A stretch of 64,000 bases of DNA, taken from the NCBI GenBank assembly GCA_965208125.1, contig OZ242320.1:3232001-3296000 (forward strand), written 5' to 3'. The position numbers and the translations under genes were made by a program. Shown here piece after piece: positions 1 to 64,000 of the stretch; position 1 is the stretch's first letter, and each line of letters begins with the position of its first letter. The DNA comes from Candidatus Latescibacterota bacterium. Lineage in GTDB: Bacteria; Latescibacterota; UBA2968. The notes beneath the pieces were generated by a model. It was not told the origin of the DNA, did not search any database, and worked only from the letters and a program-made list of their open reading frames with translations.

Positions 1-286
1 GCGAGAGATTTAGCAAGATGATCGCCAGCAATCCGTATATGCCGATGTCGATCAAATCGTTTTCCAATCCCTGAGATGGGCCAGATAGGGTGCCGCCGAT
101 GGCCATGATCAATCCGAAGTAATATCCCGCCATGGCTACACCCAGTGCGACGTTGTCTTTTTCTACGAGTTCTTCTCGCACGCTGTAACTCGTTGTCGTC
201 AAGTCCTTGACCAATTTGCCGATCCAGAATAACACAAACGCGCTGATGAGGTAAATACCCGTTGCGATTAAGTCCTGTCCTATCAT
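1..286 (-). CDS. DUF350 (YjfL-like) inner membrane protein, 3' part runs off the window
   Basis: Not in ORF track; manual translation from ATG 286: MIGQDLIATGIYLISAFVLFWIGKLVKDLTTTSYSVREELVEKDNVALGVAMAGYYFGLIMAIGG... with the 'EELVEKDNVALG' pattern typical of DUF350; ATGA overlap with the stop of the upstream gene. Confidence 0.75.
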   Translation of the reverse strand, partial: MIGQDLIATGIYLISAFVLFWIGKLVKDLTTTSYSVREELVEKDNVALGVAMAGYYFGLIMAIGGTLSGPSQGLENDLIDIGIYGLLAIILLNLS

Positions 287-1014
287 TTTCCAAACCCTCC
301 AAAACTGCGGCTGCCAAATCCAGATCGGCTGCGACTCGTTGAACGCGAACTGCCAAATCCACTGCGGCTCTGGCTTGCGCGACTTTGCACTTTTTGTGTG
401 AATGATTGTCTCTTTTGCGCTATGTTTGCCTGGCGCCGCTGGAATGTCGTTGGTTTTTGTTTCTGGGTGACAGATCCCTGCGTGCCATATTCCCGATTGC
501 GTCCGTAATACGGACGCTGATCTCGGCGATAAGACCGATAATCGTCGTAATCGTAGCGACTCATGCCAAATCCGCCGCCCCAACCGAGCAAATGACTCAT
601 GAGCGCGTATTGGCCGTAGAATTCCCAGAACGATGTGCCCCCGCGATCCGTCCAACGCCCGTAGCTCGGATTGCCCACATAGTGGTATCCGGGAGGATGT
701 GGCGTGTTGTTGACGCCATCTTGCTCCGATTTGGCAACGAGCGCCATCCCCAAAAACGGTTCGTATTTTCGATAGATGGATTCCGATACTTCTATCCAGT
801 CCGATTGTACCTGTTTTTCGCCCTGGCTAATTAGATACCGGTGATAATACGTGGTGAAAAGAGAGCCTTCTTCACGCATGTCATCCAGTACAATCATATA
901 TGCCGGCGCCGAGGCCAGCGATTTTTGCATTTCAACGACGGGATCGCGTTCGCCGCCGCACCCGGATAATAACAGCAGGCCGATCAGCAAGACCGGCAGT
1001 CGTCCTCGTGTCAT
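283..1014 (-). CDS. Hypothetical lipoprotein with Tyr/Gly-rich core and Ser/Arg/Gly-rich tail
   Basis: Lipobox LLSG-C, RBS AGGAG, low-complexity SRSGFG tail; translationally coupled to the DUF350 gene. Confidence 0.75.
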   Translation of the reverse strand: MTRGRLPVLLIGLLLLSGCGGERDPVVEMQKSLASAPAYMIVLDDMREEGSLFTTYYHRYLISQGEKQVQSDWIEVSESIYRKYEPFLGMALVAKSEQDGVNNTPHPPGYHYVGNPSYGRWTDRGGTSFWEFYGQYALMSHLLGWGGGFGMSRYDYDDYRSYRRDQRPYYGRNREYGTQGSVTQKQKPTTFQRRQANIAQKRQSFTQKVQSRASQSRSGFGSSRSTSRSRSGFGSRSFGGFGK

Positions 1015-1066
1015 AATTTCCTCCTTTGTTTTATGTAAGATACCTCAATATCAGTTTTGTGCAATA

Positions 1067-2530
1067 CTATCTCGGGTCTTCGGGTAATTGTGAGAAGTCG
1101 AATTCGTTTACGGTATCAATGTCTGGCGCGAATGGGGGGATGGCGTGGGGGATATGGCTGTGCCCACAGCGTGCGATGAGTGCTCGGGCGCGTGTTTGTC
1201 GTTCTGCTTGTTGCAAGATGTCATCGGCAGACCAGCGTGCAAAGATTTTTTCGAGGCCCGATTGGATCACGTCTTGATACCGGGGATCATTGGATAGGTC
1301 GCGGCGTTCTTCGGGGTCTTCGTCGATGTTGAACAATTGGCAGGAGTCAAATTCGGAGTAGTAGTTCAATTTCCACGGTCCCGTGCGGAGCATGCACGCG
1401 GGCTGGTCGCCGAGCAAGCCGATGTATTCTGCAAAGACTTCATTGGGCCAGTCCGATGGTGGATCGCCTGTGAGGAATGGGGCGAAACTTTTTCCGGAGA
1501 CATCGGGCATGGGGTCAGCGCCTGCAATGTCCAGAGCCGTGGGGCCTGCGTCGATGAGGCTGACGATGGCATCTTCTGTGTGGTTTTCGCGAAGATGACC
1601 CGGCCATGAGCAGATCAAGGGAATGCCTACAGAGCCTTCGTAAAAGCTGCTTTTCCACCACATGCCGTGTTCGTGGGCCATGTCGCCGTGGTCTGAGGTG
1701 TAGATGATGACGGTATTGTCCGCATCGGAGGAGGATTGTACAGTGTCAATGATTTGACCGATGTATCGGTCGAGTTCGGTTGTCAGGCCGTAATACGCGG
1801 CTAACCCTCGGCGGTTCTGTTCTGGGGTTATGTCTTCAACGCCGCGTCTTTCGCGCCATTTTTTCATGGCTGGATGCAGGGCGTTTAAGTATTCGGGCGA
1901 TTCGGGCTCGAGCGGTGGGATTTGCGCCATGTAATACTCGAAGTCTTCTCTGCCGCAGATGAGGGGATTGTGGGGGTTGATGTAGCCTACGACGAGGGCA
2001 TAAGGTCTGTCGTCCTCTTGACGGTCGGCGATGAATTTGCAGGTTGTTTCGGTGACGGATTTGTCAAAGTAGCGATAGCCCGTTTCGCCATAGCCGGATA
2101 CCTGGACGCCGTATTTGGTCTGTCCCGTTGTGCGGTTGTATCCAGAGCCGAGAATTTCTGCGGATAGCCCGCCGCAGTCGGCGTGGATGCGTTTTTCAAA
2201 GCCGTGGAATTGGTCGGGGTTTCTAAAGTGCATGCGACCGCATAGTACGGCTTCGTATCCCGCTGCGCCAAATGCATGGGCGAATGTGGGGGTGTCAAAA
2301 GACAGGCTGCCGCTGTTGTCATAGACGCCCACGTCGCTGGGGTACTGCGCGGACATGAAGCCCGACCGCGAAGGCGCGCAGAGGGGATAGGGACAATACG
2401 CATTGCGAAACCGGACTCCACTGCGGGCGAGCGCGTCCAGGTTGGGCGTTTGCACAATGGGATTTCCCGCACATCCCATTGCATGGGGATTGTGCTGGTC
2501 GGAGATTATGAGGATTATGTTGGGAGTCAT
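1067..2530 (-). CDS. Sulfatase (choline-sulfatase-like, formylglycine-dependent)
   Basis: N-terminal IISDQH, CAPSR (CxPxR) motif, GRMHF, YTSDHGDM, WKSSFYEGSVGIPL. Confidence 0.92.
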   Translation of the reverse strand: MTPNIILIISDQHNPHAMGCAGNPIVQTPNLDALARSGVRFRNAYCPYPLCAPSRSGFMSAQYPSDVGVYDNSGSLSFDTPTFAHAFGAAGYEAVLCGRMHFRNPDQFHGFEKRIHADCGGLSAEILGSGYNRTTGQTKYGVQVSGYGETGYRYFDKSVTETTCKFIADRQEDDRPYALVVGYINPHNPLICGREDFEYYMAQIPPLEPESPEYLNALHPAMKKWRERRGVEDITPEQNRRGLAAYYGLTTELDRYIGQIIDTVQSSSDADNTVIIYTSDHGDMAHEHGMWWKSSFYEGSVGIPLICSWPGHLRENHTEDAIVSLIDAGPTALDIAGADPMPDVSGKSFAPFLTGDPPSDWPNEVFAEYIGLLGDQPACMLRTGPWKLNYYSEFDSCQLFNIDEDPEERRDLSNDPRYQDVIQSGLEKIFARWSADDILQQAERQTRARALIARCGHSHIPHAIPPFAPDIDTVNEFDFSQLPEDPR

Positions 2531-2691
2531 AAAATTAAGAATTAAGCATTAAGGAGCGGTGTACAACTGGCCGCCGTCCAGACCAGTTCATTGAGAATTG
2601 ATACATCTACATCCATGTAGAAGCGATCTCCGGTCTCGTATTCTTAGACCAGAAAATGGCCTCGCGCGTTCCAGACTGATCAATTCCGACC

Positions 2692-3399
2692 CTATTTTTT
2701 ATCATTCCCGTTATACAGTCCCTCTCCGCGCACGAGCAGGCGTTTGGGGTTGGGAATGTCCATGAGTTCATCGACGCTGTGATAGCCTACTGTCATGCTC
2801 ATGCGCGTGTCGTCGGTGTGGTTTTCGCCTGCGCCGTGGACGACCATGCTGTCGATTGCGAGCATTCCACCTGCGGGCATGGGGACGGGGAGTGCTTGAC
2901 CGAGGACATCGCTTGCCCAGTCTGCATCGTGAATAGATGTGGAGACGCCGGGGAAGTGATGCGATCCGGGTACAATGCGGGTGCATCCATTTTCGAGGGT
3001 GGTTTCTTCGAGGTAAAAGATGATGGTGTAGATGTTGCGCGTCCACTGTCTGACATCGCGATGAAGATACGCGCCTTTGTTGTCCTGTGCTGTGCGCAAG
3101 GTGGCGTGGTTGTGGCGGTTGGTGAGGATTTCGATGTTGGGTCCCAAAAGCGATTCGAGCGGGTCGAGTGCGAATGGATGCGTGACTGCTTCTCGGAAGA
3201 TCGGCGCGCGGTCCATAAGGGCAGAGATGCGCACGGCGTGGCCATCCTTATTGCGTACGATGGGTTCGACTTTGCGGTCAATGTCTTCCATGATAGCGGT
3301 CTTTAAATTTTCAACCATTTCTTCTGGCAAAGAGTCTGGGAAGCAGAGAAAACCGTTGTTTCGGAAGAGCTGGATTTGTCGCATGGTGAGTGAGGGCAT
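2692..3399 (-). CDS. Phytanoyl-CoA dioxygenase (PhyH) family Fe(II)/2OG oxygenase
   Basis: F..NGFL start, H-R-D iron motif, ENGC..VPGSH, distal HGAGEN..R. Confidence 0.9.
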   Translation of the reverse strand: MPSLTMRQIQLFRNNGFLCFPDSLPEEMVENLKTAIMEDIDRKVEPIVRNKDGHAVRISALMDRAPIFREAVTHPFALDPLESLLGPNIEILTNRHNHATLRTAQDNKGAYLHRDVRQWTRNIYTIIFYLEETTLENGCTRIVPGSHHFPGVSTSIHDADWASDVLGQALPVPMPAGGMLAIDSMVVHGAGENHTDDTRMSMTVGYHSVDELMDIPNPKRLLVRGEGLYNGNDKK

Positions 3400-3402
3400 G
3401 TG

Positions 3403-4152
3403 CTACTCCTGAACGGGAAGAGAATAGGGGTGTGGATGTCCCGTATAGACTTTTTCGCCGCGTACGAGAACTTTTTCAGGGTCGTCTTTGATCACATCGT
3501 GGGCGTCGTGGGCGCGATAGGCAACCGTCATGCTGCGGCGAGAATGATCGGAATGATTTGTGTCAGAGCCGTGATAACAGCAGTCGTTAAAGAGCAGTAC
3601 GCCACCGCGCGGCATGGGGATTGGCACTGCGCGGTAATAGTTGTCGCTGTCGTAAAAGTTGTCTCTTTGTTTCTGCGGTCGGCGCGGGTTGAGAAATGGC
3701 CGGTTGTGGCTGCCGGGCACGATGCGCACACAGCCGTTTTCAACGGTTGATTCTTCGAGGTAGATCAAGCCGGTGATGAGCGTGTGGTCATAGGGTTCTT
3801 CACCGGCGTGCCAGGGGACGGGATAAGATCCGGATGGGCGCACCATGACGTGGTTGTGTTTGTTGGTGAGTACTTCGATGTTTGGACCGATGATGCCTTC
3901 GAGGGCGTTGAGGATGATGGGGTGAGATGCGGCTTCAAAATAGACGGGGTCTCTCAAAAAAATTTTTGAGAGACGGCGAATATTTTTCGGTTCTCGCTCC
4001 ACCTTTTCTTCCCAAACAATGGGTTCGCGCATGTCTGCAATTTGCCGGGAGGTGACTTCATTTAGACGATCGACCAGGTCGCCGGGCAGGGTTTCGCGGA
4101 TTTTGTAAAATCCCGTGGTTTTGAAATACCAGAGGTCTTCTTCTGTGATCAT
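3403..4152 (-). CDS. PhyH-family Fe(II)/2OG enzyme with non-canonical H-A-G motif (candidate halogenase)
   Basis: FKTTGFY, ENGCVRIVPGSH, HGSDTN..RR; first iron motif reads WHAGEE rather than WHxD. Confidence 0.85.
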   Translation of the reverse strand: MITEEDLWYFKTTGFYKIRETLPGDLVDRLNEVTSRQIADMREPIVWEEKVEREPKNIRRLSKIFLRDPVYFEAASHPIILNALEGIIGPNIEVLTNKHNHVMVRPSGSYPVPWHAGEEPYDHTLITGLIYLEESTVENGCVRIVPGSHNRPFLNPRRPQKQRDNFYDSDNYYRAVPIPMPRGGVLLFNDCCYHGSDTNHSDHSRRSMTVAYRAHDAHDVIKDDPEKVLVRGEKVYTGHPHPYSLPVQE

Positions 4153-4170
4153 GTTTGGGATCTCCTTGTA

Positions 4171-5523
4171 TTATCTCGGGTCCATTACTCGCCCGACAAA
4201 CAGGGTGGTATTGGTCGCTATGTCCCGGATGAGGAAGATGAATGGCCGATCGATCGCGACTCTGGGGGGCATGGATGTTACGCCTACGGTCACGGTGGTG
4301 GCCGCTGCGGCTTCTGTGCCATTCTCATTGACCAGGACGAACGCCTTGTGAAAGGCGTCCGAAATGGACAGGTCTTTTCCTCCATCCATGCCGGAGAAGT
4401 CCGCTAATTGCGGGTTAAAGGCATCAGACATTCCCATCTTCTGGAGCATTGCACCCAGCTTGAATTGCGCTTCAAATTCGAATGAAGGCATTGTGAGTTC
4501 TATGCGCTCGAGTCTCAGGTCTTTCGAAACCTGACTGATGGGTTCGGCGTTTAGCGTATTTTCAAATGGGTCAAAAGTGCCTTTGTCGGGGAGCAGGATG
4601 ACCATGGATATTTCACTGCCGTCGTAGAGCAACTCAACGGCTTGATATCCCGTACCTCTCGCATAGCCAAATAACCCGGTCTGCCGCATCATGGGGACTT
4701 TGACGCTGTTGCCAGTGAGCAAGTGGAAGTCGCCTTCAGCAGTGGCTCTTTCGTCGAAAGGGTGGAGCCAGGCGGCGTTGAAGTAGATGGCATTGGTGAG
4801 GACTAAGCGGGTCAAATTGTCGATGGCACCGGAAGGTATCAGATCTTTGATTTTCTCCTCGGTCTGCTGGGCGACCCAGTCGTTGATTGTGACTCGCGAG
4901 TTCTCGGGTGCTTCGGTGAAGTTTGCGATTCTCATTCCAGCACCGTAATTTTCAGCGAGTTTGTCCAGAAAGTCCTGCAGGAAGTTATAGCCCTGTTGTC
5001 CCCAGATTGCATTGGTGATGTTCAATCGAAACCCCTTGCCATCTTGACCGCTGCTCCCTTCGCCGCGAGAGGCGAGTTGGAGATCGAGGGCGTTGAATGC
5101 GGGGTGCAACTTGTCCTGGGACAAGATGAAGTGTAGTGCGTTTGATATCTGGCGTTCGGTTTCGCCCCTGGCACCGGCATAGGTCATGGCAAGTGCCAGC
5201 GAGATGCTGTAAGGCGAATAGAATAGGTTTCCACTTTCTTCCTCACGCAATTTTTGATACAGGCCAAAGGCGAAGTCGTTGTTCCCGCGTACCAGGTCTG
5301 ATAGCTCTGAATCTGTCGCCAGAGGTACGGTTACCCGCGTCTTTTCTGATCGCACTTCATTTGATTGTGTTTCTTCTGTCGCAGCTGTCTCGTTTGGAGG
5401 GGGTGCCGTGGGAGAGGTCTCCGGTATTTTACCGCATCCGAGTAGTGAGATTGATAGTATTATAGCAGACAGGTTGGTGAAGAGGAAAAATCCCATTCTA
5501 TATGGCTTTTGTATCATTTTCAT
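4171..5523 (-). CDS. Serpin (serine protease inhibitor), lipoprotein
   Basis: Lipobox LLG-C; NLFYSPYSI, NAIYF, hinge ENGTEAAAAT, C-terminal DRPFIFLI..LFVGRV.DP. Confidence 0.95.
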   Translation of the reverse strand: MKMIQKPYRMGFFLFTNLSAIILSISLLGCGKIPETSPTAPPPNETAATEETQSNEVRSEKTRVTVPLATDSELSDLVRGNNDFAFGLYQKLREEESGNLFYSPYSISLALAMTYAGARGETERQISNALHFILSQDKLHPAFNALDLQLASRGEGSSGQDGKGFRLNITNAIWGQQGYNFLQDFLDKLAENYGAGMRIANFTEAPENSRVTINDWVAQQTEEKIKDLIPSGAIDNLTRLVLTNAIYFNAAWLHPFDERATAEGDFHLLTGNSVKVPMMRQTGLFGYARGTGYQAVELLYDGSEISMVILLPDKGTFDPFENTLNAEPISQVSKDLRLERIELTMPSFEFEAQFKLGAMLQKMGMSDAFNPQLADFSGMDGGKDLSISDAFHKAFVLVNENGTEAAAATTVTVGVTSMPPRVAIDRPFIFLIRDIATNTTLFVGRVMDPR

Positions 5524-5738
5524 TTTAGCCTCCTTGTCCCGGCTATCGTCTCAATAGATAGGTACAGAAAAATTATCTCAAATTACGGTTTAAATCAAGG
5601 TTTATTGTTCACAATGATCCGAGGTATCCATTTTTCCCAATCGGTATGCTCTCGTTTTTTCTATGAGTAACGAAAAAAATGTAGTATATTGAATTGATTA
5701 GAAGTTCTTTGTTTTTCATTTTGTGAAAGGATAGTTGT

Positions 5739-7574
5739 ATGCCCAACGCGCTGCTTGTATATCCAAAGAATCCGGTGACGTTCTGGAGCTTTGATGAGGC
5801 TTTGAGGTTGGTCGGAAAGAAGTCTGCTTTTCCGCCTTTGGGGTTGTTGACGATTGCCGGTATGATGCCCGAGCAATACAGTTTGCGCGTGGTGGATGTG
5901 AATGTGCATCCATTGACAGATGAAGATCTGGGTTGGGCAGATGTTGTGATTACATCGTCGATGATTATTCACTGGCATTCTCTCGAAGAGATTATTGCTC
6001 AGTGCAATGTCGCAGGCGTGCCTGTGCTCAATGGCGGTCCGTTGCCCACGCAGTATTGCGAAGATATTGAGGGAGATGCGGTTTTTTATCTGGGCGAGGC
6101 TGAAAATGGCTTTATGGATGTGGTCGAGCGATTGGTGGCCGAACCCTACCATGGGGGGCGAGAGTATATTGATCGGCGAGGTGATTTTCAAAGCCTCTCA
6201 ACAACACCGCTTCCTCGCTGGGATCTGATCAATTTTGACGATTATACTGTGATGGTGATTCAGATTACGCGGGGTTGTCCCGAAAGTTGTACATTTTGCA
6301 ATATTCCCGCGCTTTATGGCAAGATAACGCGTTTGAAAAATAGCAGCCGCGTGATTCAAGAACTGGACGCGCTTTACGATAGAGGCTGGCGCGGTTCGGT
6401 TATGGCGGTTGATGACAATTTTGTTGGCAACCGCGAAGAGATTCGAGAAACACTGGAAGAAGAGGTGGTGCCCTGGCAAAGAGAGCGTGGATATCCTTTC
6501 CAGTTATTTACACAGGCCAGCATTCGCGTGAGTGATGATCCCGCGCTGTTAGAGGCTATGCACCTCGCTGGATTTGATAAAATTTTTGCGGGGATTGAAT
6601 CGCCAGTGGAAGAGAGCCTGAAGTTTATGGGCGCGCAAAAGAATTTGCAGGGCGATACGCCTTTGCTGGAAAAAGTGAAGATTCTGCAAGACTATGGCAT
6701 GGAAGTTCAGGCTGGCTTTATCATGGGATTGGATACAGATCCAGATGATATTGCCGATCGCATGATTGCGTTTATCAGAGAAGCGGGTATTCCGGTGGCT
6801 ATGGTGGGGGTTTTGGGTGTGCTGCGCGATACACCCGATTACAAGCGCTACAAGCGGTTGGGTCGCCTGCGTGAAGATGTAAAATATACGGGTGATTCGG
6901 GTATTTTCAGTCGGGAGTTGAGTTATGTGCCCCTCATTGATCCCGATGAACTGCTGGCGCGTCATCGCAAGGTCGTGGAAACGCTGAACAGCCCAGAGAT
7001 TTTCTTTGAACGCTGCCGCACGCACTATGCACACCGCGCGCGCAGGCCGATTCCGTCAATGCCAATTGGTTGGACGGAACTCAGGGCTGGTCTTCGCTCT
7101 TTTTGGCATCAGGGTGTGGTGGGAACTTATCGGTGGACGTTCTGGAAATTTATGGCCCATATGCTCGTACACCATCCCCGAGATTTTGGCGATGGCATAC
7201 GCATGTCCATTCATGGCCGTCATTTGATCCTCACCACGCGCGACGCTCTGCAGGTTGATGATGTGCAGACATTTTTGGATGAGGCGCTGGATCACCTGAA
7301 GCGATTTAGCGAGGGATATAAAGAGGTGAGTGTCGGTGATTACGCGAGCAAGTTGATGCATGCCCTGCACGGGCGGTTTGATCATTTTCAGGACGATTAT
7401 CGCACTTTGCAACACAACGCCGAGGTGATGTTGAAGGCGGCTCAGGAATACTGCGGATTGATTCGCAAGGAATTTCGCCATCAGGTTGCAGAACCGCTCG
7501 AGCGTTTTCAACAAGAGATTGAAGCAATTCTCGAATCATATCCCACACAAAGCAGTTTACAGCCTGCGCGGTAG
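5739..7574 (+). CDS. B12-binding radical SAM protein (DUF4070-type C-terminus)
   Basis: PPLGLLTIA cobalamin-binding start, RGCPESCTFC (CxxxCxxC), DDNF, GIES, GFIMGLD. Confidence 0.9.
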   Translation: MPNALLVYPKNPVTFWSFDEALRLVGKKSAFPPLGLLTIAGMMPEQYSLRVVDVNVHPLTDEDLGWADVVITSSMIIHWHSLEEIIAQCNVAGVPVLNGGPLPTQYCEDIEGDAVFYLGEAENGFMDVVERLVAEPYHGGREYIDRRGDFQSLSTTPLPRWDLINFDDYTVMVIQITRGCPESCTFCNIPALYGKITRLKNSSRVIQELDALYDRGWRGSVMAVDDNFVGNREEIRETLEEEVVPWQRERGYPFQLFTQASIRVSDDPALLEAMHLAGFDKIFAGIESPVEESLKFMGAQKNLQGDTPLLEKVKILQDYGMEVQAGFIMGLDTDPDDIADRMIAFIREAGIPVAMVGVLGVLRDTPDYKRYKRLGRLREDVKYTGDSGIFSRELSYVPLIDPDELLARHRKVVETLNSPEIFFERCRTHYAHRARRPIPSMPIGWTELRAGLRSFWHQGVVGTYRWTFWKFMAHMLVHHPRDFGDGIRMSIHGRHLILTTRDALQVDDVQTFLDEALDHLKRFSEGYKEVSVGDYASKLMHALHGRFDHFQDDYRTLQHNAEVMLKAAQEYCGLIRKEFRHQVAEPLERFQQEIEAILESYPTQSSLQPAR

Positions 7575-7593
7575 GGCGCGCTGCGAACAAAAC

Positions 7594-7628
7594 AAAAGCC
7601 CGGTATCATAAAAGATATCGGGCTTTTT
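7594..7628. terminator. Rho-independent terminator (bidirectional) after radical SAM gene
   Basis: AAAAGCCCGGTATC-ATAAAA-GATATCGGGCTTTTT hairpin between convergent genes. Confidence 0.75.
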
Positions 7629-7643
7629 ATTTTCTTCAAATAG

Positions 7644-7674
7644 GAAGCCGGAGACACTGTCTTCGGCTTCTTTT
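7644..7674. terminator. Second hairpin at the 3' end of trxA
   Basis: GAAGCCGGAGAC-ACT-GTCTTCGGCTTC-TTTT. Confidence 0.55.
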
Positions 7675-7999
7675 ATGCAAGTACGGCTTTGAGTTTGTCT
7701 TCTATCGCGCTTTTGGGGACAGCACCGATAAGCTGATCTGCCTGTTTGCCGTCCTTAAAGATGAGCAATGTGGGGATGCTGCGAATGCCAAATCCCTGTG
7801 CTGTCTGCTGGGCGTGATCTACATCGACTTTGCAGATTTTAACGCGACCGTCGTATTCACGAGCGAGTTCTTCAATGCTGGGGGCAATCATGCGACACGG
7901 ACCGCACCACGTTGCCCAAAAATCCACAAGCACCGGAAGATCGGAATCCACTACTTCTGTCTGGAAATTTTCATCTGTAACATTTAATGGGCTTCCCAC
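7673..7999 (-). CDS. trxA: Thioredoxin
   Basis: VLVDFWATWCGPC, SIPTL, 108 aa; GTG start with GGAG RBS. Confidence 0.95.
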   Translation of the reverse strand: MGSPLNVTDENFQTEVVDSDLPVLVDFWATWCGPCRMIAPSIEELAREYDGRVKICKVDVDHAQQTAQGFGIRSIPTLLIFKDGKQADQLIGAVPKSAIEDKLKAVLA

Positions 8000-8070
8000 T
8001 TCGAGACTCCTTTCAGGTTGGGTTTTGTTCTGATTAGAATGTGCTAAACTACCAGATTTTTATAGGGTTG

Positions 8071-9096
8071 TCAAGGGGCTGCACGGCAGATTCGGTAGGC
8101 CAGATGGGCGAGAATTTCGTGTGGTGTACCGCCGCTGGACTTGAGGCGATTGTCTGCATCGAGAAGGGCATCATGGGCATTCCAGAGTGCTCGTTCGTCA
8201 AATAAACGGGCCTGATCGAGGTAGTTGTTGAGAAAAAAAGCGGGTACTTTGAGGCGTGAAGCCATTGCATTTCTGGGTAGGCGCTGGCCCGATATCCATC
8301 GCGCGCGCAGCAGAATTCCAAAGTGACGAACGAGTAGTGCGATTGTGCCAGCGGGGTGTTCTCCCTGTTCGCGGAGCCGTCCAATAAGGATTTGCGCCTT
8401 GTCCAACTGGCGGTGTCCGAGTGCGTCGGCGAGTTCAAAAACCGTAACTCCCCGCGTGCTGTCGATTACCTGAGCGACGTCTTCGCGTGAGATTGGATTG
8501 GTTGGAATAGCGATAAAGAGTTTTTCGATTTCGCCGTTCAATTCGCGTAAATTTGATCCAATGCTCATGTGGAGCAGGTGAGCCGCGTCGGGCGCGATTT
8601 GCCCGCCCAGGGTTTTGACATGTGTCTGGATCCAGGCTGGAATTTCGTTGTCGTAGGGCGGGCGAAATTCGATTGTAATTGCGCGTTTTCTAAGTTCGGC
8701 AAATAGTTTTTTGCGACCATCGGGTTTGGTGGCTGTGATGATGATGGTCGTGGTTTCGGGTGGGGATTCGATGAGGGGCAAGAGTTCGGGGGTGGCTGAA
8801 TCGGGTAAACGGTCGGCGCTTTTGAGGATAATCAAGCGGCGTTGCGCCATCATTGGAAAGGTGAGTGCTTGTGAAATAACCTGTGGAATATCGATGTCTT
8901 CGGCGCGATAAATATCGAGATTGAAGGGGCGCGCTGCGGGTTCAATGAGGGTTTCAACGAGGGCGTTGAGAAGCTGATCGCGTTGAAAGTCTTCTTCCCC
9001 GTGGAAGTAGTAGAGGGATGAGATTTCGCCTTTTTTTACGGCATCGAGAATCTGAGCTGGCGATGGGCCAGTTTTGCGAGGGCGTCGAGTAGCCAT
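8071..9096 (-). CDS. holA: DNA polymerase III subunit delta
   Basis: YYFHGEE, FN..Y, T.PMM..RRLI, EIEKL, VFELADA, D..LKSS. Confidence 0.9.
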   Translation of the reverse strand: MATRRPRKTGPSPAQILDAVKKGEISSLYYFHGEEDFQRDQLLNALVETLIEPAARPFNLDIYRAEDIDIPQVISQALTFPMMAQRRLIILKSADRLPDSATPELLPLIESPPETTTIIITATKPDGRKKLFAELRKRAITIEFRPPYDNEIPAWIQTHVKTLGGQIAPDAAHLLHMSIGSNLRELNGEIEKLFIAIPTNPISREDVAQVIDSTRGVTVFELADALGHRQLDKAQILIGRLREQGEHPAGTIALLVRHFGILLRARWISGQRLPRNAMASRLKVPAFFLNNYLDQARLFDERALWNAHDALLDADNRLKSSGGTPHEILAHLAYRICRAAP

Positions 9097-9114
9097 CTGT
9101 GTTATCCGAGGAGT

Positions 9115-9300
9115 CTAAAGGTCTTTGAAGTCTGCGTCCTGGATTTGTGAATCGTCAATGTCGCGCAGGGGGTTTTTCTTAGATGATGTACGAGTGGTAG
9201 CGCGCATTAGTATGGCGCGGAATAGGCCACCGATAAAACGAAAAAATAAGACAAGGACAAGGGCAAAGAAAAATATACGAAGCAACATGGTTGTCTCCAT
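9115..9300 (-). CDS. Small single-pass membrane protein
   Basis: Hydrophobic N-terminus, C-terminal IQDADFKDL motif; in-line with the operon; true start may be the ATG at 9288. Confidence 0.65.
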   Translation of the reverse strand: METTMLLRIFFFALVLVLFFRFIGGLFRAILMRATTRTSSKKNPLRDIDDSQIQDADFKDL

Positions 9301-9312
9301 AGCCTTAATGGC

Positions 9313-12300
9313 TCAATCTGCGGCGGTGTGTCGATATGGGGTTGTCGATTCAATTTTGGGCGCGCCAAACCATCGCCAGATAAGGCTGATTAGAACAGGT
9401 ACAACGACCAGTGTGAGGGCTGTGGCAAATGCGAGACCAAAGATGACAGCTACGCCCATGGGACCCCACCATTGACTGCTGCGCCCCCCAATTTCCCACG
9501 AAAAGGAAAGAAAGTCAAAACTGATACCCGTGGCAAGGGGCAGCAGCCCCAGGATAGTGGTTATGGCTGTGAGAATGACGGGGCGAAATCTTACGACGCC
9601 TGCGCGTATGATCGCTTCGCGCGCTGAAAGGCCACGCTGGCGCAATTGCAGGGTATAGCCGATCAGAACGATGGCGTTGTTGACGACCACGCCTGCAAGG
9701 CTGATTACGCCAATGCCCGTCATGAGAATGCCAAAAGGGGTTCCGGTGACAATCAGGCCGATCAGCACGCCAATCATAGACAGAATGACAGATGTGAGAA
9801 TGGTAAAGGGCAGGGCCAGAGAGTTGAATTGCGTAATCAGAATGAGCGCGATGCCAGCCAATGCTATGAGCAAAGCTTTGGAAAGAAAGGCGGTGGCTTT
9901 TTGCTGTTCTTCATTTTCTCCGGAATAGGCGATTTGATAGCCCGGTGGAAGGGAAAAATCGGATAGGGCTGCTTGCACATCGCGCATGGCCGCATCAGAT
10001 GTGCGGTCTTGCACTTTGCCTTCAATGGAGATAACGCGCTTGAGGTCTTTGCGCCGAATGCTGCCAAATCCCCCGCCCGTTTCTATGCGTGCCACCGCGC
10101 TTATGGGCGTGATTCTGCCATCTTTTTCAATGGTGATGCGCTCGAGGTCGGCAAGGGTGTTGCGCTTGTCGGACTTGAATCTCACGCGAATATCGTACTC
10201 GTCTTCGCCCAGCCGATATTCGGATGCTTCTGAGCCGTAAACAGCCGAGCGTACCGTAGCGGCAATCAGGCGCGTATTGAGGCCCGCTATTGCAGCGGCT
10301 TCTCGATCTACGACGATGCGGACTTCGGGACGCCCGCGGTCGTAGTCGTCTTTGAGATCGACAACGCCGGGCACTTCGGCTACGATGCGTTTGATGCGCG
10401 CGGATAATTGCCCCAAAATTTCGAAATTTTCGCCGGATACCTCAACGCTGATGGGAGGGCCTACGGGGGGGCCGCCGCGCTCCTGGGACAATTCGATTTC
10501 AGCGCCGGTCAGATTTTTGAGTTTGCTGCGAATTTCCTCGATGGTCTTAAAAGAGGATTGTTGCCGAATACTTTCATCGACAAAATCAACGGAAATGCGA
10601 CTGGCATTTGAAACGCCTTCGCCAGACGCAAATTCATCGCCGCCCGAGACACCCACATTGGCGACATAGGTTTCAACATCGGGAATACCAGCGAGAATGG
10701 ATTCGATCTGGCGTGCCAATTGATCCGATGTTTCGAGGTTTGTGCCCGATGGGGCGCGCACATCGATATAGGCTGTGTTGGGTTCAATTTCGGGAAAGAA
10801 TTCGATGCCTCGACCTGTGAAATAGTACGCCGCAATGACGAGAATGAGTGTGCTCGCTGCAAGAGAGAGGGTTATTCCCGGGTAATTGAGTGCCAGTTCG
10901 AGGCGACGCTGATAGGCGTTGAGGCTGCGCTGAAGGCGGGGTGATGTTTCTTTGACCGTTCCGCGCACTGTCATGAAAGATGCACAAAATGTGGGATTGA
11001 GGACGAGGCCCACGAAGAGGGACGAAGACAGGGTTATGATCAGGGTGATGGGCAAATATTTCATAAATTCGCCCATGATACCGGGCCAGACAATCATGGG
11101 TGCAAAAGCACATAATGTCGTCAATGTTGAGGTTATCACAGGCCAGGCGACTTCTCCCGTGCCTTCCAACGCTCCCTGGATGGGAGATTGACCTTCTTGC
11201 CGGTGGCGGTAGATATTTTCGACAATGACGATGGCATTATCCACGAGCATGCCAAGTGCGAGGATCAGGCTAAACAAAACGATCATATTGAGCGTGATGC
11301 CCATAATAGAGATGATGACAAAGGCGATGAGCATAGAGAGGGGTATGGCGATACCGACAAAAAAGGCATTGCGTAGGCCCAGAAAAAATAGAAGCACCAG
11401 AATGACGAGGATCAGGCCGGATATGATATTGTTTTCGAGATCTTTAACCATCATACGAATGTCTTCGGACTGGTCACCCAAAATGGTGATTTGTGTGCCT
11501 GCGGGAAGGGTGGGTTTCAAATCGTCGAGCGCGATTTTAATTTGATCGGCTATGGCAATCAGATTTTCACCACTGCGTTTGACAATTTCGAGGCTCACAC
11601 TGGGCTTGTGGTTGAGGCGGGCGTAATTTGCGCGGTCCTTAAACCCATATACAACATCGGCAACATCGCGAATATAGATCGGGCGGCCTTGCGACGCTTT
11701 GATGAGGAGGTCGCCAATCTGGGGAACGGTTTCAAGTTCGCCGGGCACGCGCACGGCGTATTTGTATGCACCTATATCCACGCTGCCGCCAGGAAGGGTC
11801 AAGTTTTCGCGTTGGATGGCCTCTATTACGTCCTGGATGGCGAGTTTGTAGGCGATGAGGCGATCGGGATCGACATCGACTTTGACTTCGTGTTCGAGAC
11901 CACCGACCACGCGTACTTCAAGGATGCCGGGGATGGTTTCGATATGATCGGCAAAGTCTTCGGCAATTTCTTTGAGCCGAATAAGCCCATAGTCGGCCGA
12001 CAATGCGACGAGCATCATGGGGATATTGGAAAAGTTGACTTCGAGAACCACGGGATCTTCTGCATCATCGGGTAATTCTGTTTTGGCGAGATCGACCTTG
12101 TCTTTGACGCGCTGGAGTGCATTGTCAATGTCGGCATTGGGATTAAATTCTACCGTGATTGACGAAGCACTTTCGATCGAACTCGAGCGGATTACTTTGA
12201 CGTTTTCAATGGATTGAAGTTCTTTTTCCAAAGGTCGGGTGATGAGGTTTTCAACATCCTGAGGCGAGGCTCCGATATACGGCGTGCTGACGATGATGAG

Positions 12301-12429
12301 GGGGATGGTAATATCCGGCGCGGCTTCGCGAGGAAGCGACAGATAGGCCGAGATGCCCGAGATGATGAGGATGCCGACAAAGACGTAAACGGTGATGCGA
12401 TGTTTGAGTGCGTACGCGGTAATGGTCAT
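9313..12429 (-). CDS. RND efflux transporter permease (AcrB/AcrD/AcrF family)
   Basis: 1038 aa, GMLVDNAIVIVEN, VVNNAIVL, RFRPVILTAITTILG. Confidence 0.95.
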   Translation of the reverse strand: MTITAYALKHRITVYVFVGILIISGISAYLSLPREAAPDITIPLIIVSTPYIGASPQDVENLITRPLEKELQSIENVKVIRSSSIESASSITVEFNPNADIDNALQRVKDKVDLAKTELPDDAEDPVVLEVNFSNIPMMLVALSADYGLIRLKEIAEDFADHIETIPGILEVRVVGGLEHEVKVDVDPDRLIAYKLAIQDVIEAIQRENLTLPGGSVDIGAYKYAVRVPGELETVPQIGDLLIKASQGRPIYIRDVADVVYGFKDRANYARLNHKPSVSLEIVKRSGENLIAIADQIKIALDDLKPTLPAGTQITILGDQSEDIRMMVKDLENNIISGLILVILVLLFFLGLRNAFFVGIAIPLSMLIAFVIISIMGITLNMIVLFSLILALGMLVDNAIVIVENIYRHRQEGQSPIQGALEGTGEVAWPVITSTLTTLCAFAPMIVWPGIMGEFMKYLPITLIITLSSSLFVGLVLNPTFCASFMTVRGTVKETSPRLQRSLNAYQRRLELALNYPGITLSLAASTLILVIAAYYFTGRGIEFFPEIEPNTAYIDVRAPSGTNLETSDQLARQIESILAGIPDVETYVANVGVSGGDEFASGEGVSNASRISVDFVDESIRQQSSFKTIEEIRSKLKNLTGAEIELSQERGGPPVGPPISVEVSGENFEILGQLSARIKRIVAEVPGVVDLKDDYDRGRPEVRIVVDREAAAIAGLNTRLIAATVRSAVYGSEASEYRLGEDEYDIRVRFKSDKRNTLADLERITIEKDGRITPISAVARIETGGGFGSIRRKDLKRVISIEGKVQDRTSDAAMRDVQAALSDFSLPPGYQIAYSGENEEQQKATAFLSKALLIALAGIALILITQFNSLALPFTILTSVILSMIGVLIGLIVTGTPFGILMTGIGVISLAGVVVNNAIVLIGYTLQLRQRGLSAREAIIRAGVVRFRPVILTAITTILGLLPLATGISFDFLSFSWEIGGRSSQWWGPMGVAVIFGLAFATALTLVVVPVLISLIWRWFGAPKIESTTPYRHTAAD

Positions 12430-13475
12430 GGGATGGATTCCGCATATTTTATTGCCACGCGATCGCCATCAATGAGGTCTCGCCCGCCTTTGACGACGAT
12501 CTGATCGCCAAAGGAAAGCCCCTTTTGGACGACGACGCGTTCAGCTTCCGATGGGCCCAGGCTGAGCGGGCGCATAAGGGCCCTGTCGTCTTTTACGACA
12601 AAGGCCACAGGCCCGGTTTCGCGTTCGATAATGGCTTCGCGGGGAATGACGACGGCATGTCGGTGAATGCGCCGCACTGCTTTCAGCGTGCCGATCATGC
12701 CGGGGCGAATATGCCCTGTTGGATTGGGCAAGTGGATTTCAATGGGAAAAACCCTCTGGTCTGTATCTGCTGCCGGGCCAACATGGGCGATTGTGCCCTC
12801 ATAAGTCTGGTTCGGCAGCGCATCGAGGATGAGGGTGACGAGGCTGCCTTCGGCGAAGTCGATGATTTCGCTCTCGGCTATCCAGGCCGCAACGCGCAGG
12901 CTGTCGGTTTGTACGAGGCGAAATGTTGCGTCACCCCGTGTGATATGTTGCCCTTGTGAGAGGTGCCGCTTTGCTATAGTGCCTGAAAAAGGCGCTTGTA
13001 TCTGCCCATAAGAGAGCCGGTGTTTTAAGGTCTGCGCTGTTGATTTGGCTTTTTGAAAGTCGTATTCTGTAGCAAAATAAGACTGCTCGGAAATCGAGCC
13101 TTCGGAGAAAAGTTGTTTGCTGCGCTCGTAATTGTAGGCTTGAAACTTGAGATTGGCCTCGGCTTCTATCAATGCGGCTTGCAGAAGCTCCATGTTGAGT
13201 TGTGCGAGATGCGCTTCGCGTTTGACGTAATCACCCACATCTTTGTACGTGTTGATGACCTCACCAGATTCGAGCGCACTGATGGTCACATCGCGCCAGG
13301 CTTTTACCGTGGCAGACAGTCTGCTGTATTGGACGAGCGAATCGGGTTTGAGCACAAATGTAGATACATTGGTGGTGCGCTCTTTGGGCATTTCTTTTTG
13401 CGCCGAAGATTCGTCGCCACAGCCCAGATGGATCGCGATCAAAAGAAAGGGTATTAAAAGTCTGTACAAATTCAT
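12426..13475 (-). CDS. RND efflux periplasmic adaptor (MFP) subunit
   Basis: Lipobox-like HLG-C, IQAPFSG, RPGM, GLSFGDQIV; overlaps neighbours by 4 bp. Confidence 0.92.
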   Translation of the reverse strand: MNLYRLLIPFLLIAIHLGCGDESSAQKEMPKERTTNVSTFVLKPDSLVQYSRLSATVKAWRDVTISALESGEVINTYKDVGDYVKREAHLAQLNMELLQAALIEAEANLKFQAYNYERSKQLFSEGSISEQSYFATEYDFQKAKSTAQTLKHRLSYGQIQAPFSGTIAKRHLSQGQHITRGDATFRLVQTDSLRVAAWIAESEIIDFAEGSLVTLILDALPNQTYEGTIAHVGPAADTDQRVFPIEIHLPNPTGHIRPGMIGTLKAVRRIHRHAVVIPREAIIERETGPVAFVVKDDRALMRPLSLGPSEAERVVVQKGLSFGDQIVVKGGRDLIDGDRVAIKYAESIP

Positions 13476-14908
13476 GGTTTATCCTCTTCACCCAAAATGC
13501 CCACATTGAGTTCTAAATGTACGAGGGCAACCGCAAGATCTCGCTTTGCGCGCGCGAGTTCGGCTTCGGCGCGTTGTAAGGTGAGTTGTCCATCGACGAC
13601 TTCGATCTGGGTGCCAACGCCGTTTTCATAACGCGATTCCGCGATTTCCATGCCTCGATGGGCGAGACCAACGGCCTGTATTTGTGCGCTTTTTCTGGCG
13701 CGAACTTCGAGGAAAGTGCGCCACGCCTGCAGGATGTTGAAACGCACGTCGCGCTCGGTTTGTTTTCGCATCAGTTTGGCCTGCCGCGTGTCTGAGCGAG
13801 CCTGCGCAACCTGTGCATTTGTGCGAAAGCCATCGAATATGGGAATGTTGATGGCGATGCCCGAAAACCAACTCTGATGAAAATCGTCTTTTACAAAATC
13901 AAATTCGTTTTTTTGCGCCTGCCACTGTCCATTGACAATTAAATCTACAGTAGGGCGGGATTCTGATTGGGCAATGGTCTCCGCGTGTTGGAGCATTTCG
14001 ACCTCGAGGGAGTACTGGCGCACAATGGGATTCATTTGCATTGAGAGGTCAATTAGTTCTGTCTCGGTGATAGTCGATAAAAGGTGGATTTCTTCGCGGA
14101 AAGTCCCACGAGGTGTAATGGATTCGTTGGGGTCAATGCCGATCTGATTTTTGAACGCGAGATCTGCCAATATACGCGCATTTTCCGTACTTATGGAATC
14201 GGTCAGCAGTTCGGCGACCTGTACCTGTGCACGCAGTAAATCGTAGTCCGATACGCGCCCTGCCTCGCGCAATTTTTCGACGCGTCTGAAATTTGCACGC
14301 GCACGCGCCACGGAAGATTTGCTGACGTGCGTGAGTTCCCGAGCCAGTAGCAGGTCGTAAAAAGCCGTTTCGACCTGGGTGTGTAATTGCTGCTTTGCAG
14401 CGCGTACTTTTTCTTCTGAAAATTGTCGGAACAGACGCGCAGCGCGCATGGCAGAAAAAGATTTGCCCCCACCCCAAATAGATTGTCGAATGCCAACCGT
14501 GCCGATGAGATTATTGTGTGCTCCTACGGTAAATTGTTGTTGGCCTGCTGGCGTATCAAAAAAAAAGGTGGGTAGCAACCAGTTGCGCGTGTATTGCATG
14601 GTGATATCAAGCTGGGGCAGAACATCGGCTACTGCATGGCGAACCCGTTGGCGTGATTTGCCCAGGTCTTCGCGCGCAATTAGCAGGTCTTCATTGTGCG
14701 ATAGCGCGTGTTGCAAACTCTCTTCGAGTGTAATAGACCGGGAATAGGCTCTGGGGAGCGCGAAAAAAAGGAACAGAAGGCCGATGATACACAGCCATCG
14801 ACAAAAAGATATATAGTCCATCGACATTTGGAAGGCGTGAGGTTCGGTCGGAATATTATTTGCCTGAAAATCTACAGGGTTTTGCCATGTGATGTCAAGG
14901 CGTTTCAC
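13472..14908 (-). CDS. TolC-family outer membrane efflux protein
   Basis: ITLEESL..AL..N, IPIFDG, RYENGVGT..EV.D; start may lie further downstream. Confidence 0.92.
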   Translation of the reverse strand: MKRLDITWQNPVDFQANNIPTEPHAFQMSMDYISFCRWLCIIGLLFLFFALPRAYSRSITLEESLQHALSHNEDLLIAREDLGKSRQRVRHAVADVLPQLDITMQYTRNWLLPTFFFDTPAGQQQFTVGAHNNLIGTVGIRQSIWGGGKSFSAMRAARLFRQFSEEKVRAAKQQLHTQVETAFYDLLLARELTHVSKSSVARARANFRRVEKLREAGRVSDYDLLRAQVQVAELLTDSISTENARILADLAFKNQIGIDPNESITPRGTFREEIHLLSTITETELIDLSMQMNPIVRQYSLEVEMLQHAETIAQSESRPTVDLIVNGQWQAQKNEFDFVKDDFHQSWFSGIAINIPIFDGFRTNAQVAQARSDTRQAKLMRKQTERDVRFNILQAWRTFLEVRARKSAQIQAVGLAHRGMEIAESRYENGVGTQIEVVDGQLTLQRAEAELARAKRDLAVALVHLELNVGILGEEDKP

Positions 14909-15777
14909 AAACTGATACGGCAGACGCTGTCTGATAGCACCAATGCTTGAACAGTTTCTGCGACATCGTGAACCCTTACAATGTGAGTGCCTGCGATTGC
15001 GCCCAATGTGATTGCAGAAATGCTGCCCGGTAGGCGCTCGTGAGGCAGACTTTGTGGCGCAGTAAATTGCTTGCGCGATGCACCCATGAGAAGGGGGTAT
15101 CCCAGCGTGTGAAAATCGGATAGTCGGGCGAGTATTTCGATATTGTGCGCGTATTTTTTGCCAAATCCCAGTCCGGGATCAATTACAATCTGAGATCGGG
15201 AAATGCCCATCGCCCTTGCGCTGTCGATTTGTGCGCTTAAAAAGTCGAGAATATCGGATACGACATCGTCGTACACGGGGTTCCGCTGCATGGTTGCGGG
15301 CGTTCCCTGCATGTGCATCAGAACAACAGCAGCTCCCGTTTCTGCGATCAGATGCATCATGCTGGTGTCAAAACGCAGGGCACTGATGTCGTTGACAATG
15401 GTTGCGCCATTGTCAATGGCCTGTCGGGCAACTTCGGATTTGGTTGTGTCTATAGAGATGGGTACGTCGAGTTGTGGGGCAATGGCCTCAATAATGGGAA
15501 TGGTGCGATCCAGTTCTTCTTTTAGAGAGACAACGGTCGCTCCTTTGCCATAAGGCCCGGTTGGACGGGATGATTCACCCCCTATATCGATTATGTCGGC
15601 ACCGGCTTCAACCAGTGCCAGTGCTCGTTCAATCGCTTTGCGCGGTTCAAAATAAAGGCCGCCGTCTGAGAACGAGTCTGGCGTGACATTGAGAACGCCC
15701 ATCACGAGTGTTCGATGCCCCAATTGAAGGGGTGTGCCACAGCATGAAAGCTGGTAAATAGGGCGTATGTGTTTCAT
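14905..15777 (-). CDS. folP: Dihydropteroate synthase
   Basis: MGVLNVTPDSFSDGG, IDIGGESSRP, DPGLGFGK, SRK, VRVHDV; start moved to ATG 15777 because the TTG at 15795 lies in the terminator. Confidence 0.96.
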   Translation of the reverse strand: MKHIRPIYQLSCCGTPLQLGHRTLVMGVLNVTPDSFSDGGLYFEPRKAIERALALVEAGADIIDIGGESSRPTGPYGKGATVVSLKEELDRTIPIIEAIAPQLDVPISIDTTKSEVARQAIDNGATIVNDISALRFDTSMMHLIAETGAAVVLMHMQGTPATMQRNPVYDDVVSDILDFLSAQIDSARAMGISRSQIVIDPGLGFGKKYAHNIEILARLSDFHTLGYPLLMGASRKQFTAPQSLPHERLPGSISAITLGAIAGTHIVRVHDVAETVQALVLSDSVCRISL

Positions 15778-15793
15778 TGGGACGGTGTGAAAC

Positions 15794-15827
15794 AAAAAAA
15801 GAGATGGCGTTTGCCATCTCTTTTTTT
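15794..15827. terminator. Rho-independent terminator after ftsH
   Basis: A7-GAGATGGC-GTTT-GCCATCTC-T7 perfect hairpin overlapping the ftsH stop. Confidence 0.8.
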
Positions 15828-17952
15828 AGTTATCTGATGGCTGTTTTTCTTGTTCAGAGGTGTGCTCTTCCGATGTTTGGTCTTCCTGTTCTTCTTCAGA
15901 TTTTTCTGGCTGTTTTGCTGGCTCGACTGGTTTTTCGAGCGTTTTGCCTTCTAATAACTGGTTGAGCTGTACATCGTCGAGGGTTTCAAATTCCAGCAGT
16001 GCTTTGGCGAGGATGTGGACTTTGTCGATGTTATCGCTGAGCAATTGTTCGGCGCGGGACTCGGCTTTGAGCACGAAGTTCTTGATTTCCTCATCGATCA
16101 TTTCGGCCACTCTGTCGCTGTGATCTCTACGTTGTGCCATTTCGCGCCCGAGGAATATTTCGTCGTTTTGCTGCCCATAAGCAATGGGACCCAGTTTGGG
16201 ACTCATGCCCCAATCGCAAACCATTTGCCGGGCGAGATTGGTGGCCATGCGGTAGTCTTGCTGCCCGCCTGTTGTGATTTCGCCAAAGACGAGCTTTTCG
16301 GCAATTCTGCCACCCAGGGCGTAAGCGAGAACCGCTTCACAATAACTCTGGGGATAAGTGTGGCGCTCGTCGATGGGGAGGGTGTGTGTGACACCGAGGG
16401 CACGCCCGCGAGGGATGATGGTCACTTTGTGCAAAGGATCGCTCTCTGGTATGAGTTTGGCTACCAGTGCGTGACCAATTTCGTGATAGGACGTGAGGCG
16501 TTTTTCTTTGTCGGAAATGACCAGGCTGCGTCGCTCTGCACCCATCATGACTTTGTCTTTGGCATCTTCAAAGTCGCTCATGGTTACGCGGTCGCGATTA
16601 TTTCTGGAAGCGAGAAGAGCGGCTTCGTTGACCAGATTGGCGAGGTCTGCTCCTGCCAGTCCGGGAGTTCCTCGCGCCAGCACTTGTAAGTTGACGTCGT
16701 CGGAGAGGGGTGTGTTGCGGGTGTGGACTTTGAGAATGCCTTCGCGCCCTCTAATATCGGGACGATCTACCACGACCTGGCGGTCGAAGCGCCCAGGTCG
16801 CAACAGCGCGGGGTCGAGCACGTCGGGACGGTTGGTAGCTGCGATGAGGATGAGGCCCTCTTTGGATTCAAAACCATCCATTTCAACCAGGAGTTGATTG
16901 AGGGTTTGCTCGCGTTCGTCGTGGCCGCCTCCAATACCTGCGCCGCGGTGCCGTCCCACGGCATCTATTTCATCGATAAAGATGATACACGGAGCGTGAT
17001 TTTTCCCCTGTTCAAAGAGATCGCGCACACGCGAAGCACCCACGCCGACAAACATTTCGACAAAATCAGAGCCGCTCATTAAAAAGAATGGGACACCCGC
17101 TTCGCCTGCGACGGCGCGTGCCATGTGCGTTTTGCCCGTTCCGGGAGGACCAACGAGGAGTACGCCTTTTGGAATGCGCCCGCCCAGACGTTGAAATTTG
17201 CGTGGATCTTTCAGAAATTCGATGATTTCCTGTAGTTCTTGCTTGGCTTCTTCGGCGCCTGCAACGTCTTTGAATGTGATTGTTGTTTTATCTTCAGAGA
17301 CGAGCTTTGCTTTGCTTTTGCCAAAGCTGAACGCACCTTTGGGACCTCCTTGCATCTGACGCAAAATGAAGAGCCAAAGCCCTATGAACAGGATCCACGG
17401 CAAAAAATTAAAAAATATGTTGAGCCAGTTGGAGGGTCTTTGAAAGCGAAAGTCAACGCCGTATTTGAGCCATTCTTCGATGGTCTGAGCATCTACGACG
17501 CCCAGGTCAACGACAAAATCGCGAAAGGTGTGCTGTTGTCTTCGCCCCGGCGGTGTAAGCTCTTCTGCGACGAGGTGGCCGTGAAATTCGTTATCAATAA
17601 TGATCGCGCTCTGGATTTTTCCCTCTTCGAGGAGCATTTTGTACTCTTTATAGCTGAGTACGACATCGCTGGAGGGGGAATTGCCAAAAAACTTGGAAGC
17701 AAAAATGATAACCAGCAAAAAAAAGACCCAGAAAGCCAGTGGTTTTGAGATGCGCCGCCAGGGCCACTTGCCATTCTCCGTATCCCCCTTGCGATCGGGA
17801 TTATCCCGATTGAGCACGGACAAGTTGGGGCGCCGCTCTTTTTTTTCTTCAGGCGCGTCATCTTCGGGCTGTGTGGGAGCGCGATCGGGCGTCTCGTCAG
17901 ACGAATGTGTTTCTTCATCCGGTTTCGAGTCCCTGTCTTTGGGATCGGTCAT
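15826..17952 (-). CDS. ftsH: ATP-dependent zinc metalloprotease FtsH
   Basis: Two TM segments, Walker [29 protein letters not shown]; ATG 17952 overlaps the tilS stop (ATGA). Confidence 0.97.
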
Positions 17953-19394
17953 AAATGCCTCTCTTCGCATTGTGTGATCATGCTACTATAGGTTGCTTTG
18001 AGCACGCGCCGAGTATCCGGTGTGATAGGTGCGATTTGTGAACGCCGAAGGCCAACGACCCACAGAATGGTCGTACCGCTCACCAGCAGTGGTATTTCGC
18101 CGCGCAGTGGGCGGGGTATTTTGCTATCGCCGAGCAGTCTGCTGACTTTTTTTTTCCCCTGCATGCCAAAAGGGTGAAACCAGTCGCCCGGTCTGGGTGA
18201 ACGGAGATACAACGCCCGGTTGGGAAGTTGATCCAGGTCAAAAAAGACGGTGTGTTTCGCTGTTTTTGAACTGCTGATACAGTTGTACACCGTTCGCAGG
18301 CGCTCATGGTTGACCCGGTTTAATATATTTATTGAGAATTTGCCGTTGATATTGAGCGGCACATCGGGTTCAACCGAAAAGCAGTAAGTTCGGGCGGGCT
18401 GGGTTATAATAAGTGTGTCATTCGCGCGATAAGCTGAGATTTCTGGCGTTATTTGAATGCTGTTTCCAGAGGTGGAAGCAATTTCGAGAATGCGTTCAAC
18501 AACCTGGAAACGCGCGGCTTCGGCACCGGCCTGAAGGGCAAAAAGCACCTTTCGGATCAGGCGACGCCGAAGTGATATATGATAACCGAAAAAACGCTTA
18601 ACATCAAGGATAAATTTTCGACTGTCGCGATACAGGAGGGTTTCCGAAAGTGCCTGTTCCGCAATGTTTTCGAGGTGGGCATCGTCATTTTGCAACAGGG
18701 TTGCCGAACGTGAAAGCAGGGCTTCGATTTGGGGATTATATACCTTTTGCAAGTGGGGTATCAGATCTGTGCGAATGCGATTGCGCAGAAATTTTGGATC
18801 GCTATTTGTTTCATCGCGCAGCACCTGCAAATTGCGGGTGCGTACATAAGATTCAATTTCCGATCTGGAAAATGAGAGCAGAGGGCGAATCCAGCATGAT
18901 TCTGAAATTGGACGCATGCCTCCCAATCCGGTGAGTCCTGCACCTCGAACAAGGCGCAACAGGACGGTTTCCGCCTGATCGCTTTTTGTATGGCCAAGCG
19001 CGATCCGGTTTGCTCCAGTTTTCTGTTTTACGGTGTCGAGAAATGCCCGTCGTGCATCGCGCGCTGCTTCTTCGAGAGATTGTTTTTTATTTTTTGCTCG
19101 CTGCACAACATCGTCCTTTTCGATATAGACGGGATAGTTTCGGGCGATTTGTTTGACAAACGCGGCATCGCTTTCGGCATTGGGACGAAGTTGATGATTG
19201 AGATGCGCGATATAAAGTGTGAGGTGCCATTTTGATTTGAGGCGGCGGAGCAGATCGAATAAGGTGACGGAGTCGGGACCGCCAGACAGGGCTACGACCA
19301 CCCCATCACCTATTGTGAGGAGGCGTTCTTGTTGGATATAGGCTTCAACGCGATGTAGAATATCCATTTCTCGAGCGGACATGCCGAGTTCCAT
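17949..19394 (-). CDS. tilS: tRNA(Ile)-lysidine synthetase
   Basis: SGGPDS PP-loop, HLNH.LR, GHTKSDQAET, IRPLL, RNRIR, TilS C-terminal domain. Confidence 0.95.
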   Translation of the reverse strand: MELGMSAREMDILHRVEAYIQQERLLTIGDGVVVALSGGPDSVTLFDLLRRLKSKWHLTLYIAHLNHQLRPNAESDAAFVKQIARNYPVYIEKDDVVQRAKNKKQSLEEAARDARRAFLDTVKQKTGANRIALGHTKSDQAETVLLRLVRGAGLTGLGGMRPISESCWIRPLLSFSRSEIESYVRTRNLQVLRDETNSDPKFLRNRIRTDLIPHLQKVYNPQIEALLSRSATLLQNDDAHLENIAEQALSETLLYRDSRKFILDVKRFFGYHISLRRRLIRKVLFALQAGAEAARFQVVERILEIASTSGNSIQITPEISAYRANDTLIITQPARTYCFSVEPDVPLNINGKFSINILNRVNHERLRTVYNCISSSKTAKHTVFFDLDQLPNRALYLRSPRPGDWFHPFGMQGKKKVSRLLGDSKIPRPLRGEIPLLVSGTTILWVVGLRRSQIAPITPDTRRVLKATYSSMITQCEERHL

Positions 19395-19466
19395 TTTGCA
19401 AGTGTTGGACGCGCGAATAGCGTCTAAAGTTTCTCGTACCCCTATGGTAACATGCAGTAGTAGCGC

Positions 19467-19499
19467 AAAAAAAATCGGCTGTGGATTTACAGCCGATTT
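19467..19499 (-). terminator. Rho-independent terminator after DUF6029 gene
   Basis: AAATCGGCTGT-GGATTT-ACAGCCGATTT stem with A8 on the left (U-tract on minus strand). Confidence 0.75.
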
Positions 19500-19511
19500 A
19501 TACGCTTGTGA

Positions 19512-21047
19512 CTAAAAGTAGGTATTGAGGCGCATTTCCACACCTTTAAAAGGGAGTACCAGATAGCAGGTTCCCGATGTACAGGCGGTGCCTCCGCGCC
19601 GCTCGCCCACAAAGAGGACGGCGTCGTAATGCGTGCCAAACCGCGCATTGAGGTTGAGAGATACGAAGGTGCGGCTACCCGTTTCGATGTCGAAAGTTTC
19701 CGGACGGTCAACTTCAAAAGGGTCGGTTGTATGATCGACGACAAGGGCTGCGCCAAAACCGCGCGCGTGTTGTGCGGCGAGCGCGCCATAAGTATTGGAG
19801 AAATGCGGTTCGTTTTCAAAATGGACGGCGCGTTGGTATTGGAGGTCGAGGCCGAGGGTATGGCCCTGGTCCGTTGTGGTTTCAAAAATCGCGCCGCCCG
19901 TGCGGTGGCTGTCGATGCTTTCGATGTCGTCTTTGCCCCAGTTGTAAAAGAAGGTGGCAATCAGGTTATCAAATTTGTACAGATCAAAGGAGAAATGTCT
20001 TTCTTTGAAAAAGGTCTGTACAGTCGGAGCCAAATCATTGCGCGCGTGGCTGATATTGACTGTGAAATTTCCCAAACCCGGTTGCGTATAAGTGCCTTCG
20101 ATCTGGTAGCCTTTTTCGGTGGCGAGCTGCAGTACATGTGTGTTTTTGTTGAGCAAAAAGGCAGTGTGTTCGCGGATGAGCGATGGAGGATCATTGAAGT
20201 GGAGGTGCATGTTGTAGTAATCTTTGTATTCGACACTCAATCCCAGATTGTTCCAGCCCATATTGCCCGATAAGTAGAGGGCGGTTCCTTTTTTGTCGTC
20301 TTCGCGCCGCGCGTATTCGCCTTCGCGTTGCGCGTATTCGCCGTAGAAGCTGCCGTATAGGCCGGCCTCTTGCAGGATATTAGAAAGGTCGAGATCGGCA
20401 AAACCAGACCAGGCCCAATTTTTATTGATGAGGGAATCTCTGGGAGTGATGTGAACGCCCGTGCTGCCAATTTTGAGGTTGGGATTGAGTCTGATGGCGA
20501 GTTCGCCACCCGTGGCCCAATCTCCGCGACGGGAAACACTGCGCGGCGGATTCCCGGATTTGGCACCTGGGGGAATATCGCTGAGTGCTGATCGGCCGAT
20601 GAGTGCTCTGGCTTCTACGCGATTGCCAGTCCACGAGGCTGTCGCGCCTTCGAGGTCCTGAGCCGGGGCATAGCGCAGGCGATAAATGGGGCTTTCGAGC
20701 ACGACGCCGGGCAGTTCAAATGCGCGAAGTGTGAGGCCCCGTCCGAGAATTGCGTAGTAATTGCCGATTTCCACATTCGCAGCACCATGGTTCCACCGCG
20801 CGTATTTCTGCGTGATTTGATACGTTTCGCGGTCTGCACCCCAGGTGTTGTAAACTTCTGCTCTTAAACCGACCTGCAATCCCTTTTGCGTAAAGTCGAG
20901 ATTCAACTGGTTGTAAGCCGTAGAGATGGCTGTGGAGTCAGATCCCGGCACTTCGCCGCGCTGCATTTCCGTCAATCCCGTGACGGTAATTTGTGCAGAA
21001 ATGGGGGCTGTGAAGAGCAGGATAAAGAGCAGGCTACTTGCTTTCAT
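19512..21047 (-). CDS. DUF6029-like outer membrane beta-barrel protein
   Basis: Signal peptide, IGNYYAILGRGL.LR, C-terminal RRGGTACTSGTC..V.PFKG, terminal Phe; next to TlpA. Confidence 0.7.
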   Translation of the reverse strand: MKASSLLFILLFTAPISAQITVTGLTEMQRGEVPGSDSTAISTAYNQLNLDFTQKGLQVGLRAEVYNTWGADRETYQITQKYARWNHGAANVEIGNYYAILGRGLTLRAFELPGVVLESPIYRLRYAPAQDLEGATASWTGNRVEARALIGRSALSDIPPGAKSGNPPRSVSRRGDWATGGELAIRLNPNLKIGSTGVHITPRDSLINKNWAWSGFADLDLSNILQEAGLYGSFYGEYAQREGEYARREDDKKGTALYLSGNMGWNNLGLSVEYKDYYNMHLHFNDPPSLIREHTAFLLNKNTHVLQLATEKGYQIEGTYTQPGLGNFTVNISHARNDLAPTVQTFFKERHFSFDLYKFDNLIATFFYNWGKDDIESIDSHRTGGAIFETTTDQGHTLGLDLQYQRAVHFENEPHFSNTYGALAAQHARGFGAALVVDHTTDPFEVDRPETFDIETGSRTFVSLNLNARFGTHYDAVLFVGERRGGTACTSGTCYLVLPFKGVEMRLNTYF

Positions 21048-21570
21048 CTGGGGTTTCCTTTTTTTCTGATGCTTCCATTTCCTCCGATGCTTCTTTTTCG
21101 GGCAATAGGATCTCTAAGGCGTCGATGATGGACTTTCCATCGGATAAACCGGCCTCCCGCAATACAATTTCGCGGTCTGGAGCAATGAGGATTGTGGTGG
21201 GCAGGGCGCGAACTTGCATGCGTTTCATAATCGATCCATCGGCGTCAATGGCGATTGGGAATGTGATGTTGCGGCCTCGCAAAAATGGGCGAATGCGGTT
21301 TTGACCACGGGGTCCATCTTCGTTCACGCCGAGAACTGTGAGTCCTCTGTCGGCGTATTTGGCGTGGATTTCTTCGAGCTTGGGCATTGCTTTGATGCAG
21401 GGTTTGCACCAGGTGGCCCAGAAGTCGAGTAAAACAGGACCTTTTTCGAGGAGTGCAGTTAGTTGTATTCGCTCGCCACTGAGGCCCGGCAGGTTGAAAT
21501 CTGGTGCTTCGGTTGCGCGGGCAGATGATGCGACGAGAAGGCAGAGCGATAATGCGAGAAGTTTTTTCAT
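21034..21570 (-). CDS. TlpA-family disulfide reductase (periplasmic)
   Basis: Signal peptide, APDFNL, LLDFWATWCKPC, LPTT. Confidence 0.92.
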   Translation of the reverse strand: MKKLLALSLCLLVASSARATEAPDFNLPGLSGERIQLTALLEKGPVLLDFWATWCKPCIKAMPKLEEIHAKYADRGLTVLGVNEDGPRGQNRIRPFLRGRNITFPIAIDADGSIMKRMQVRALPTTILIAPDREIVLREAGLSDGKSIIDALEILLPEKEASEEMEASEKKETPDESK

Positions 21571-21620
21571 GAGATGACCTCTTGAGGATTGAGATTTAGC
21601 CGACTTTTCAAAAGTTATAC

Positions 21621-21643
21621 GTAGGGACGATGCCTATGTTCCC
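21621..21643 (+). repeat. Degenerate GTAG-type REP-like palindrome
   Basis: GTAGGGACGATGCCTATGTTCCC, similar to copies at 54791-54855. Confidence 0.35.
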
Positions 21644-21782
21644 ACTTGTTGTGATAAGGACGGTCAACTAATATAAAATATAACAAAGAGGGTCAAAAAA
21701 CAATGGTGTAAAGGTGGAATGTAGGGTTATTTTATTTGACCCATCAGACCAGAGAATACTGCAAAAATCCGAGAAAATAAAT

Positions 21783-23015
21783 ATGCGCTCGCTCCATGTG
21801 CAAATCTTCATTGCGTTGATCCTCGGCGCAATAATTGGAATGCTGTTAGGTGAATCCGTTCTTCACTTCGCCTTTTTGGGGACCCTTTTTCTCAAGGGTC
21901 TTAAGATGATCATCGTTCCCTTGATCGTCACCTCCATTGTTTCCGGGGTGATCGGCATAGGCCAGGTAGGTCATTTTGGACGCTTGAGTGCTCAGACCTT
22001 TATCTACTATCTGAGTACCAGCCTGTTGTCCATTATCACCGGCCTGATATTGGTCAATGCCATAAGTCCAGGCAAAGGGGCACAGTTGCATTTGCAAGCT
22101 CCTCCTGAACAACTGGCCCATTCCATAGCTCAATTCGGCGACGGTCCCAAAGCCGCTCTTGAGCGGTTGTTGTTGGATATGGTGCCGGATAATGTATTCA
22201 GGGCCATGGCTGAGGGGCAGATCTTGCCCGTGATCGTCTTTTGTTTTCTTCTCGGATTTGCGATCATCCGTTTGTCCGATTCGCACCAGGAACGTCTGCG
22301 TGGGTTTTTCCAATCGGCTTTCGAGGCCATGATGCAAATAACTTATTTTATTATTCGTCTGGCACCTATCGGCATTTTTGCCCTCGTCGCCAAAGTCGTT
22401 GGTACCACCGGTCTGTCAATTTTTGTCGATTTGGGGTTGTACGCCCTCACTGTTTTTGCTGGTCTGGTCGTCCACGCGGCGATTATTCTGCCGCTTGTGC
22501 TCTATTTTTTGGGCGGCATATCGCCTCTGGCTTTCCTTCGCGCTATGAGTCCGGCTCTTCTCACTGCTTTTTCTACGAGTTCTTCTTCGGCGACCTTGCC
22601 CATTACCATTGAATCGCTGGAACAACGCGCTGGCGTTTCCAACCGCACCACCAGTTTTGTCGCGCCGCTGGGTGCCACCATCAATATGGATGGTACAGCC
22701 CTGTTCGAATGCGTTGCCGCCCTGTTTATTGCTCAAGCCTATGGGGTTGAGTTAGGATTTATCCAGCAATTCCTGGTCGTTCTTACCGCTTTGCTGGCGT
22801 CTATCGGCGCGGCTGGCATTCCTATGACGGGTCTGGTCATGCTTTCTATTGTTCTATCCTCTGTGGGGCTGCCTCTGGAGGGGATCGGCCTGATCATAGC
22901 TGTGGATCGCATTTTGGACATGTTTCGCACCACTGTCAATGTTTGGAGCGATTCGTGTGGCACTGCCCTGATAGCCCGTTACCAGGGCGAAGAATTAGAT
23001 ATTACTAAACACTGA
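21783..23015 (+). CDS. Dicarboxylate/amino acid:cation symporter (GltP/DctA family)
   Basis: LKMIIVPL, TAFSTSSSSATLP, PLGATINMDGTAL, DRILDMFRTTVNVWSD. Confidence 0.95.
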   Translation: MRSLHVQIFIALILGAIIGMLLGESVLHFAFLGTLFLKGLKMIIVPLIVTSIVSGVIGIGQVGHFGRLSAQTFIYYLSTSLLSIITGLILVNAISPGKGAQLHLQAPPEQLAHSIAQFGDGPKAALERLLLDMVPDNVFRAMAEGQILPVIVFCFLLGFAIIRLSDSHQERLRGFFQSAFEAMMQITYFIIRLAPIGIFALVAKVVGTTGLSIFVDLGLYALTVFAGLVVHAAIILPLVLYFLGGISPLAFLRAMSPALLTAFSTSSSSATLPITIESLEQRAGVSNRTTSFVAPLGATINMDGTALFECVAALFIAQAYGVELGFIQQFLVVLTALLASIGAAGIPMTGLVMLSIVLSSVGLPLEGIGLIIAVDRILDMFRTTVNVWSDSCGTALIARYQGEELDITKH

Positions 23016-23038
23016 CATTTACTTATTGGAGGTTTATT

Positions 23039-24088
23039 ATGGTTTCGATAGGTATTATCGGATTGGGATTTATGGGTATGACGCATTACCGGGGGATTCG
23101 GAGTGTGCGTGGAGGTAAGGTGGCTGCGATATGTACGCGCAGTCCCGAAAAGCGAGCGGGAGACTGGCGGGGGTTGGGCGGCAATTTTGGAGAGCCGGGG
23201 GGGATGGAAGATCTTTCGGGTATCCGCACGTATGAGAAGATTGATGATTTGCTATCAGACGCTTCAATTGATCTGGTCGATATCTGTTTGCCGACGTCAC
23301 AACACTGCGAGGTTGCAATTGCTGCGATGCGCGCGGGCAAGCATGTGCTGGTCGAAAAGCCCATTGCGCTGAGTCTGGAGGACGCCGACCGCATGGTGCG
23401 GGTTTCCGAACAGACGGGAAGGTTGATGATGGTGGCACAGGTTTTGCCCTTTTTCCCGGAGTTTGCCTATCTCAAGCAGGTGGTCGATGGCGGGGAATAC
23501 GGCAATGTGCTCGGTGCGCATTTTAAGCGCGTTATTTCGCAGCCCAATTGGACATCGGCTTTTGCCAATATGGAAAAGAGCGGGGGACCTGGCGTCGATT
23601 TGCATATTCACGATACGCATTATATTCTGGTGCTGCTCGGTCGGCCAGATCGGGTGGTGTCTTCGGGCAGGCTGGTGCGAGATCGGTATGTGGAATATAT
23701 TTCGACGAGTTATCAATACGACAGCCAGCCGGATTTGTGCGTGACGTGTGCTTCGGGCGCTATTTCTCAGCAGGGCAGGGCGTTTACGCACGGGTTTGAG
23801 GTTTATATGGAGCGGGCTACGGTGCTTTTCGAGTTTGCGACTCTGGGCGGCAAGCCGGTTGTGACGATGCCCGTGACCTTGCTGACGGATGACGGTGAGG
23901 TGCGAGAACCGGATTTGGGCGATGCCGATCCCGTTGTGGCATTTACCAACGAGATTCAAGCCGCAGTAGATGCTGTGGAAAGCGGAGAGGTTGCCAGAGA
24001 AATTTCAGGTGAAAGTGCTGCCGATGCGCTTCGTCTGTGTTTTGTGGAGGTCGAGTCGGTAAGGCGCAGGCAGGCGGTGGCGGTGTGA
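23039..24088 (+). CDS. Gfo/Idh/MocA family oxidoreductase
   Basis: IGIIGLGFMG, GKHVLVEKP, DLHIHD. Confidence 0.92.
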   Translation: MVSIGIIGLGFMGMTHYRGIRSVRGGKVAAICTRSPEKRAGDWRGLGGNFGEPGGMEDLSGIRTYEKIDDLLSDASIDLVDICLPTSQHCEVAIAAMRAGKHVLVEKPIALSLEDADRMVRVSEQTGRLMMVAQVLPFFPEFAYLKQVVDGGEYGNVLGAHFKRVISQPNWTSAFANMEKSGGPGVDLHIHDTHYILVLLGRPDRVVSSGRLVRDRYVEYISTSYQYDSQPDLCVTCASGAISQQGRAFTHGFEVYMERATVLFEFATLGGKPVVTMPVTLLTDDGEVREPDLGDADPVVAFTNEIQAAVDAVESGEVAREISGESAADALRLCFVEVESVRRRQAVAV

Positions 24089-24122
24089 AGAACGGCGAGT
24101 GCCACATCGGTTACAAAAAAAT

Positions 24123-24146
24123 AGGGCGAACACACAGGTTCGCCCT
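24123..24146. repeat. REP-like palindrome between convergent genes
   Basis: AGGGCGAAC-ACACAG-GTTCGCCCT perfect 9-bp stem. Confidence 0.55.
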
Positions 24147-24170
24147 TGCGATTGACTATCGCTTATGCTT

Positions 24171-25601
24171 TCAACGCATTATCACCTCAGCAACAGGTGT
24201 TCCCGTTGCCCCATCGAGCATGAGACTGCTCGCTCTGGCAAGGGTGGCAGATATGTTTTCGAGGCTTTGCCCGTCGAAGGATTGACCGCCAACTATTTTG
24301 GGACTGACGATGAGTGCCTGACCAGCAGGTTGATCGAATAGTGCGAATGTCACGTTGCCGCCATAGCGCGCCATAGCGCTCATTGTGTCGTGAAATTGGG
24401 AGATGGTCTGGGTAGAGACATCGCCAGCTTTCATTTCGATAAAGATAATATCGGGAAGTGCGGCTTCCATGGCCTTTTGCGCGACCTCGGTGATGAATGC
24501 GCTGCCGAGTTTGCGGCTTTCTTCGCTGTCCATCAATACGCCGGTTACCAGCCGGCCAAATGCCTCATCTTTGATGATTTTTTTTAGTTTGAGCGCTTCC
24601 GGAGTCAGCTTGGGTTTGACCATGCGGTCGATATATCGCTGCGATTTGCCCTGTTTTATGGCTGTGCCGAGTTGTTCTTCTATGGTGCCTGCGATTTTTT
24701 CGAGGCTGGGTGCGTTGACGGCATAAGGGCTATATCTGACACCATAGTCCTTGGTTTTACTCACTATGGGGGGGATTTCTTTTTCCCCAGATTGATAGAA
24801 AGCCAGTGTGCGCGTATGGGTTTTGTCCTCGATGGCTTTGTTGTGGTGTTCAAAGAGTGAAGGGACTTTGAGATTTTTGCCTTTGATTGCATTGGGTGAA
24901 GCCGTTTGAACGGTGGTCATCCAATCGCGTGGATTTTTGCCGTAGTCAATATTGTTAAATAATGCCCCTCTGTAAGTCAGATAAGCGGGAATATTCGTTC
25001 CCTGGTCCGATCCGGTGATCGCAACGATGACCACGCCTTTGGGCAAGCCCTGATCCGATAGGACAAAAGATTGGAAGGCGCGCTCGATCATGGCGTATTG
25101 AGCAGGTGTAAAGTCGGTGATATTCAGACTGAGACCTCTGCTTCCGCCACCACGTCCACCTCTGCCGCCGCGTGCTCCTTGCCCCCGGCGGCCCTGTCCA
25201 CCGCCCTGAAGTGCCTGAAATTCGCGCAAGATATCGCCGAATACTGCGTTAAATACCCGGCGGTCGGTGTTGGGAAGTTTGCGAAAAAAGATTTCGAGTT
25301 GCTGGTGGCGAACGGGAAATAGATCGTCCCATTTTTTAGCTTGATCGAGTACATACATCCGTATGGGTGCTGGTATTTGGCTGAGAATCTGTGCGTTGGC
25401 TTCGAGGAGTTTTTGGGCATCCCAGGGGAAATCGTTGAATTGTCCGCGTTGCTGGGGGCGCAAATCCCCGCGACCACCGCCGCCACCGCCGCGTCCGCCA
25501 CCACCACGCCCACCACCGCGCTGTGCGTAAATATCCGACAGGTCTAAGGCGCATAATGCTGTGCCTATAAGTAAGATCGATATCCATCTTGAAGGTCGCA
25601 T
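24171..25601 (-). CDS. Exported hypothetical protein with Arg/Gly-rich tracts
   Basis: ATG 25601 with GGGAGG RBS, signal peptide ending IYA-Q, tracts RGGGRGGGGRGGGGGGRG and GRRGQGARGGRGGRGGG. Confidence 0.75.
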   Translation of the reverse strand: MRPSRWISILLIGTALCALDLSDIYAQRGGGRGGGGRGGGGGGRGDLRPQQRGQFNDFPWDAQKLLEANAQILSQIPAPIRMYVLDQAKKWDDLFPVRHQQLEIFFRKLPNTDRRVFNAVFGDILREFQALQGGGQGRRGQGARGGRGGRGGGSRGLSLNITDFTPAQYAMIERAFQSFVLSDQGLPKGVVIVAITGSDQGTNIPAYLTYRGALFNNIDYGKNPRDWMTTVQTASPNAIKGKNLKVPSLFEHHNKAIEDKTHTRTLAFYQSGEKEIPPIVSKTKDYGVRYSPYAVNAPSLEKIAGTIEEQLGTAIKQGKSQRYIDRMVKPKLTPEALKLKKIIKDEAFGRLVTGVLMDSEESRKLGSAFITEVAQKAMEAALPDIIFIEMKAGDVSTQTISQFHDTMSAMARYGGNVTFALFDQPAGQALIVSPKIVGGQSFDGQSLENISATLARASSLMLDGATGTPVAEVIMR

Positions 25602-25645
25602 GGTAGCCTCCCGTGTGAAGAGATGACGCGCTTTCATACATCGTT

Positions 25646-26422
25646 TCAAAGATTTTGGTCGAGCCAGTCCAGGACGGTTGTCCACGCATTGCCCTGGGCG
25701 AGCAAATTGAGTCCATGTCCCGTTCCCTGGAAGCCGATTACGGCAGTAACCCCCCGGGTCAATTCAGACATGTTTTGGGATGAGGTATAGGCATATCCAT
25801 CGCCAAAAGCTGCGAGGTAGAGGATGTTGCGCGGTGCAAAACCGGGAATATTGGTGCCAATGAGGAATTCCTGAGCCTGGTTTACGCGAAATTCGGGTGA
25901 AACAGATACGGTTGCTTTGATGTCGGGAAACAGCCCCGCGCTCACAAAGGCGATATTGGCACCGATGTCTGTACCGATGACGCCGATGCGGTTGGGGTCG
26001 GCTTCTGCACGGGTTTTGAGAAATGCAATTGCAGCGACGACATCGAGCGGCATCTGGTTGAAGTCATCAGAGGAAAAATTCTGAATTGTGACGGGTTGAC
26101 CATTGCGAAAGATACTGTTGCCATGCCCGCGCAGGTCAAAGGCGAGTGCCAGATAGCCTCGCTGGGCAACGAGTTCGGGAATAAAGTCCGCCCACTGAAT
26201 GTGGTTTTCGTTAAATGAGTGGAGCAAGATGACTGCAGGGCGAGGTGTGGCGTGGTTGGGAGAAGAAAAGAGTGTGCCAAACAACAGAAAGCCGTCTGGC
26301 GTTTGAAACTGCACGGGTTCCAGACGCGCGTGTTGGGCGGTGAGGTCGGATTCGGTGGGGGGCGCAGTGGTGCTGCCGCCGCATCCGATTAAAAATATTG
26401 CGATCCACAGGTATTGTCGCAT
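25646..26422 (-). CDS. Alpha/beta hydrolase lipoprotein
   Basis: Lipobox LIG-C, AVILLH, FDLRGHG, elbow IGVIGTDIGAN, C-terminal GHG. Confidence 0.85.
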   Translation of the reverse strand: MRQYLWIAIFLIGCGGSTTAPPTESDLTAQHARLEPVQFQTPDGFLLFGTLFSSPNHATPRPAVILLHSFNENHIQWADFIPELVAQRGYLALAFDLRGHGNSIFRNGQPVTIQNFSSDDFNQMPLDVVAAIAFLKTRAEADPNRIGVIGTDIGANIAFVSAGLFPDIKATVSVSPEFRVNQAQEFLIGTNIPGFAPRNILYLAAFGDGYAYTSSQNMSELTRGVTAVIGFQGTGHGLNLLAQGNAWTTVLDWLDQNL

Positions 26423-26556
26423 GATATTATCCTTTAAGCTATTTTATTTTTGACTATTGCAGATAAATGTTTGTTCCTCAGAATAATAGGAACATAAGGC
26501 AATTAGATTAGAATAGCAAGTGAGCAAGTAAGCATACCCTATTTCAAGGAGGAAAG

Positions 26557-26727
26557 ATGCCAGAATTTACGCGCTATGATTTGATTCTGATGGCGATTAC
26601 CGGAGGACTTTTTATCGTGGGATTGTGGTGTACGATTTTTGCCTTTCTCTATGGATTTATGAAGCGGTTAGATCAGATTATTTTGCTGTTGAAGCAGGCG
26701 AATCGAGATGCCGATGCGGATTCTTGA
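26557..26727 (+). CDS. Small membrane protein (56 aa)
   Basis: Below ORF-track cutoff; strong RBS AAGGAGG; MPEFTRYDLILMAITGGLFIVGLWCTIFAFLYGFMKRLDQIILLLKQANRDADADS. Confidence 0.7.
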   Translation: MPEFTRYDLILMAITGGLFIVGLWCTIFAFLYGFMKRLDQIILLLKQANRDADADS

Positions 26728-26733
26728 GAATGG

Positions 26734-26762
26734 TTGCCAATTTTACCTGAGGCATTTATATT
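26734..26762 (+). promoter_or_regulatory. Putative sigma-70 promoter for sulfatase
   Basis: TTGCCA-N17-TATATT about 40 bp upstream of ATG 26805. Confidence 0.45.
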
Positions 26763-26804
26763 GGGCAAAATAGTTCCTGAAAACAAATTCAGAAAGGACG
26801 CTGA

Positions 26805-28202
26805 ATGAGCAAACCGAATATTTTGATGATTATAACCGATCAGCAGCGGTGGGATGCGCTGAGTTGTGTGAGCGACTGGTTGGAGACGCCCAATATGGAC
26901 CGCATTGCGGCCGAGGGCGTGCGGTTTTCAAATTGCGTGACCAATTCGCCGGTGTGTATTCCAACGCGGTTGAGTCTGGCTACTGGACATTATCCGCACA
27001 ATACGGGTGTGTGGGATAATCAGAATCACACGTTATCGCCAGATTGTCCAACGTGGATGCAGGCAGTGCGCGATGCGGGGTATCGCACGAGTCTGTTTGG
27101 CAAGACGCATTTACATCCGCACGGAGGCGATTTGAGGGATCGCGAGCATTTGATGCACAGTTATGGGCTTGATGATGTGGATGAAATCGGCGGGCCAAGG
27201 GCGAGTGCGCGGTGTCTGTCGTACATGACGGCGATGTGGGAGGAGAAGGGGTTGTGGGATGCGTATCAGGCAGATTTCGAGGAGCGTTTTAGCAATAAGC
27301 CCTGGGTGACGCGGCCATCGACATTGCCTTTTGAGGATTATGCAGATGTGTATGTGGGGCAGCAGGCGAAGAAATATCTGGCGGGATATGACCGCGATCA
27401 ACCGTGGTTCTGTTGGGTGAGTTTTGGCGGGCCGCACGAACCGTGGGATACGCCAGAGCCCCATTATAGCCGGTATAACCCGGAGGATATGCCCGATCCG
27501 GTTGTTCCGATAGAGGATGATCGCGAGCGCCCACAGGGTTTGTTGGACGCCAAACAAAAGATACCGTTTGAACCGGAGGAAGAGAAATTGTTGCGCGCAA
27601 ATTACGCGGGCAATGTCACGTTGATTGACGATCAGATTGGCGAGATTTTCGATGTGATTGAACAGCGCGGTGAGATGGATAATACGGTTGTTGTGCTGAC
27701 GTCGGATCACGGCGAGATGAATGGGGATTACGGTTTTATTTACAAGAGCAATCTTTTAAATGGCGCGGTGCGGGTTCCCCTGCTGATTCGCACGCCCGGG
27801 ACGGCGAGTGGTGATGTTGCAGGATCTGTGTGTGACAGTCCGATTGAGTGGTTTGATGTGGGACCGACGCTGGTTGAGCTTGCAGGTGGGGAAGTCGATT
27901 TCAGGCAGTTTGCCAAATCGGCCTGTCCCGTTCTGGAAGATCCGACGCGAGAACACCGCACAGAAGCGATATCGGAATACGGCGGGGAAATTATGTTGTT
28001 GAATCGCGAATGGAAAATCGCGCTGAATCGCGAAGGGCAGCCCTATTTGCTTTTCAATGTGCAAGAAGATCCCGATGAGGTGAATAATCTCGCGGGTTTG
28101 CCCGAGATGGCCGAGGTTGAGAATCAACTGCGTCTGCGGATTCTCGATCGCGTGGCTTCGTCACAGGTTTTGTCGGGGGCGCATTTTGCGTTGGGGACAT
28201 GA
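26805..28202 (+). CDS. Sulfatase
   Basis: IITDQQR, CIPTR motif, GKTH, PHEPWD, TSDHGEM. Confidence 0.93.
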   Translation: MSKPNILMIITDQQRWDALSCVSDWLETPNMDRIAAEGVRFSNCVTNSPVCIPTRLSLATGHYPHNTGVWDNQNHTLSPDCPTWMQAVRDAGYRTSLFGKTHLHPHGGDLRDREHLMHSYGLDDVDEIGGPRASARCLSYMTAMWEEKGLWDAYQADFEERFSNKPWVTRPSTLPFEDYADVYVGQQAKKYLAGYDRDQPWFCWVSFGGPHEPWDTPEPHYSRYNPEDMPDPVVPIEDDRERPQGLLDAKQKIPFEPEEEKLLRANYAGNVTLIDDQIGEIFDVIEQRGEMDNTVVVLTSDHGEMNGDYGFIYKSNLLNGAVRVPLLIRTPGTASGDVAGSVCDSPIEWFDVGPTLVELAGGEVDFRQFAKSACPVLEDPTREHRTEAISEYGGEIMLLNREWKIALNREGQPYLLFNVQEDPDEVNNLAGLPEMAEVENQLRLRILDRVASSQVLSGAHFALGT

Positions 28203-28252
28203 AATGGCCTGGTATCTGAGGGTGAGTATTAAGATGATCAAGTGAGGGCTCT

Positions 28253-28495
28253 ATGCTAACTACATATATCCAATCCGCTATGAAACACGCGAAATACGAG
28301 ATCCTTGATGACCAAACGTTCTATGGAGAAATAGAAGGCTTTCAAGGTGTGTATGCCAATGCAAATACCTTAGAAATGTGTCGCGAGGATTTGCAATCCG
28401 TACTCGAAGGTTGGATCATTCTCGGCTTGAGAATGGGGCATCCGCTTCCGGAAGTAGATGGGGTGCGTTTGGACGCTGTATTGGAGTCTGTGTAA
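28253..28495 (+). CDS. hicB: HicB-family antitoxin (short, RNase H-like only)
   Basis: MLTTYIQSAMKHAKYEIL..FYGEI.GFQGVYA.A.TLE.C...L..VLEGWI. Confidence 0.85.
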   Translation: MLTTYIQSAMKHAKYEILDDQTFYGEIEGFQGVYANANTLEMCREDLQSVLEGWIILGLRMGHPLPEVDGVRLDAVLESV

Positions 28496-28713
28496 TGCCC
28501 AAATTTGGGCCAATTAGTCGCCGCGATCTAATTCGCTATTTGAGGCAATTGGGATTTGAAGGTCCGTATCCTGGAGGCAAGCATCATTATATGGTTCGAG
28601 AAACAATACGTCTTGCCATTCCCAACCCGCATCGTGGTGATATTGGACGTGGACTTTTGCACAGGCTTTTGCAGCAAGCGAATGTCAGCCGAGAAATTTG
28701 GGAGAATTTGTAG
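28495..28713 (+). CDS. hicA: HicA-family mRNA interferase toxin
   Basis: ATG overlaps hicB TAA; LIRYLRQLGFEGPYPGGKH..M, IPNPH..DI..GLL. Confidence 0.88.
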   Translation: MPKFGPISRRDLIRYLRQLGFEGPYPGGKHHYMVRETIRLAIPNPHRGDIGRGLLHRLLQQANVSREIWENL

Positions 28714-28746
28714 CATATCAATTAAATTCTTGTTTGAGGAGAGATT

Positions 28747-30240
28747 ATGTTTAATGGCAAGCCCCATATCATTTTTATCATCACCGACCAGCAACGGTTT
28801 GATACCATCAGCGCCTGGGGATATGATTATATGGTTACGCCCACGCTGGATCGGCTCGCGCGTGAGAGTGTGTCGTTTCGCCAGGCGTATTGTCCCGGCG
28901 CGACGTGTGTGGCATCGCGGGCGGCGATTTTTACGGGTATGTATCCTCATACGACGGGTGTTTATAGTTTTGATCACTGGGCGAATCACCGCAACTGGGT
29001 GCAGGATTTATCGGATGCGGGCTATTATTGCGTGAATATTGGCAAGATGCACCTGACGCCGCGCGATGTTCCCGGTGGATTTCACGAGCGCGTTATTGTG
29101 GAAAATCCCACGAATAAGGCGCTGGATGGTGGCGGGGCAGATGACGATTGGGGCAGGTACATGACGTTTCACAATGTGAAGCGGCCCAATGATCGCAATA
29201 AGGCAGATCCCGAATGGCTCAACAAGTGTCAGGGGGTCGTTTGGCACGAGGAGGAGCGGTTTCACAGCGATGTGTTTATCGGTAATTCCGCGTTGAACTG
29301 GATTCGCAACCACCGGGGCGATAACCCGCTGTTTCTCCAGATCGGATTTACGGGACCTCACGAGCCCTGGGATCCTTTGCCAAGACATTTGGATTTGTAT
29401 CGCGATCGAGATATGCCGCCGTGTGTGAAGCGGGATAGAGAGTTGGAAGAGAAGCCACCGCAACATGCGGCGCATCTGGATATGCACGCGACGACCGATC
29501 ACGAATCGCAAATCGATTTGCGCGGGCGCACAGATGATGAACTCGCCGAGATGAAGCGGCATTATTACGGAAATATTTCGACGGTTGATGAAAAGCTGGG
29601 CGAGATTCTGGATGCCCTGCAAGCGCGGGGGTGGTTGGAGAATAGTTTGTTGATTTTTTGTTCTGATCACGGCGAGATGCTGGGCGATCACGGGCTGGCG
29701 TATAAGTGGTTGATGTACGATCCGATTGTGCATATTCCGCTGATGATTCGCACGCCGCAATCTGTTCACCGTCCGTGCGAAACGCGCGATCTGGTTTCAC
29801 TTATGGATTTGGGACCTACGATTCTGAAGGCTGCGGGGGTAGCTGTTCCGACCTATTTGGAGGGGCGTTCTTTGATGCCGTATTTGAATGGGGAGACGCC
29901 CGTGCCGCGGAAATACGTTTTTTGCGAGGACAATTATCAGATTATGATGCGGTCACAGACCCATAAGATGGTGTATTATATCGGGCAATCAGAAGGCGAG
30001 TTGTATGATTTAGACCGCGATTCCGGAGAGTTGTGGAATGTGTGGGATCAGTCTGAATACGCCGATGTGAAAGGCGAGATGTTTGCGGATTTGCTCAGTT
30101 GGATGGCGACGAGCAATTATTACAATGCCGGATACAAGCGCCAGCGCAGCAAGCAATACGGCATGCGATGGCCCTCGGAAAACGACGCGTATTTGCACGG
30201 GCGCAAAGGGCAATCAAAACCCCGAGTTGTCGATTTGTAG
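28747..30240 (+). CDS. Sulfatase
   Basis: IITDQQR, CVASR (CxAxR) motif, GKMH, PHEPWD, SDHGEMLGDH. Confidence 0.93.
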   Translation: MFNGKPHIIFIITDQQRFDTISAWGYDYMVTPTLDRLARESVSFRQAYCPGATCVASRAAIFTGMYPHTTGVYSFDHWANHRNWVQDLSDAGYYCVNIGKMHLTPRDVPGGFHERVIVENPTNKALDGGGADDDWGRYMTFHNVKRPNDRNKADPEWLNKCQGVVWHEEERFHSDVFIGNSALNWIRNHRGDNPLFLQIGFTGPHEPWDPLPRHLDLYRDRDMPPCVKRDRELEEKPPQHAAHLDMHATTDHESQIDLRGRTDDELAEMKRHYYGNISTVDEKLGEILDALQARGWLENSLLIFCSDHGEMLGDHGLAYKWLMYDPIVHIPLMIRTPQSVHRPCETRDLVSLMDLGPTILKAAGVAVPTYLEGRSLMPYLNGETPVPRKYVFCEDNYQIMMRSQTHKMVYYIGQSEGELYDLDRDSGELWNVWDQSEYADVKGEMFADLLSWMATSNYYNAGYKRQRSKQYGMRWPSENDAYLHGRKGQSKPRVVDL

Positions 30241-30287
30241 AGGGTGATATACAATATGATCGCAGACTTGTGAGAAGAGGAGACGCA

Positions 30288-31079
30288 ATGGCGACGCTAC
30301 AACTGAAAGTGCAGTACTTCCAAGACAGCACGCCCACAGAAGTGCCCTGCCGTGAGGAAAATTTCGTCGTGCGGGAACTGGATTTCGCCCTGCCAGTCGA
30401 GCAGACGGCGCTCGTGCTAATCGACCTGTGGAACGTGCATCACATCGATAGCTGGATCGAGCGCGCCGAGGCGGTGACCAAGGAAGTGATTGCGCCGCTT
30501 ATCGGGCGAGCGCGCGAATACGGCCTGACCATCGTGCAGGCACCCAGTCCCGGAGTACTGGCCAATTTCCCGGATAAGTACGAGGTGTACCAAGGCTGCA
30601 CGCCCGAGCCTGAACCGGGGTCGCCGCCGAGTTGGCCGCCAGCCGAGTTCCGCAACCGGCAGGGGACGTACGCCTGTTTCCGGGGGCCGCGCAACCAAGA
30701 GCCGGGCATTGATCTTTATTGGCAGAGCCTAACCGGGCAACTCGATCTTTCGCCCCACATCGCCGTGGAGGAAGGGGACTTTGTCGTGGGCACGGGCCAG
30801 CAACTGCACGATTTGTGCCAAGAGCGCGGCATTCTGCATTTGCTCTTCGCCGGCTTTGCGACCAACTGGTGTATATTGGGCCGCGACTACGGGGTTCGCG
30901 CCATGCGCGGGCGGGGCTATAACACCATTTTGGTGCGAGACGCCACGGACGGAGTGGAATTTCCCGATACACTAGAGGCTAAGTGGGCCACGGAATTGGC
31001 CGTGCGCGAAGTCGAGCAAGTGCATGGCTTTTCCACCTCGACAGCCGATTTTTACGCCGCCTGCACCGCTTTGGATTGA
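30288..31079 (+). CDS. Isochorismatase / cysteine hydrolase family protein
   Basis: ATG 30288 with GAGGAG RBS; TALVLIDLWN, AGFATNWC, ILVRDATD. Confidence 0.8.
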   Translation: MATLQLKVQYFQDSTPTEVPCREENFVVRELDFALPVEQTALVLIDLWNVHHIDSWIERAEAVTKEVIAPLIGRAREYGLTIVQAPSPGVLANFPDKYEVYQGCTPEPEPGSPPSWPPAEFRNRQGTYACFRGPRNQEPGIDLYWQSLTGQLDLSPHIAVEEGDFVVGTGQQLHDLCQERGILHLLFAGFATNWCILGRDYGVRAMRGRGYNTILVRDATDGVEFPDTLEAKWATELAVREVEQVHGFSTSTADFYAACTALD

Positions 31080-31276
31080 TAGGATAGTAACGCGCTTTGG
31101 AGGAGCACGTGCGGCGGCTTTTGCGGTCGTGCAAATCCTATTGTCTAGCGCCGTGTACGCGCATCAACAATGGCATTACACGGGTGACCATGTCGTCGAT
31201 TAAGACTTGTGCCTTTTAGATAGTCGTATATATTTTTGATTATAAATGTGCTAATGTTAATCCATATTACACAGAG

Positions 31277-31594
31277 GTGGACATCTTGAAGAAAACAACT
31301 CCTATGGTACATCGCGTTCCTTTAACCAAAGCCCGCACCAATTTGGGACAGATCGTGCGACGAGCGCACCTCAACAACGAGTGTTTCATCCTGGAAAAGA
31401 ACGGTATTCCCATTGCTGGTATTATGGACATAGATGATATGGAAGATTGGTTAGAACTCCAGGATCCCGAGATGCAGGAACAGATTGCGGAGGGGTATAA
31501 AGAATATCGACAAGGCAAAACCAGACCTCTGGATGAGTTTTTGTCTGAACTCCATGCTGGCGACGACCCCAAAAAAGTAAAAACGTATTCATAG
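31277..31594 (+). CDS. Phd/YefM family antitoxin
   Basis: LTKARTNLGQIV, ILEKNGIPIA, acidic C-terminus EGYKEYRQGKT. Confidence 0.85.
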   Translation: MDILKKTTPMVHRVPLTKARTNLGQIVRRAHLNNECFILEKNGIPIAGIMDIDDMEDWLELQDPEMQEQIAEGYKEYRQGKTRPLDEFLSELHAGDDPKKVKTYS

Positions 31595-31606
31595 GCACTA
31601 TCTATA

Positions 31607-31891
31607 ATGCCGCAACCGTTTCTTGTTCGTACTTCATCTCGATTTCTGCGCGATGCTCGAAGACGCCTTAGACAAAATCCCAAACTGGTGGAAGTCCTTG
31701 AGGGGTTACGTGTCATTCTCGGCGAGGATCCCTATAATCGCACGAGGCAACACCATATTAAAAAACTCAAGGATATAAAACCGGGTGAGGGCCAGTGGCG
31801 CATTCGGCATGGCGACTATCGCCTGCGTTATGATATATTCGGTAAGGAAGTCGTTCTATACTCTTTTCGGCATCGTAGAGAAGTGTATTGA
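31607..31891 (+). CDS. RelE/ParE family toxin
   Basis: IKKL, WRIRHGDYRLRYDI, HRREVY. Confidence 0.9.
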   Translation: MPQPFLVRTSSRFLRDARRRLRQNPKLVEVLEGLRVILGEDPYNRTRQHHIKKLKDIKPGEGQWRIRHGDYRLRYDIFGKEVVLYSFRHRREVY

Positions 31892-31902
31892 CTGATCACA
31901 AC

Positions 31903-31935
31903 AAAAGCCCTCCTGAAAAAGACAGGAGGGCTTTT
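31903..31935. terminator. Bidirectional Rho-independent terminator
   Basis: AAAAGCCCTCCTG-AAAAAGA-CAGGAGGGCTTTT. Confidence 0.85.
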
Positions 31936-31957
31936 CTATTTAATATTTCCTTTTTAT

Positions 31958-33154
31958 TTACACAGAAACGACTTGTCGCGTGTCTTCGATCTCGGCGTCG
32001 AGATTGCCCGACAGGTCGTTGTCGTTGAGGTGAATGCGGTCGACTTTTTCGCCGATGTGTACACCTATGCGCTGTGTTGCCGTTTCATCATTGCCAATGC
32101 GGTTATTTGTGAAGGTGAGGTCGTGGGTTTCGCCCAGGATGCGTATGCCATAGCCTTTGTTTTTGTCGCCGTTGTCGAGTATCTGATTGTTCTCAAAGGT
32201 GTTGCGATGCCCACCCATGGGTTCGGATTCGTTGCGGAAGAGTATGCCTTCACAGCCGTTGCGCAGTGATCGGTTGTTGGAAAACACATTGTCGGTGTCT
32301 TTGTGGCCAATGGAGATGCCCGTGTCGCCATTGCTGATGAGGTCGTTGTTTTCAAAGATGCCGTGTTTGACGCGCCAGCACAGGAAGAGGCCAATGCGGC
32401 CGTTGTTTTCCGAGCGGCAGTTGCGGATGATGGGGTGCTGGCTGCCACTCCCCGGGTGCAGGCCCAGGTGGGTATTGCCCCTGCAGGTGCAGTTTTCGAC
32501 TGTGACGTGCTGGCTCTGCTGGAAGCTGATGCCGTCGCCGTGATAATTTTTGATCGCGCAGTTTTGTATCGCTGTATGGTGCCCGCGGTAGAGGAATATG
32601 CCAGCACCGCGGCAACCGTTGAGGTGCGGATTGTTTTCCCGGTTGCCATCTACAGTCAGGTTTTCGATCCGGGCATTTTCGATGTGGTAGCCACTGATGA
32701 CCGGGAAGGTGGTTGCAGCGCGCGCATTGCGAGAGATGAGATAATCGCCTCCCATGGGCACATTGACGCCAAAGGTGTTGTCCTTTTGCCAGAGAATGGT
32801 GCCGACAGCGGTGTGAAATCCACCGCCCTGATCATCCGTGATGCTGACGCCATAGCTCACTTTGAATCCATCGGGATTTTCAAGGGTGATCTGTTCTTCG
32901 CCAAAATCCCCGTCGAGGAGAAGTGGAGTCTCAACGCCGTCTGCCTTACGCAATGTGGTATTTTCGCCCTGTCCTTTGACCGTGATGTTGCTGCGAAGAT
33001 GGAGCGCGTCGCGCATGATGTACGTGCCGGATAGGATTTCAACCGTGCCTCCGCCGAGCGCGGCGATGTAATCGGTTGCGGCTTGCAAAGCGCGATTGTC
33101 ATTGCCGATGATGTCGGCGTTTTTTTGTCCGACGGTGATGTGTAAGCCAGTCAT
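31958..33154 (-). CDS. Right-handed parallel beta-helix repeat protein (pectate-lyase-like)
   Basis: ALQAA.D...GGTV.I..GTY, repeated N..DGI/NG..GI rungs; no signal peptide. Confidence 0.85.
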   Translation of the reverse strand: MTGLHITVGQKNADIIGNDNRALQAATDYIAALGGGTVEILSGTYIMRDALHLRSNITVKGQGENTTLRKADGVETPLLLDGDFGEEQITLENPDGFKVSYGVSITDDQGGGFHTAVGTILWQKDNTFGVNVPMGGDYLISRNARAATTFPVISGYHIENARIENLTVDGNRENNPHLNGCRGAGIFLYRGHHTAIQNCAIKNYHGDGISFQQSQHVTVENCTCRGNTHLGLHPGSGSQHPIIRNCRSENNGRIGLFLCWRVKHGIFENNDLISNGDTGISIGHKDTDNVFSNNRSLRNGCEGILFRNESEPMGGHRNTFENNQILDNGDKNKGYGIRILGETHDLTFTNNRIGNDETATQRIGVHIGEKVDRIHLNDNDLSGNLDAEIEDTRQVVSV

Positions 33155-33163
33155 GAGAGTCTC

Positions 33164-34207
33164 CTAATCAATGCGAATTTCCCGTCCGGTTTCGCCACTT
33201 TCGAGTACGGCTTCCATCATTTGTTGCACTTGATATCCGTGGCGCAGGGGTGCTTCGCAGGTTTTGCCGTTGAGGATGCAGTCGATAAAGTGGCCCGCAA
33301 TGCGGTCCCAGGCCTGGGTCGCGAGCGGGATATCGACGGCGATGTCGTGCGGGACGCCGTCCTGTGTTTTGTAGATTTTAAGCGGGCGGAATTGCGCGCC
33401 TGCTTCGTCGCCAAAGAGTTCGATCTGGAGTTCGTTGGGCTGGTGCGATGCCCAGAAGCTTTCGACCTGAAGACCGGCGCCGTTTTCAAAGCGGATGAAT
33501 CCGCCGGCATAGTCGTCAGCGGCGTATTGTTCGTAGGTGCTGCGCGGGACTTGTCTAAAGCCCCAGTAGCCGCGTCCGCGCGGTCCAAATTTTGCGCCGC
33601 ACACGCCTGTGACGGTGACGGGTTTGGGCATGCCGAGCAAGTACCACACGGCGTCGAGGACGTGGACACCCATGTCGCGGAATGCGCCGCCGCCTTTTTG
33701 GATGAATCCGAGGTTCCACGCGGGGATGCCGCTTCGGCGCACGCTGCGGGCGCGGGCATAGTACAGGTCCCCAAAATAGCCTTCGCGTGCGAGTTTTCCG
33801 AGGTATTGGCACTGGTCGGAAAATCGGGTGGAGAGCGACATCATGTTGACGACGCCAGATGCTTCGGCGGCTTCGACGAGTTTTTGTGCTGCCTGCTCAG
33901 AGTCCGATAGTGGTTTGGTGACCATGACGTGTTTGTCGTTTTTGACGGCTTCGAGTGCGATGGGCACATGCCACTGGTTTGGGGTGCCTACAAAAACCGC
34001 GTCGATGTCGGGATCTTTACACATTTCTTTGTAATCGGTGTAGAATTTTTGTTCGCCGGGCAATTCGCGGGCAAATTCTTCCATTCTTTCGGGGATCAGG
34101 TCGCATAGTGCGACGACTTCGCCGCGATCATTTTTCGCAAGGGCGCGGCCATTGGGTTTTCCAATGCCCATACCGACGACACATACGCGGACTTTTTTTT
34201 CTGGCAT
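33164..34207 (-). CDS. Gfo/Idh/MocA family oxidoreductase
   Basis: VVGMGIG, GTPNQWH, KHVMVTKP, GGGAFRDMGVH. Confidence 0.92.
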   Translation of the reverse strand: MPEKKVRVCVVGMGIGKPNGRALAKNDRGEVVALCDLIPERMEEFARELPGEQKFYTDYKEMCKDPDIDAVFVGTPNQWHVPIALEAVKNDKHVMVTKPLSDSEQAAQKLVEAAEASGVVNMMSLSTRFSDQCQYLGKLAREGYFGDLYYARARSVRRSGIPAWNLGFIQKGGGAFRDMGVHVLDAVWYLLGMPKPVTVTGVCGAKFGPRGRGYWGFRQVPRSTYEQYAADDYAGGFIRFENGAGLQVESFWASHQPNELQIELFGDEAGAQFRPLKIYKTQDGVPHDIAVDIPLATQAWDRIAGHFIDCILNGKTCEAPLRHGYQVQQMMEAVLESGETGREIRID

Positions 34208-34312
34208 GATGCACTCCTGTTGTTAAATTGGATTGATTTTAAAAATGCGCCCTTTATTATGCAAAAAAAATAGGGTTTTACCAACAGGATTTCACGGAAA
34301 GGACATGGTGTT

Positions 34313-35437
34313 ATGCTCACTCTGGAAGGTTGTCGCAATCGGCAGCAACGATTTCGCGCGCGTCTCTCTGAGGAGGGGATTGATGCGGTTATTATTACGG
34401 ACTATCGGGATATTTACTATTTGACTGGCGTGCTCTTGTCGGCGTATCCATCGTTTTCTTTTCCCGCGCTTCTGTATTTTGAGACCGATGGAGGTTCGTG
34501 GTTGGCGTCAACGACCGATGAAGGGGATGTGGCTGTGGATGAGCGCGTGGTGTACGATTCGCATGTGCTCTATACGATGAACCCCGATCCGATGCGCTTG
34601 CTGAATGCGGCGGTGGCGCAGAAGCTCCGCGATTGTCGGGGTATTTCTCGTTTGGGCTGGCAGCAGGAAGCCACGCCCAAGTTGCTTGCGGATACAGTGT
34701 CAGATACTTTGGGTGGCGAATGGGTGGGGATAGACGATTTGTTGATTGCACAGCAGATGCGTAAGGACGCCGATGAAGTTGCGATGTTGCAAAAGGCGAT
34801 TGATATTAATCTGCGGGCTTATGATCGCGTGCAAGAGGTGATTGCGCCGGGTGTAAATGAGCTGGATGTGCTCGCGGCGGGGCAGCAGGTCGCGCTGAAT
34901 GCAGCGGGTGAGGTGCTGCACCACGGGGGCGATTACCAGTGTGGGCAATTGGGAGGGCTTGCCAGAGACCGGATTATTGAAGATGGGGAGTTGTATGTTA
35001 TCGACGCGCAGACAGAATATCACGGGTACTGGTCCGATCTGTGCCGCACCTTTGCGGTGGGCGATCCCACAGATTTGCAGACGTCGGTGTACGATCTTTT
35101 GAAAGCTATTTTAGAGGATGTCCCCAATCTGGTAAGTCCCGGTGGACGGGGAACCACACTGTGGCATGCGATTGATGAGAGAATCCGCGAGCATCCCCAT
35201 TTGTCTGACATCGGGCTGATCCATCACGCGGGACACGGTGTGGGGATTCGCGCACACGAGCCGCCCGATTTGAATCGGGACAGAGAGGGTATTTTTGAGG
35301 TGGGCACGGTTTTTTCCTGTGAGCCGGGTGCGTATAGCGAGGCATTAAACGGGGGCATTCGGTTGGAGAATACGTTTTTGGTGACGGAAGACGGTGTGCA
35401 AAATTTGACGGATTATCCGCTGGTGTTAAAGAAGTGA
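34313..35437 (+). CDS. Xaa-Pro peptidase family (M24) protein
   Basis: RKDADEV, GYWSDLCRT, HHAGHGVG..HE, EPG.Y, GIRLEN. Confidence 0.9.
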   Translation: MLTLEGCRNRQQRFRARLSEEGIDAVIITDYRDIYYLTGVLLSAYPSFSFPALLYFETDGGSWLASTTDEGDVAVDERVVYDSHVLYTMNPDPMRLLNAAVAQKLRDCRGISRLGWQQEATPKLLADTVSDTLGGEWVGIDDLLIAQQMRKDADEVAMLQKAIDINLRAYDRVQEVIAPGVNELDVLAAGQQVALNAAGEVLHHGGDYQCGQLGGLARDRIIEDGELYVIDAQTEYHGYWSDLCRTFAVGDPTDLQTSVYDLLKAILEDVPNLVSPGGRGTTLWHAIDERIREHPHLSDIGLIHHAGHGVGIRAHEPPDLNRDREGIFEVGTVFSCEPGAYSEALNGGIRLENTFLVTEDGVQNLTDYPLVLKK

Positions 35438-35456
35438 GAAGTGAGAAGTGTGAAGT
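35431..35456. repeat. Heptamer short tandem repeat (GAAGTGA x3.7)
   Basis: GAAGTGA GAAGTGA GAAGTGT GAAGT between convergent stops. Confidence 0.5.
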
Positions 35457-35474
35457 CCACCCAGCCTCTGGTCC

Positions 35475-36464
35475 TCAGAGTGGGAGTACGTTGCCCGTGT
35501 CCGCTGCTTCGCGTGCCTGGAGGCACAGGCGCGTGACTTTTATGGCTTCGTCGGGTCCGATGATGTGGGGTGCTTTGCCCGTGCGTTCCCCATGGAGGTT
35601 GACGAGAAAATTTTCTTCGAGGGGCAAGGACAAGTCGCAGGGTTCTTCGCCCGAGCGAATCAGATGCGTGCGGTCGTCGATGACTTCGATGACGCCTTCT
35701 GATCCGGCGATTCGGAGGCGGTCGTCGCCGTGGGTGGGTGCTGTTGAGGGACGCAAATAATCGAGGTTGATCATTGCTGTGCCGCCATTGCTCAGGCGGA
35801 AGAGCATACCGCCGTGGTCTTCGCAGCCGGGGTAGTCGGGGTGGGCGAGGTTGCCGTGAAGCGCGGCGACTTGTGTGTATTCACGCCCGGTTGTCCAGCG
35901 CGTGTAATCGACGGCGTGGATTGCGACCCAGGGGATTGTGCCGCCGTAAGTTTCTCGCTTTTTGAAAAAGTCCGGGCGCGTGCCAAAGCGATAGGATTTT
36001 TGCGCGGTTGCCAGAAGGGGTTCGCCGATGAGGCCGTCTTGAACTGCCTGGTGTGCTGCGCGAAATGCAGGGGATAGTCGCAGGCCAAACATGGCGGTGA
36101 GGCGAATTCCGCTGTTTTTGACCGCTGTTTCAAGGGCGTCGAGATCTTTCAGAGTGGTTGCAACGGGTTTTTCACTGACGATGTCGATTCCGCGGTTTGC
36201 AGCATCTATTGAGGCTTCGGCGTTGAGGGAATACGGACGACATATACTGACGATGTCGATTTCTTCAGTGTCGAGCATGTGGCGATAGTCGTCATACAGG
36301 CGGGTGTGTGCGGTGAATGCGGCGTGCGATTTGACTTTGGCGAGGGTGTCGTCGGGGTGCCCTTTGGCACAGGCGATGAGTTGTGCGTCGGGGATGTGCG
36401 CGATGCCGTCGAGTACCATGTTCTGATGTCCGTCGCTGCCGATTTGTGCGATTTTGAGTGGCAT
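35475..36464 (-). CDS. Gfo/Idh/MocA family oxidoreductase
   Basis: Start MPLKIAQIG (ATG 36464, RBS AGGAG); SEKPVA, GGTIPWVAIH. Confidence 0.88.
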   Translation of the reverse strand: MPLKIAQIGSDGHQNMVLDGIAHIPDAQLIACAKGHPDDTLAKVKSHAAFTAHTRLYDDYRHMLDTEEIDIVSICRPYSLNAEASIDAANRGIDIVSEKPVATTLKDLDALETAVKNSGIRLTAMFGLRLSPAFRAAHQAVQDGLIGEPLLATAQKSYRFGTRPDFFKKRETYGGTIPWVAIHAVDYTRWTTGREYTQVAALHGNLAHPDYPGCEDHGGMLFRLSNGGTAMINLDYLRPSTAPTHGDDRLRIAGSEGVIEVIDDRTHLIRSGEEPCDLSLPLEENFLVNLHGERTGKAPHIIGPDEAIKVTRLCLQAREAADTGNVLPL

Positions 36465-36523
36465 GGTGTTCTTGCTCCTGTTGTTGAGATTTAGGTTGAT
36501 GGTTTTAATTAACGGAGGAATAA

Positions 36524-38443
36524 ATGCTTTCGCAAAAGTATTCGGAAGACGTGTTAAAAGATATTTTGATTTCGCGGGATGATTGGCAGCCTTTTCCCAC
36601 GGCGTTGACGCGCTATGCGTGGGATGCATTGCCAGAAGGCGTTCGGCAGGCGCAAATTGCGCGGGGGGAAGAACGCCTGAATTTTGAATGGCCGAGCGTG
36701 CCTGCGGTGCGGTTTTTGGATTATGCGCGCAATGGCAATCGCTCGCGGTACGAGAGCTTGAGTTTTGGGCGACGCACGGCGCTGTCCGATCTGGTTCTGG
36801 CAGAGTGCGTGGAGGGCAAAGGCAGATTTTTGGATGATATTACCAATGGTATCTGGTGCATTTGCGAGGAGTCTTTTTGGGGCGTACCCGCGCATATTGG
36901 CGTGCAAAAGGCGGGTAGTGGCTTGCCGGATACGGCTGAGCCGATTGTCGATTTGTTTGCCGCAGAGACGTCGGAATTGCTGGCGTGGACGGTGTATTTG
37001 CTCGGCGCGCAACTCGACGCGATTTCGCCTTTGATTGTGCCGCGCATTGCGCGTGAGATGCAATATCGGATTTTGACGCCTTTGTTGGAGCGCGAAGATT
37101 TTGGCTGGATGGGATATTCTGGTGCGCGCGTGAACAATTGGAATCCGTGGATTGTGTCGAATTGGTTGACTTCTACTTTGTTGATGGAGACCGATGATGC
37201 GCGGCGGGTTGCTTCGGTGTTTAAGGCGATGCAGACGGTGGATCATTTTATCGATCCGTATCCGCAGGATGGGGGCTGTGACGAGGGTCCGGGCTATTGG
37301 GGGCGTGCGGGGGCATCGCTTTACGATTGTTTGGAGTGGCTTTACAGTGCAACGGGTGGCGCGATTGATGTGTATGATGAACTGCTCGTTCAGAATATTG
37401 GCAAGTTTATCTATCGAGTGCAAATTGCGGATCGATATTTTATCAATTTTGCCGATGCGTCACCTGTGGTGATGCCAGCTTTTGCGGTTGTTTATGGCTA
37501 TGGCAAGCGCATTGGCGATGACGCGATGGTGGCTCTCGGCGCGTGGGCTGCAAAACAACAGGGTGCTGCCGAGAAGGGTATTTCGGAGTCTTTTGGGAGC
37601 ATGGGGCGCGCATTGCCCGCGCTGTTTTCGCTGAATGAGATTCTCGATGCAGACGCAGCGCTGCCGTTGCCGCGTGATGTGTTTTTGGACGAGATTGAGG
37701 TGTTTGTCGCTCGCGATCAAGGGGGTTCGACAGAAGGCTTTTTTGTGGGGGCAAAGGGCGGGCACAATGCCGAGAGTCACAATCACAATGATATCGGGCA
37801 TGTGGTGGTCTATTTAGATGGTGAGCCAGTGCTCGTGGATGCGGGGGTCGAGACTTATACGGCCAAGACGTTTAGCAGTACGCGGTATGATATCTGGACG
37901 ATGCAATCCCAATATCACACGTTGCCGACGGTGAATGGACAGATGCAGATTCCCGGGCGGGTTTATTCGGAGACGGGGATTGATTATCACTACGATATTG
38001 CCGCTCGGGATGTGTCTTATGCGGCGAGCGAGACGGATGCGACGTTTGCTCTGGATCTGGCGCAAGCCTATCCGCCAGAGGCTCAGATTGATTCGTGGAT
38101 GAGGAGGGTTGTTTTGCATCGCGGCGAGGGTGTGACGATTGCAGATCGATATGCGTTGAAAGCCGTGACGGGCGATGTTGTGATGAATGTGTTGACGGCA
38201 TGTGGTGTTGAGGATCGCGGCGATGGGACAATCGCGTTGATAGAGGTAGAGTTGGCGGATGGACGCATGTCTGGCGCGGCGCATTTGCACTATGATGTAG
38301 ATGTGTTCGATGTGGCGGTTGAGGATATCGCGATTGAAGATGCGCGATTGAAGACTGTTTGGGGTGATTTGTTGCGAAGAATCACGCTGACGGTTAAGAA
38401 TCCCGAGCTGCGTGGTGGGTGGACAATTCGAGTGACGCGGTGA
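36524..38443 (+). CDS. Heparinase II/III family polysaccharide lyase-like protein
   Basis: NNWNPW, DGGCDEGPGYW, NFADA, KGGHNAESHNHNDIG, DAG..TY, QSQYH. Confidence 0.88.
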   Translation: MLSQKYSEDVLKDILISRDDWQPFPTALTRYAWDALPEGVRQAQIARGEERLNFEWPSVPAVRFLDYARNGNRSRYESLSFGRRTALSDLVLAECVEGKGRFLDDITNGIWCICEESFWGVPAHIGVQKAGSGLPDTAEPIVDLFAAETSELLAWTVYLLGAQLDAISPLIVPRIAREMQYRILTPLLEREDFGWMGYSGARVNNWNPWIVSNWLTSTLLMETDDARRVASVFKAMQTVDHFIDPYPQDGGCDEGPGYWGRAGASLYDCLEWLYSATGGAIDVYDELLVQNIGKFIYRVQIADRYFINFADASPVVMPAFAVVYGYGKRIGDDAMVALGAWAAKQQGAAEKGISESFGSMGRALPALFSLNEILDADAALPLPRDVFLDEIEVFVARDQGGSTEGFFVGAKGGHNAESHNHNDIGHVVVYLDGEPVLVDAGVETYTAKTFSSTRYDIWTMQSQYHTLPTVNGQMQIPGRVYSETGIDYHYDIAARDVSYAASETDATFALDLAQAYPPEAQIDSWMRRVVLHRGEGVTIADRYALKAVTGDVVMNVLTACGVEDRGDGTIALIEVELADGRMSGAAHLHYDVDVFDVAVEDIAIEDARLKTVWGDLLRRITLTVKNPELRGGWTIRVTR

Positions 38444-38504
38444 GACGAAGCGGGGTATGAAGGCGAGTAAACCGAGCATGACTGTGCCAGCAGTTCATCG
38501 ACCT

Positions 38505-38529
38505 GTAGGAGAGGCATCCCTGCCTCGAT
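38505..38529 (+). repeat. GTAG-type REP-like palindrome
   Basis: GTAGGA-GAGGCA-TCCC-TGCCTC-GAT. Confidence 0.45.
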
Positions 38530-38560
38530 TTTATAGCTTTATGATACATTTTCAGAAGTC

Positions 38561-38598
38561 AAAAAGGAGTAGGTCATAAGGGGCTTGCTCCTTTTTTT
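38561..38598. terminator. Rho-independent terminator between convergent genes
   Basis: AAAAAGGAGTAGG...CTTGCTCCTTTTTTT. Confidence 0.65.
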
Positions 38599-38601
38599 AA
38601 A

Positions 38602-39696
38602 TTATTCGATTAAGGCTTCGGAGATGGCGTCGTGAAATTCGGGGCGGAGATGGGCAATTTGGTTGTTCTCGCGGGTGGGGTGTACGCGGTTGGTGAGGAG
38701 GATGACGCCGAGGTCCCGTATGGGGTCTCCCCATACGGATGTGCCGGTGAATCCGAGGATGCCAAAGGCTTGTTCGCTAAAGTAGCGGCCGCTCGAACTT
38801 TCGCCGGGTGAGACGGTGTCCCAGCCGAGTGCCCAGGTGCTGTTGGGCGCAATATTGGCGCGTGTGGTGAATTGTGGAATGCTCCGTTTGGGAAAGATAC
38901 CTGCGCCGAGCCATGCGAGCAGGCATTTCGACAGGTCATGGGCTGTGGAAAACAGGCCAGCGTGGGAGGCGATACCGCCCATTGCGGCGGCGTTTTCATC
39001 GTGGACTTCGCCGTGTACGAGGTGATCGCGCAAGTCGGAGCCGTCTTCCGTGGGCGCAATGCGGTGTTTGAGAGAGGGCGGTGGACAGTACCAGGTGTCG
39101 TTCATTTTGAGTGGTTCGAATATGTGTTGTTTGACGAGGTGATCCAGACGCTGGCCGCCGATGGTTTCGAGGATTTTGCCCAGGGTGAGAAAGCCCAGGT
39201 CGCTGTACACGGTGTCTGTGCCGGGTTCATAAATTAAGGGGTGTTGGCAGGCTGCGTTGAGCATGGCATCGCGGATGTCAATATCGTGCGCGGCGCGTTG
39301 GTTTTCGTACAGGTGAACATGTGCGGGCAGGCCGCTGCAATGGGCGAGCAGGTGCCGAATTGTGACGCGGTTTTTGTTTTTGCCGGTAAATGAAGGTATA
39401 TAGAATTGCACGGGTGCGTCGAGGTCCAGACGATCTTTATCGGCAAATAACATACAGAGCGTTGTTGTGGCGATGACTTTGGTAACGGAAGCGAGGTCGT
39501 AGAGGGTATTGATTTGTACGGGTGTGGCGTTGGGTTGATAGGTGTGGTGGCCCACAGCCCAGCAGGTGACGATGCCCGCACGGCGCAGGACGAGACCGAC
39601 AGCACCGGGGGTGGTGCGGGTATGCACCTGGCGTTGTAAGACTTGCCTGGCGCGGTCGAGTTTTTGCGAATTAAAACCGAGTTGTTCGGGTGTCAT
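38602..39696 (-). CDS. Serine hydrolase, beta-lactamase (AmpC/PBP-like) family
   Basis: YDLASVTK (SxxK), LLAHCSGL, YSDLGF, VHDENA, LLTNRVHP; start MTPEQLG at 39696 with GGGAGA RBS. Confidence 0.9.
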   Translation of the reverse strand: MTPEQLGFNSQKLDRARQVLQRQVHTRTTPGAVGLVLRRAGIVTCWAVGHHTYQPNATPVQINTLYDLASVTKVIATTTLCMLFADKDRLDLDAPVQFYIPSFTGKNKNRVTIRHLLAHCSGLPAHVHLYENQRAAHDIDIRDAMLNAACQHPLIYEPGTDTVYSDLGFLTLGKILETIGGQRLDHLVKQHIFEPLKMNDTWYCPPPSLKHRIAPTEDGSDLRDHLVHGEVHDENAAAMGGIASHAGLFSTAHDLSKCLLAWLGAGIFPKRSIPQFTTRANIAPNSTWALGWDTVSPGESSSGRYFSEQAFGILGFTGTSVWGDPIRDLGVILLTNRVHPTRENNQIAHLRPEFHDAISEALIE

Positions 39697-39801
39697 TTGT
39701 GTCTCCCAGTTTCCAGCCTCTTGCACGTAGCATTTCTGTGTCCTATATTGGTGAAAGTACGGGAAAAAAACAAAGGAAATTTGACAGGGGAAGGTCGTTT
39801 T

Positions 39802-40449
39802 ATGAGATATCGACATATCTTTGGAGTCGGCGCGTTTATCGCTTTGTTTTTTGCGATGTGTATGCCCGCTGAGGGACAGGTGAATGTGGAACGGCTCGAG
39901 AGCATTGCGCGACATGTGGCACGGGCGGTTTTAGCTGAGGGAGATTCTTTGACGGCAGAGCAGGTCGCATGGGTCGAGCGCATGACCGCGCAATTGGCAG
40001 AGGATGCGGCGTTTCTCGACGAGCAAAAACAGCGGTTAGAAGAGGTGCGTCGCGAAAGAGATGCGTCGATTCGGAATATCGCGAGTCAGGTTGCCAAAGG
40101 GATCGCTGTTCTGATTGCTCTGCTGGTTTTGTGGGCTATTTTTCGTGTTATTAGAAGAGGTGTGAGTGCCGAGTCGGGAAATGATCCTCTGGGGGTGTTG
40201 ATTGCGATGCGTACAGAAGCGCGGGCGCAGAAACTCGGCGAGACACTTGTTAAAGAAAATTTGGCGATGGGGGGAACTGTTGCGCCGAGTATCCGTTCAA
40301 TCTATCGCAGGGAGGATGGGGTGCGAGAAGCTGCGGAGGCGATGGTTTTTTTGAAGACGACGCGGGCGCAACTCAGCCATTTGATCGGCCGCGCAGAGGA
40401 ATTGGGTGGGGGCAAGACGCCAGAACTCGTTGTGATACGTGAGGGGTGA
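39802..40449 (+). CDS. Membrane-anchored protein with C-terminal degenerate CutA domain (copy 1)
   Basis: Signal peptide (AEG-Q), helical/coiled-coil segment, TM GIAVLIALLVLWAIF, then AQKLGETLVKENLA..SIRSIYR..E..VFLKTT..TPEL matching CutA. Confidence 0.7.
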   Translation: MRYRHIFGVGAFIALFFAMCMPAEGQVNVERLESIARHVARAVLAEGDSLTAEQVAWVERMTAQLAEDAAFLDEQKQRLEEVRRERDASIRNIASQVAKGIAVLIALLVLWAIFRVIRRGVSAESGNDPLGVLIAMRTEARAQKLGETLVKENLAMGGTVAPSIRSIYRREDGVREAAEAMVFLKTTRAQLSHLIGRAEELGGGKTPELVVIREG

Positions 40450-40453
40450 AAGG

Positions 40454-41131
40454 ATGTTAAAAGTCTGGATCGTCATTCTGTTTGGATTTTGTTTTGCTGC
40501 GTCCGCAGAGGCTGTGGAAGAGAATGCTTCGCGTATTGCGCGCGAGATGGTTCGCTCGCTGTACGGTTCTGAGCGCGTGAAGCCGTTGCCTCCTGTGGCG
40601 AATGCACAGGTGCGCGTTATTGCGAGAAGGTTGGCTGCAGAGTCGGATGGACGTTTTCAGCATGCGTTTTTTCAGGAGGAGGATCGCGAGCAAGGGGCGT
40701 TTTTCAGCGGGCTGATGAAGCACGTTCTTATCGGGGTGATGATTTGTCTGGTGTTTTTTGTGGTGCATACGGTTGTGCGAAAACTCGATGCGGCGCGGCG
40801 TCTGGGGAAAACTGATCGCGATGTCGCAGTTCAAGGTGGGTTGCGAAATGCGCCTTGTATTCTGGCTCTGCCCATGCCATCTGAGGCGGAGGCAAGTCGC
40901 GTTGGGCACGCGCTTGTTGCCGAGCGGTTGGCTGCGCGGGTAGATGTTTTTTCGCAGTATTTTTTGTCGCCGGATCGGGGTGAAGGTACCGTGCTTTTTG
41001 TGATGACTGTAAAAGGTCGCTTGAGGTCACTGAAAAAACGGTTGGGGAGTGTGTCTATGTCATTTCCCGTGTCGCATGGACACAGATCCTATTTGACGTG
41101 GATTGCCGATGCGGCTGATGGGAGGGGATGA
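40454..41131 (+). CDS. Membrane-anchored protein with C-terminal degenerate CutA domain (copy 2)
   Basis: Signal peptide (AEA-V), TM VLIGVMICLVFFVV, then PSEAEASRVGHALVAERLAARVDV...FPVSHGHRSYLTWI matching CutA start and end. Confidence 0.65.
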   Translation: MLKVWIVILFGFCFAASAEAVEENASRIAREMVRSLYGSERVKPLPPVANAQVRVIARRLAAESDGRFQHAFFQEEDREQGAFFSGLMKHVLIGVMICLVFFVVHTVVRKLDAARRLGKTDRDVAVQGGLRNAPCILALPMPSEAEASRVGHALVAERLAARVDVFSQYFLSPDRGEGTVLFVMTVKGRLRSLKKRLGSVSMSFPVSHGHRSYLTWIADAADGRG

Positions 41132-41174
41132 GGATGTCCGCTACAATGGTTTTCAGGGAGGGCAGGAGGTTGCT

Positions 41175-44100
41175 ATGTCATACCGTATTTCTCTCCTCGT
41201 GTTGCTGATGCTGTTTGCGTGTAGCAAAAAGTCGCCCGAAGACGCGCCACAATTCTATCCTTTGGAGACGGCGCGTATGGTGAGCCATGTGAGTGAGGGG
41301 GTGCTCGCATCGACTGATCCGATTCGCGTGCGCTTTGTGTCGCCTGTTGTTGGCAAAAGTCAGGTTGGACAGGTGTTGCGAACGCGCGTGTTTCGCTTTG
41401 TTCCTTCTATTGACGGTTTGGCGACATGGGAAGACGTGCGTACTCTTGTTTTCAAGCCAAATATACCGCTGACGTTGCGCACGGTCTATAGCGGTGAGCT
41501 CAGCATGGTCGATTTGTTTCCCCAGCACAAAGATCTGACGCCGCTCGTCATCCAGTTTGAGGTCGCGGGACGAGAACTCGTCGCACTCGAGGCAGATTTT
41601 GAGTTGCCCGATGCGAATGATCCTCAGCGTCTCGTTTTTAGTGGTCAGATTAGCTTTAACGAACGCGCGGATTCTTCGGCTGTGAGCGATGCGGTGGCGT
41701 TGCGTTTGGGAGATCAGCAGCTTGCACTCCATTGGCGCATCTTATCAGATGGCAAGACGCACGATTTTACAAGTTCCGAGATCACGCGCACAAAAGAGTC
41801 CCAAGAACTCGCGATGCATATTGACCGGGCTGATCTGGATCTCTCGCAAGACTACGACAATACATGGTCTCTGCCCCCTTTGTCAGCACTTTCCGTTGTT
41901 GAGATTGAAAAACACGCGGACCGGGATCGTCCGAGCATAAGCATCATTTTTTCAGATGATCTCGATTTTGGTCAGGATATCGCGGGGTTGATCACAGCCG
42001 ATCCACCGCAACAGCTTCAACTCAACGCGATTGGCAAAACAGTGAATGTTGTGGGCGATTTTCAGCACGGACAGCGTTATGTGTTGACTGTACATCCGGG
42101 GGTTCGCAGTCGCTGGGGCATTGCGCTGGCACAACCGCATACAGAGACGGTGGTTTTTGACGATATCAAGCCCCGCATGCGTTTTGCGCGTGACGGGGTA
42201 TTTTTGCCCACTTCTGGCAATCGGAGAATTCGGTTTCAAACGGTCAATGTGTCGCGCGTTCACCTCAAAATAGACAAGGTTTTTGAATCGAATCTGGGAC
42301 AGTTCTTGCAAGATCAAAAGGTGGATGGATCGCGCGGTCGCACGCGAGGTGGTTATATGCGCCGCGTGGGGGTAAATGTGGCGGATAAAAAACTGGATAT
42401 TGGCAGAAAAAAAAATATGTGGTTGCAGCACGAACTCGATCTGGATGATCTGATTTCCAAAGACGAGAAGGGGCTTTATCTGATCGGTCTCACTTTTGGG
42501 GCAGAGGATATGCTCTACGGAGATCCCGTAGAAGCGGCAGAGGCGCGTCAACAACGCAGGCGATACCGCGGAACTGATTATTTTAACAATCCTTATTCGC
42601 GCGGTTATGTCTATCAGCACGGGCGTATCTATAAACCTGTGGTTGTCAGCGATATCGGTCTTACGCATCAAAAGACGCATGATCGGCATCTCGTTTATGC
42701 CACCCATCTGGAAGACGCGCGCCCATTACCCGGAGTCACTATAACCCTGCGCACATACCAGAATCAGGTTGTGGAGCAGAAAGTTACAGATCGGAATGGT
42801 TTGGCGGATTTTAGTCCTGTGGAATCGGATGTTTTTTATATCGAGGCCGAGAAAGACGGGCAGCGCAGTTTTGTCAAATCGGGGGATATGGCGTGGAATC
42901 TATCGACTTTTGATACGGGAGGACGAGACCCCGCACCCGACGGTATTCGGGCGTTTTTTTACGCGGAGCGCGGGGTTTATCGACCTGGCGATGATATTCA
43001 TTTGTCGGCGATTGTGCGAAATCACAACCACACGTTTCCAGATGGGCATCCGATTTCGCTCGCGTTTTTCAATCCATTGGGACAGCGCGTGCTCACGCAG
43101 ACCAATCGCGAGGGGAAAGATGGATTTTACACTTTTGATTTATCGACTTCGGCCGACGCGCCAACGGGCAACTGGCGCGCTGAAATTGACGTGGGTAGCC
43201 GCAAGTTCAATCACAGAGTCAAGGTCGAAACCATTGTGCCTTTTCGTCTCAAGGTTTTTCTCGATCCGCAACTTGCAGAGCGGGACCGCGTGTTGAAAGC
43301 CGATCTGAGGAGTGTGTATTTATTTGGCAATCCAGCGGCGGGCTTAAAAGCCAGTGTCGATGTTACGTTGCGCAGTTCTTCGCTTGTATTTCCCAAGTAT
43401 GAGGGTTTTTCGTTGTCAATCAGGCAGTTCAATTCAAGCCGATTACAACCAATATTTTTTCGGGTGCTCTGGATGAGGAGGGCAAGGCCGCTATGTCGTG
43501 GGAGCTTCCTTCTTTGAGCGAAGCACCTTCGCGCCTGTCTGCGATATTGCGCGCCCGCGTGCTCGAAAAAGGCGGGCGACCCAATAGCACAGCGCGCATG
43601 GTACACATCGATCCGTTTGAGGTTTATGTGGGGTTGCGAAAGCCAGATATGGACTACGGTTTTATGCGCACCAATGCCTCTCTTGAAGTGCCCGTTGTTG
43701 CGGTGACGCCCGATGGGGAGACAGCGTCTGGACGCACGCTGATGTATCGCGTTTTTCACAATGAGAATTACTGGTGGTGGGAATACGATTCGAGGGATCA
43801 GTTTCGCCTGCGTTTTAAGCGGGATTTTAGTACGAAGAAGATTTTCGAAACATCGATTATTTCTCGTGATCGCCCGGTGCCGGTTGCGTTTACGCCCGAG
43901 GAAAAAGGAGAGTATTTGATTGAGGTGGCGGATGCGAATGGGCATAAGGCGTCGATTTTTATTCGCGCGTATCCCTGGGGCAGTTTGCCCGCAAGTGGGC
44001 GAGATGCCGGCGCACTGGTGCTCAAGACAGACCGCGAAAATTACGCGCCGGGTGAAACGGCTGTGGTGTCTTTTCCCGTGCCCGATATGTCGTCTGTGCT

Positions 44101-46651
44101 GGTGACTGTGTCACGGGGTGGAAGTGTGGTGCATTCGCAGTGGCATACGCCGAGCACGAGGAATACCGCGCAAATCGAGGTTCCCATTACAGCAGATATG
44201 GCACCGAACGCGTACGTGACGATATCTGTTATTCAGCCGCATAGACAGACGGCCAATGATCGCCCGTTGCGGATGTATGGGGTTGTGCCTTTGCGCGTGG
44301 TTGATTCAGATACACGACTCGATCTCACACTGACTGCGCCCGATGAACTCAAACCCGACGATTCTTTTGAGGTTGTCGTGCAAACGGATGATGAAAAACC
44401 CGCGCAGTTGACGCTGTCTGTTGTGGATGAGGGTTTGCTGGATATCACGCAGTTTTCCACGCCCGATCCATGGCGCGCGTTTTTTGGCAAGTTGCGTTTG
44501 GGGCTGCATATCTCCGATCTGTTTGGGCAGGTTATAGGTGTCAATATCGGCGATGTGTTTAAGACTTTTGCGATAGGCGGCGATGCTGCTCTGGCTGCTT
44601 ATCGGCGCGATAGGCTACCCGAGGAGCAGAAACAGCGTTTTAAGTCTGTATCGCTTTTCGAAGGTCCGATTGCAACCGACGATCAGGGGCGCGCTGTGGT
44701 TTCTTTTGTTATGCCCAATTACGTTGGTTCGGTGCGCATTATGGCTGTGGCTGCGCGGGGCAATGCTTATGGCAGTGTGGAAAAAACAGTGCCCGTGAAA
44801 ATGGATTTGATGGTTTTACCTACTTTGCCGCGCGTGTTGCGCCCCGGCGAGCGCATTGCTGTTCCCGCTACTGTATTTGCTATGGGAGATAGTTTGGGAT
44901 CTGTTGAGGTGGCGATCAGTACAGAGGGATTGCTTCGCGTTGATGGGCAGGCGCGAGATACTATTGCGTTTCGAGAAGCCGGTGAGGTAGATGTACTATT
45001 TATGTGTGTGGTGCCCAATGCTATTGGCGATGCGCGCGTTGCGATTACTGCGACTGCGGGCGATGTGATTGCCACGCATACGACGGATCTGGTCATTTCT
45101 CCTTCGTCGCCGCGCATCAGTTCCGATGAGACGCGGGAGATACGGCCGGGACAAGCGGTAGTACTTCCCGTTCCCGATCGGGGCATTCCCGGTTCCAATC
45201 GCGCACGTCTTACCCTGCATACGCGTCCAAATATGAAGCTCGGCAACCGTCTGCTGTGGCTGGTGCAATATCCCTACGGTTGTGTGGAGCAAGTGGTGTC
45301 GGCGGCATTTCCACAGTTGTATCTCAAGGATATTCTTCTCGTATCGGATAAGTCGAATGAGATTGCGCGGGAGATCGACGATCATATCAATGCTGCGATT
45401 CGACGGTTGCGCCGATTTCAACTGCCGTCGGGTGCGCTCAGTTATTGGCCGGGACGGTCTAAGCCCTCGATATGGGGTACGCTGTATGCCGGACATTTTT
45501 TGATTGAGGCCAATGCCCTCGGTTATTATGTGCCAGACGATCTGTTTGAAAGCTGGGTGCAATACGAGCAGTCTCGCGCTTTGACCACGCGCGATGATCT
45601 CATGATCCGAACCTATCGCGCCTACTTGCTCGCGCTGGCAAATCAACCCGCGCTGGGGGCGATGAATTTACTGAAGGAAAGCAGTTTGCGGGATATGACG
45701 GATGTGGAGAAATGGCTGTTGGCATCGGCGTATCACCGCGCGGGTGGTTCTGCGATAGCCAATGATATTCTCAAGGATGCAGGTACGCTTGCAAATGAGG
45801 GCAAGAGGTGGGAACATACCTTTGGGTCTGCGCTGAGAGATCGCGCGATGATTCTGGGGGCAATGATCGATTTTCAACGCTGGGGAGAAGCCGATCCTCT
45901 GGTTGATGAAATCGCGCTGGCTCTGGCATCGGACAGGTGGTATTCGACACAGGCGAGCAGTTTCGCACTGCTGGCACTGGGCAAGCATATCCGGGCGACT
46001 GAGGGGGATCAACCGTTGCGTTTGGCGGGTTCGGTGACATTGCCCGGTGGGGAGGTCGTGCCGTTTGATTCGGGTTCGCGGTTTTACAATGTCGATATCG
46101 AATCTGGATTTGGACAATCTGTTCGCGTCCAGCTCAATCCCGAGAGCACGGTGACGCGGGCGTTTGTGACACTCGAGTGGTCGGGTGTTCCGCTCAAGGA
46201 CGATGCAGTGGCCGAATCTCGCAGCTTGCAACTCGATGTGCGCTGGCGCGATGATGATGGCTTTTCCGTGTATCCCGATACGCTCAAACAGGGGACGACT
46301 TTCTGGGGACATTTCAGCGTGAAAAATACATCTGTCGCACATATCCGCGAGATTGCATTGACTCAGTTGTTGCCTTCGGGTTGGGAAATTGAAAATACGC
46401 GCTTGTCGGGCGCGCCAATGCCGAGGTGGACTGATAGTTTGGGTTTGGGCAGTGAGGCATATTTTGATATGCGCGACGATCGCGTAACATATTTTTTTGA
46501 CATCGCACCTGAGAGTAAGACGCAGAATTTTGTCGTGAAGCTCAATGCTGTTACCGCAGGCACATTTACCCAGCCACCCACACTTGTCGAGGCGATGTAC
46601 AATAATAAAGTTAAGGCGGTTGTGCCGGGTAAAACAGTGGTGGTGAGGTAG
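41175..46651 (+). pseudogene. Bacterial alpha-2-macroglobulin lipoprotein (YfhM-like), interrupted by a single -1 nt frameshift near 43413 (real or sequencing error)
   Basis: RBS AGGAGG, lipobox LFA-C; MG2 motif ERGVYRPGD; thioester YPYGCVEQ; RDDR and P..VEAMY at the C-terminus; the two ORFs join if one T is restored (FS[F]VNQAVQFKP...GALDEEGKA). Confidence 0.9.
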
Positions 46652-48937
46652 ATGAGGCGCCGATACAAAATTTTAATCGGTATTTTTGCGGGAATAGTAT
46701 TTCTGTACTTTGCCGTTCCGGTGCCGCATTTTTTAGCGGATTATAGCGCGGTTGTGCTGGATAAAGATGGGCGCATTTTGCGCGCTTTTCTCAATAACCG
46801 CCAGCAGTGGCATTTCCCGCCTCGGAAGGATGCGCGCGTTTCGCAGAAGCTCAAAGCGAGTGTGCTCTATTTTGAAGATCGGTATTTTGATTATCACTTT
46901 GGCGTCAATCCCGTGTCCGTGGTGCGCGCGCTGTATCAGAATTTGAAACAGGGCAGAACTGTGAGTGGCGCAAGTACGTTGACTATGCAAGTGGCGCGGC
47001 TGATGCACCCCAAACCGCGCACTTATTTTAACAAGGCACTGGAGATGCTTCAGGCGCTGAAGATGGAGATGCGGTATTCAAAAGAAGAGATTTTGCAACT
47101 TTATCTCGATCACGCGCCTTATGGCGGAAATGTGGTGGGCTATCGGGCAGCGGCGTTGCGTTTTTTTCGTAAATCGCCGGATCAGCTTACCTGGGCAGAG
47201 GCGGCATTGCTCGCGGTGTTGCCCAATGCGCCGGGAAAAATTTCGCCTCAGACGCATCCCGATCTTTTAAAAAAGAAGCGGGATGCGTTGCTTAACGCAT
47301 TGCACGGTGGGGGATATTTTGATGCAGAGACGCTGTATTTGGCAAAAAAAGAGTCTGTGCCGAGCAAGTCCCATCCATTTCCCATGCTGGCTTCTCATCT
47401 GGCGCGGTACATTAAAGATCGCCAGACGCCATTTGTTCATCCGACTACGATCGATCGGGATATTCAGATTCGAGCAGAAGCGCTCGTTGCGCGTCACGTC
47501 AGCAGGTTGCGGCAGCGCGGGATTCACAATGGTTTTGCCCTGATTGCGGATACCAAAACGGGTGCTGTTCGCGGGTATGTTGGATCCGAAAATTTTACAG
47601 ATAGCTACGTCGATGGGATTCACGCGCCGCGGTCGTCGGGTTCGCTGCTCAAGCCATTTCTCTACGCGCTCAGTATGGATGCGGGGCTGATTCTGCCACA
47701 GAGCAAAATTCGGGATATTCCGACGTATTACGGTTCGTTTTCGCCACACAATGCCAGTCGCACATTTCAGGGGCTTGTCTCGGCGCATGATGCTTTGATT
47801 TTGTCGGCGAATGTGCCTGCGGTACGCTTGCTTTATGAGTATGGTCTGGTGGCGTTTTACGAACGGCTCCGCGCGGCTGGTTTGACGACGTTGTTCCGCA
47901 CGCCCAATGATTACGGCTTGCCCCTCGTTCTCGGTGGTGCTGAGGTGACGGGTTGGGATATGGCGGTGCTTTTTCGCGGTTTGGGCAATGGGGGCGTGTT
48001 TCAGCCTCTTCATATAAATCCGACAGATCGCCCGTCTGAACCCGCGCGTTTGCTCAGTCGCGGTGCGTGTTATCTGGTGCTGAATACGTTGCGCGATCTT
48101 TCGCGGCCCGGAATAGAATTTTACTGGCATCAGTTTCAAAACCAATGGCCCATTGCGTGGAAAACGGGTACGAGTTATGGGCACCGCGATGCGTGGGCTG
48201 TGGGAGTGTCGCCACAGTGGACGATTGCTGTGTGGGTGGGTAATTTCGCGGGTGAAGGGGTGCCCGAGCTCACGGGCGCGCGCTGTGCTGCGCCTTTGTT
48301 TTTTGATTTGTTTAATAGTTTGCCCCGCGACCCCGATCAACGGTGGTTCGCGGCACCACAGGCAGATTTGATCCGGCGCGATGTTTGTGCTAATACTGGG
48401 TATCGCGCTGCGTCGCATTGTCCAGAGCGGGTTTCTGTGGAAGCACCCCGCGTACTTTTGAAAATTTGCCCGTATCACCGGGTTATTACGGTGAATGCCG
48501 ACAGTACACAGCGGGTATGCTCTCTTTGCTGGCAGCCGGGTGAACACCGTCGCGTTGCGCGTCTGGTGTATCCGCCAGATGTTGTTCACCACTTGCGGCA
48601 ACGCGGTCAAAGTAGGGGGGATTTGCCACCGCATCGCGCGGATTGTGCGGCGCAAGCAGGTCACGCACCTGTACATATTGTGTATCCGACGCGGAATGCG
48701 CGTCTCTATTTGCCCCGTGATTTTGACGGGACCTTGCAGAATGTCGTGTTGCGGGTGACACATCGCGATCAAAATCGCACGCTATACTGGTATCTCAACC
48801 ATCGCTATTTGGGAGAGACGAATACGCGGCACGTCAAATCCGTTGCGCTGCCAGCGGGCCAACACACTCTCGAGGTGATCGATGAGATCGGCCACTGCGA
48901 TCAAACGCGCTTTTACGTCTCGTCCAGACAGGGGTAA
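46652..48937 (+). CDS. pbpC: Penicillin-binding protein 1C
   Basis: EDRYF..HFGVNP, GASTLTMQ, SLLKPF, SAN, KTGTSYG.RDAW, PBP1C C-terminal domain; directly follows A2M. Confidence 0.93.
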   Translation: MRRRYKILIGIFAGIVFLYFAVPVPHFLADYSAVVLDKDGRILRAFLNNRQQWHFPPRKDARVSQKLKASVLYFEDRYFDYHFGVNPVSVVRALYQNLKQGRTVSGASTLTMQVARLMHPKPRTYFNKALEMLQALKMEMRYSKEEILQLYLDHAPYGGNVVGYRAAALRFFRKSPDQLTWAEAALLAVLPNAPGKISPQTHPDLLKKKRDALLNALHGGGYFDAETLYLAKKESVPSKSHPFPMLASHLARYIKDRQTPFVHPTTIDRDIQIRAEALVARHVSRLRQRGIHNGFALIADTKTGAVRGYVGSENFTDSYVDGIHAPRSSGSLLKPFLYALSMDAGLILPQSKIRDIPTYYGSFSPHNASRTFQGLVSAHDALILSANVPAVRLLYEYGLVAFYERLRAAGLTTLFRTPNDYGLPLVLGGAEVTGWDMAVLFRGLGNGGVFQPLHINPTDRPSEPARLLSRGACYLVLNTLRDLSRPGIEFYWHQFQNQWPIAWKTGTSYGHRDAWAVGVSPQWTIAVWVGNFAGEGVPELTGARCAAPLFFDLFNSLPRDPDQRWFAAPQADLIRRDVCANTGYRAASHCPERVSVEAPRVLLKICPYHRVITVNADSTQRVCSLCWQPGEHRRVARLVYPPDVVHHLRQRGQSRGDLPPHRADCAAQAGHAPVHIVYPTRNARLYLPRDFDGTLQNVVLRVTHRDQNRTLYWYLNHRYLGETNTRHVKSVALPAGQHTLEVIDEIGHCDQTRFYVSSRQG

Positions 48938-48960
48938 TTTGGTAGGCAGGTGAAAAATCT

Positions 48961-49872
48961 ATGTACATTCCAGAAACTCTCTCGTCTAATCCAAAATGGG
49001 CTGAATGGATCGAACGGCTGCCAGATATCGTCGCTGCGTGTGCAAAGCGGTGGGATCTTCGCATTGAAGATCCCATGACAGAAGATTATGCCGAGATGTC
49101 CTATAGCTATATCGCACCGGCGACGGATGCGAGAGGCACAGAGGTTATTCTGAAAATCGGTTCGCCCGTGCAACTGGCGGAAAACTGGCAACAAGAGTGC
49201 CATGCGCTGCAACTTTGCAATAGTAATGGTACGGTCAAGTTGCTCGATTTTGACGAGGCGTTGGGCGTGCTGATGCTCGAGCGCATTCGTCCCGGTGTCC
49301 CTCTGGGTGTTTGCCCGGATGACGAGGAGAATACGCGCATTGCCGCTCGGCTGATGAAAAAGTTCTGGCAACCCGTTCCAAAAATTCACAGTTTTCGACC
49401 TACGGCGTATGAAATAGATGGCTTTGATAAGTTGCGCAAAAAATTCAATGGCGGCACCGGACCGCTGCCCGAAAAGTGGGTTGTGCGCGCCGAAACACTT
49501 TACGATGAGTTGATGAGTACGAGTACAGAAACGGTTGTTTTGCACGGCGATTTGCATCACTGGAATATTTTGAGTTCAGAGCGCGACCCCTATCTCGTCA
49601 TTGATCCCAAAGGTTATTTTGGCGATCCGGGTTACGAGGTCGGTGCTTTTTTGGCGAATTATCCCGATGCTTCCTGTGATGGATGCGACAGGGGTGAAAT
49701 CGATGTTCGCCGCGTGGAGATTATGGCCGAAGAGTTGGATATCCCGCGCGAGCGTATTATCAAATGGGGTCTGGTTTTGGCTTTAATCTGGGCGAGATGG
49801 AGCGCGGATACGCCCGAGGAGTTCTGGCGTACAGATATCAGTCGCGCCCAGGCGTTGGATCAGTTGCTTTAG
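48961..49872 (+). CDS. Aminoglycoside/hydroxyurea phosphotransferase family (APH(6)-like) kinase
   Basis: W.ERLP......W.L, MLERIRPG, LHGDLHHWNIL, IDPKG..GDP.YE. Confidence 0.85.
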   Translation: MYIPETLSSNPKWAEWIERLPDIVAACAKRWDLRIEDPMTEDYAEMSYSYIAPATDARGTEVILKIGSPVQLAENWQQECHALQLCNSNGTVKLLDFDEALGVLMLERIRPGVPLGVCPDDEENTRIAARLMKKFWQPVPKIHSFRPTAYEIDGFDKLRKKFNGGTGPLPEKWVVRAETLYDELMSTSTETVVLHGDLHHWNILSSERDPYLVIDPKGYFGDPGYEVGAFLANYPDASCDGCDRGEIDVRRVEIMAEELDIPRERIIKWGLVLALIWARWSADTPEEFWRTDISRAQALDQLL

Positions 49873-49909
49873 ATGATGTGTCATATCACACTAACCGTAA
49901 GGAGATTTT

Positions 49910-51298
49910 ATGTCTGACCGTCCCAATATTCTGATGATTATGTCCGATGAGCACGACCCGGCAGTGATGGGGTGTTATGGCGATTCTATTGTGCAAACGC
50001 CGCATATGGACCGACTGGCAGAAGAGGGTGTTGTGTTTGATGCGGCTTATACGACTTCGCCGCTTTGCGCGCCTGCGCGTGCGAGTTTTACGGCGGTGCA
50101 ATACGTGAGTCGCTGTGGGGTGTGGACCAATGATTGTCAGTTGCCCTCTGACGATTATCCTTCGCTGCCTCACGCGCTGAATGCGGTGGGCTATGAATGC
50201 TGGCTGGGTGGCAAGATGCATTTTTCGGGTACACATCGCTATGGTTTTCGCGATGTTTATCCCGGTGCGAATCAGGGGGACAGGAGTGGCAAGGGCGGGA
50301 GGCGCGCGTTCGATGATCTGAGTGAATCGAGTTTTGGTTGGGAAGGGCGGGTGGCGGCTTTTAAGACGAGTGATACATCGCCCGTTTTGGAGAGGGACCG
50401 CAAGGTGACAGCGGAGTGCAGTGCGTTTTTGCAGAATCGCTCGGCGGATGATAAGCCGTTCTTTTTGCTGGCAGGTTATGTGGCACCGCATTTTCCGCTG
50501 ACTATTCCAGAAGCGTATTACACGCCTTATAAAGATAAGGTGCCCATGCCCGAGATTCCCGAGGGTTTTTTGGAGACGTTGCCGACCAATTACAAGCATT
50601 TGCGAGCCGGGTTTGGCGTGACAAAGGCGACGCCCGAGCAGACGAAGTTGGGGCGCGAGCTTTACTGGGGTTTTGTGAATTGGCTGGACGACGAGATCGG
50701 CAAGTTGCTCGCCGCGCTCAATGATTCCGAAGTGGCGGATAATACGATTGTGATTTACTGCACGGATCACGGCGAGAACAAGGGCGATCACGGGTTGTGG
50801 TGGAAGAATAATATGTATGAGCACGCTTCGCGGACGCCGCTGATTGTGTCTTTTCCAAAACGCTGGGCAGGTGGGCAGCGGCGGACGGGTGTGTGTTCGC
50901 TGGTGGATCTGGCGCAGACCATAGCGGAGATCGGCGGGGCGGAACGGTCAGATGACTGGGATGGCGAGTCGTTGCTCAATTATCTGGACGATGGGAATAG
51001 CGAGTGGCGGGATATTGCGGTGAGCGAATACTACGCCCACAATATTGCGTCGGGCATGATGATGGTTCGGCAGGGTCCGTGGAAATACGTGTATCACGCG
51101 CGGTTTGATGAGGTGCATGGACCCGAACGCGAGTTGTACAATTTGGAAGATGATGCTGGAGAATTTAACAATCTGGCAGATGATCCCGCGCAGGCCGATC
51201 GCATCGCACAATTGCACGATTTGTTGACGAGGGAATTGAGACGCGATCCCGAAGAGGCTGAGGCGCAAAGCCGAGCGGATTTGGCGAAGGGGTATTGA
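49910..51298 (+). CDS. Sulfatase (choline-sulfatase-like)
   Basis: IMSDEH, CAPAR motif, GKMHF, TDHGE, WWKNNMYE. Confidence 0.93.
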   Translation: MSDRPNILMIMSDEHDPAVMGCYGDSIVQTPHMDRLAEEGVVFDAAYTTSPLCAPARASFTAVQYVSRCGVWTNDCQLPSDDYPSLPHALNAVGYECWLGGKMHFSGTHRYGFRDVYPGANQGDRSGKGGRRAFDDLSESSFGWEGRVAAFKTSDTSPVLERDRKVTAECSAFLQNRSADDKPFFLLAGYVAPHFPLTIPEAYYTPYKDKVPMPEIPEGFLETLPTNYKHLRAGFGVTKATPEQTKLGRELYWGFVNWLDDEIGKLLAALNDSEVADNTIVIYCTDHGENKGDHGLWWKNNMYEHASRTPLIVSFPKRWAGGQRRTGVCSLVDLAQTIAEIGGAERSDDWDGESLLNYLDDGNSEWRDIAVSEYYAHNIASGMMMVRQGPWKYVYHARFDEVHGPERELYNLEDDAGEFNNLADDPAQADRIAQLHDLLTRELRRDPEEAEAQSRADLAKGY

Positions 51299-53400
51299 TG
51301 GACCTGTCGTTATACGAGACGATCTGGCTGGTCGGCGCGGCGATTGCCGCCGGGTTGCTCTGGGGCATTTTTGCCTCGGCGATAAAACGGAAAGGCACGC
51401 CGCTGCCGCTGTTGTTGTTGATTTCAGCGGGGGCGCTCTGGTACACTGGGGACGCGCTGCGCATTTTGATCGAGCAGGCTGCGCCGGATGCTGGTGCAGT
51501 GAATTATGCGGCGCATGTGGCGCGTTTTGGGCTGGATTTTTTGCCGTCTGCGCTGCTGGCAACGGTGCTGGCTTTTGCAGATGAACACAAGGTGGCGCGT
51601 GGGTTGCGGCGGTATCTTATTCCGATCACTTTTGTGCCGGGGGTGATCATTTTTTTGATTGGCATGTCTCAAGCGCCGATCAAGCGCGTGAGTTTTAGCC
51701 TGTATGCTATTGCTATGCTTCTGTTTTCGGCGTATCTCTGCCGGGGATTTGCGATGCGGTCGGAGACAGAGGTGCATAAGGTGTTTTACAGGTTGATGGC
51801 ATTCTCGCTGACGGGTATCGCGGTTTTGACGGTGTTTGCGTATCCGATTGGGTTGCTTCAAAGTGCTGTTGTGGGACCTGTGCTCGCGCTGGTGCTTTTT
51901 CTTTCGCCTATCGCTCCGGCGTATATTCTGGGGTATTTTATTTATCGGTATAGCTTTTTCCAGATTGTGGTGAATCCCGCGTTGTTTTATTCTGCGCTGA
52001 CGGGTATTGTGTTGACGGTTTATTTGCTGGTGATCCGGCGCGTTGCAGAGGCATTGGGCCGTCTGGATAGTGGGTTCAGGGTAGAGGTGGTTGAGGCTAT
52101 TTTGATTTCGTTGCTGATTTTTTTGTTTCAGCCGATTAAGAATCGGTTGCAGGGGATCATCAATCGCCTGTTTTTCAGAGCGCGATACGAGTATCAGCAT
52201 TTGCTGGGTACGCTGAGTCAAACGCTGAATGTACCACACGCGCTGGAGAGGCGGTTGAAGTCGGTGGTGGATGCGGTTGGAACTGTGTTGAAGGTACACG
52301 CTGTTTCGCTGGTGGTGTTTGAGTACGAGGAGGGGCAGGTGAGTCAGGTGGAGGTGATCGCAAGCAGTGGTTTGCCGGGGTTTGAGCCGCCTGTGACACC
52401 GTTTGGGGATGGGGACGGGGCGCAGATTGAAGCGGTGGTCGGCTGGTTGTTGACCCATCGCCGACCGCTGGATGTGGGCGATTTGCACCACCCGACACTT
52501 ACTGCAATACTCGCAAAGCAAGGGGTTGAACTGTGTATTCCGGTGTTGCAAGAGGAGAAGCCGGTTGGTTTGCTCTGTCTGGGGGAGAAGAAACGCGGGG
52601 GATCTTTTTCTTCTGAAGAATGGGACTTGCTGGGTACGCTTTGCAATCAGATTGCTCTGGCGGTTGAAAATACGCGCCTGGTGGAGCGGCGGTTGCAATT
52701 GGAGCGGCAGATGTACGAGGCGGAACGGCTTTCGGCGTTGGGGTTGCTTTCGGCGAGTATTGCGCACGAGGTGAAGAATCCCCTGAGTTCAATCAAGGCG
52801 ATTGCGACTGTGTTGCGGGAGGATTTGCAGGGTGATCAGACAAAGGCGGGCGATTTGTCTGTGGTGTTGCGCGAGATTGATCGGCTAAACCGCGTGGTGG
52901 ATCGTCTGCTCAGGTTTGCTCAGCCCAAGCAGGATGATGGGTTTCAGGTGCTGGACCTGAAGGCGGTGCTGGAAGATGTGGTGCTGATTTTGTTTCACGA
53001 GGCGGAGCGACAGAATGTGGCGGTCTGTTTCGAAGTGGCGGATGGTCTCGTGGTGACGGGCGATCCAGAGGATTTGAAGGAAGTGTTTTTCAATTTGATT
53101 TTGAACGGTATTCAGGCTATGGAAGGCGATTGCACAGAGCGGCGATTGACGGTGCAGGCGCGGCGGTTGCAAGGCGGTGTGGAGGTGCGGGTGTCGGATA
53201 CGGGTCCGGGGATTTCAGAGGAGAATCAGGCTCGCATTTTTGAGCCGTTTTTTACGACAAAGGCTTCGGGTACGGGGTTGGGGCTTGCGATTGTGAAGCG
53301 CGATGTGGAGCGCATGGGGGGTGCGATTGAGGTGGCAAATCCAGATGGGGCGGGCGCGGTGTTTGCGGTTCAACTTCCCGGGGGGGATGATGCAGTATAA
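51295..53400 (+). CDS. Multi-pass membrane sensor histidine kinase with GAF domain
   Basis: Many N-terminal TMs, GAF (GLLCLGEK..G..FS.E...L..L..QIA.A), H-box AHEVKNPL, N/G boxes NGIQA, DTGPGI, GTGLGL. Confidence 0.93.
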   Translation: MMDLSLYETIWLVGAAIAAGLLWGIFASAIKRKGTPLPLLLLISAGALWYTGDALRILIEQAAPDAGAVNYAAHVARFGLDFLPSALLATVLAFADEHKVARGLRRYLIPITFVPGVIIFLIGMSQAPIKRVSFSLYAIAMLLFSAYLCRGFAMRSETEVHKVFYRLMAFSLTGIAVLTVFAYPIGLLQSAVVGPVLALVLFLSPIAPAYILGYFIYRYSFFQIVVNPALFYSALTGIVLTVYLLVIRRVAEALGRLDSGFRVEVVEAILISLLIFLFQPIKNRLQGIINRLFFRARYEYQHLLGTLSQTLNVPHALERRLKSVVDAVGTVLKVHAVSLVVFEYEEGQVSQVEVIASSGLPGFEPPVTPFGDGDGAQIEAVVGWLLTHRRPLDVGDLHHPTLTAILAKQGVELCIPVLQEEKPVGLLCLGEKKRGGSFSSEEWDLLGTLCNQIALAVENTRLVERRLQLERQMYEAERLSALGLLSASIAHEVKNPLSSIKAIATVLREDLQGDQTKAGDLSVVLREIDRLNRVVDRLLRFAQPKQDDGFQVLDLKAVLEDVVLILFHEAERQNVAVCFEVADGLVVTGDPEDLKEVFFNLILNGIQAMEGDCTERRLTVQARRLQGGVEVRVSDTGPGISEENQARIFEPFFTTKASGTGLGLAIVKRDVERMGGAIEVANPDGAGAVFAVQLPGGDDAV

Positions 53401-54781
53401 AATTCTGATTGTGGATGACGACTCTGCGGCGCGGTACGGGTTGAAGCGGGCACTTGCGGCACTGGGATGTGAGATTGTCGAAGCAGAGGACGGCGAGGCG
53501 GCACTGGCGGCTGTGGCACAGAGCAATCCCGATTTGTTGATTTGCGATATCCAGATGCCAAAGATGGACGGGTTGACGCTGGTGAAGCGATTGGCTGATC
53601 AGGGGGATGCGCGGCCTGTTATTGTGATTACAGCTTATGGGTCGGAGCGGGTTGCTGTGGAGGCGATGAAGGCGGGGGCTTACGATTATTTGAGCAAGCC
53701 CTACGATGTGGATGAGTTGCGCTGTCTGGTGGAGAATGTGCTGGAGACGGTGCGGTTGCGGCGGGAGAATGAGACGCTTCGCAACGAGATTCGGCAACAG
53801 TCGGGGTTTGGGTTGCTGATTGGTCGCAGCCGCGCGATGGAGGGGATCTATGATTTGATCGGGAAGGTGGCTGCGACAGATGCGGGGGTGCTGATTAGCG
53901 GGGAGAGTGGTACGGGTAAGGAGTTGGTCGCGCGGGCGATTCACGAGCAGAGCGGGCGAAAGGCGCGGCCTTTTGTCGCGGTGAATGCAGCGGCGCTGCC
54001 GACAGAGTTGATCGAGAGCGAGTTGTTCGGGCATGAGCGGGGTGCGTTTACCGGGGCGACTGCGCGGCGGCAGGGCAAGTTTGAGCTTGCGGATGGTGGG
54101 ACGCTGTTTTTGGACGAGATCGGCGATATGCATATCGAGACGCAGGCGAAGTTGTTGCGCGTGCTGGAGGAGCAACAGTTTGAGCGGCTGGGCGGTTCGG
54201 AGACGGTGACAGTGGATGTTCGGATTATCAGTGCGACGAATAAGGATTTGCCAGCGGAGATAGTGGAAGGGCGGTTTCGGGAGGATCTTTTTTATCGCTT
54301 GAAGGTGGTGGATATTTTTTTGCCGCCGTTGCGGGATCGGCGCGAGGATATTCCGCTGCTCGTTCAGCATTTTTTGGCGCGTTTTAATGATCAGCACGGC
54401 AAGGCGATGACAGATGTCCCGCCGGATGTGATGAAGATGCTGATGGTGTATGGCTGGCCGGGCAATATCCGAGAGTTGATGCACGCGGTTGAGCGGGCGG
54501 TTATTTTTTCGGATGGGTCCGAGTTGCGTCGCGATTTGCTTCCCCAGGAGGTTCGGGGCGTTGAGTCTGTGGAGGGCCCTGAGTCTGTCTGGCGGGATGG
54601 GGTGTTTTTTCAGGATGCGAAGCAGGAGGTTGTGCAGTCTTTTGAGGTTGCGTTTATTCGAGCCGCATTGGAATACTACGAAGGTAATATTAGCCGTACA
54701 GCACCGGCTATTGGTATGAAACGGCAGGCGCTGCAACAGAAGTTGAAGGAGCACGGGATTGATCCCGGGATTTATCGTTAG
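53387..54781 (+). CDS. Sigma-54-dependent response regulator (NtrC family)
   Basis: REC (ILIVDDD, CDIQMP), GESGTGKE, GAFTGA, FLDEIG, WPGNIREL, Fis-type HTH. Confidence 0.96.
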   Translation: MMQYKILIVDDDSAARYGLKRALAALGCEIVEAEDGEAALAAVAQSNPDLLICDIQMPKMDGLTLVKRLADQGDARPVIVITAYGSERVAVEAMKAGAYDYLSKPYDVDELRCLVENVLETVRLRRENETLRNEIRQQSGFGLLIGRSRAMEGIYDLIGKVAATDAGVLISGESGTGKELVARAIHEQSGRKARPFVAVNAAALPTELIESELFGHERGAFTGATARRQGKFELADGGTLFLDEIGDMHIETQAKLLRVLEEQQFERLGGSETVTVDVRIISATNKDLPAEIVEGRFREDLFYRLKVVDIFLPPLRDRREDIPLLVQHFLARFNDQHGKAMTDVPPDVMKMLMVYGWPGNIRELMHAVERAVIFSDGSELRRDLLPQEVRGVESVEGPESVWRDGVFFQDAKQEVVQSFEVAFIRAALEYYEGNISRTAPAIGMKRQALQQKLKEHGIDPGIYR

Positions 54782-54790
54782 GACGAATAC

Positions 54791-54855
54791 GGGCGGGCAC
54801 AGGGGCACCGCCCCTACAACTGAACTATGTAGGGACAACCCCCTGTGGTTGTCCT
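54791..54855. repeat. Inverted doublet of GTAG-type REP elements (REPIN-like)
   Basis: GGGCGGGCACAGGGGCACCGCCCCTAC (54791-54817, minus copy) + 11 bp + GTAGGGACAACCCCCTGTGGTTGTCCT (54829-54855). Confidence 0.65.
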
Positions 54856-54898
54856 TGCGTCGATAAACTGCTAATAAAATTTACAATCTGTTTAACAG

Positions 54899-54933
54899 AT
54901 CCGGAGATACACATTGTGTCTCCGGATTTTTTT
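54899..54933 (+). terminator. Rho-independent terminator after the response regulator
   Basis: ATCCGGAGATAC-ACATT-GTGTCTCCGGAT followed by T-tract. Confidence 0.8.
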
Positions 54934-54942
54934 GTGTCTGCC

Positions 54943-54982
54943 GTGCAGTACTCAGTTTGCAGGTGCAATATTGAGTTTGCAC
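54943..54982 (+). promoter_or_regulatory. Tandem upstream activator sites (putative enhancer for a sigma-54 activator)
   Basis: Two adjacent 20-mers GTGCAGTACTCAGTTTGCAG and GTGCAATATTGAGTTTGCAC, each TGCA-N10-TGCA. Confidence 0.65.
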
Positions 54983-55045
54983 TAATTGGGCGATTTTGGG
55001 GGTGGATAACAGGGAAAATGGCCTTTTTCGAGGGTAAAATGGTTT

Positions 55046-55061
55046 TGGCACGGGATTTGCA
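55046..55061 (+). promoter_or_regulatory. Sigma-54 (-24/-12) promoter
   Basis: TGGCAC-GGGAT-TTGCA matches TGGCAC-N5-TTGC(A/T) exactly, 55 bp before ATG 55117. Confidence 0.88.
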
Positions 55062-55116
55062 TATGACGTGTTGTGACCGCGAAGTTTGAGATGTGAACTT
55101 TTAGAAGGAGGCTGAG

Positions 55117-55764
55117 ATGTCAACGCTTACATCGACGTTTGCGACCGCGTTTCCAGGTCAGGTTGCCAATTTGATTACCGCGGGCCGGGTGGTTCTGCTG
55201 TTTCTGGCGACGGCTTTTGCCGTGTCTGGAGATGCGATGCTGGCGTGGGTTGCGGTGCCGCTCGCTTTTGTTGCGCTGGTGATGGATTGGCTGGATGGGT
55301 ATCTCGCGCGGCGGTTGGGTTGCGAGAGCAAGGTCGGGGGGTTGCTGGATATTGTTGGGGATCGGATTGCGGAGAATGTGTGGTGGGTGGTGTTTGCGTG
55401 GTTGCATGTCATTCCGCTATGGGTGCCGATTGTGGTGCTCAGCAGGGGGTTTGTGACGGATGCGATTCGCAGTTGTGCCCTGACCAAAGGATTCACGGCG
55501 TTTGGCGAGTCAACGATGATGAAGTCGCGGATTGGGTTCGCGCTGGTTGCCTCGCGCGTGAGCCGGGCGACGTACGGGACTTCCAAGGTGGTCGCGTTTG
55601 TGCTGTTGTTCAGCCTGAATGCGGCGCAGGAGATGTCGGGTTTGACGCCCGCATTTTTATCCTGGCTCGAACTGGTTGCTGTGGCGGCGACGTATCTGAC
55701 GGTCGCGCTCTGTGTTATTCGGGCGATTCCAGTGGTTACGGCTGCGAAACGGGTTGTTGTTTAA
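55117..55764 (+). CDS. CDP-alcohol phosphatidyltransferase family protein
   Basis: ANLIT.GR, DWLDGYLARRLG..S..G..LDIVGD signature; RBS AAGGAGG. Confidence 0.92.
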   Translation: MSTLTSTFATAFPGQVANLITAGRVVLLFLATAFAVSGDAMLAWVAVPLAFVALVMDWLDGYLARRLGCESKVGGLLDIVGDRIAENVWWVVFAWLHVIPLWVPIVVLSRGFVTDAIRSCALTKGFTAFGESTMMKSRIGFALVASRVSRATYGTSKVVAFVLLFSLNAAQEMSGLTPAFLSWLELVAVAATYLTVALCVIRAIPVVTAAKRVVV

Positions 55765-55788
55765 GATCGCGATTTTCAGGAGAATAAG

Positions 55789-56793
55789 ATGAAACGGGAA
55801 ACGCATATTGTGCTTTGTCTGATAGGGTTTGCTGGCCTGGGTGTGCTTTTGTACCAGCTCAGTACCCCAGAGGTGTGGCAGCATGTTTTGATGATGGGCT
55901 GGGGCTATGTGCCGGTGATCGGCCTGTCGCTGGTGGTATTTGTTCATCAGGCGTGGATATGGCGGGCGTGCTTTGATCGCAGGGCGAAAAGGCCGCGTTT
56001 GAGGCAGTTGCTGTGGGTGCAGCTGGCTGGCGAGGCGGTGGGCAATGTGGCGCCGGCATCGCAGGTTGGCAAGGAGGTCGGCAAGGCGATTGTGCTGAGA
56101 GACAAGATGTGCGTTTCCAGTGGGGTGTCATCGCTGGTGGTCAATAAGACGGGTGAGATGATTGGTGGGGTGATTTTTGTGATAGGTGGTGTTGTGTTGG
56201 GTTTGCAGCGGTTTTCGTGGTCTGCTGAGGTGCGAGGTGCTCTGATCGCTGTTCTGGCGTTGTCTGTTCTGGGGGTTGTTTGGACGGTTTTCAGGCAGCG
56301 TCGGAGTCCCTTTGCGCGATTTTTGAATTTGATGCTGTGGTTGCGGCTCAGGTTTTTGGAGCGGTTCCGCGATCGCGCAGTGGAGATTGACGAGAATTTA
56401 GCGCAGTTTTATCGGCTGAATAGGTGGCGGTTGGTGGGTTTGCTGATGCTCCATGTGTTGGGCTGGTTTCTGGGTACGCTGGAGATCTATGTGATTCTTT
56501 ATGTGCTCGGCGAACCGATGCCGTTTGTTTGGGTGTATCTGTTCCACGCGCTGATGGTCGTGATTAACGCGGCGTTCTTTTTTGTTCCGCTCGGGATGGG
56601 CGTTTTTGAAGGTGGGCATGTGTTTCTGTTTCATTTGATGGGTTTGGATCCAAAGATGGGTTTGGCTGTGGGCATTGTTCGGCGGATTCGGAGGCTTTTC
56701 TGGATGCAGGTGGGTCTAACTTTGCTGCTGATCGGACCGCGGGGCAAGCAGGCTGATGCAGCGCCGAAAAATGATAGCCTTCAGCAGGTGTAG
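55789..56793 (+). CDS. Lysylphosphatidylglycerol synthase TM / flippase-like (UPF0104) membrane protein
   Basis: Multi-TM, GEAVGNVAP...G.E..KA, FFVPLGMGVFEGG, RRIRRLFW. Confidence 0.8.
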   Translation: MKRETHIVLCLIGFAGLGVLLYQLSTPEVWQHVLMMGWGYVPVIGLSLVVFVHQAWIWRACFDRRAKRPRLRQLLWVQLAGEAVGNVAPASQVGKEVGKAIVLRDKMCVSSGVSSLVVNKTGEMIGGVIFVIGGVVLGLQRFSWSAEVRGALIAVLALSVLGVVWTVFRQRRSPFARFLNLMLWLRLRFLERFRDRAVEIDENLAQFYRLNRWRLVGLLMLHVLGWFLGTLEIYVILYVLGEPMPFVWVYLFHALMVVINAAFFFVPLGMGVFEGGHVFLFHLMGLDPKMGLAVGIVRRIRRLFWMQVGLTLLLIGPRGKQADAAPKNDSLQQV

Positions 56794-56828
56794 ATGTAGT
56801 GCATCATTTAACTAAAAAAGGAGAAATA

Positions 56829-57356
56829 ATGACACGCTCAATTTCTTATCTGGTCTGTGTCTTTTCGATTGTAACCTTCAGTTTTTCAGCTCAGGCGAAA
56901 AAGACTGACCTTACCAAGAGTTATGGTATTGGTCTTCAGGGCGCGACACCCACATTTGGTGGGATTAGTTTTCGCTATAACGGACTGGCTCCCGTATATC
57001 TTCAAACCGTTGGACGTTTTATTCTCAATGGTCAGTATAGCGATCATATGTTAGGTGCTGGCGTTTCGTATGCGATATTCGAGCATCAAAGCCGGTGGAA
57101 CGTTGCCCGACTTCATTTCACTCTCGAAGGCGGCTGGCAAGAGAAAAAAGAGGAGGATCTCCGTCAAGAGACTGTCAAGACCACGACGCTGGGAACTGGA
57201 CTCAGTTTTGGCGGCGAGATTGTGTTTTCACTCGGGGGGATTCCTCTGGGTTTGAATGTGGAAATCGGTCAGGGATTTGGTCGGGAAAAAACTGGCTCTC
57301 AATCTAAGGGTCTCGCTGGCGTTTATGCAGGCGGAGGTGTCCATGCCTATTTTTAG
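56829..57356 (+). CDS. Small outer membrane beta-barrel protein
   Basis: RBS AAGGAG, signal peptide AQA-K, alternating beta-strand pattern, C-terminal GVHAYF. Confidence 0.7.
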   Translation: MTRSISYLVCVFSIVTFSFSAQAKKTDLTKSYGIGLQGATPTFGGISFRYNGLAPVYLQTVGRFILNGQYSDHMLGAGVSYAIFEHQSRWNVARLHFTLEGGWQEKKEEDLRQETVKTTTLGTGLSFGGEIVFSLGGIPLGLNVEIGQGFGREKTGSQSKGLAGVYAGGGVHAYF

Positions 57357-57419
57357 ATATGGCAAAATTGCTGCCTGAGGTTGTCCAAATTATTGAAAAT
57401 AAAAAATATTTGAAAAACC

Positions 57420-57675
57420 GCGGGAATGATATATTTTACTTTTGTCAACAGTCGAGCAGGTGCCGTTATGTCGGGTATCTGCTGAATACAATAGCCGAGT
57501 ATAGACATGGACTGATCCCCCATGTCTCGGTAAATAGGTAGGACATTCCCGCATTTCTATTCCTGCGTGACTGTTGACAATGCCCGACACCCCTTTTTTG
57601 GGGTGTCGAGACACGCAGTTGTCAACTCGTCACACTGCGCCTTGCGTAGATGAGGAACGAAATGCGATTTTTTTT
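57420..57675. other. Highly self-complementary intergenic element (candidate structured RNA / attenuator / MITE)
   Basis: Several 8-19 bp inverted repeats with alternative partners, ending in a T8 tract; see findings. Confidence 0.45.
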
Positions 57676-57698
57676 GTACGACACAAAAGGAGTAATCC

Positions 57699-58859
57699 AT
57701 GCAGGTCGAATACAACGCGAGTAAAACCATTGTCATCTTTGTCACTACAGCCTTCTTGCTCAACGCGATGGCTCCCTCACTCGCGTATGCAGCTACATAT
57801 TTGCAAGGGGCAGAGGTCAATGCCAATACGTTGGTCCGAGATGCTTATGTGCAAGTCACCTATCGCGATAGCAACGACCAGGAAAAAACGGAGAGGGGAT
57901 GGATTGATGCGATTGGTGAAACTTCGTTCACGATTCGGAGCGGCGGTGTCAAGGACAAGAAGACCATTGCCTACGATAAAGTTGTGTCCGTGATCAGGAG
58001 CGATGAATCAACCGTGCCAGCGAAGCAGATGAATGAGGTGAATCGGTTTATTAGAGAAAACATTAGCGTGCAAGAGACAGAAAACAGACCTGACCAGATT
58101 CTCGCTCAAGTGCTCAAAGGCAGTGGTATAGATGGTGATAAAGTTGGGATCGGTACTTTTGTCGAGGTGATTTATGGAAAAGGAGAGCGAGATTCCATAT
58201 CGGGAGATTGGGAAGAACAGCAAACCCTGAGAGGATATATTCAAGCTATTGATGCGAAGAGATTGATCGTTGGCGAACGGTTCAGGAAGAAGAAGATCGC
58301 CTTAGACCGCATTCAAAAGCTGACGCCTGTCAAAAACTTTAGACAATCACCAATTGAGATCGGTGCCGAAATTCTATCTGTGCGGTACGCGATCAATTAC
58401 TCCGATGATTCCGAGGCCCTCGGTGCCTTAGTCGGGGATACTGGCACACTCATTGGTATGGGAGGAGGCTTGTACGGGAGACTATTGCCATTAATCTATG
58501 TATCTGGTTTTTCTTTTTCAAGATTGACTTTTGACCTGGGTGGAGGGCTTACTTCTGCCTACTGGGATGGCGGGAATTTTACCGCTTGGGGCGCACAGGG
58601 TGGGGTCGCTTATTTCTTGACCAAGAAAACATTGAACGCTGTTTATATCAGGTCTTTCGCGACAATATTGACCCGTTCCACAGTTGGTGCGGGAATAGGT
58701 ATTGGGTATCGCCGCGTTTTCCAGAACAAGATGGCGATCAGGATTGAGCCATCATATAAGCGATGGTTTTTTAATGGACAAAGACGGAGCAATCTCATGC
58801 TCCATCTGAAGTATGGCGTCATTTTGGGTGGGAAATCCCCGTCCTCAAACTCGAAATGA
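57699..58859 (+). CDS. Exported modular protein: conserved leader, two small beta domains, C-terminal beta-barrel-like region
   Basis: RBS AAGGAG; signal peptide ..LLNAMAPSLAYA-A; repeated V.V.Y...RG.I.AI....I......I..D.I unit. Confidence 0.7.
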   Translation: MQVEYNASKTIVIFVTTAFLLNAMAPSLAYAATYLQGAEVNANTLVRDAYVQVTYRDSNDQEKTERGWIDAIGETSFTIRSGGVKDKKTIAYDKVVSVIRSDESTVPAKQMNEVNRFIRENISVQETENRPDQILAQVLKGSGIDGDKVGIGTFVEVIYGKGERDSISGDWEEQQTLRGYIQAIDAKRLIVGERFRKKKIALDRIQKLTPVKNFRQSPIEIGAEILSVRYAINYSDDSEALGALVGDTGTLIGMGGGLYGRLLPLIYVSGFSFSRLTFDLGGGLTSAYWDGGNFTAWGAQGGVAYFLTKKTLNAVYIRSFATILTRSTVGAGIGIGYRRVFQNKMAIRIEPSYKRWFFNGQRRSNLMLHLKYGVILGGKSPSSNSK

Positions 58860-58937
58860 TCTCGCAGGTCTGAGGGATTTTGTATTAATAGGGGTCTATG
58901 TCCTGAGTTTGTGACAAAGACCAATCACGAAAGGTAA

Positions 58938-59849
58938 ATGATTATGAGACAATATATTCTGATCGGGCTATGCACATTGTGTACCTATCTCATAGCAGGT
59001 GAAGGATTTGCCCAGGGGCATGCTCGCACCATTGCTTTGGGTGAAGTTGGTGTGGGATTGATCGGGAGTGGGCAGGCCATTCTGTACAATCCAGCAGGAC
59101 TGGCTTTTATGGAACGCAGAGAAGCCTATTTTACCTACATAGACTGGCCATCGGACACGGAGGAACACAACGTGGGTATTTCTGCAAATGTGCTGGGCAA
59201 AGGGGCATTTGGCCTTTATGCCGAGCGCAATAGCTCTAACGAGGATTATGCCATTTTCGGAGGCTATGGACAAAAAATAACGGACAGAATTGCGGTGGGG
59301 ACGACGTTTAAGCTGACTCATGACAATTATCAGACCTATTCTTCAGAACTCAGACAGCTTATTTCACAAACACAAAATAGGGTTGCCTTTGATTTGGGTG
59401 CGTATGTTATTGGGCCCCGGAATATGGCGATGTCAGTAGGTCTGAAAAATGTGAGTTCAGATAGCCTGCTTCAAAAGGATGCGCGGCTGGGGTTGCTTAT
59501 CGATATGTTCGCCTTGATAAATGCCGGGGTCGTGCCACATCATCTGGACGTTGTGTTAGACATGGAAATACCGATCAATTTTGACCGAGACAAAATACTG
59601 AGTGCAGCTATCGAATATGGGTACACGCACTACGGTGTAAATGGTTCTATTGGATTCTCGTTGCGTTTAGGTGGATTTTGGAAGGACTTAGGAGATAGAG
59701 ATTACATCTCTACGGGGTCGGCTAAGTGGGGATGTGGATTGCATTCCATGATCAAAAAGGGGCTGGGAGTAAAGATAGATTACACGCCTTATTCGAGCCG
59801 ATACGGAACTGAAACTGGACATATTTTCAGCTTGTCGTTGTTATTTTAA
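58938..59849 (+). CDS. PorV/PorQ-like (UPF0164) outer membrane barrel protein
   Basis: Signal peptide, ARTIALGE...AILYNPAGL motif, C-terminal H.FSL..LF. Confidence 0.7.
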   Translation: MIMRQYILIGLCTLCTYLIAGEGFAQGHARTIALGEVGVGLIGSGQAILYNPAGLAFMERREAYFTYIDWPSDTEEHNVGISANVLGKGAFGLYAERNSSNEDYAIFGGYGQKITDRIAVGTTFKLTHDNYQTYSSELRQLISQTQNRVAFDLGAYVIGPRNMAMSVGLKNVSSDSLLQKDARLGLLIDMFALINAGVVPHHLDVVLDMEIPINFDRDKILSAAIEYGYTHYGVNGSIGFSLRLGGFWKDLGDRDYISTGSAKWGCGLHSMIKKGLGVKIDYTPYSSRYGTETGHIFSLSLLF

Positions 59850-59886
59850 GCTGTTTTAAAATTGATTTTGGGAGCGGAGATGTCTC

Positions 59887-59913
59887 GCCTGCCTGTACCT
59901 ACCTCAGGCAGGC
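59887..59913. repeat. Short palindromic element
   Basis: GCCTGCCTG-TACCTACCT-CAGGCAGGC, 9-bp perfect stem upstream of the RBS of the next gene. Confidence 0.45.
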
Positions 59914-59939
59914 ATCTGATATATGTGGAGGTGAAGTCT

Positions 59940-60863
59940 ATGCATACCGAACACAACACCCGTCAAGCCCAAGCCCTCGCCATCCTATTCACTACCGCCC
60001 TCTTGCTCAACGCGATGGCTCCCTCACTCGCGTATGCAGCTAAGCAGAGTCAAGACGTGGAACAGGCCACAAAGGAGCCTCAAGGAAAGACCGTCATGGT
60101 CATGTCCCGCGGACAGATTGATTCTTCAAAGATCACAACGGGATGGTATGCCCATATCGTCTATATATCCGAAGAGGGCTCTGAAAGAATCGCAACTGGA
60201 CAGATTATGGAAAAAGGCACAGATCATATCTTGATTAGAGTTGAGGATGAGGCATTGAAATCTTGGAAAACAATAGCATACACTGACATGGATACCCTCG
60301 TTATCGCCCAACACACACGAGATATTGAAGAATGGAAAAATGCAAGACATACTCAAAGACACGGGGAACAGCCTATGCAACAACTCTATGCAGGAGAACT
60401 CAGAGTGCGTGTTGCTGCGCCTTCAATTCGGAAGGGATGGATGGTCGGCAAGCTGATTAAAATGACACAAGACACACTTGTTGTCCGTGGAGGACTTACA
60501 CTTTATGGACGTAGATTTTATCAGGTGCCTCTTTCTTCGATCTCCAATTTCGAAGTCAGCACTGGACAGTATAGAAACACATTCGAAGGGATGAAAATCG
60601 GCATTTATATTAGTGTAGGATTTATTGCTATAATGGCAGTAGGAATGGTAGTATATGAACCAATGATTATTCTAGCACCCGACGTATTGGAAATAGCACT
60701 TTTTTCGTCCTATGTGTTGGTGCCAATTACTGCCCTTACAACTGTAATCGGTGCGATGACCAAATCCGACAAATGGTTGGCAGTGTCGCCACAACGTCTC
60801 AACCTGAGCATATCCCCCACATCCACAAAAGGGTTTCGCGCCGCGCTTACGTTTAATTTTTAA
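59940..60863 (+). CDS. Exported/membrane modular protein, paralog of 57699-58859 with TM-rich C-terminus
   Basis: ATG 59940 with GGAGGT RBS; same leader LLNAMAPSLAYAA; two small beta domains; hydrophobic hairpin; ends ALTFNF. Confidence 0.7.
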   Translation: MHTEHNTRQAQALAILFTTALLLNAMAPSLAYAAKQSQDVEQATKEPQGKTVMVMSRGQIDSSKITTGWYAHIVYISEEGSERIATGQIMEKGTDHILIRVEDEALKSWKTIAYTDMDTLVIAQHTRDIEEWKNARHTQRHGEQPMQQLYAGELRVRVAAPSIRKGWMVGKLIKMTQDTLVVRGGLTLYGRRFYQVPLSSISNFEVSTGQYRNTFEGMKIGIYISVGFIAIMAVGMVVYEPMIILAPDVLEIALFSSYVLVPITALTTVIGAMTKSDKWLAVSPQRLNLSISPTSTKGFRAALTFNF

Positions 60864-61076
60864 TGTCAGGGTCTGTTCTACAGAATATGCGGCTGAGGGT
60901 ACTCATTGATGTGATTGCGCTGACAGATATTGATCCCTTGCACTGACAGGCGCAAGGGACCATTGGTCCTTAAGTTACACCTGACGTTGATACATAAATT
61001 GCATTTATGCTTATCGTGAATAAAATCTTCCGTAATGGCGTTTTCGAAATGGTCGGAAAAAGGATGATGTGATGTC

Positions 61077-64000
61077 ATGAGAATAGAATGCAAGATACTC
61101 AGGGTAAGCGTGTGCCTGTTTGCGTTGCTCTGCCTTTCATCTGTCGGATATGCTTCTCAGCCATCGGCTGATGTGCATTTTTGTAGGGTTCTCGATTTCG
61201 AAGACATGTGGGCACGCGATAGTTTGTATGCCGCCACGAAGCACGCGCTTAATCTGAACGTGGGCGACCCCCGCACGGTGCGGATGATCTACTTCTTGCC
61301 GAATGATCGTCCGTTTCGCCAGGAGGTGGTGGATTCGATGAAAGTGACCATTCGGCAAGTTCAGACCTTCTTTGCCGAGCAGATGCAGGCGCACGGATAT
61401 GGGAACAAGGCCTTTCGCTTTGAGGCCGATGTGCAGGGCGAACCAATGGTTCATCGCGTGGAGGGTCAACATCTCGATAGTCACTATTTTGATGACACAC
61501 CTGGTACTGTGATTAACGAGCTCGAACAAGCATTTGATCTCGATGCTAATATTTACTTCATCGTCATTGACAATAGTATAAATGCAATTGGTAGTGGTGG
61601 TCTGCGAGTGCCTGGTGTAGGAGGACGACGAGGGAAAAATGGTGGCTTAGGGTTGGTTACTGGCAAATTTAGTTTCGAATCAGCGGCACATGAACTTGGA
61701 CACGCTTTTGGATTATCGCACGATTTCAACGATGTTGCGTACATTATGTCTTATGGTTCAGATCAAGATCGGTTATCTGCTTGTAATGCCGAATTTTTGG
61801 CTGTGCATCCCTACTTCAATCTCGATACTCCAATTGAAGAGGCACTGTTACCAAGCATTGAGCTTCTTTCACCGCAGGAATATCCCGCAGGGTCAAAGAG
61901 CATCTCTGTCCATATCAAAATCAGCGATTTAGAGGAGCTTCATCAGGTACTCCTATTCGTTAGAACAAGAGAACCCCACCTCGCCGCTGGATTTCTTGAA
62001 GTGAAGGGATGTCGTGGATTGGCAGGTGACAAAGATGCTGTCGTTGAATTTGAATATGACGGCGTTATTCCTTCTGCTGTCTTTACGAGTCTTTCCGACC
62101 CTTCTGTCCATCCGATTTATGTCCAAGCCGTTGATACTGAGGGGAATGTGGGCAGGGCGTATTTTGAATTTTTAGAAATTTCGCCACACCATATCGCCAC
62201 GCTTGAAGAGCATAAGAATGAGGTCTATTCTATTGCATTTTCACCCGATGGCAGTACACTTGCTTCTGGGTCATTAGATGGCCTGGTCAAGCTATGGGAC
62301 GTTTCGACAAGGCGCGATATTGATACCTTTGACGCGCATACAGGGTGGGTCGCTTCTCTTGCGTTTTCACCCAATGGGATGATGCTTGCTTCCGGATCAG
62401 ATGATCAAACAGTCAAGCTATGGGAGGTTTCGACAAGGCGCAATCTCGCCACCTTTGAGGAACATTGGGGTCGTGTTGTCTCTGTTGTGTTTTCACCCGA
62501 TGGCAGTACACTTGCTTCTGGGTCATTGGATGGCCTGGTCAAGCTATGGGAGGTTTCGACAAGGCGCAATCTCGCCACCTTTGAGGGACATATGTGGGGA
62601 GGATCTGTTGCGTTTTCACCCGATGGGATGATCCTCGCTGCAGGATCAGGTGACGGCACAATAAAGCTGTGGGATGTTGCAACCGAAAAAAATATCGCCA
62701 CTTTTGAAGGGCATACGAGAGAGGTCATTTCTGTTGCATTTTCTCCCGACGGAGAGACGCTTGCTTCGGGTTCAGATAATGGTACGGTCAAGCTGTGGGA
62801 TGTTGCAACGCGGACAAATATCGCCACCTTTGAAGAGGATAGAGGTCGTGTTTCCTCTGTTGCGTTTTCTCCCGATGGCACTATCCTTGCTTCGGGTGCG
62901 TGGGATAAAACGGTCAATCTGTGGGATGTTGCAACACGGACAAATCTTGCCACCCTTGAAGGGCATAGAGGTCTTGTTCACTCTGTTGCATTTTCACCCG
63001 AGGGGACGATGCTTGCTTCAGGTTCGGGAGATCATACGATCAGATTATGGGATGTTTCTGAGTGGCGGCTACCCCGGCCTCAAAACCTTGTGAAAATCTC
63101 AGGAGATAACCAGCAGGACACGCCCGATGCAGAGTTGGCGATGCCTTTGGTCGTTGAAGTGAGAGATCAATACGGGAATCCCTTACAACATGCTCGGGTC
63201 ACCTTTGCTGTCACCGCAGGCGAAGGGAAACTCAGCGGGCGGTTCACGGTTGAGAACACAACAACTGATGCCAATGGCAGGGCGCAGAGTACGCTTACCC
63301 CTGGTCCCGGAACAAATACTGTTAAAGCATCGATTCCTGGGATTGAGGTGACATTTAACGCTGTGGGCGTTGGAATGCCTACTACGTCGGTTATAGGTGG
63401 TGATTATCAGCAGTGGCGTTTACCCAATGGTGCGACTGTACGTCTGGAAAAAGGACACATTAGTGGAGACGATAAGGCGGTGGCATTTTCGCCAGATGGT
63501 CAAAGTCTCGCTGTGGCAAGTGCCATTGGTGTGTGGCTTTACGATGTGGCGACATTGAGAGGACGCGCACTACTCACCGGGCATAAGGGTGAGGTCAGTT
63601 CTGTGTCGTTTTCACCTGATGGGACAATACTCGCTTCCGGGTCTTCTGATCACACAATCAAGCTATGGAAAGTTCAGACAGAAGAAAATATCGCCACTTT
63701 TGAAGGGCATAGTAGAGAGGTCACTTCTATTGCATTTTCACCTGATGGGACAATACTCGCTTCCGGGTCTTCTGATCACACAATCAAGCTATGGAAAGTT
63801 CAGACAGAAGAAAATATCGCCACTTTTGAAGGGCATAGTAGAGAGGTCACTTCTATTGCATTTTCACCTGATGGAACAACCCTCGCTTCCGGATCATGGG
63901 ATGAAACAGTCAGATTATGGGACGTTGCGACAAGAACAAATATCGCCACCTTCTTAGAACATACGCGTGAGGTCACTGCTGTTGCATTTTCGCCCGATGG
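61077..64000 (+). CDS. Large secreted protein: metzincin metalloprotease + WD40 propeller + Ig-like (Big_1) + second WD40 propeller; runs off the window
   Basis: Absent from ORF track (no stop in window). Manual translation: signal peptide MRIECKILRVSVCLFALLCLSSVGYA; HELGHAFGLSHD (61689-61724) and Met-turn IMSY; FSPDG..LASGS.D..VKLWD repeats; KISGDNQ..VEVRDQYGNP..TTDANG.A. Confidence 0.9.
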   Translation, partial: MRIECKILRVSVCLFALLCLSSVGYASQPSADVHFCRVLDFEDMWARDSLYAATKHALNLNVGDPRTVRMIYFLPNDRPFRQEVVDSMKVTIRQVQTFFAEQMQAHGYGNKAFRFEADVQGEPMVHRVEGQHLDSHYFDDTPGTVINELEQAFDLDANIYFIVIDNSINAIGSGGLRVPGVGGRRGKNGGLGLVTGKFSFESAAHELGHAFGLSHDFNDVAYIMSYGSDQDRLSACNAEFLAVHPYFNLDTPIEEALLPSIELLSPQEYPAGSKSISVHIKISDLEELHQVLLFVRTREPHLAAGFLEVKGCRGLAGDKDAVVEFEYDGVIPSAVFTSLSDPSVHPIYVQAVDTEGNVGRAYFEFLEISPHHIATLEEHKNEVYSIAFSPDGSTLASGSLDGLVKLWDVSTRRDIDTFDAHTGWVASLAFSPNGMMLASGSDDQTVKLWEVSTRRNLATFEEHWGRVVSVVFSPDGSTLASGSLDGLVKLWEVSTRRNLATFEGHMWGGSVAFSPDGMILAAGSGDGTIKLWDVATEKNIATFEGHTREVISVAFSPDGETLASGSDNGTVKLWDVATRTNIATFEEDRGRVSSVAFSPDGTILASGAWDKTVNLWDVATRTNLATLEGHRGLVHSVAFSPEGTMLASGSGDHTIRLWDVSEWRLPRPQNLVKISGDNQQDTPDAELAMPLVVEVRDQYGNPLQHARVTFAVTAGEGKLSGRFTVENTTTDANGRAQSTLTPGPGTNTVKASIPGIEVTFNAVGVGMPTTSVIGGDYQQWRLPNGATVRLEKGHISGDDKAVAFSPDGQSLAVASAIGVWLYDVATLRGRALLTGHKGEVSSVSFSPDGTILASGSSDHTIKLWKVQTEENIATFEGHSREVTSIAFSPDGTILASGSSDHTIKLWKVQTEENIATFEGHSREVTSIAFSPDGTTLASGSWDETVRLWDVATRTNIATFLEHTREVTAVAFSPD
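63609..63874 (+). repeat. Perfect 126-bp tandem repeat (two identical WD40 blades)
   Basis: 63609-63734 identical to 63735-63860, plus 14 nt of a third copy. Confidence 0.92.

Follow-up and report, generated by a model that had tools for sequence, protein, structure and literature searches.

A tandem pair of membrane-anchored CutA paralogues with a FliF-TM2-like anchor in a Latescibacterota genome

We analyzed a window of 64,000 nucleotides from a Candidatus Latescibacterota bacterium (contig OZ242320.1, positions 3,232,001 to 3,296,000), in which two adjacent genes, here called cutA-m1 (copy 1) and cutA-m2 (copy 2), lie between a divergently transcribed PF00144 hydrolase gene and genes for a bacterial alpha-2-macroglobulin (A2M) and PBP1C (Table 1). 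The earlier note on this DNA had read each of the two genes as encoding a signal-like segment, helices, one transmembrane (TM) helix, and a CutA domain, and the coordinates, the Pfam matches, and the hydropathy profiles agree with that layout. The gaps that it had given also match the open reading frame (ORF) coordinates, with 4 nt separating the cutA-m1 stop from the cutA-m2 start and 43 nt separating the end of cutA-m2 from the A2M ATG at 41175. In cutA-m1, residues 1-25 are signal-like, residues ~26-97 form the predicted periplasmic helices, and residues ~98-117 form the TM segment; in cutA-m2, residues 1-20 resemble a signal peptide and the periplasmic helices lie between these and a TM segment at residues ~90-108, with signal-peptide cleavage in both assessed by eye alone. 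Kyte-Doolittle hydropathy places the hydrophobic segments at residues 5-25 and 92-122 of copy 1 and at residues 1-22 and 81-114 of copy 2. The AF2 models of both copies contain the helices expected from this layout, at low confidence outside the CutA domains (mean pLDDT of 63.5 and 66.6). Arg/Lys residues immediately follow the TM segment in both sequences, and we infer that, in both copies, the CutA domains are cytoplasmic and the N-terminal helices periplasmic. A promoter and terminator scan of positions 39400-41500 returned nothing exceeding the shuffled expectation, and no consensus promoter was detected in the divergent intergenic region.

Table 1. Features of the locus, in window coordinates
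Feature	Position	Strand	Description
PF00144 hydrolase (beta-lactamase family, PBP4B-like)	38602..39696	-	divergent; no N-terminal hydrophobic segment
Divergent intergenic region, hydrolase / cutA-m1	39697..39801	.	105 nt
cutA-m1	39802..40449	+	215-aa bitopic protein: signal-like N terminus, periplasmic helices, TM, CutA domain
FliF-TM2-like anchor of copy 1 (residues 83-124)	40048..40173	+	juxtamembrane helix, TM, basic cytoplasmic border; FliF similarity
CutA domain of copy 1 (residues 132-212)	40195..40437	+	Pfam and orthologue-profile match
cutA-m2	40454..41131	+	225-aa bitopic protein: signal peptide-like segment, periplasmic helices, TM, CutA domain
CutA domain of copy 2 (residues 137-219)	40862..41110	+	Pfam and orthologue-profile match
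A2M + PBP1C cassette	41175..48937	+	variable, 7.8 kb, between cutA-m2 and an APH(6)-like gene

CutA is present in all domains of life, its role is debated and its function unsettled, and the known bacterial forms are soluble, homotrimeric proteins of ~105-115 aa, whose ferredoxin-like beta-alpha-beta-beta-alpha-beta fold is capped by a C-terminal helix. Both window proteins carry the CutA domain (CutA1, PF03091; solved structures include 1NZA from Thermus thermophilus and 1NAQ from Escherichia coli). Copy 1 matches profile positions 3-83 of 99 (E 3.2e-12) and, at 46.5 bits, clears the cut-off of 22.4, but the match ends before the C-terminal helix; copy 2 matches positions 3-98 of 99 (E 1.3e-4) with 22.2 bits, marginally below the same cut-off, and reaches 24.1 bits when neighbouring stretches of the frame are included. 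Profiles built from the orthologues align with T. thermophilus CutA1 (1nza) over residues 5-86 of 103 for copy 1 (E 1.3e-13) and 4-98 of 103 for copy 2 (E 1.5e-9). For the AF2 models of both copies, every Foldseek match among those listed was either a CutA structure or a designed cage built on CutA, and a search by structure in the ESM Atlas with a homologue (P0047) brought up a CutA cluster and nothing else. CutA1 was the sole family to pass in the Pfam scan, in which the GlnB-type PII profile gave no match above its cut-off; the NCBIfam CutA equivalogs gave only matches far under threshold. The two copies are paralogous over their full length (hhalign probability 97.6%, E 3.1e-12, 176 columns), and database searches at E <= 1e-3 returned 49 proteins with copy 1 as the query and 93 with copy 2. 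The pair accounts for the only PF03091 matches in the genome, a single contig that is 96% complete.

The window proteins differ from known CutA1 in comprising two unlike paralogues rather than one protein, in their extra signal-like, periplasmic, and TM parts, and in what each has lost. Copy 1 ends after beta4, without the C-terminal helix; copy 2 has a shortened beta2-beta3 region, shows two deletions (6 and 7 residues) in the 1nza alignment, and keeps the C-terminal helix (H211-221 in the AF2 model) and an invariant tail. Comparison with soluble relatives of the same clade showed that the LAAC cysteine, the tryptophan of YxW (YRW in the relatives), and the H-x-Y motif (HHPY/HSY) are missing from both copies, and new invariant motifs have arisen. 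Thus, the CutA assignment, the complementary degeneration, and the loss of all three canonical motifs claimed in the earlier note stand, and the pair is supported as membrane-anchored CutA paralogues of PII-like fold with complementary losses. The acidic intersubunit pocket of CutA comprises E59, E61, and E90 in E. coli, in which a His2Cys Cu(II) site is also reported (PMC12685090). The Cys and His residues of that site are absent from both window proteins, whereas soluble relatives have them. Residue alignment to the E. coli chain places E179 and E208 of copy 1 at the positions of E61 and E90, and its pocket is incomplete because the E59 equivalent is Ala177; copy 2 keeps neither E61 nor E90, having Gly at the former position and a deletion across the latter region.

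The TM segment and its juxtamembrane flank, by sequence comparison, are homologous to the second TM segment (TM2) of the flagellar MS-ring protein FliF. In FliF, TM2 runs from the periplasm to the cytoplasm, an orientation that accords with the topology given above. The homologous stretch comprises TM2 together with the periplasmic helix that precedes it and the basic border on the cytoplasmic side, with 55-77% identity over 42-59 aa. The window copy 1 anchor is identical to the FliF of one relative (G042) at 23/42 positions (55%, E 1e-8), and residues 403-449 of that FliF are identical to the relative's own copy 1 at 36/47 positions (77%, E 3e-17), while the same FliF and copy 2 are identical at 37/79 (E 4e-9); in a second relative (G064), FliF and copy 1 share 34/59 residues (58%, E 2e-13). 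For the window copy 2 anchor, a direct pairwise comparison with FliF was not significant (E 8.4), and its probable descent from a FliF-like anchor is suggested by copy 2 of the related family f2 and by the tree described below. When FliF was used to query the window's own genome, it matched solely window positions 40045-40176. The FliF proteins of G064 and G037, the two scanned, match both PF01514 and PF08345; neither window protein matches these ring-building domains, the TM2 segment alone is common, and both also lack the FliG-binding tail.

Throughout the order, cutA keeps the PF00144 hydrolase as its neighbour. At all five loci examined from genera without the pair, the hydrolase orthologue adjoins a soluble CutA (106-109 aa, called ORFs), and the anchored pair replaces the soluble CutA found at this same locus in sister genera. 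Neither the hydrolase as a conserved neighbour nor the FliF origin of the anchor appears in the earlier note. Relatives also hold less degenerate forms. In family f2, both copies of the pair have near-complete CutA domains; two genomes (G038 and G039) have a single anchored, complete CutA; and in G037, a truncated copy-1 domain is fused to a complete CutA domain and followed by a copy-2 gene, giving three CutA domains in two chains. This fused form was seen in two clusters. Genera with the anchored form and genera with the soluble one make up a patchwork, and a single origin therefore requires losses or lateral replacement.

The pair recurs in other genomes. In a survey of a single phylum and of a library of representatives at 50% identity, an anchored copy 1 was always accompanied by a copy 2 in the same genome (genera g1, 21/21; g2, 1/1; g3, 3/3; g4, 1/1; g8, 1/1; g9, 2/2). 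In one genome (G085), both are present 3.4 Mb apart. A related-locus search with one alignment returned same-genus genomes only and is uninformative on spread outside the clade; a second, diverse alignment offered no sufficiently conserved stretch. In a tree, copy 1 and copy 2 fall into separate clades across three families (support 97/94 and 97/97). None of the 21 genomes of the window's genus has a disrupted reading frame in either copy. Median dN/dS, the check for decay, was 0.18 for copy 1 (210 pairs) and 0.27 for copy 2 (190 pairs), with 0.20 for the neighbouring hydrolase (189 pairs) and 0.15-0.16 for the periplasmic parts; these values are not near 1 and indicate purifying selection.

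Taken as a whole, the locus is, with fair probability, best explained by a FliF-anchored, tandem-duplicated CutA pair that forms a membrane-tethered hetero-oligomer. The products would be bitopic inner-membrane proteins in which the 65-70 N-terminal mature residues are periplasmic helices. At its ancestral locus beside the PF00144 hydrolase, the lineage's soluble CutA would have gained a signal sequence together with a copied FliF TM2/juxtamembrane segment, the entire anchored gene would then have been duplicated in tandem, and complementary parts would subsequently have been lost from the two copies. Both copies would co-assemble on the CutA threefold, most likely as a heterotrimer. Its beta2-beta3 hairpin and the remnant of the acidic intersubunit pocket would come from copy 1, whereas copy 2 would supply the C-terminal helix along with a conserved surface specific to the lineage. 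A heteromer is plausible given the constant co-occurrence of the copies and the fused form in a relative. The main alternative is that the copies form two independent membrane-tethered homotrimers, which took on separate jobs after duplication and do not co-assemble. The single-gene anchored CutA of G038 and G039 and the separation of the pair in G085 are in its favour, as are the near-complete domains in f2, where each copy could form a homotrimer. However, the loss of the C-terminal helix from copy 1 and of part of beta2-beta3 from copy 2 in the window's family, the strict co-occurrence of the copies, and the three domains in two chains of the G037 fusion all speak against independent homotrimers, and we regard this alternative as unlikely, albeit the strongest of those considered.

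Because the genome holds no other CutA, the co-assembled pair would take on the cell's CutA role at the membrane, possibly in small-molecule or copper-linked sensing. A 2025 paper proposes that the clefts between CutA subunits bind pteridine and copper (PMC12685090). The replacement of the sole soluble CutA by a tethered, unlike pair suggests that CutA may work at the membrane. The nearest working model is a trimeric ferredoxin-like sensor acting at a membrane, as with the PII-family regulators GlnK and SbtB, soluble proteins that are reversibly recruited to the transporters AmtB and SbtA, respectively. This is a functional analogy only; the tether of the window pair is covalent and permanent, its domain is of the CutA rather than the GlnB type, and no transporter partner was identified. 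A more speculative extension, to which we assign a low probability, is a transmembrane PII-like device, in which a heterotrimeric CutA head on three FliF-TM2-type helices and a periplasmic helical stalk would read the periplasmic or membrane state together with a cytoplasmic ligand of the pterin or copper type and signal to a membrane partner. Such a device would assign to the membrane a CutA function that has long been obscure and would provide a natural, asymmetric CutA for the study of single binding clefts. The hetero-oligomer itself would be naturally asymmetric, with some clefts kept and others lost. In terms of evolution, the pair offers a clean, datable case of domain shuffling, with a TM anchor taken from FliF, of tandem duplication with subsequent complementary loss, and of intermediate stages that survive in sister genera. 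We found no description of a membrane-anchored or heteromeric CutA, or of a link between CutA and FliF, in the literature searched. New here are the FliF-TM2 anchor, the replacement of soluble CutA, and the less degenerate, single, and fused forms in relatives.

The earlier note had also linked the pair to A2M-pbpC, as an undescribed receptor or scaffold that heads the A2M/PBP1C operon and works with both proteins in envelope defence and repair. A pair of the yfhM-pbpC type does lie directly downstream in the window, co-oriented and closely spaced, there is no terminator-like site between cutA-m2 and A2M, and this gene order is common to 13 of the 21 genomes of the genus. However, the cassette is missing at the locus in the other 8 and was found at 0/11 loci of other genera; in all five cassette-less genomes of the genus tested, no A2M was detected anywhere at E <= 1e-10, and both CutA copies are kept. 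At the empty sites, cutA-m2 is joined straight to the next gene, and the junctions with and without the cassette are clean. Within the window itself, the A2M, the N terminus of which is lipoprotein-like, is frameshifted and split over two frames (41175-43517 and 43493-46651), with PBP1C following at 46652-48937. The cassette is thus a variable element, inherited independently of the CutA pair and lying outside the conserved unit, the position of the pair before A2M is a local accident, and the claimed functional tie is not supported and very improbable.

Similarly improbable is a role as a flagellar accessory, in which the FliF-like anchor would insert both CutA proteins in the MS ring or next to it. 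Although the anchor is 58-77% identical to TM2 of the resident FliF in flagellated relatives, a PF01514 search found FliF in 0/21 genomes of the window's genus, all of which have the pair and its conserved anchor, and genera g5 and g6 have FliF but only a soluble CutA. The absence of FliF from the genus excludes such a role for the window's genome. Finally, the reading of the two genes as decaying, functionless duplicates, for which the canonical motifs lost in both copies and the 0.2-bit shortfall of copy 2 at the Pfam cut-off could be cited, has a negligible probability, pseudogene decay being ruled out by dN/dS values near that of the neighbouring gene and by the conservation of intact frames throughout the genus and of new invariant motifs.

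The genes cutA-m1 (copy 1) and cutA-m2 (copy 2) are flanked by a divergent PF00144 hydrolase gene and by a cassette of an A2M gene followed by pbpC, which encodes PBP1C, as listed in the table below. On re-reading of the window, the coordinates and spacings in the earlier note proved correct throughout. The A2M product contains the domains bMG3, MG2, A2M_BRD, A2M, bMG6, bMG10, and TED, and PBP1C contains Transgly, Transpeptidase, and BiPBP_C. The best NCBIfam match of the hydrolase is PBP4B (185 bits, under the cut-off of 385), and the protein has no hydrophobic N terminus when read from Met74 of the long ORF. We note that the A2M gene is in two frames in the window, where one T is missing from a short T run compared with the intact-frame orthologues of G072 and G073 (genomes of the same genus); this is either a genuine frameshift or a homopolymer assembly error.

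Features of the cutA-m1/cutA-m2 locus and its surroundings, in window positions
Feature	Position	Strand	Detail
Surrounding genes	31958-38443 and 49910-51298		beta-helix protein, two GFO/IDH/MocA oxidoreductases, heparinase II/III-like protein, sulfatase
Hydrolase, PF00144 (beta-lactamase family)	38602-39696	opposite to pair	upstream of cutA-m1
Gene 1, cutA-m1	39802-40449	+	215 aa
FliF match in cutA-m1	40045-40176		anchor of copy 1
Gene 2, cutA-m2	40454-41131	+	225 aa; start 4 nt past gene 1 stop
A2M-pbpC cassette	41132-48960		7.8 kb
A2M gene	ATG 41175		43 nt past gene 2; lipoprotein-like N terminus
A2M gene, frames	41175-43517 and 43493-46651		
Missing T	near 43412/43413		within 43400-43520
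GAF histidine kinase	51295-53400		after the surrounding genes

Profile and structure searches returned CutA matches for both copies. In Pfam, residues 132-212 of copy 1 match positions 3-83 of the 99 positions of the CutA1 profile (E = 3.2e-12; 46.5 bits, cut-off 22.4), and residues 137-219 of copy 2 match positions 3-98 (E = 1.3e-4; 22.2 bits, 0.2 below the same cut-off). Orthologue profiles (n = 15 each) align to Thermus thermophilus CutA1 (1nza) over residues 5-86 of 103 for copy 1 (E = 1.3e-13) and residues 4-98 for copy 2 (E = 1.5e-9), the latter with 6 residues missing from the beta2-beta3 region and 7 missing ahead of beta4. Mean pLDDT of the AF2 models is 63.5 for copy 1 and 66.6 for copy 2, with block means in the CutA domains mostly at 64-89, and the Foldseek matches listed for both models were all CutA structures or CutA-derived designed cages (best E = 2.8e-7 and 2.1e-5, respectively). 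By sequence and predicted fold, we place both proteins in the CutA family; they depart from the small, soluble homotrimer with a Cys/His site that is typical of it. The extents of these alignments bear out the earlier reading that copy 1 ends ahead of the C-terminal helix and that copy 2 has a shortened middle and keeps this helix; likewise, alignment with soluble CutA of the same clade confirms that both window proteins have lost the LAAC cysteine, the YRW tryptophan, and the H-x-Y motif. Pocket residues named for Escherichia coli CutA include E59, E61, and E90 (PMC12685090). In a residue-by-residue alignment to the E. coli chain, the E61 and E90 positions of copy 1 are occupied by Glu (E179, near-invariant, and E208, invariant, in 15 orthologues) and its E59 position by Ala177, which an invariant Glu176 immediately precedes; in copy 2, Gly occupies the E61 position and the E90 region is deleted.

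Hydropathy analysis revealed two hydrophobic segments in each protein (residues 5-25 and 92-122 of copy 1; residues 1-22 and 81-114 of copy 2). The N-terminal segments close with motifs of small residues (A-E-G ahead of Q; A-S-A or A-E-A ahead of V) which, judged by eye, resemble signal-peptidase sites, and an Arg or Lys directly follows the transmembrane (TM) segment in both proteins. AF2 predicts a single long helix running from the periplasmic part through the TM segment (residues 52-121 of copy 1 and 66-119 of copy 2). The paralogy of the two copies spans their whole length, beyond the CutA domain, with hhalign aligning residues 21-202 of copy 1 to residues 16-201 of copy 2 over 176 columns (probability 97.6%, E = 3.1e-12).

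In genome searches with copy 1, residues 66-148 recurrently matched a protein of 500-540 amino acids in relatives, which in the two genomes scanned (G064 and G037) is FliF, matching PF01514 and PF08345. The part common to FliF and copy 1 comprises the last periplasmic helix, TM2, and the basic cytoplasmic border. Within the related genome G042, FliF residues 403-449 are identical to copy 1 at 36/47 positions (77%; E = 3e-17), and FliF and copy 2 share 37/79 positions (47%; E = 4e-9); within G064, FliF and copy 1 share 34/59 positions (58%; E = 2e-13). G042 FliF also aligns to copy 1 of the window (23/42, 55%; E = 1e-8), and its comparison with copy 2 of the window gave no significant similarity (E = 8.4). 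These alignments indicate that the anchor of the pair comes from FliF. FliF TM2 runs from the periplasm to the cytoplasm, and the likely topology of the pair is therefore with the helices outside and the CutA domain inside. A FliF protein query on the window's genome matched the copy 1 anchor alone, and PF01514 had no match in this single-contig, 96%-complete genome or in the 20 other genomes of the genus (0/21 in all), compared with 13/32 other genomes of the order. The genus appears to be without flagella. With FliF absent from the window's genome, the anchor there is a borrowed segment and does not point to a flagellar role.

Of 168 genomes of the phylum, 65 have a match to copy 1. Matches long enough to take in the anchor are found in the window's genus (20/20 genomes and the window), in three genera of the same family (g2, g3, and g4), in two of a second family (g8 and g9), and in a third family; the remaining matches are to the CutA domain alone, in short frames. 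Some homologous protein records are labelled Gemmatimonadetes or Gemmatimonadota, and genome records of the same genus are labelled Candidatus Latescibacterota. A second CutA-like gene adjoins copy 1 in 28 of 30 loci. Of the two exceptions, the G066 locus meets a contig end, and a second contig begins with a weak match to copy 2 (E = 4e-6); G085 carries copy 2 at a distance of 3.4 Mb, still beside the sulfatase gene. Copy 2 is therefore present in every genome with an anchored copy 1. We note that copy 1 of G085 (locus L040, 9663-10610), away from copy 2 and the hydrolase, has as neighbours two small ORFs and a peroxiredoxin-like ORF. Median dN/dS values (Nei-Gojobori, pairwise within the genus) were 0.18 over 210 pairs of copy 1, 0.27 over 190 pairs of copy 2, 0.20 over 189 pairs of the hydrolase, and 0.15-0.16 for the periplasmic segments, so the pair is under selection. 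Among 1.84 billion representatives, a profile search detected 10,039 CutA-family proteins with E ≤ 1e-3, of which just 23 reached E ≤ 1e-30. Most of these 23 span almost the whole profile, a few further full-length matches have weaker E-values, and nearly all of those checked have a signal-like segment and a TM segment. Anchored CutA is a rare architecture. Overall, we conclude that both members of the pair are bitopic proteins with a CutA domain and an anchor derived from FliF, and that they are conserved, under selection, and always together.

The earlier note had proposed a possible link of the pair to A2M and PBP1C. Of the 21 genomes of the genus, 13, including G072 and G073, have the A2M-pbpC cassette 3' of the pair, and eight (G078, G079, G080, G082, G085, G086, G087, and G091) lack it at the locus. 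In the window an APH(6)-like gene comes after pbpC; in G078 and G079 this gene lies within ~40 nt of cutA-m2 (L036, 4600-4700; L062, 2960-3056), and the junction alignment shows clean presence or absence of the cassette. An A2M search (E ≤ 1e-10) of five cassette-less genomes of the genus (95-99% complete) found none anywhere, and both CutA genes are kept; A2M was found at 0/11 loci of other genera. A2M-pbpC is no stable partner of the pair, which is independent of A2M and of flagella. The observation in the earlier note holds, and its interpretation is half upheld: the data support a conserved, probably heteromeric CutA pair tethered to the membrane and lend no support to the A2M/PBP1C link. 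In the G072 A2M orthologue (L035, 10711-12000), ~1.2 kb without similarity, which may be an insertion, separates query residues 838 and 866 in the C-terminal half. The stable neighbour of the pair is the PF00144 hydrolase, which adjoins it in 28 of 30 loci at 52-95% identity. In genera without the pair, the corresponding position holds a soluble CutA (106-109 aa in called ORFs), oriented divergently to the orthologue of the hydrolase, in 5/5 loci (G040, G050, G052, G069, and G071). Because PF03091 has no match in the window's genome besides the pair, which is its only CutA, this arrangement indicates that the resident soluble cutA was replaced in situ.

Relatives display a graded series. G038 (L051, about 5400-5800) and G039 (L064, about 12900-13350) have a single gene with a short N terminus, a FliF-like TM segment, and a complete CutA domain, without the long periplasmic segment; this form may stand early in the series. 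Both anchored copies of the second family (G042, G043, and G044) have near-complete domains: copy 1 retains YxW, H-x-Y, and the C-terminal helix, and copy 2 retains LAAC and T-P-E. In the window's family, the C-terminal helix is gone from copy 1 and the pocket residues from copy 2. In G037, an anchored, truncated copy-1-type domain is fused to a complete CutA domain in one gene (L049, 3825-4820), followed by an anchored copy-2-type gene (4826-5485), giving three CutA domains in two chains; the fused protein recurs on another contig (428 kb) as P0146, at 90% identity. In a maximum-likelihood domain tree (30 rows), copy 2 sequences and the second G037 gene form one clade (support 97/97), copy 1 sequences and the first G037 domain form the other (97/94), and the soluble proteins and the second G037 domain fall outside the copy 1 clade; because the tree is midpoint-rooted and has about 100 columns, we take from it the two clades but not the sequence of events. 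A basic, aromatic tail of P-W-W-K/R-R type closes the copies of other genera (L046, L047, L048, L049, and L052), and copy 2 of the window's family ends instead in an invariant tail of A-D-A-A-D-G-R-G type.

The membrane-tethered CutA pair is probably heteromeric. The CutA domains of both copies would lie in the cytoplasm, and copies 1 and 2 would co-assemble on the CutA threefold, because each retains something that the other has lost, the two always occur together, and in one relative three domains are fused into two chains. Such a complex would carry out the cell's CutA function at the membrane. Searches of openly accessible literature yielded no account of a membrane-anchored or heteromeric CutA, or of a relation between CutA and FliF. 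The pair should interest researchers of CutA and of PII-like proteins, and it illustrates domain shuffling and complementary degeneration.

Further, the genes around the pair suggest use of sulfated polysaccharides, and a GAF histidine kinase gene follows them.
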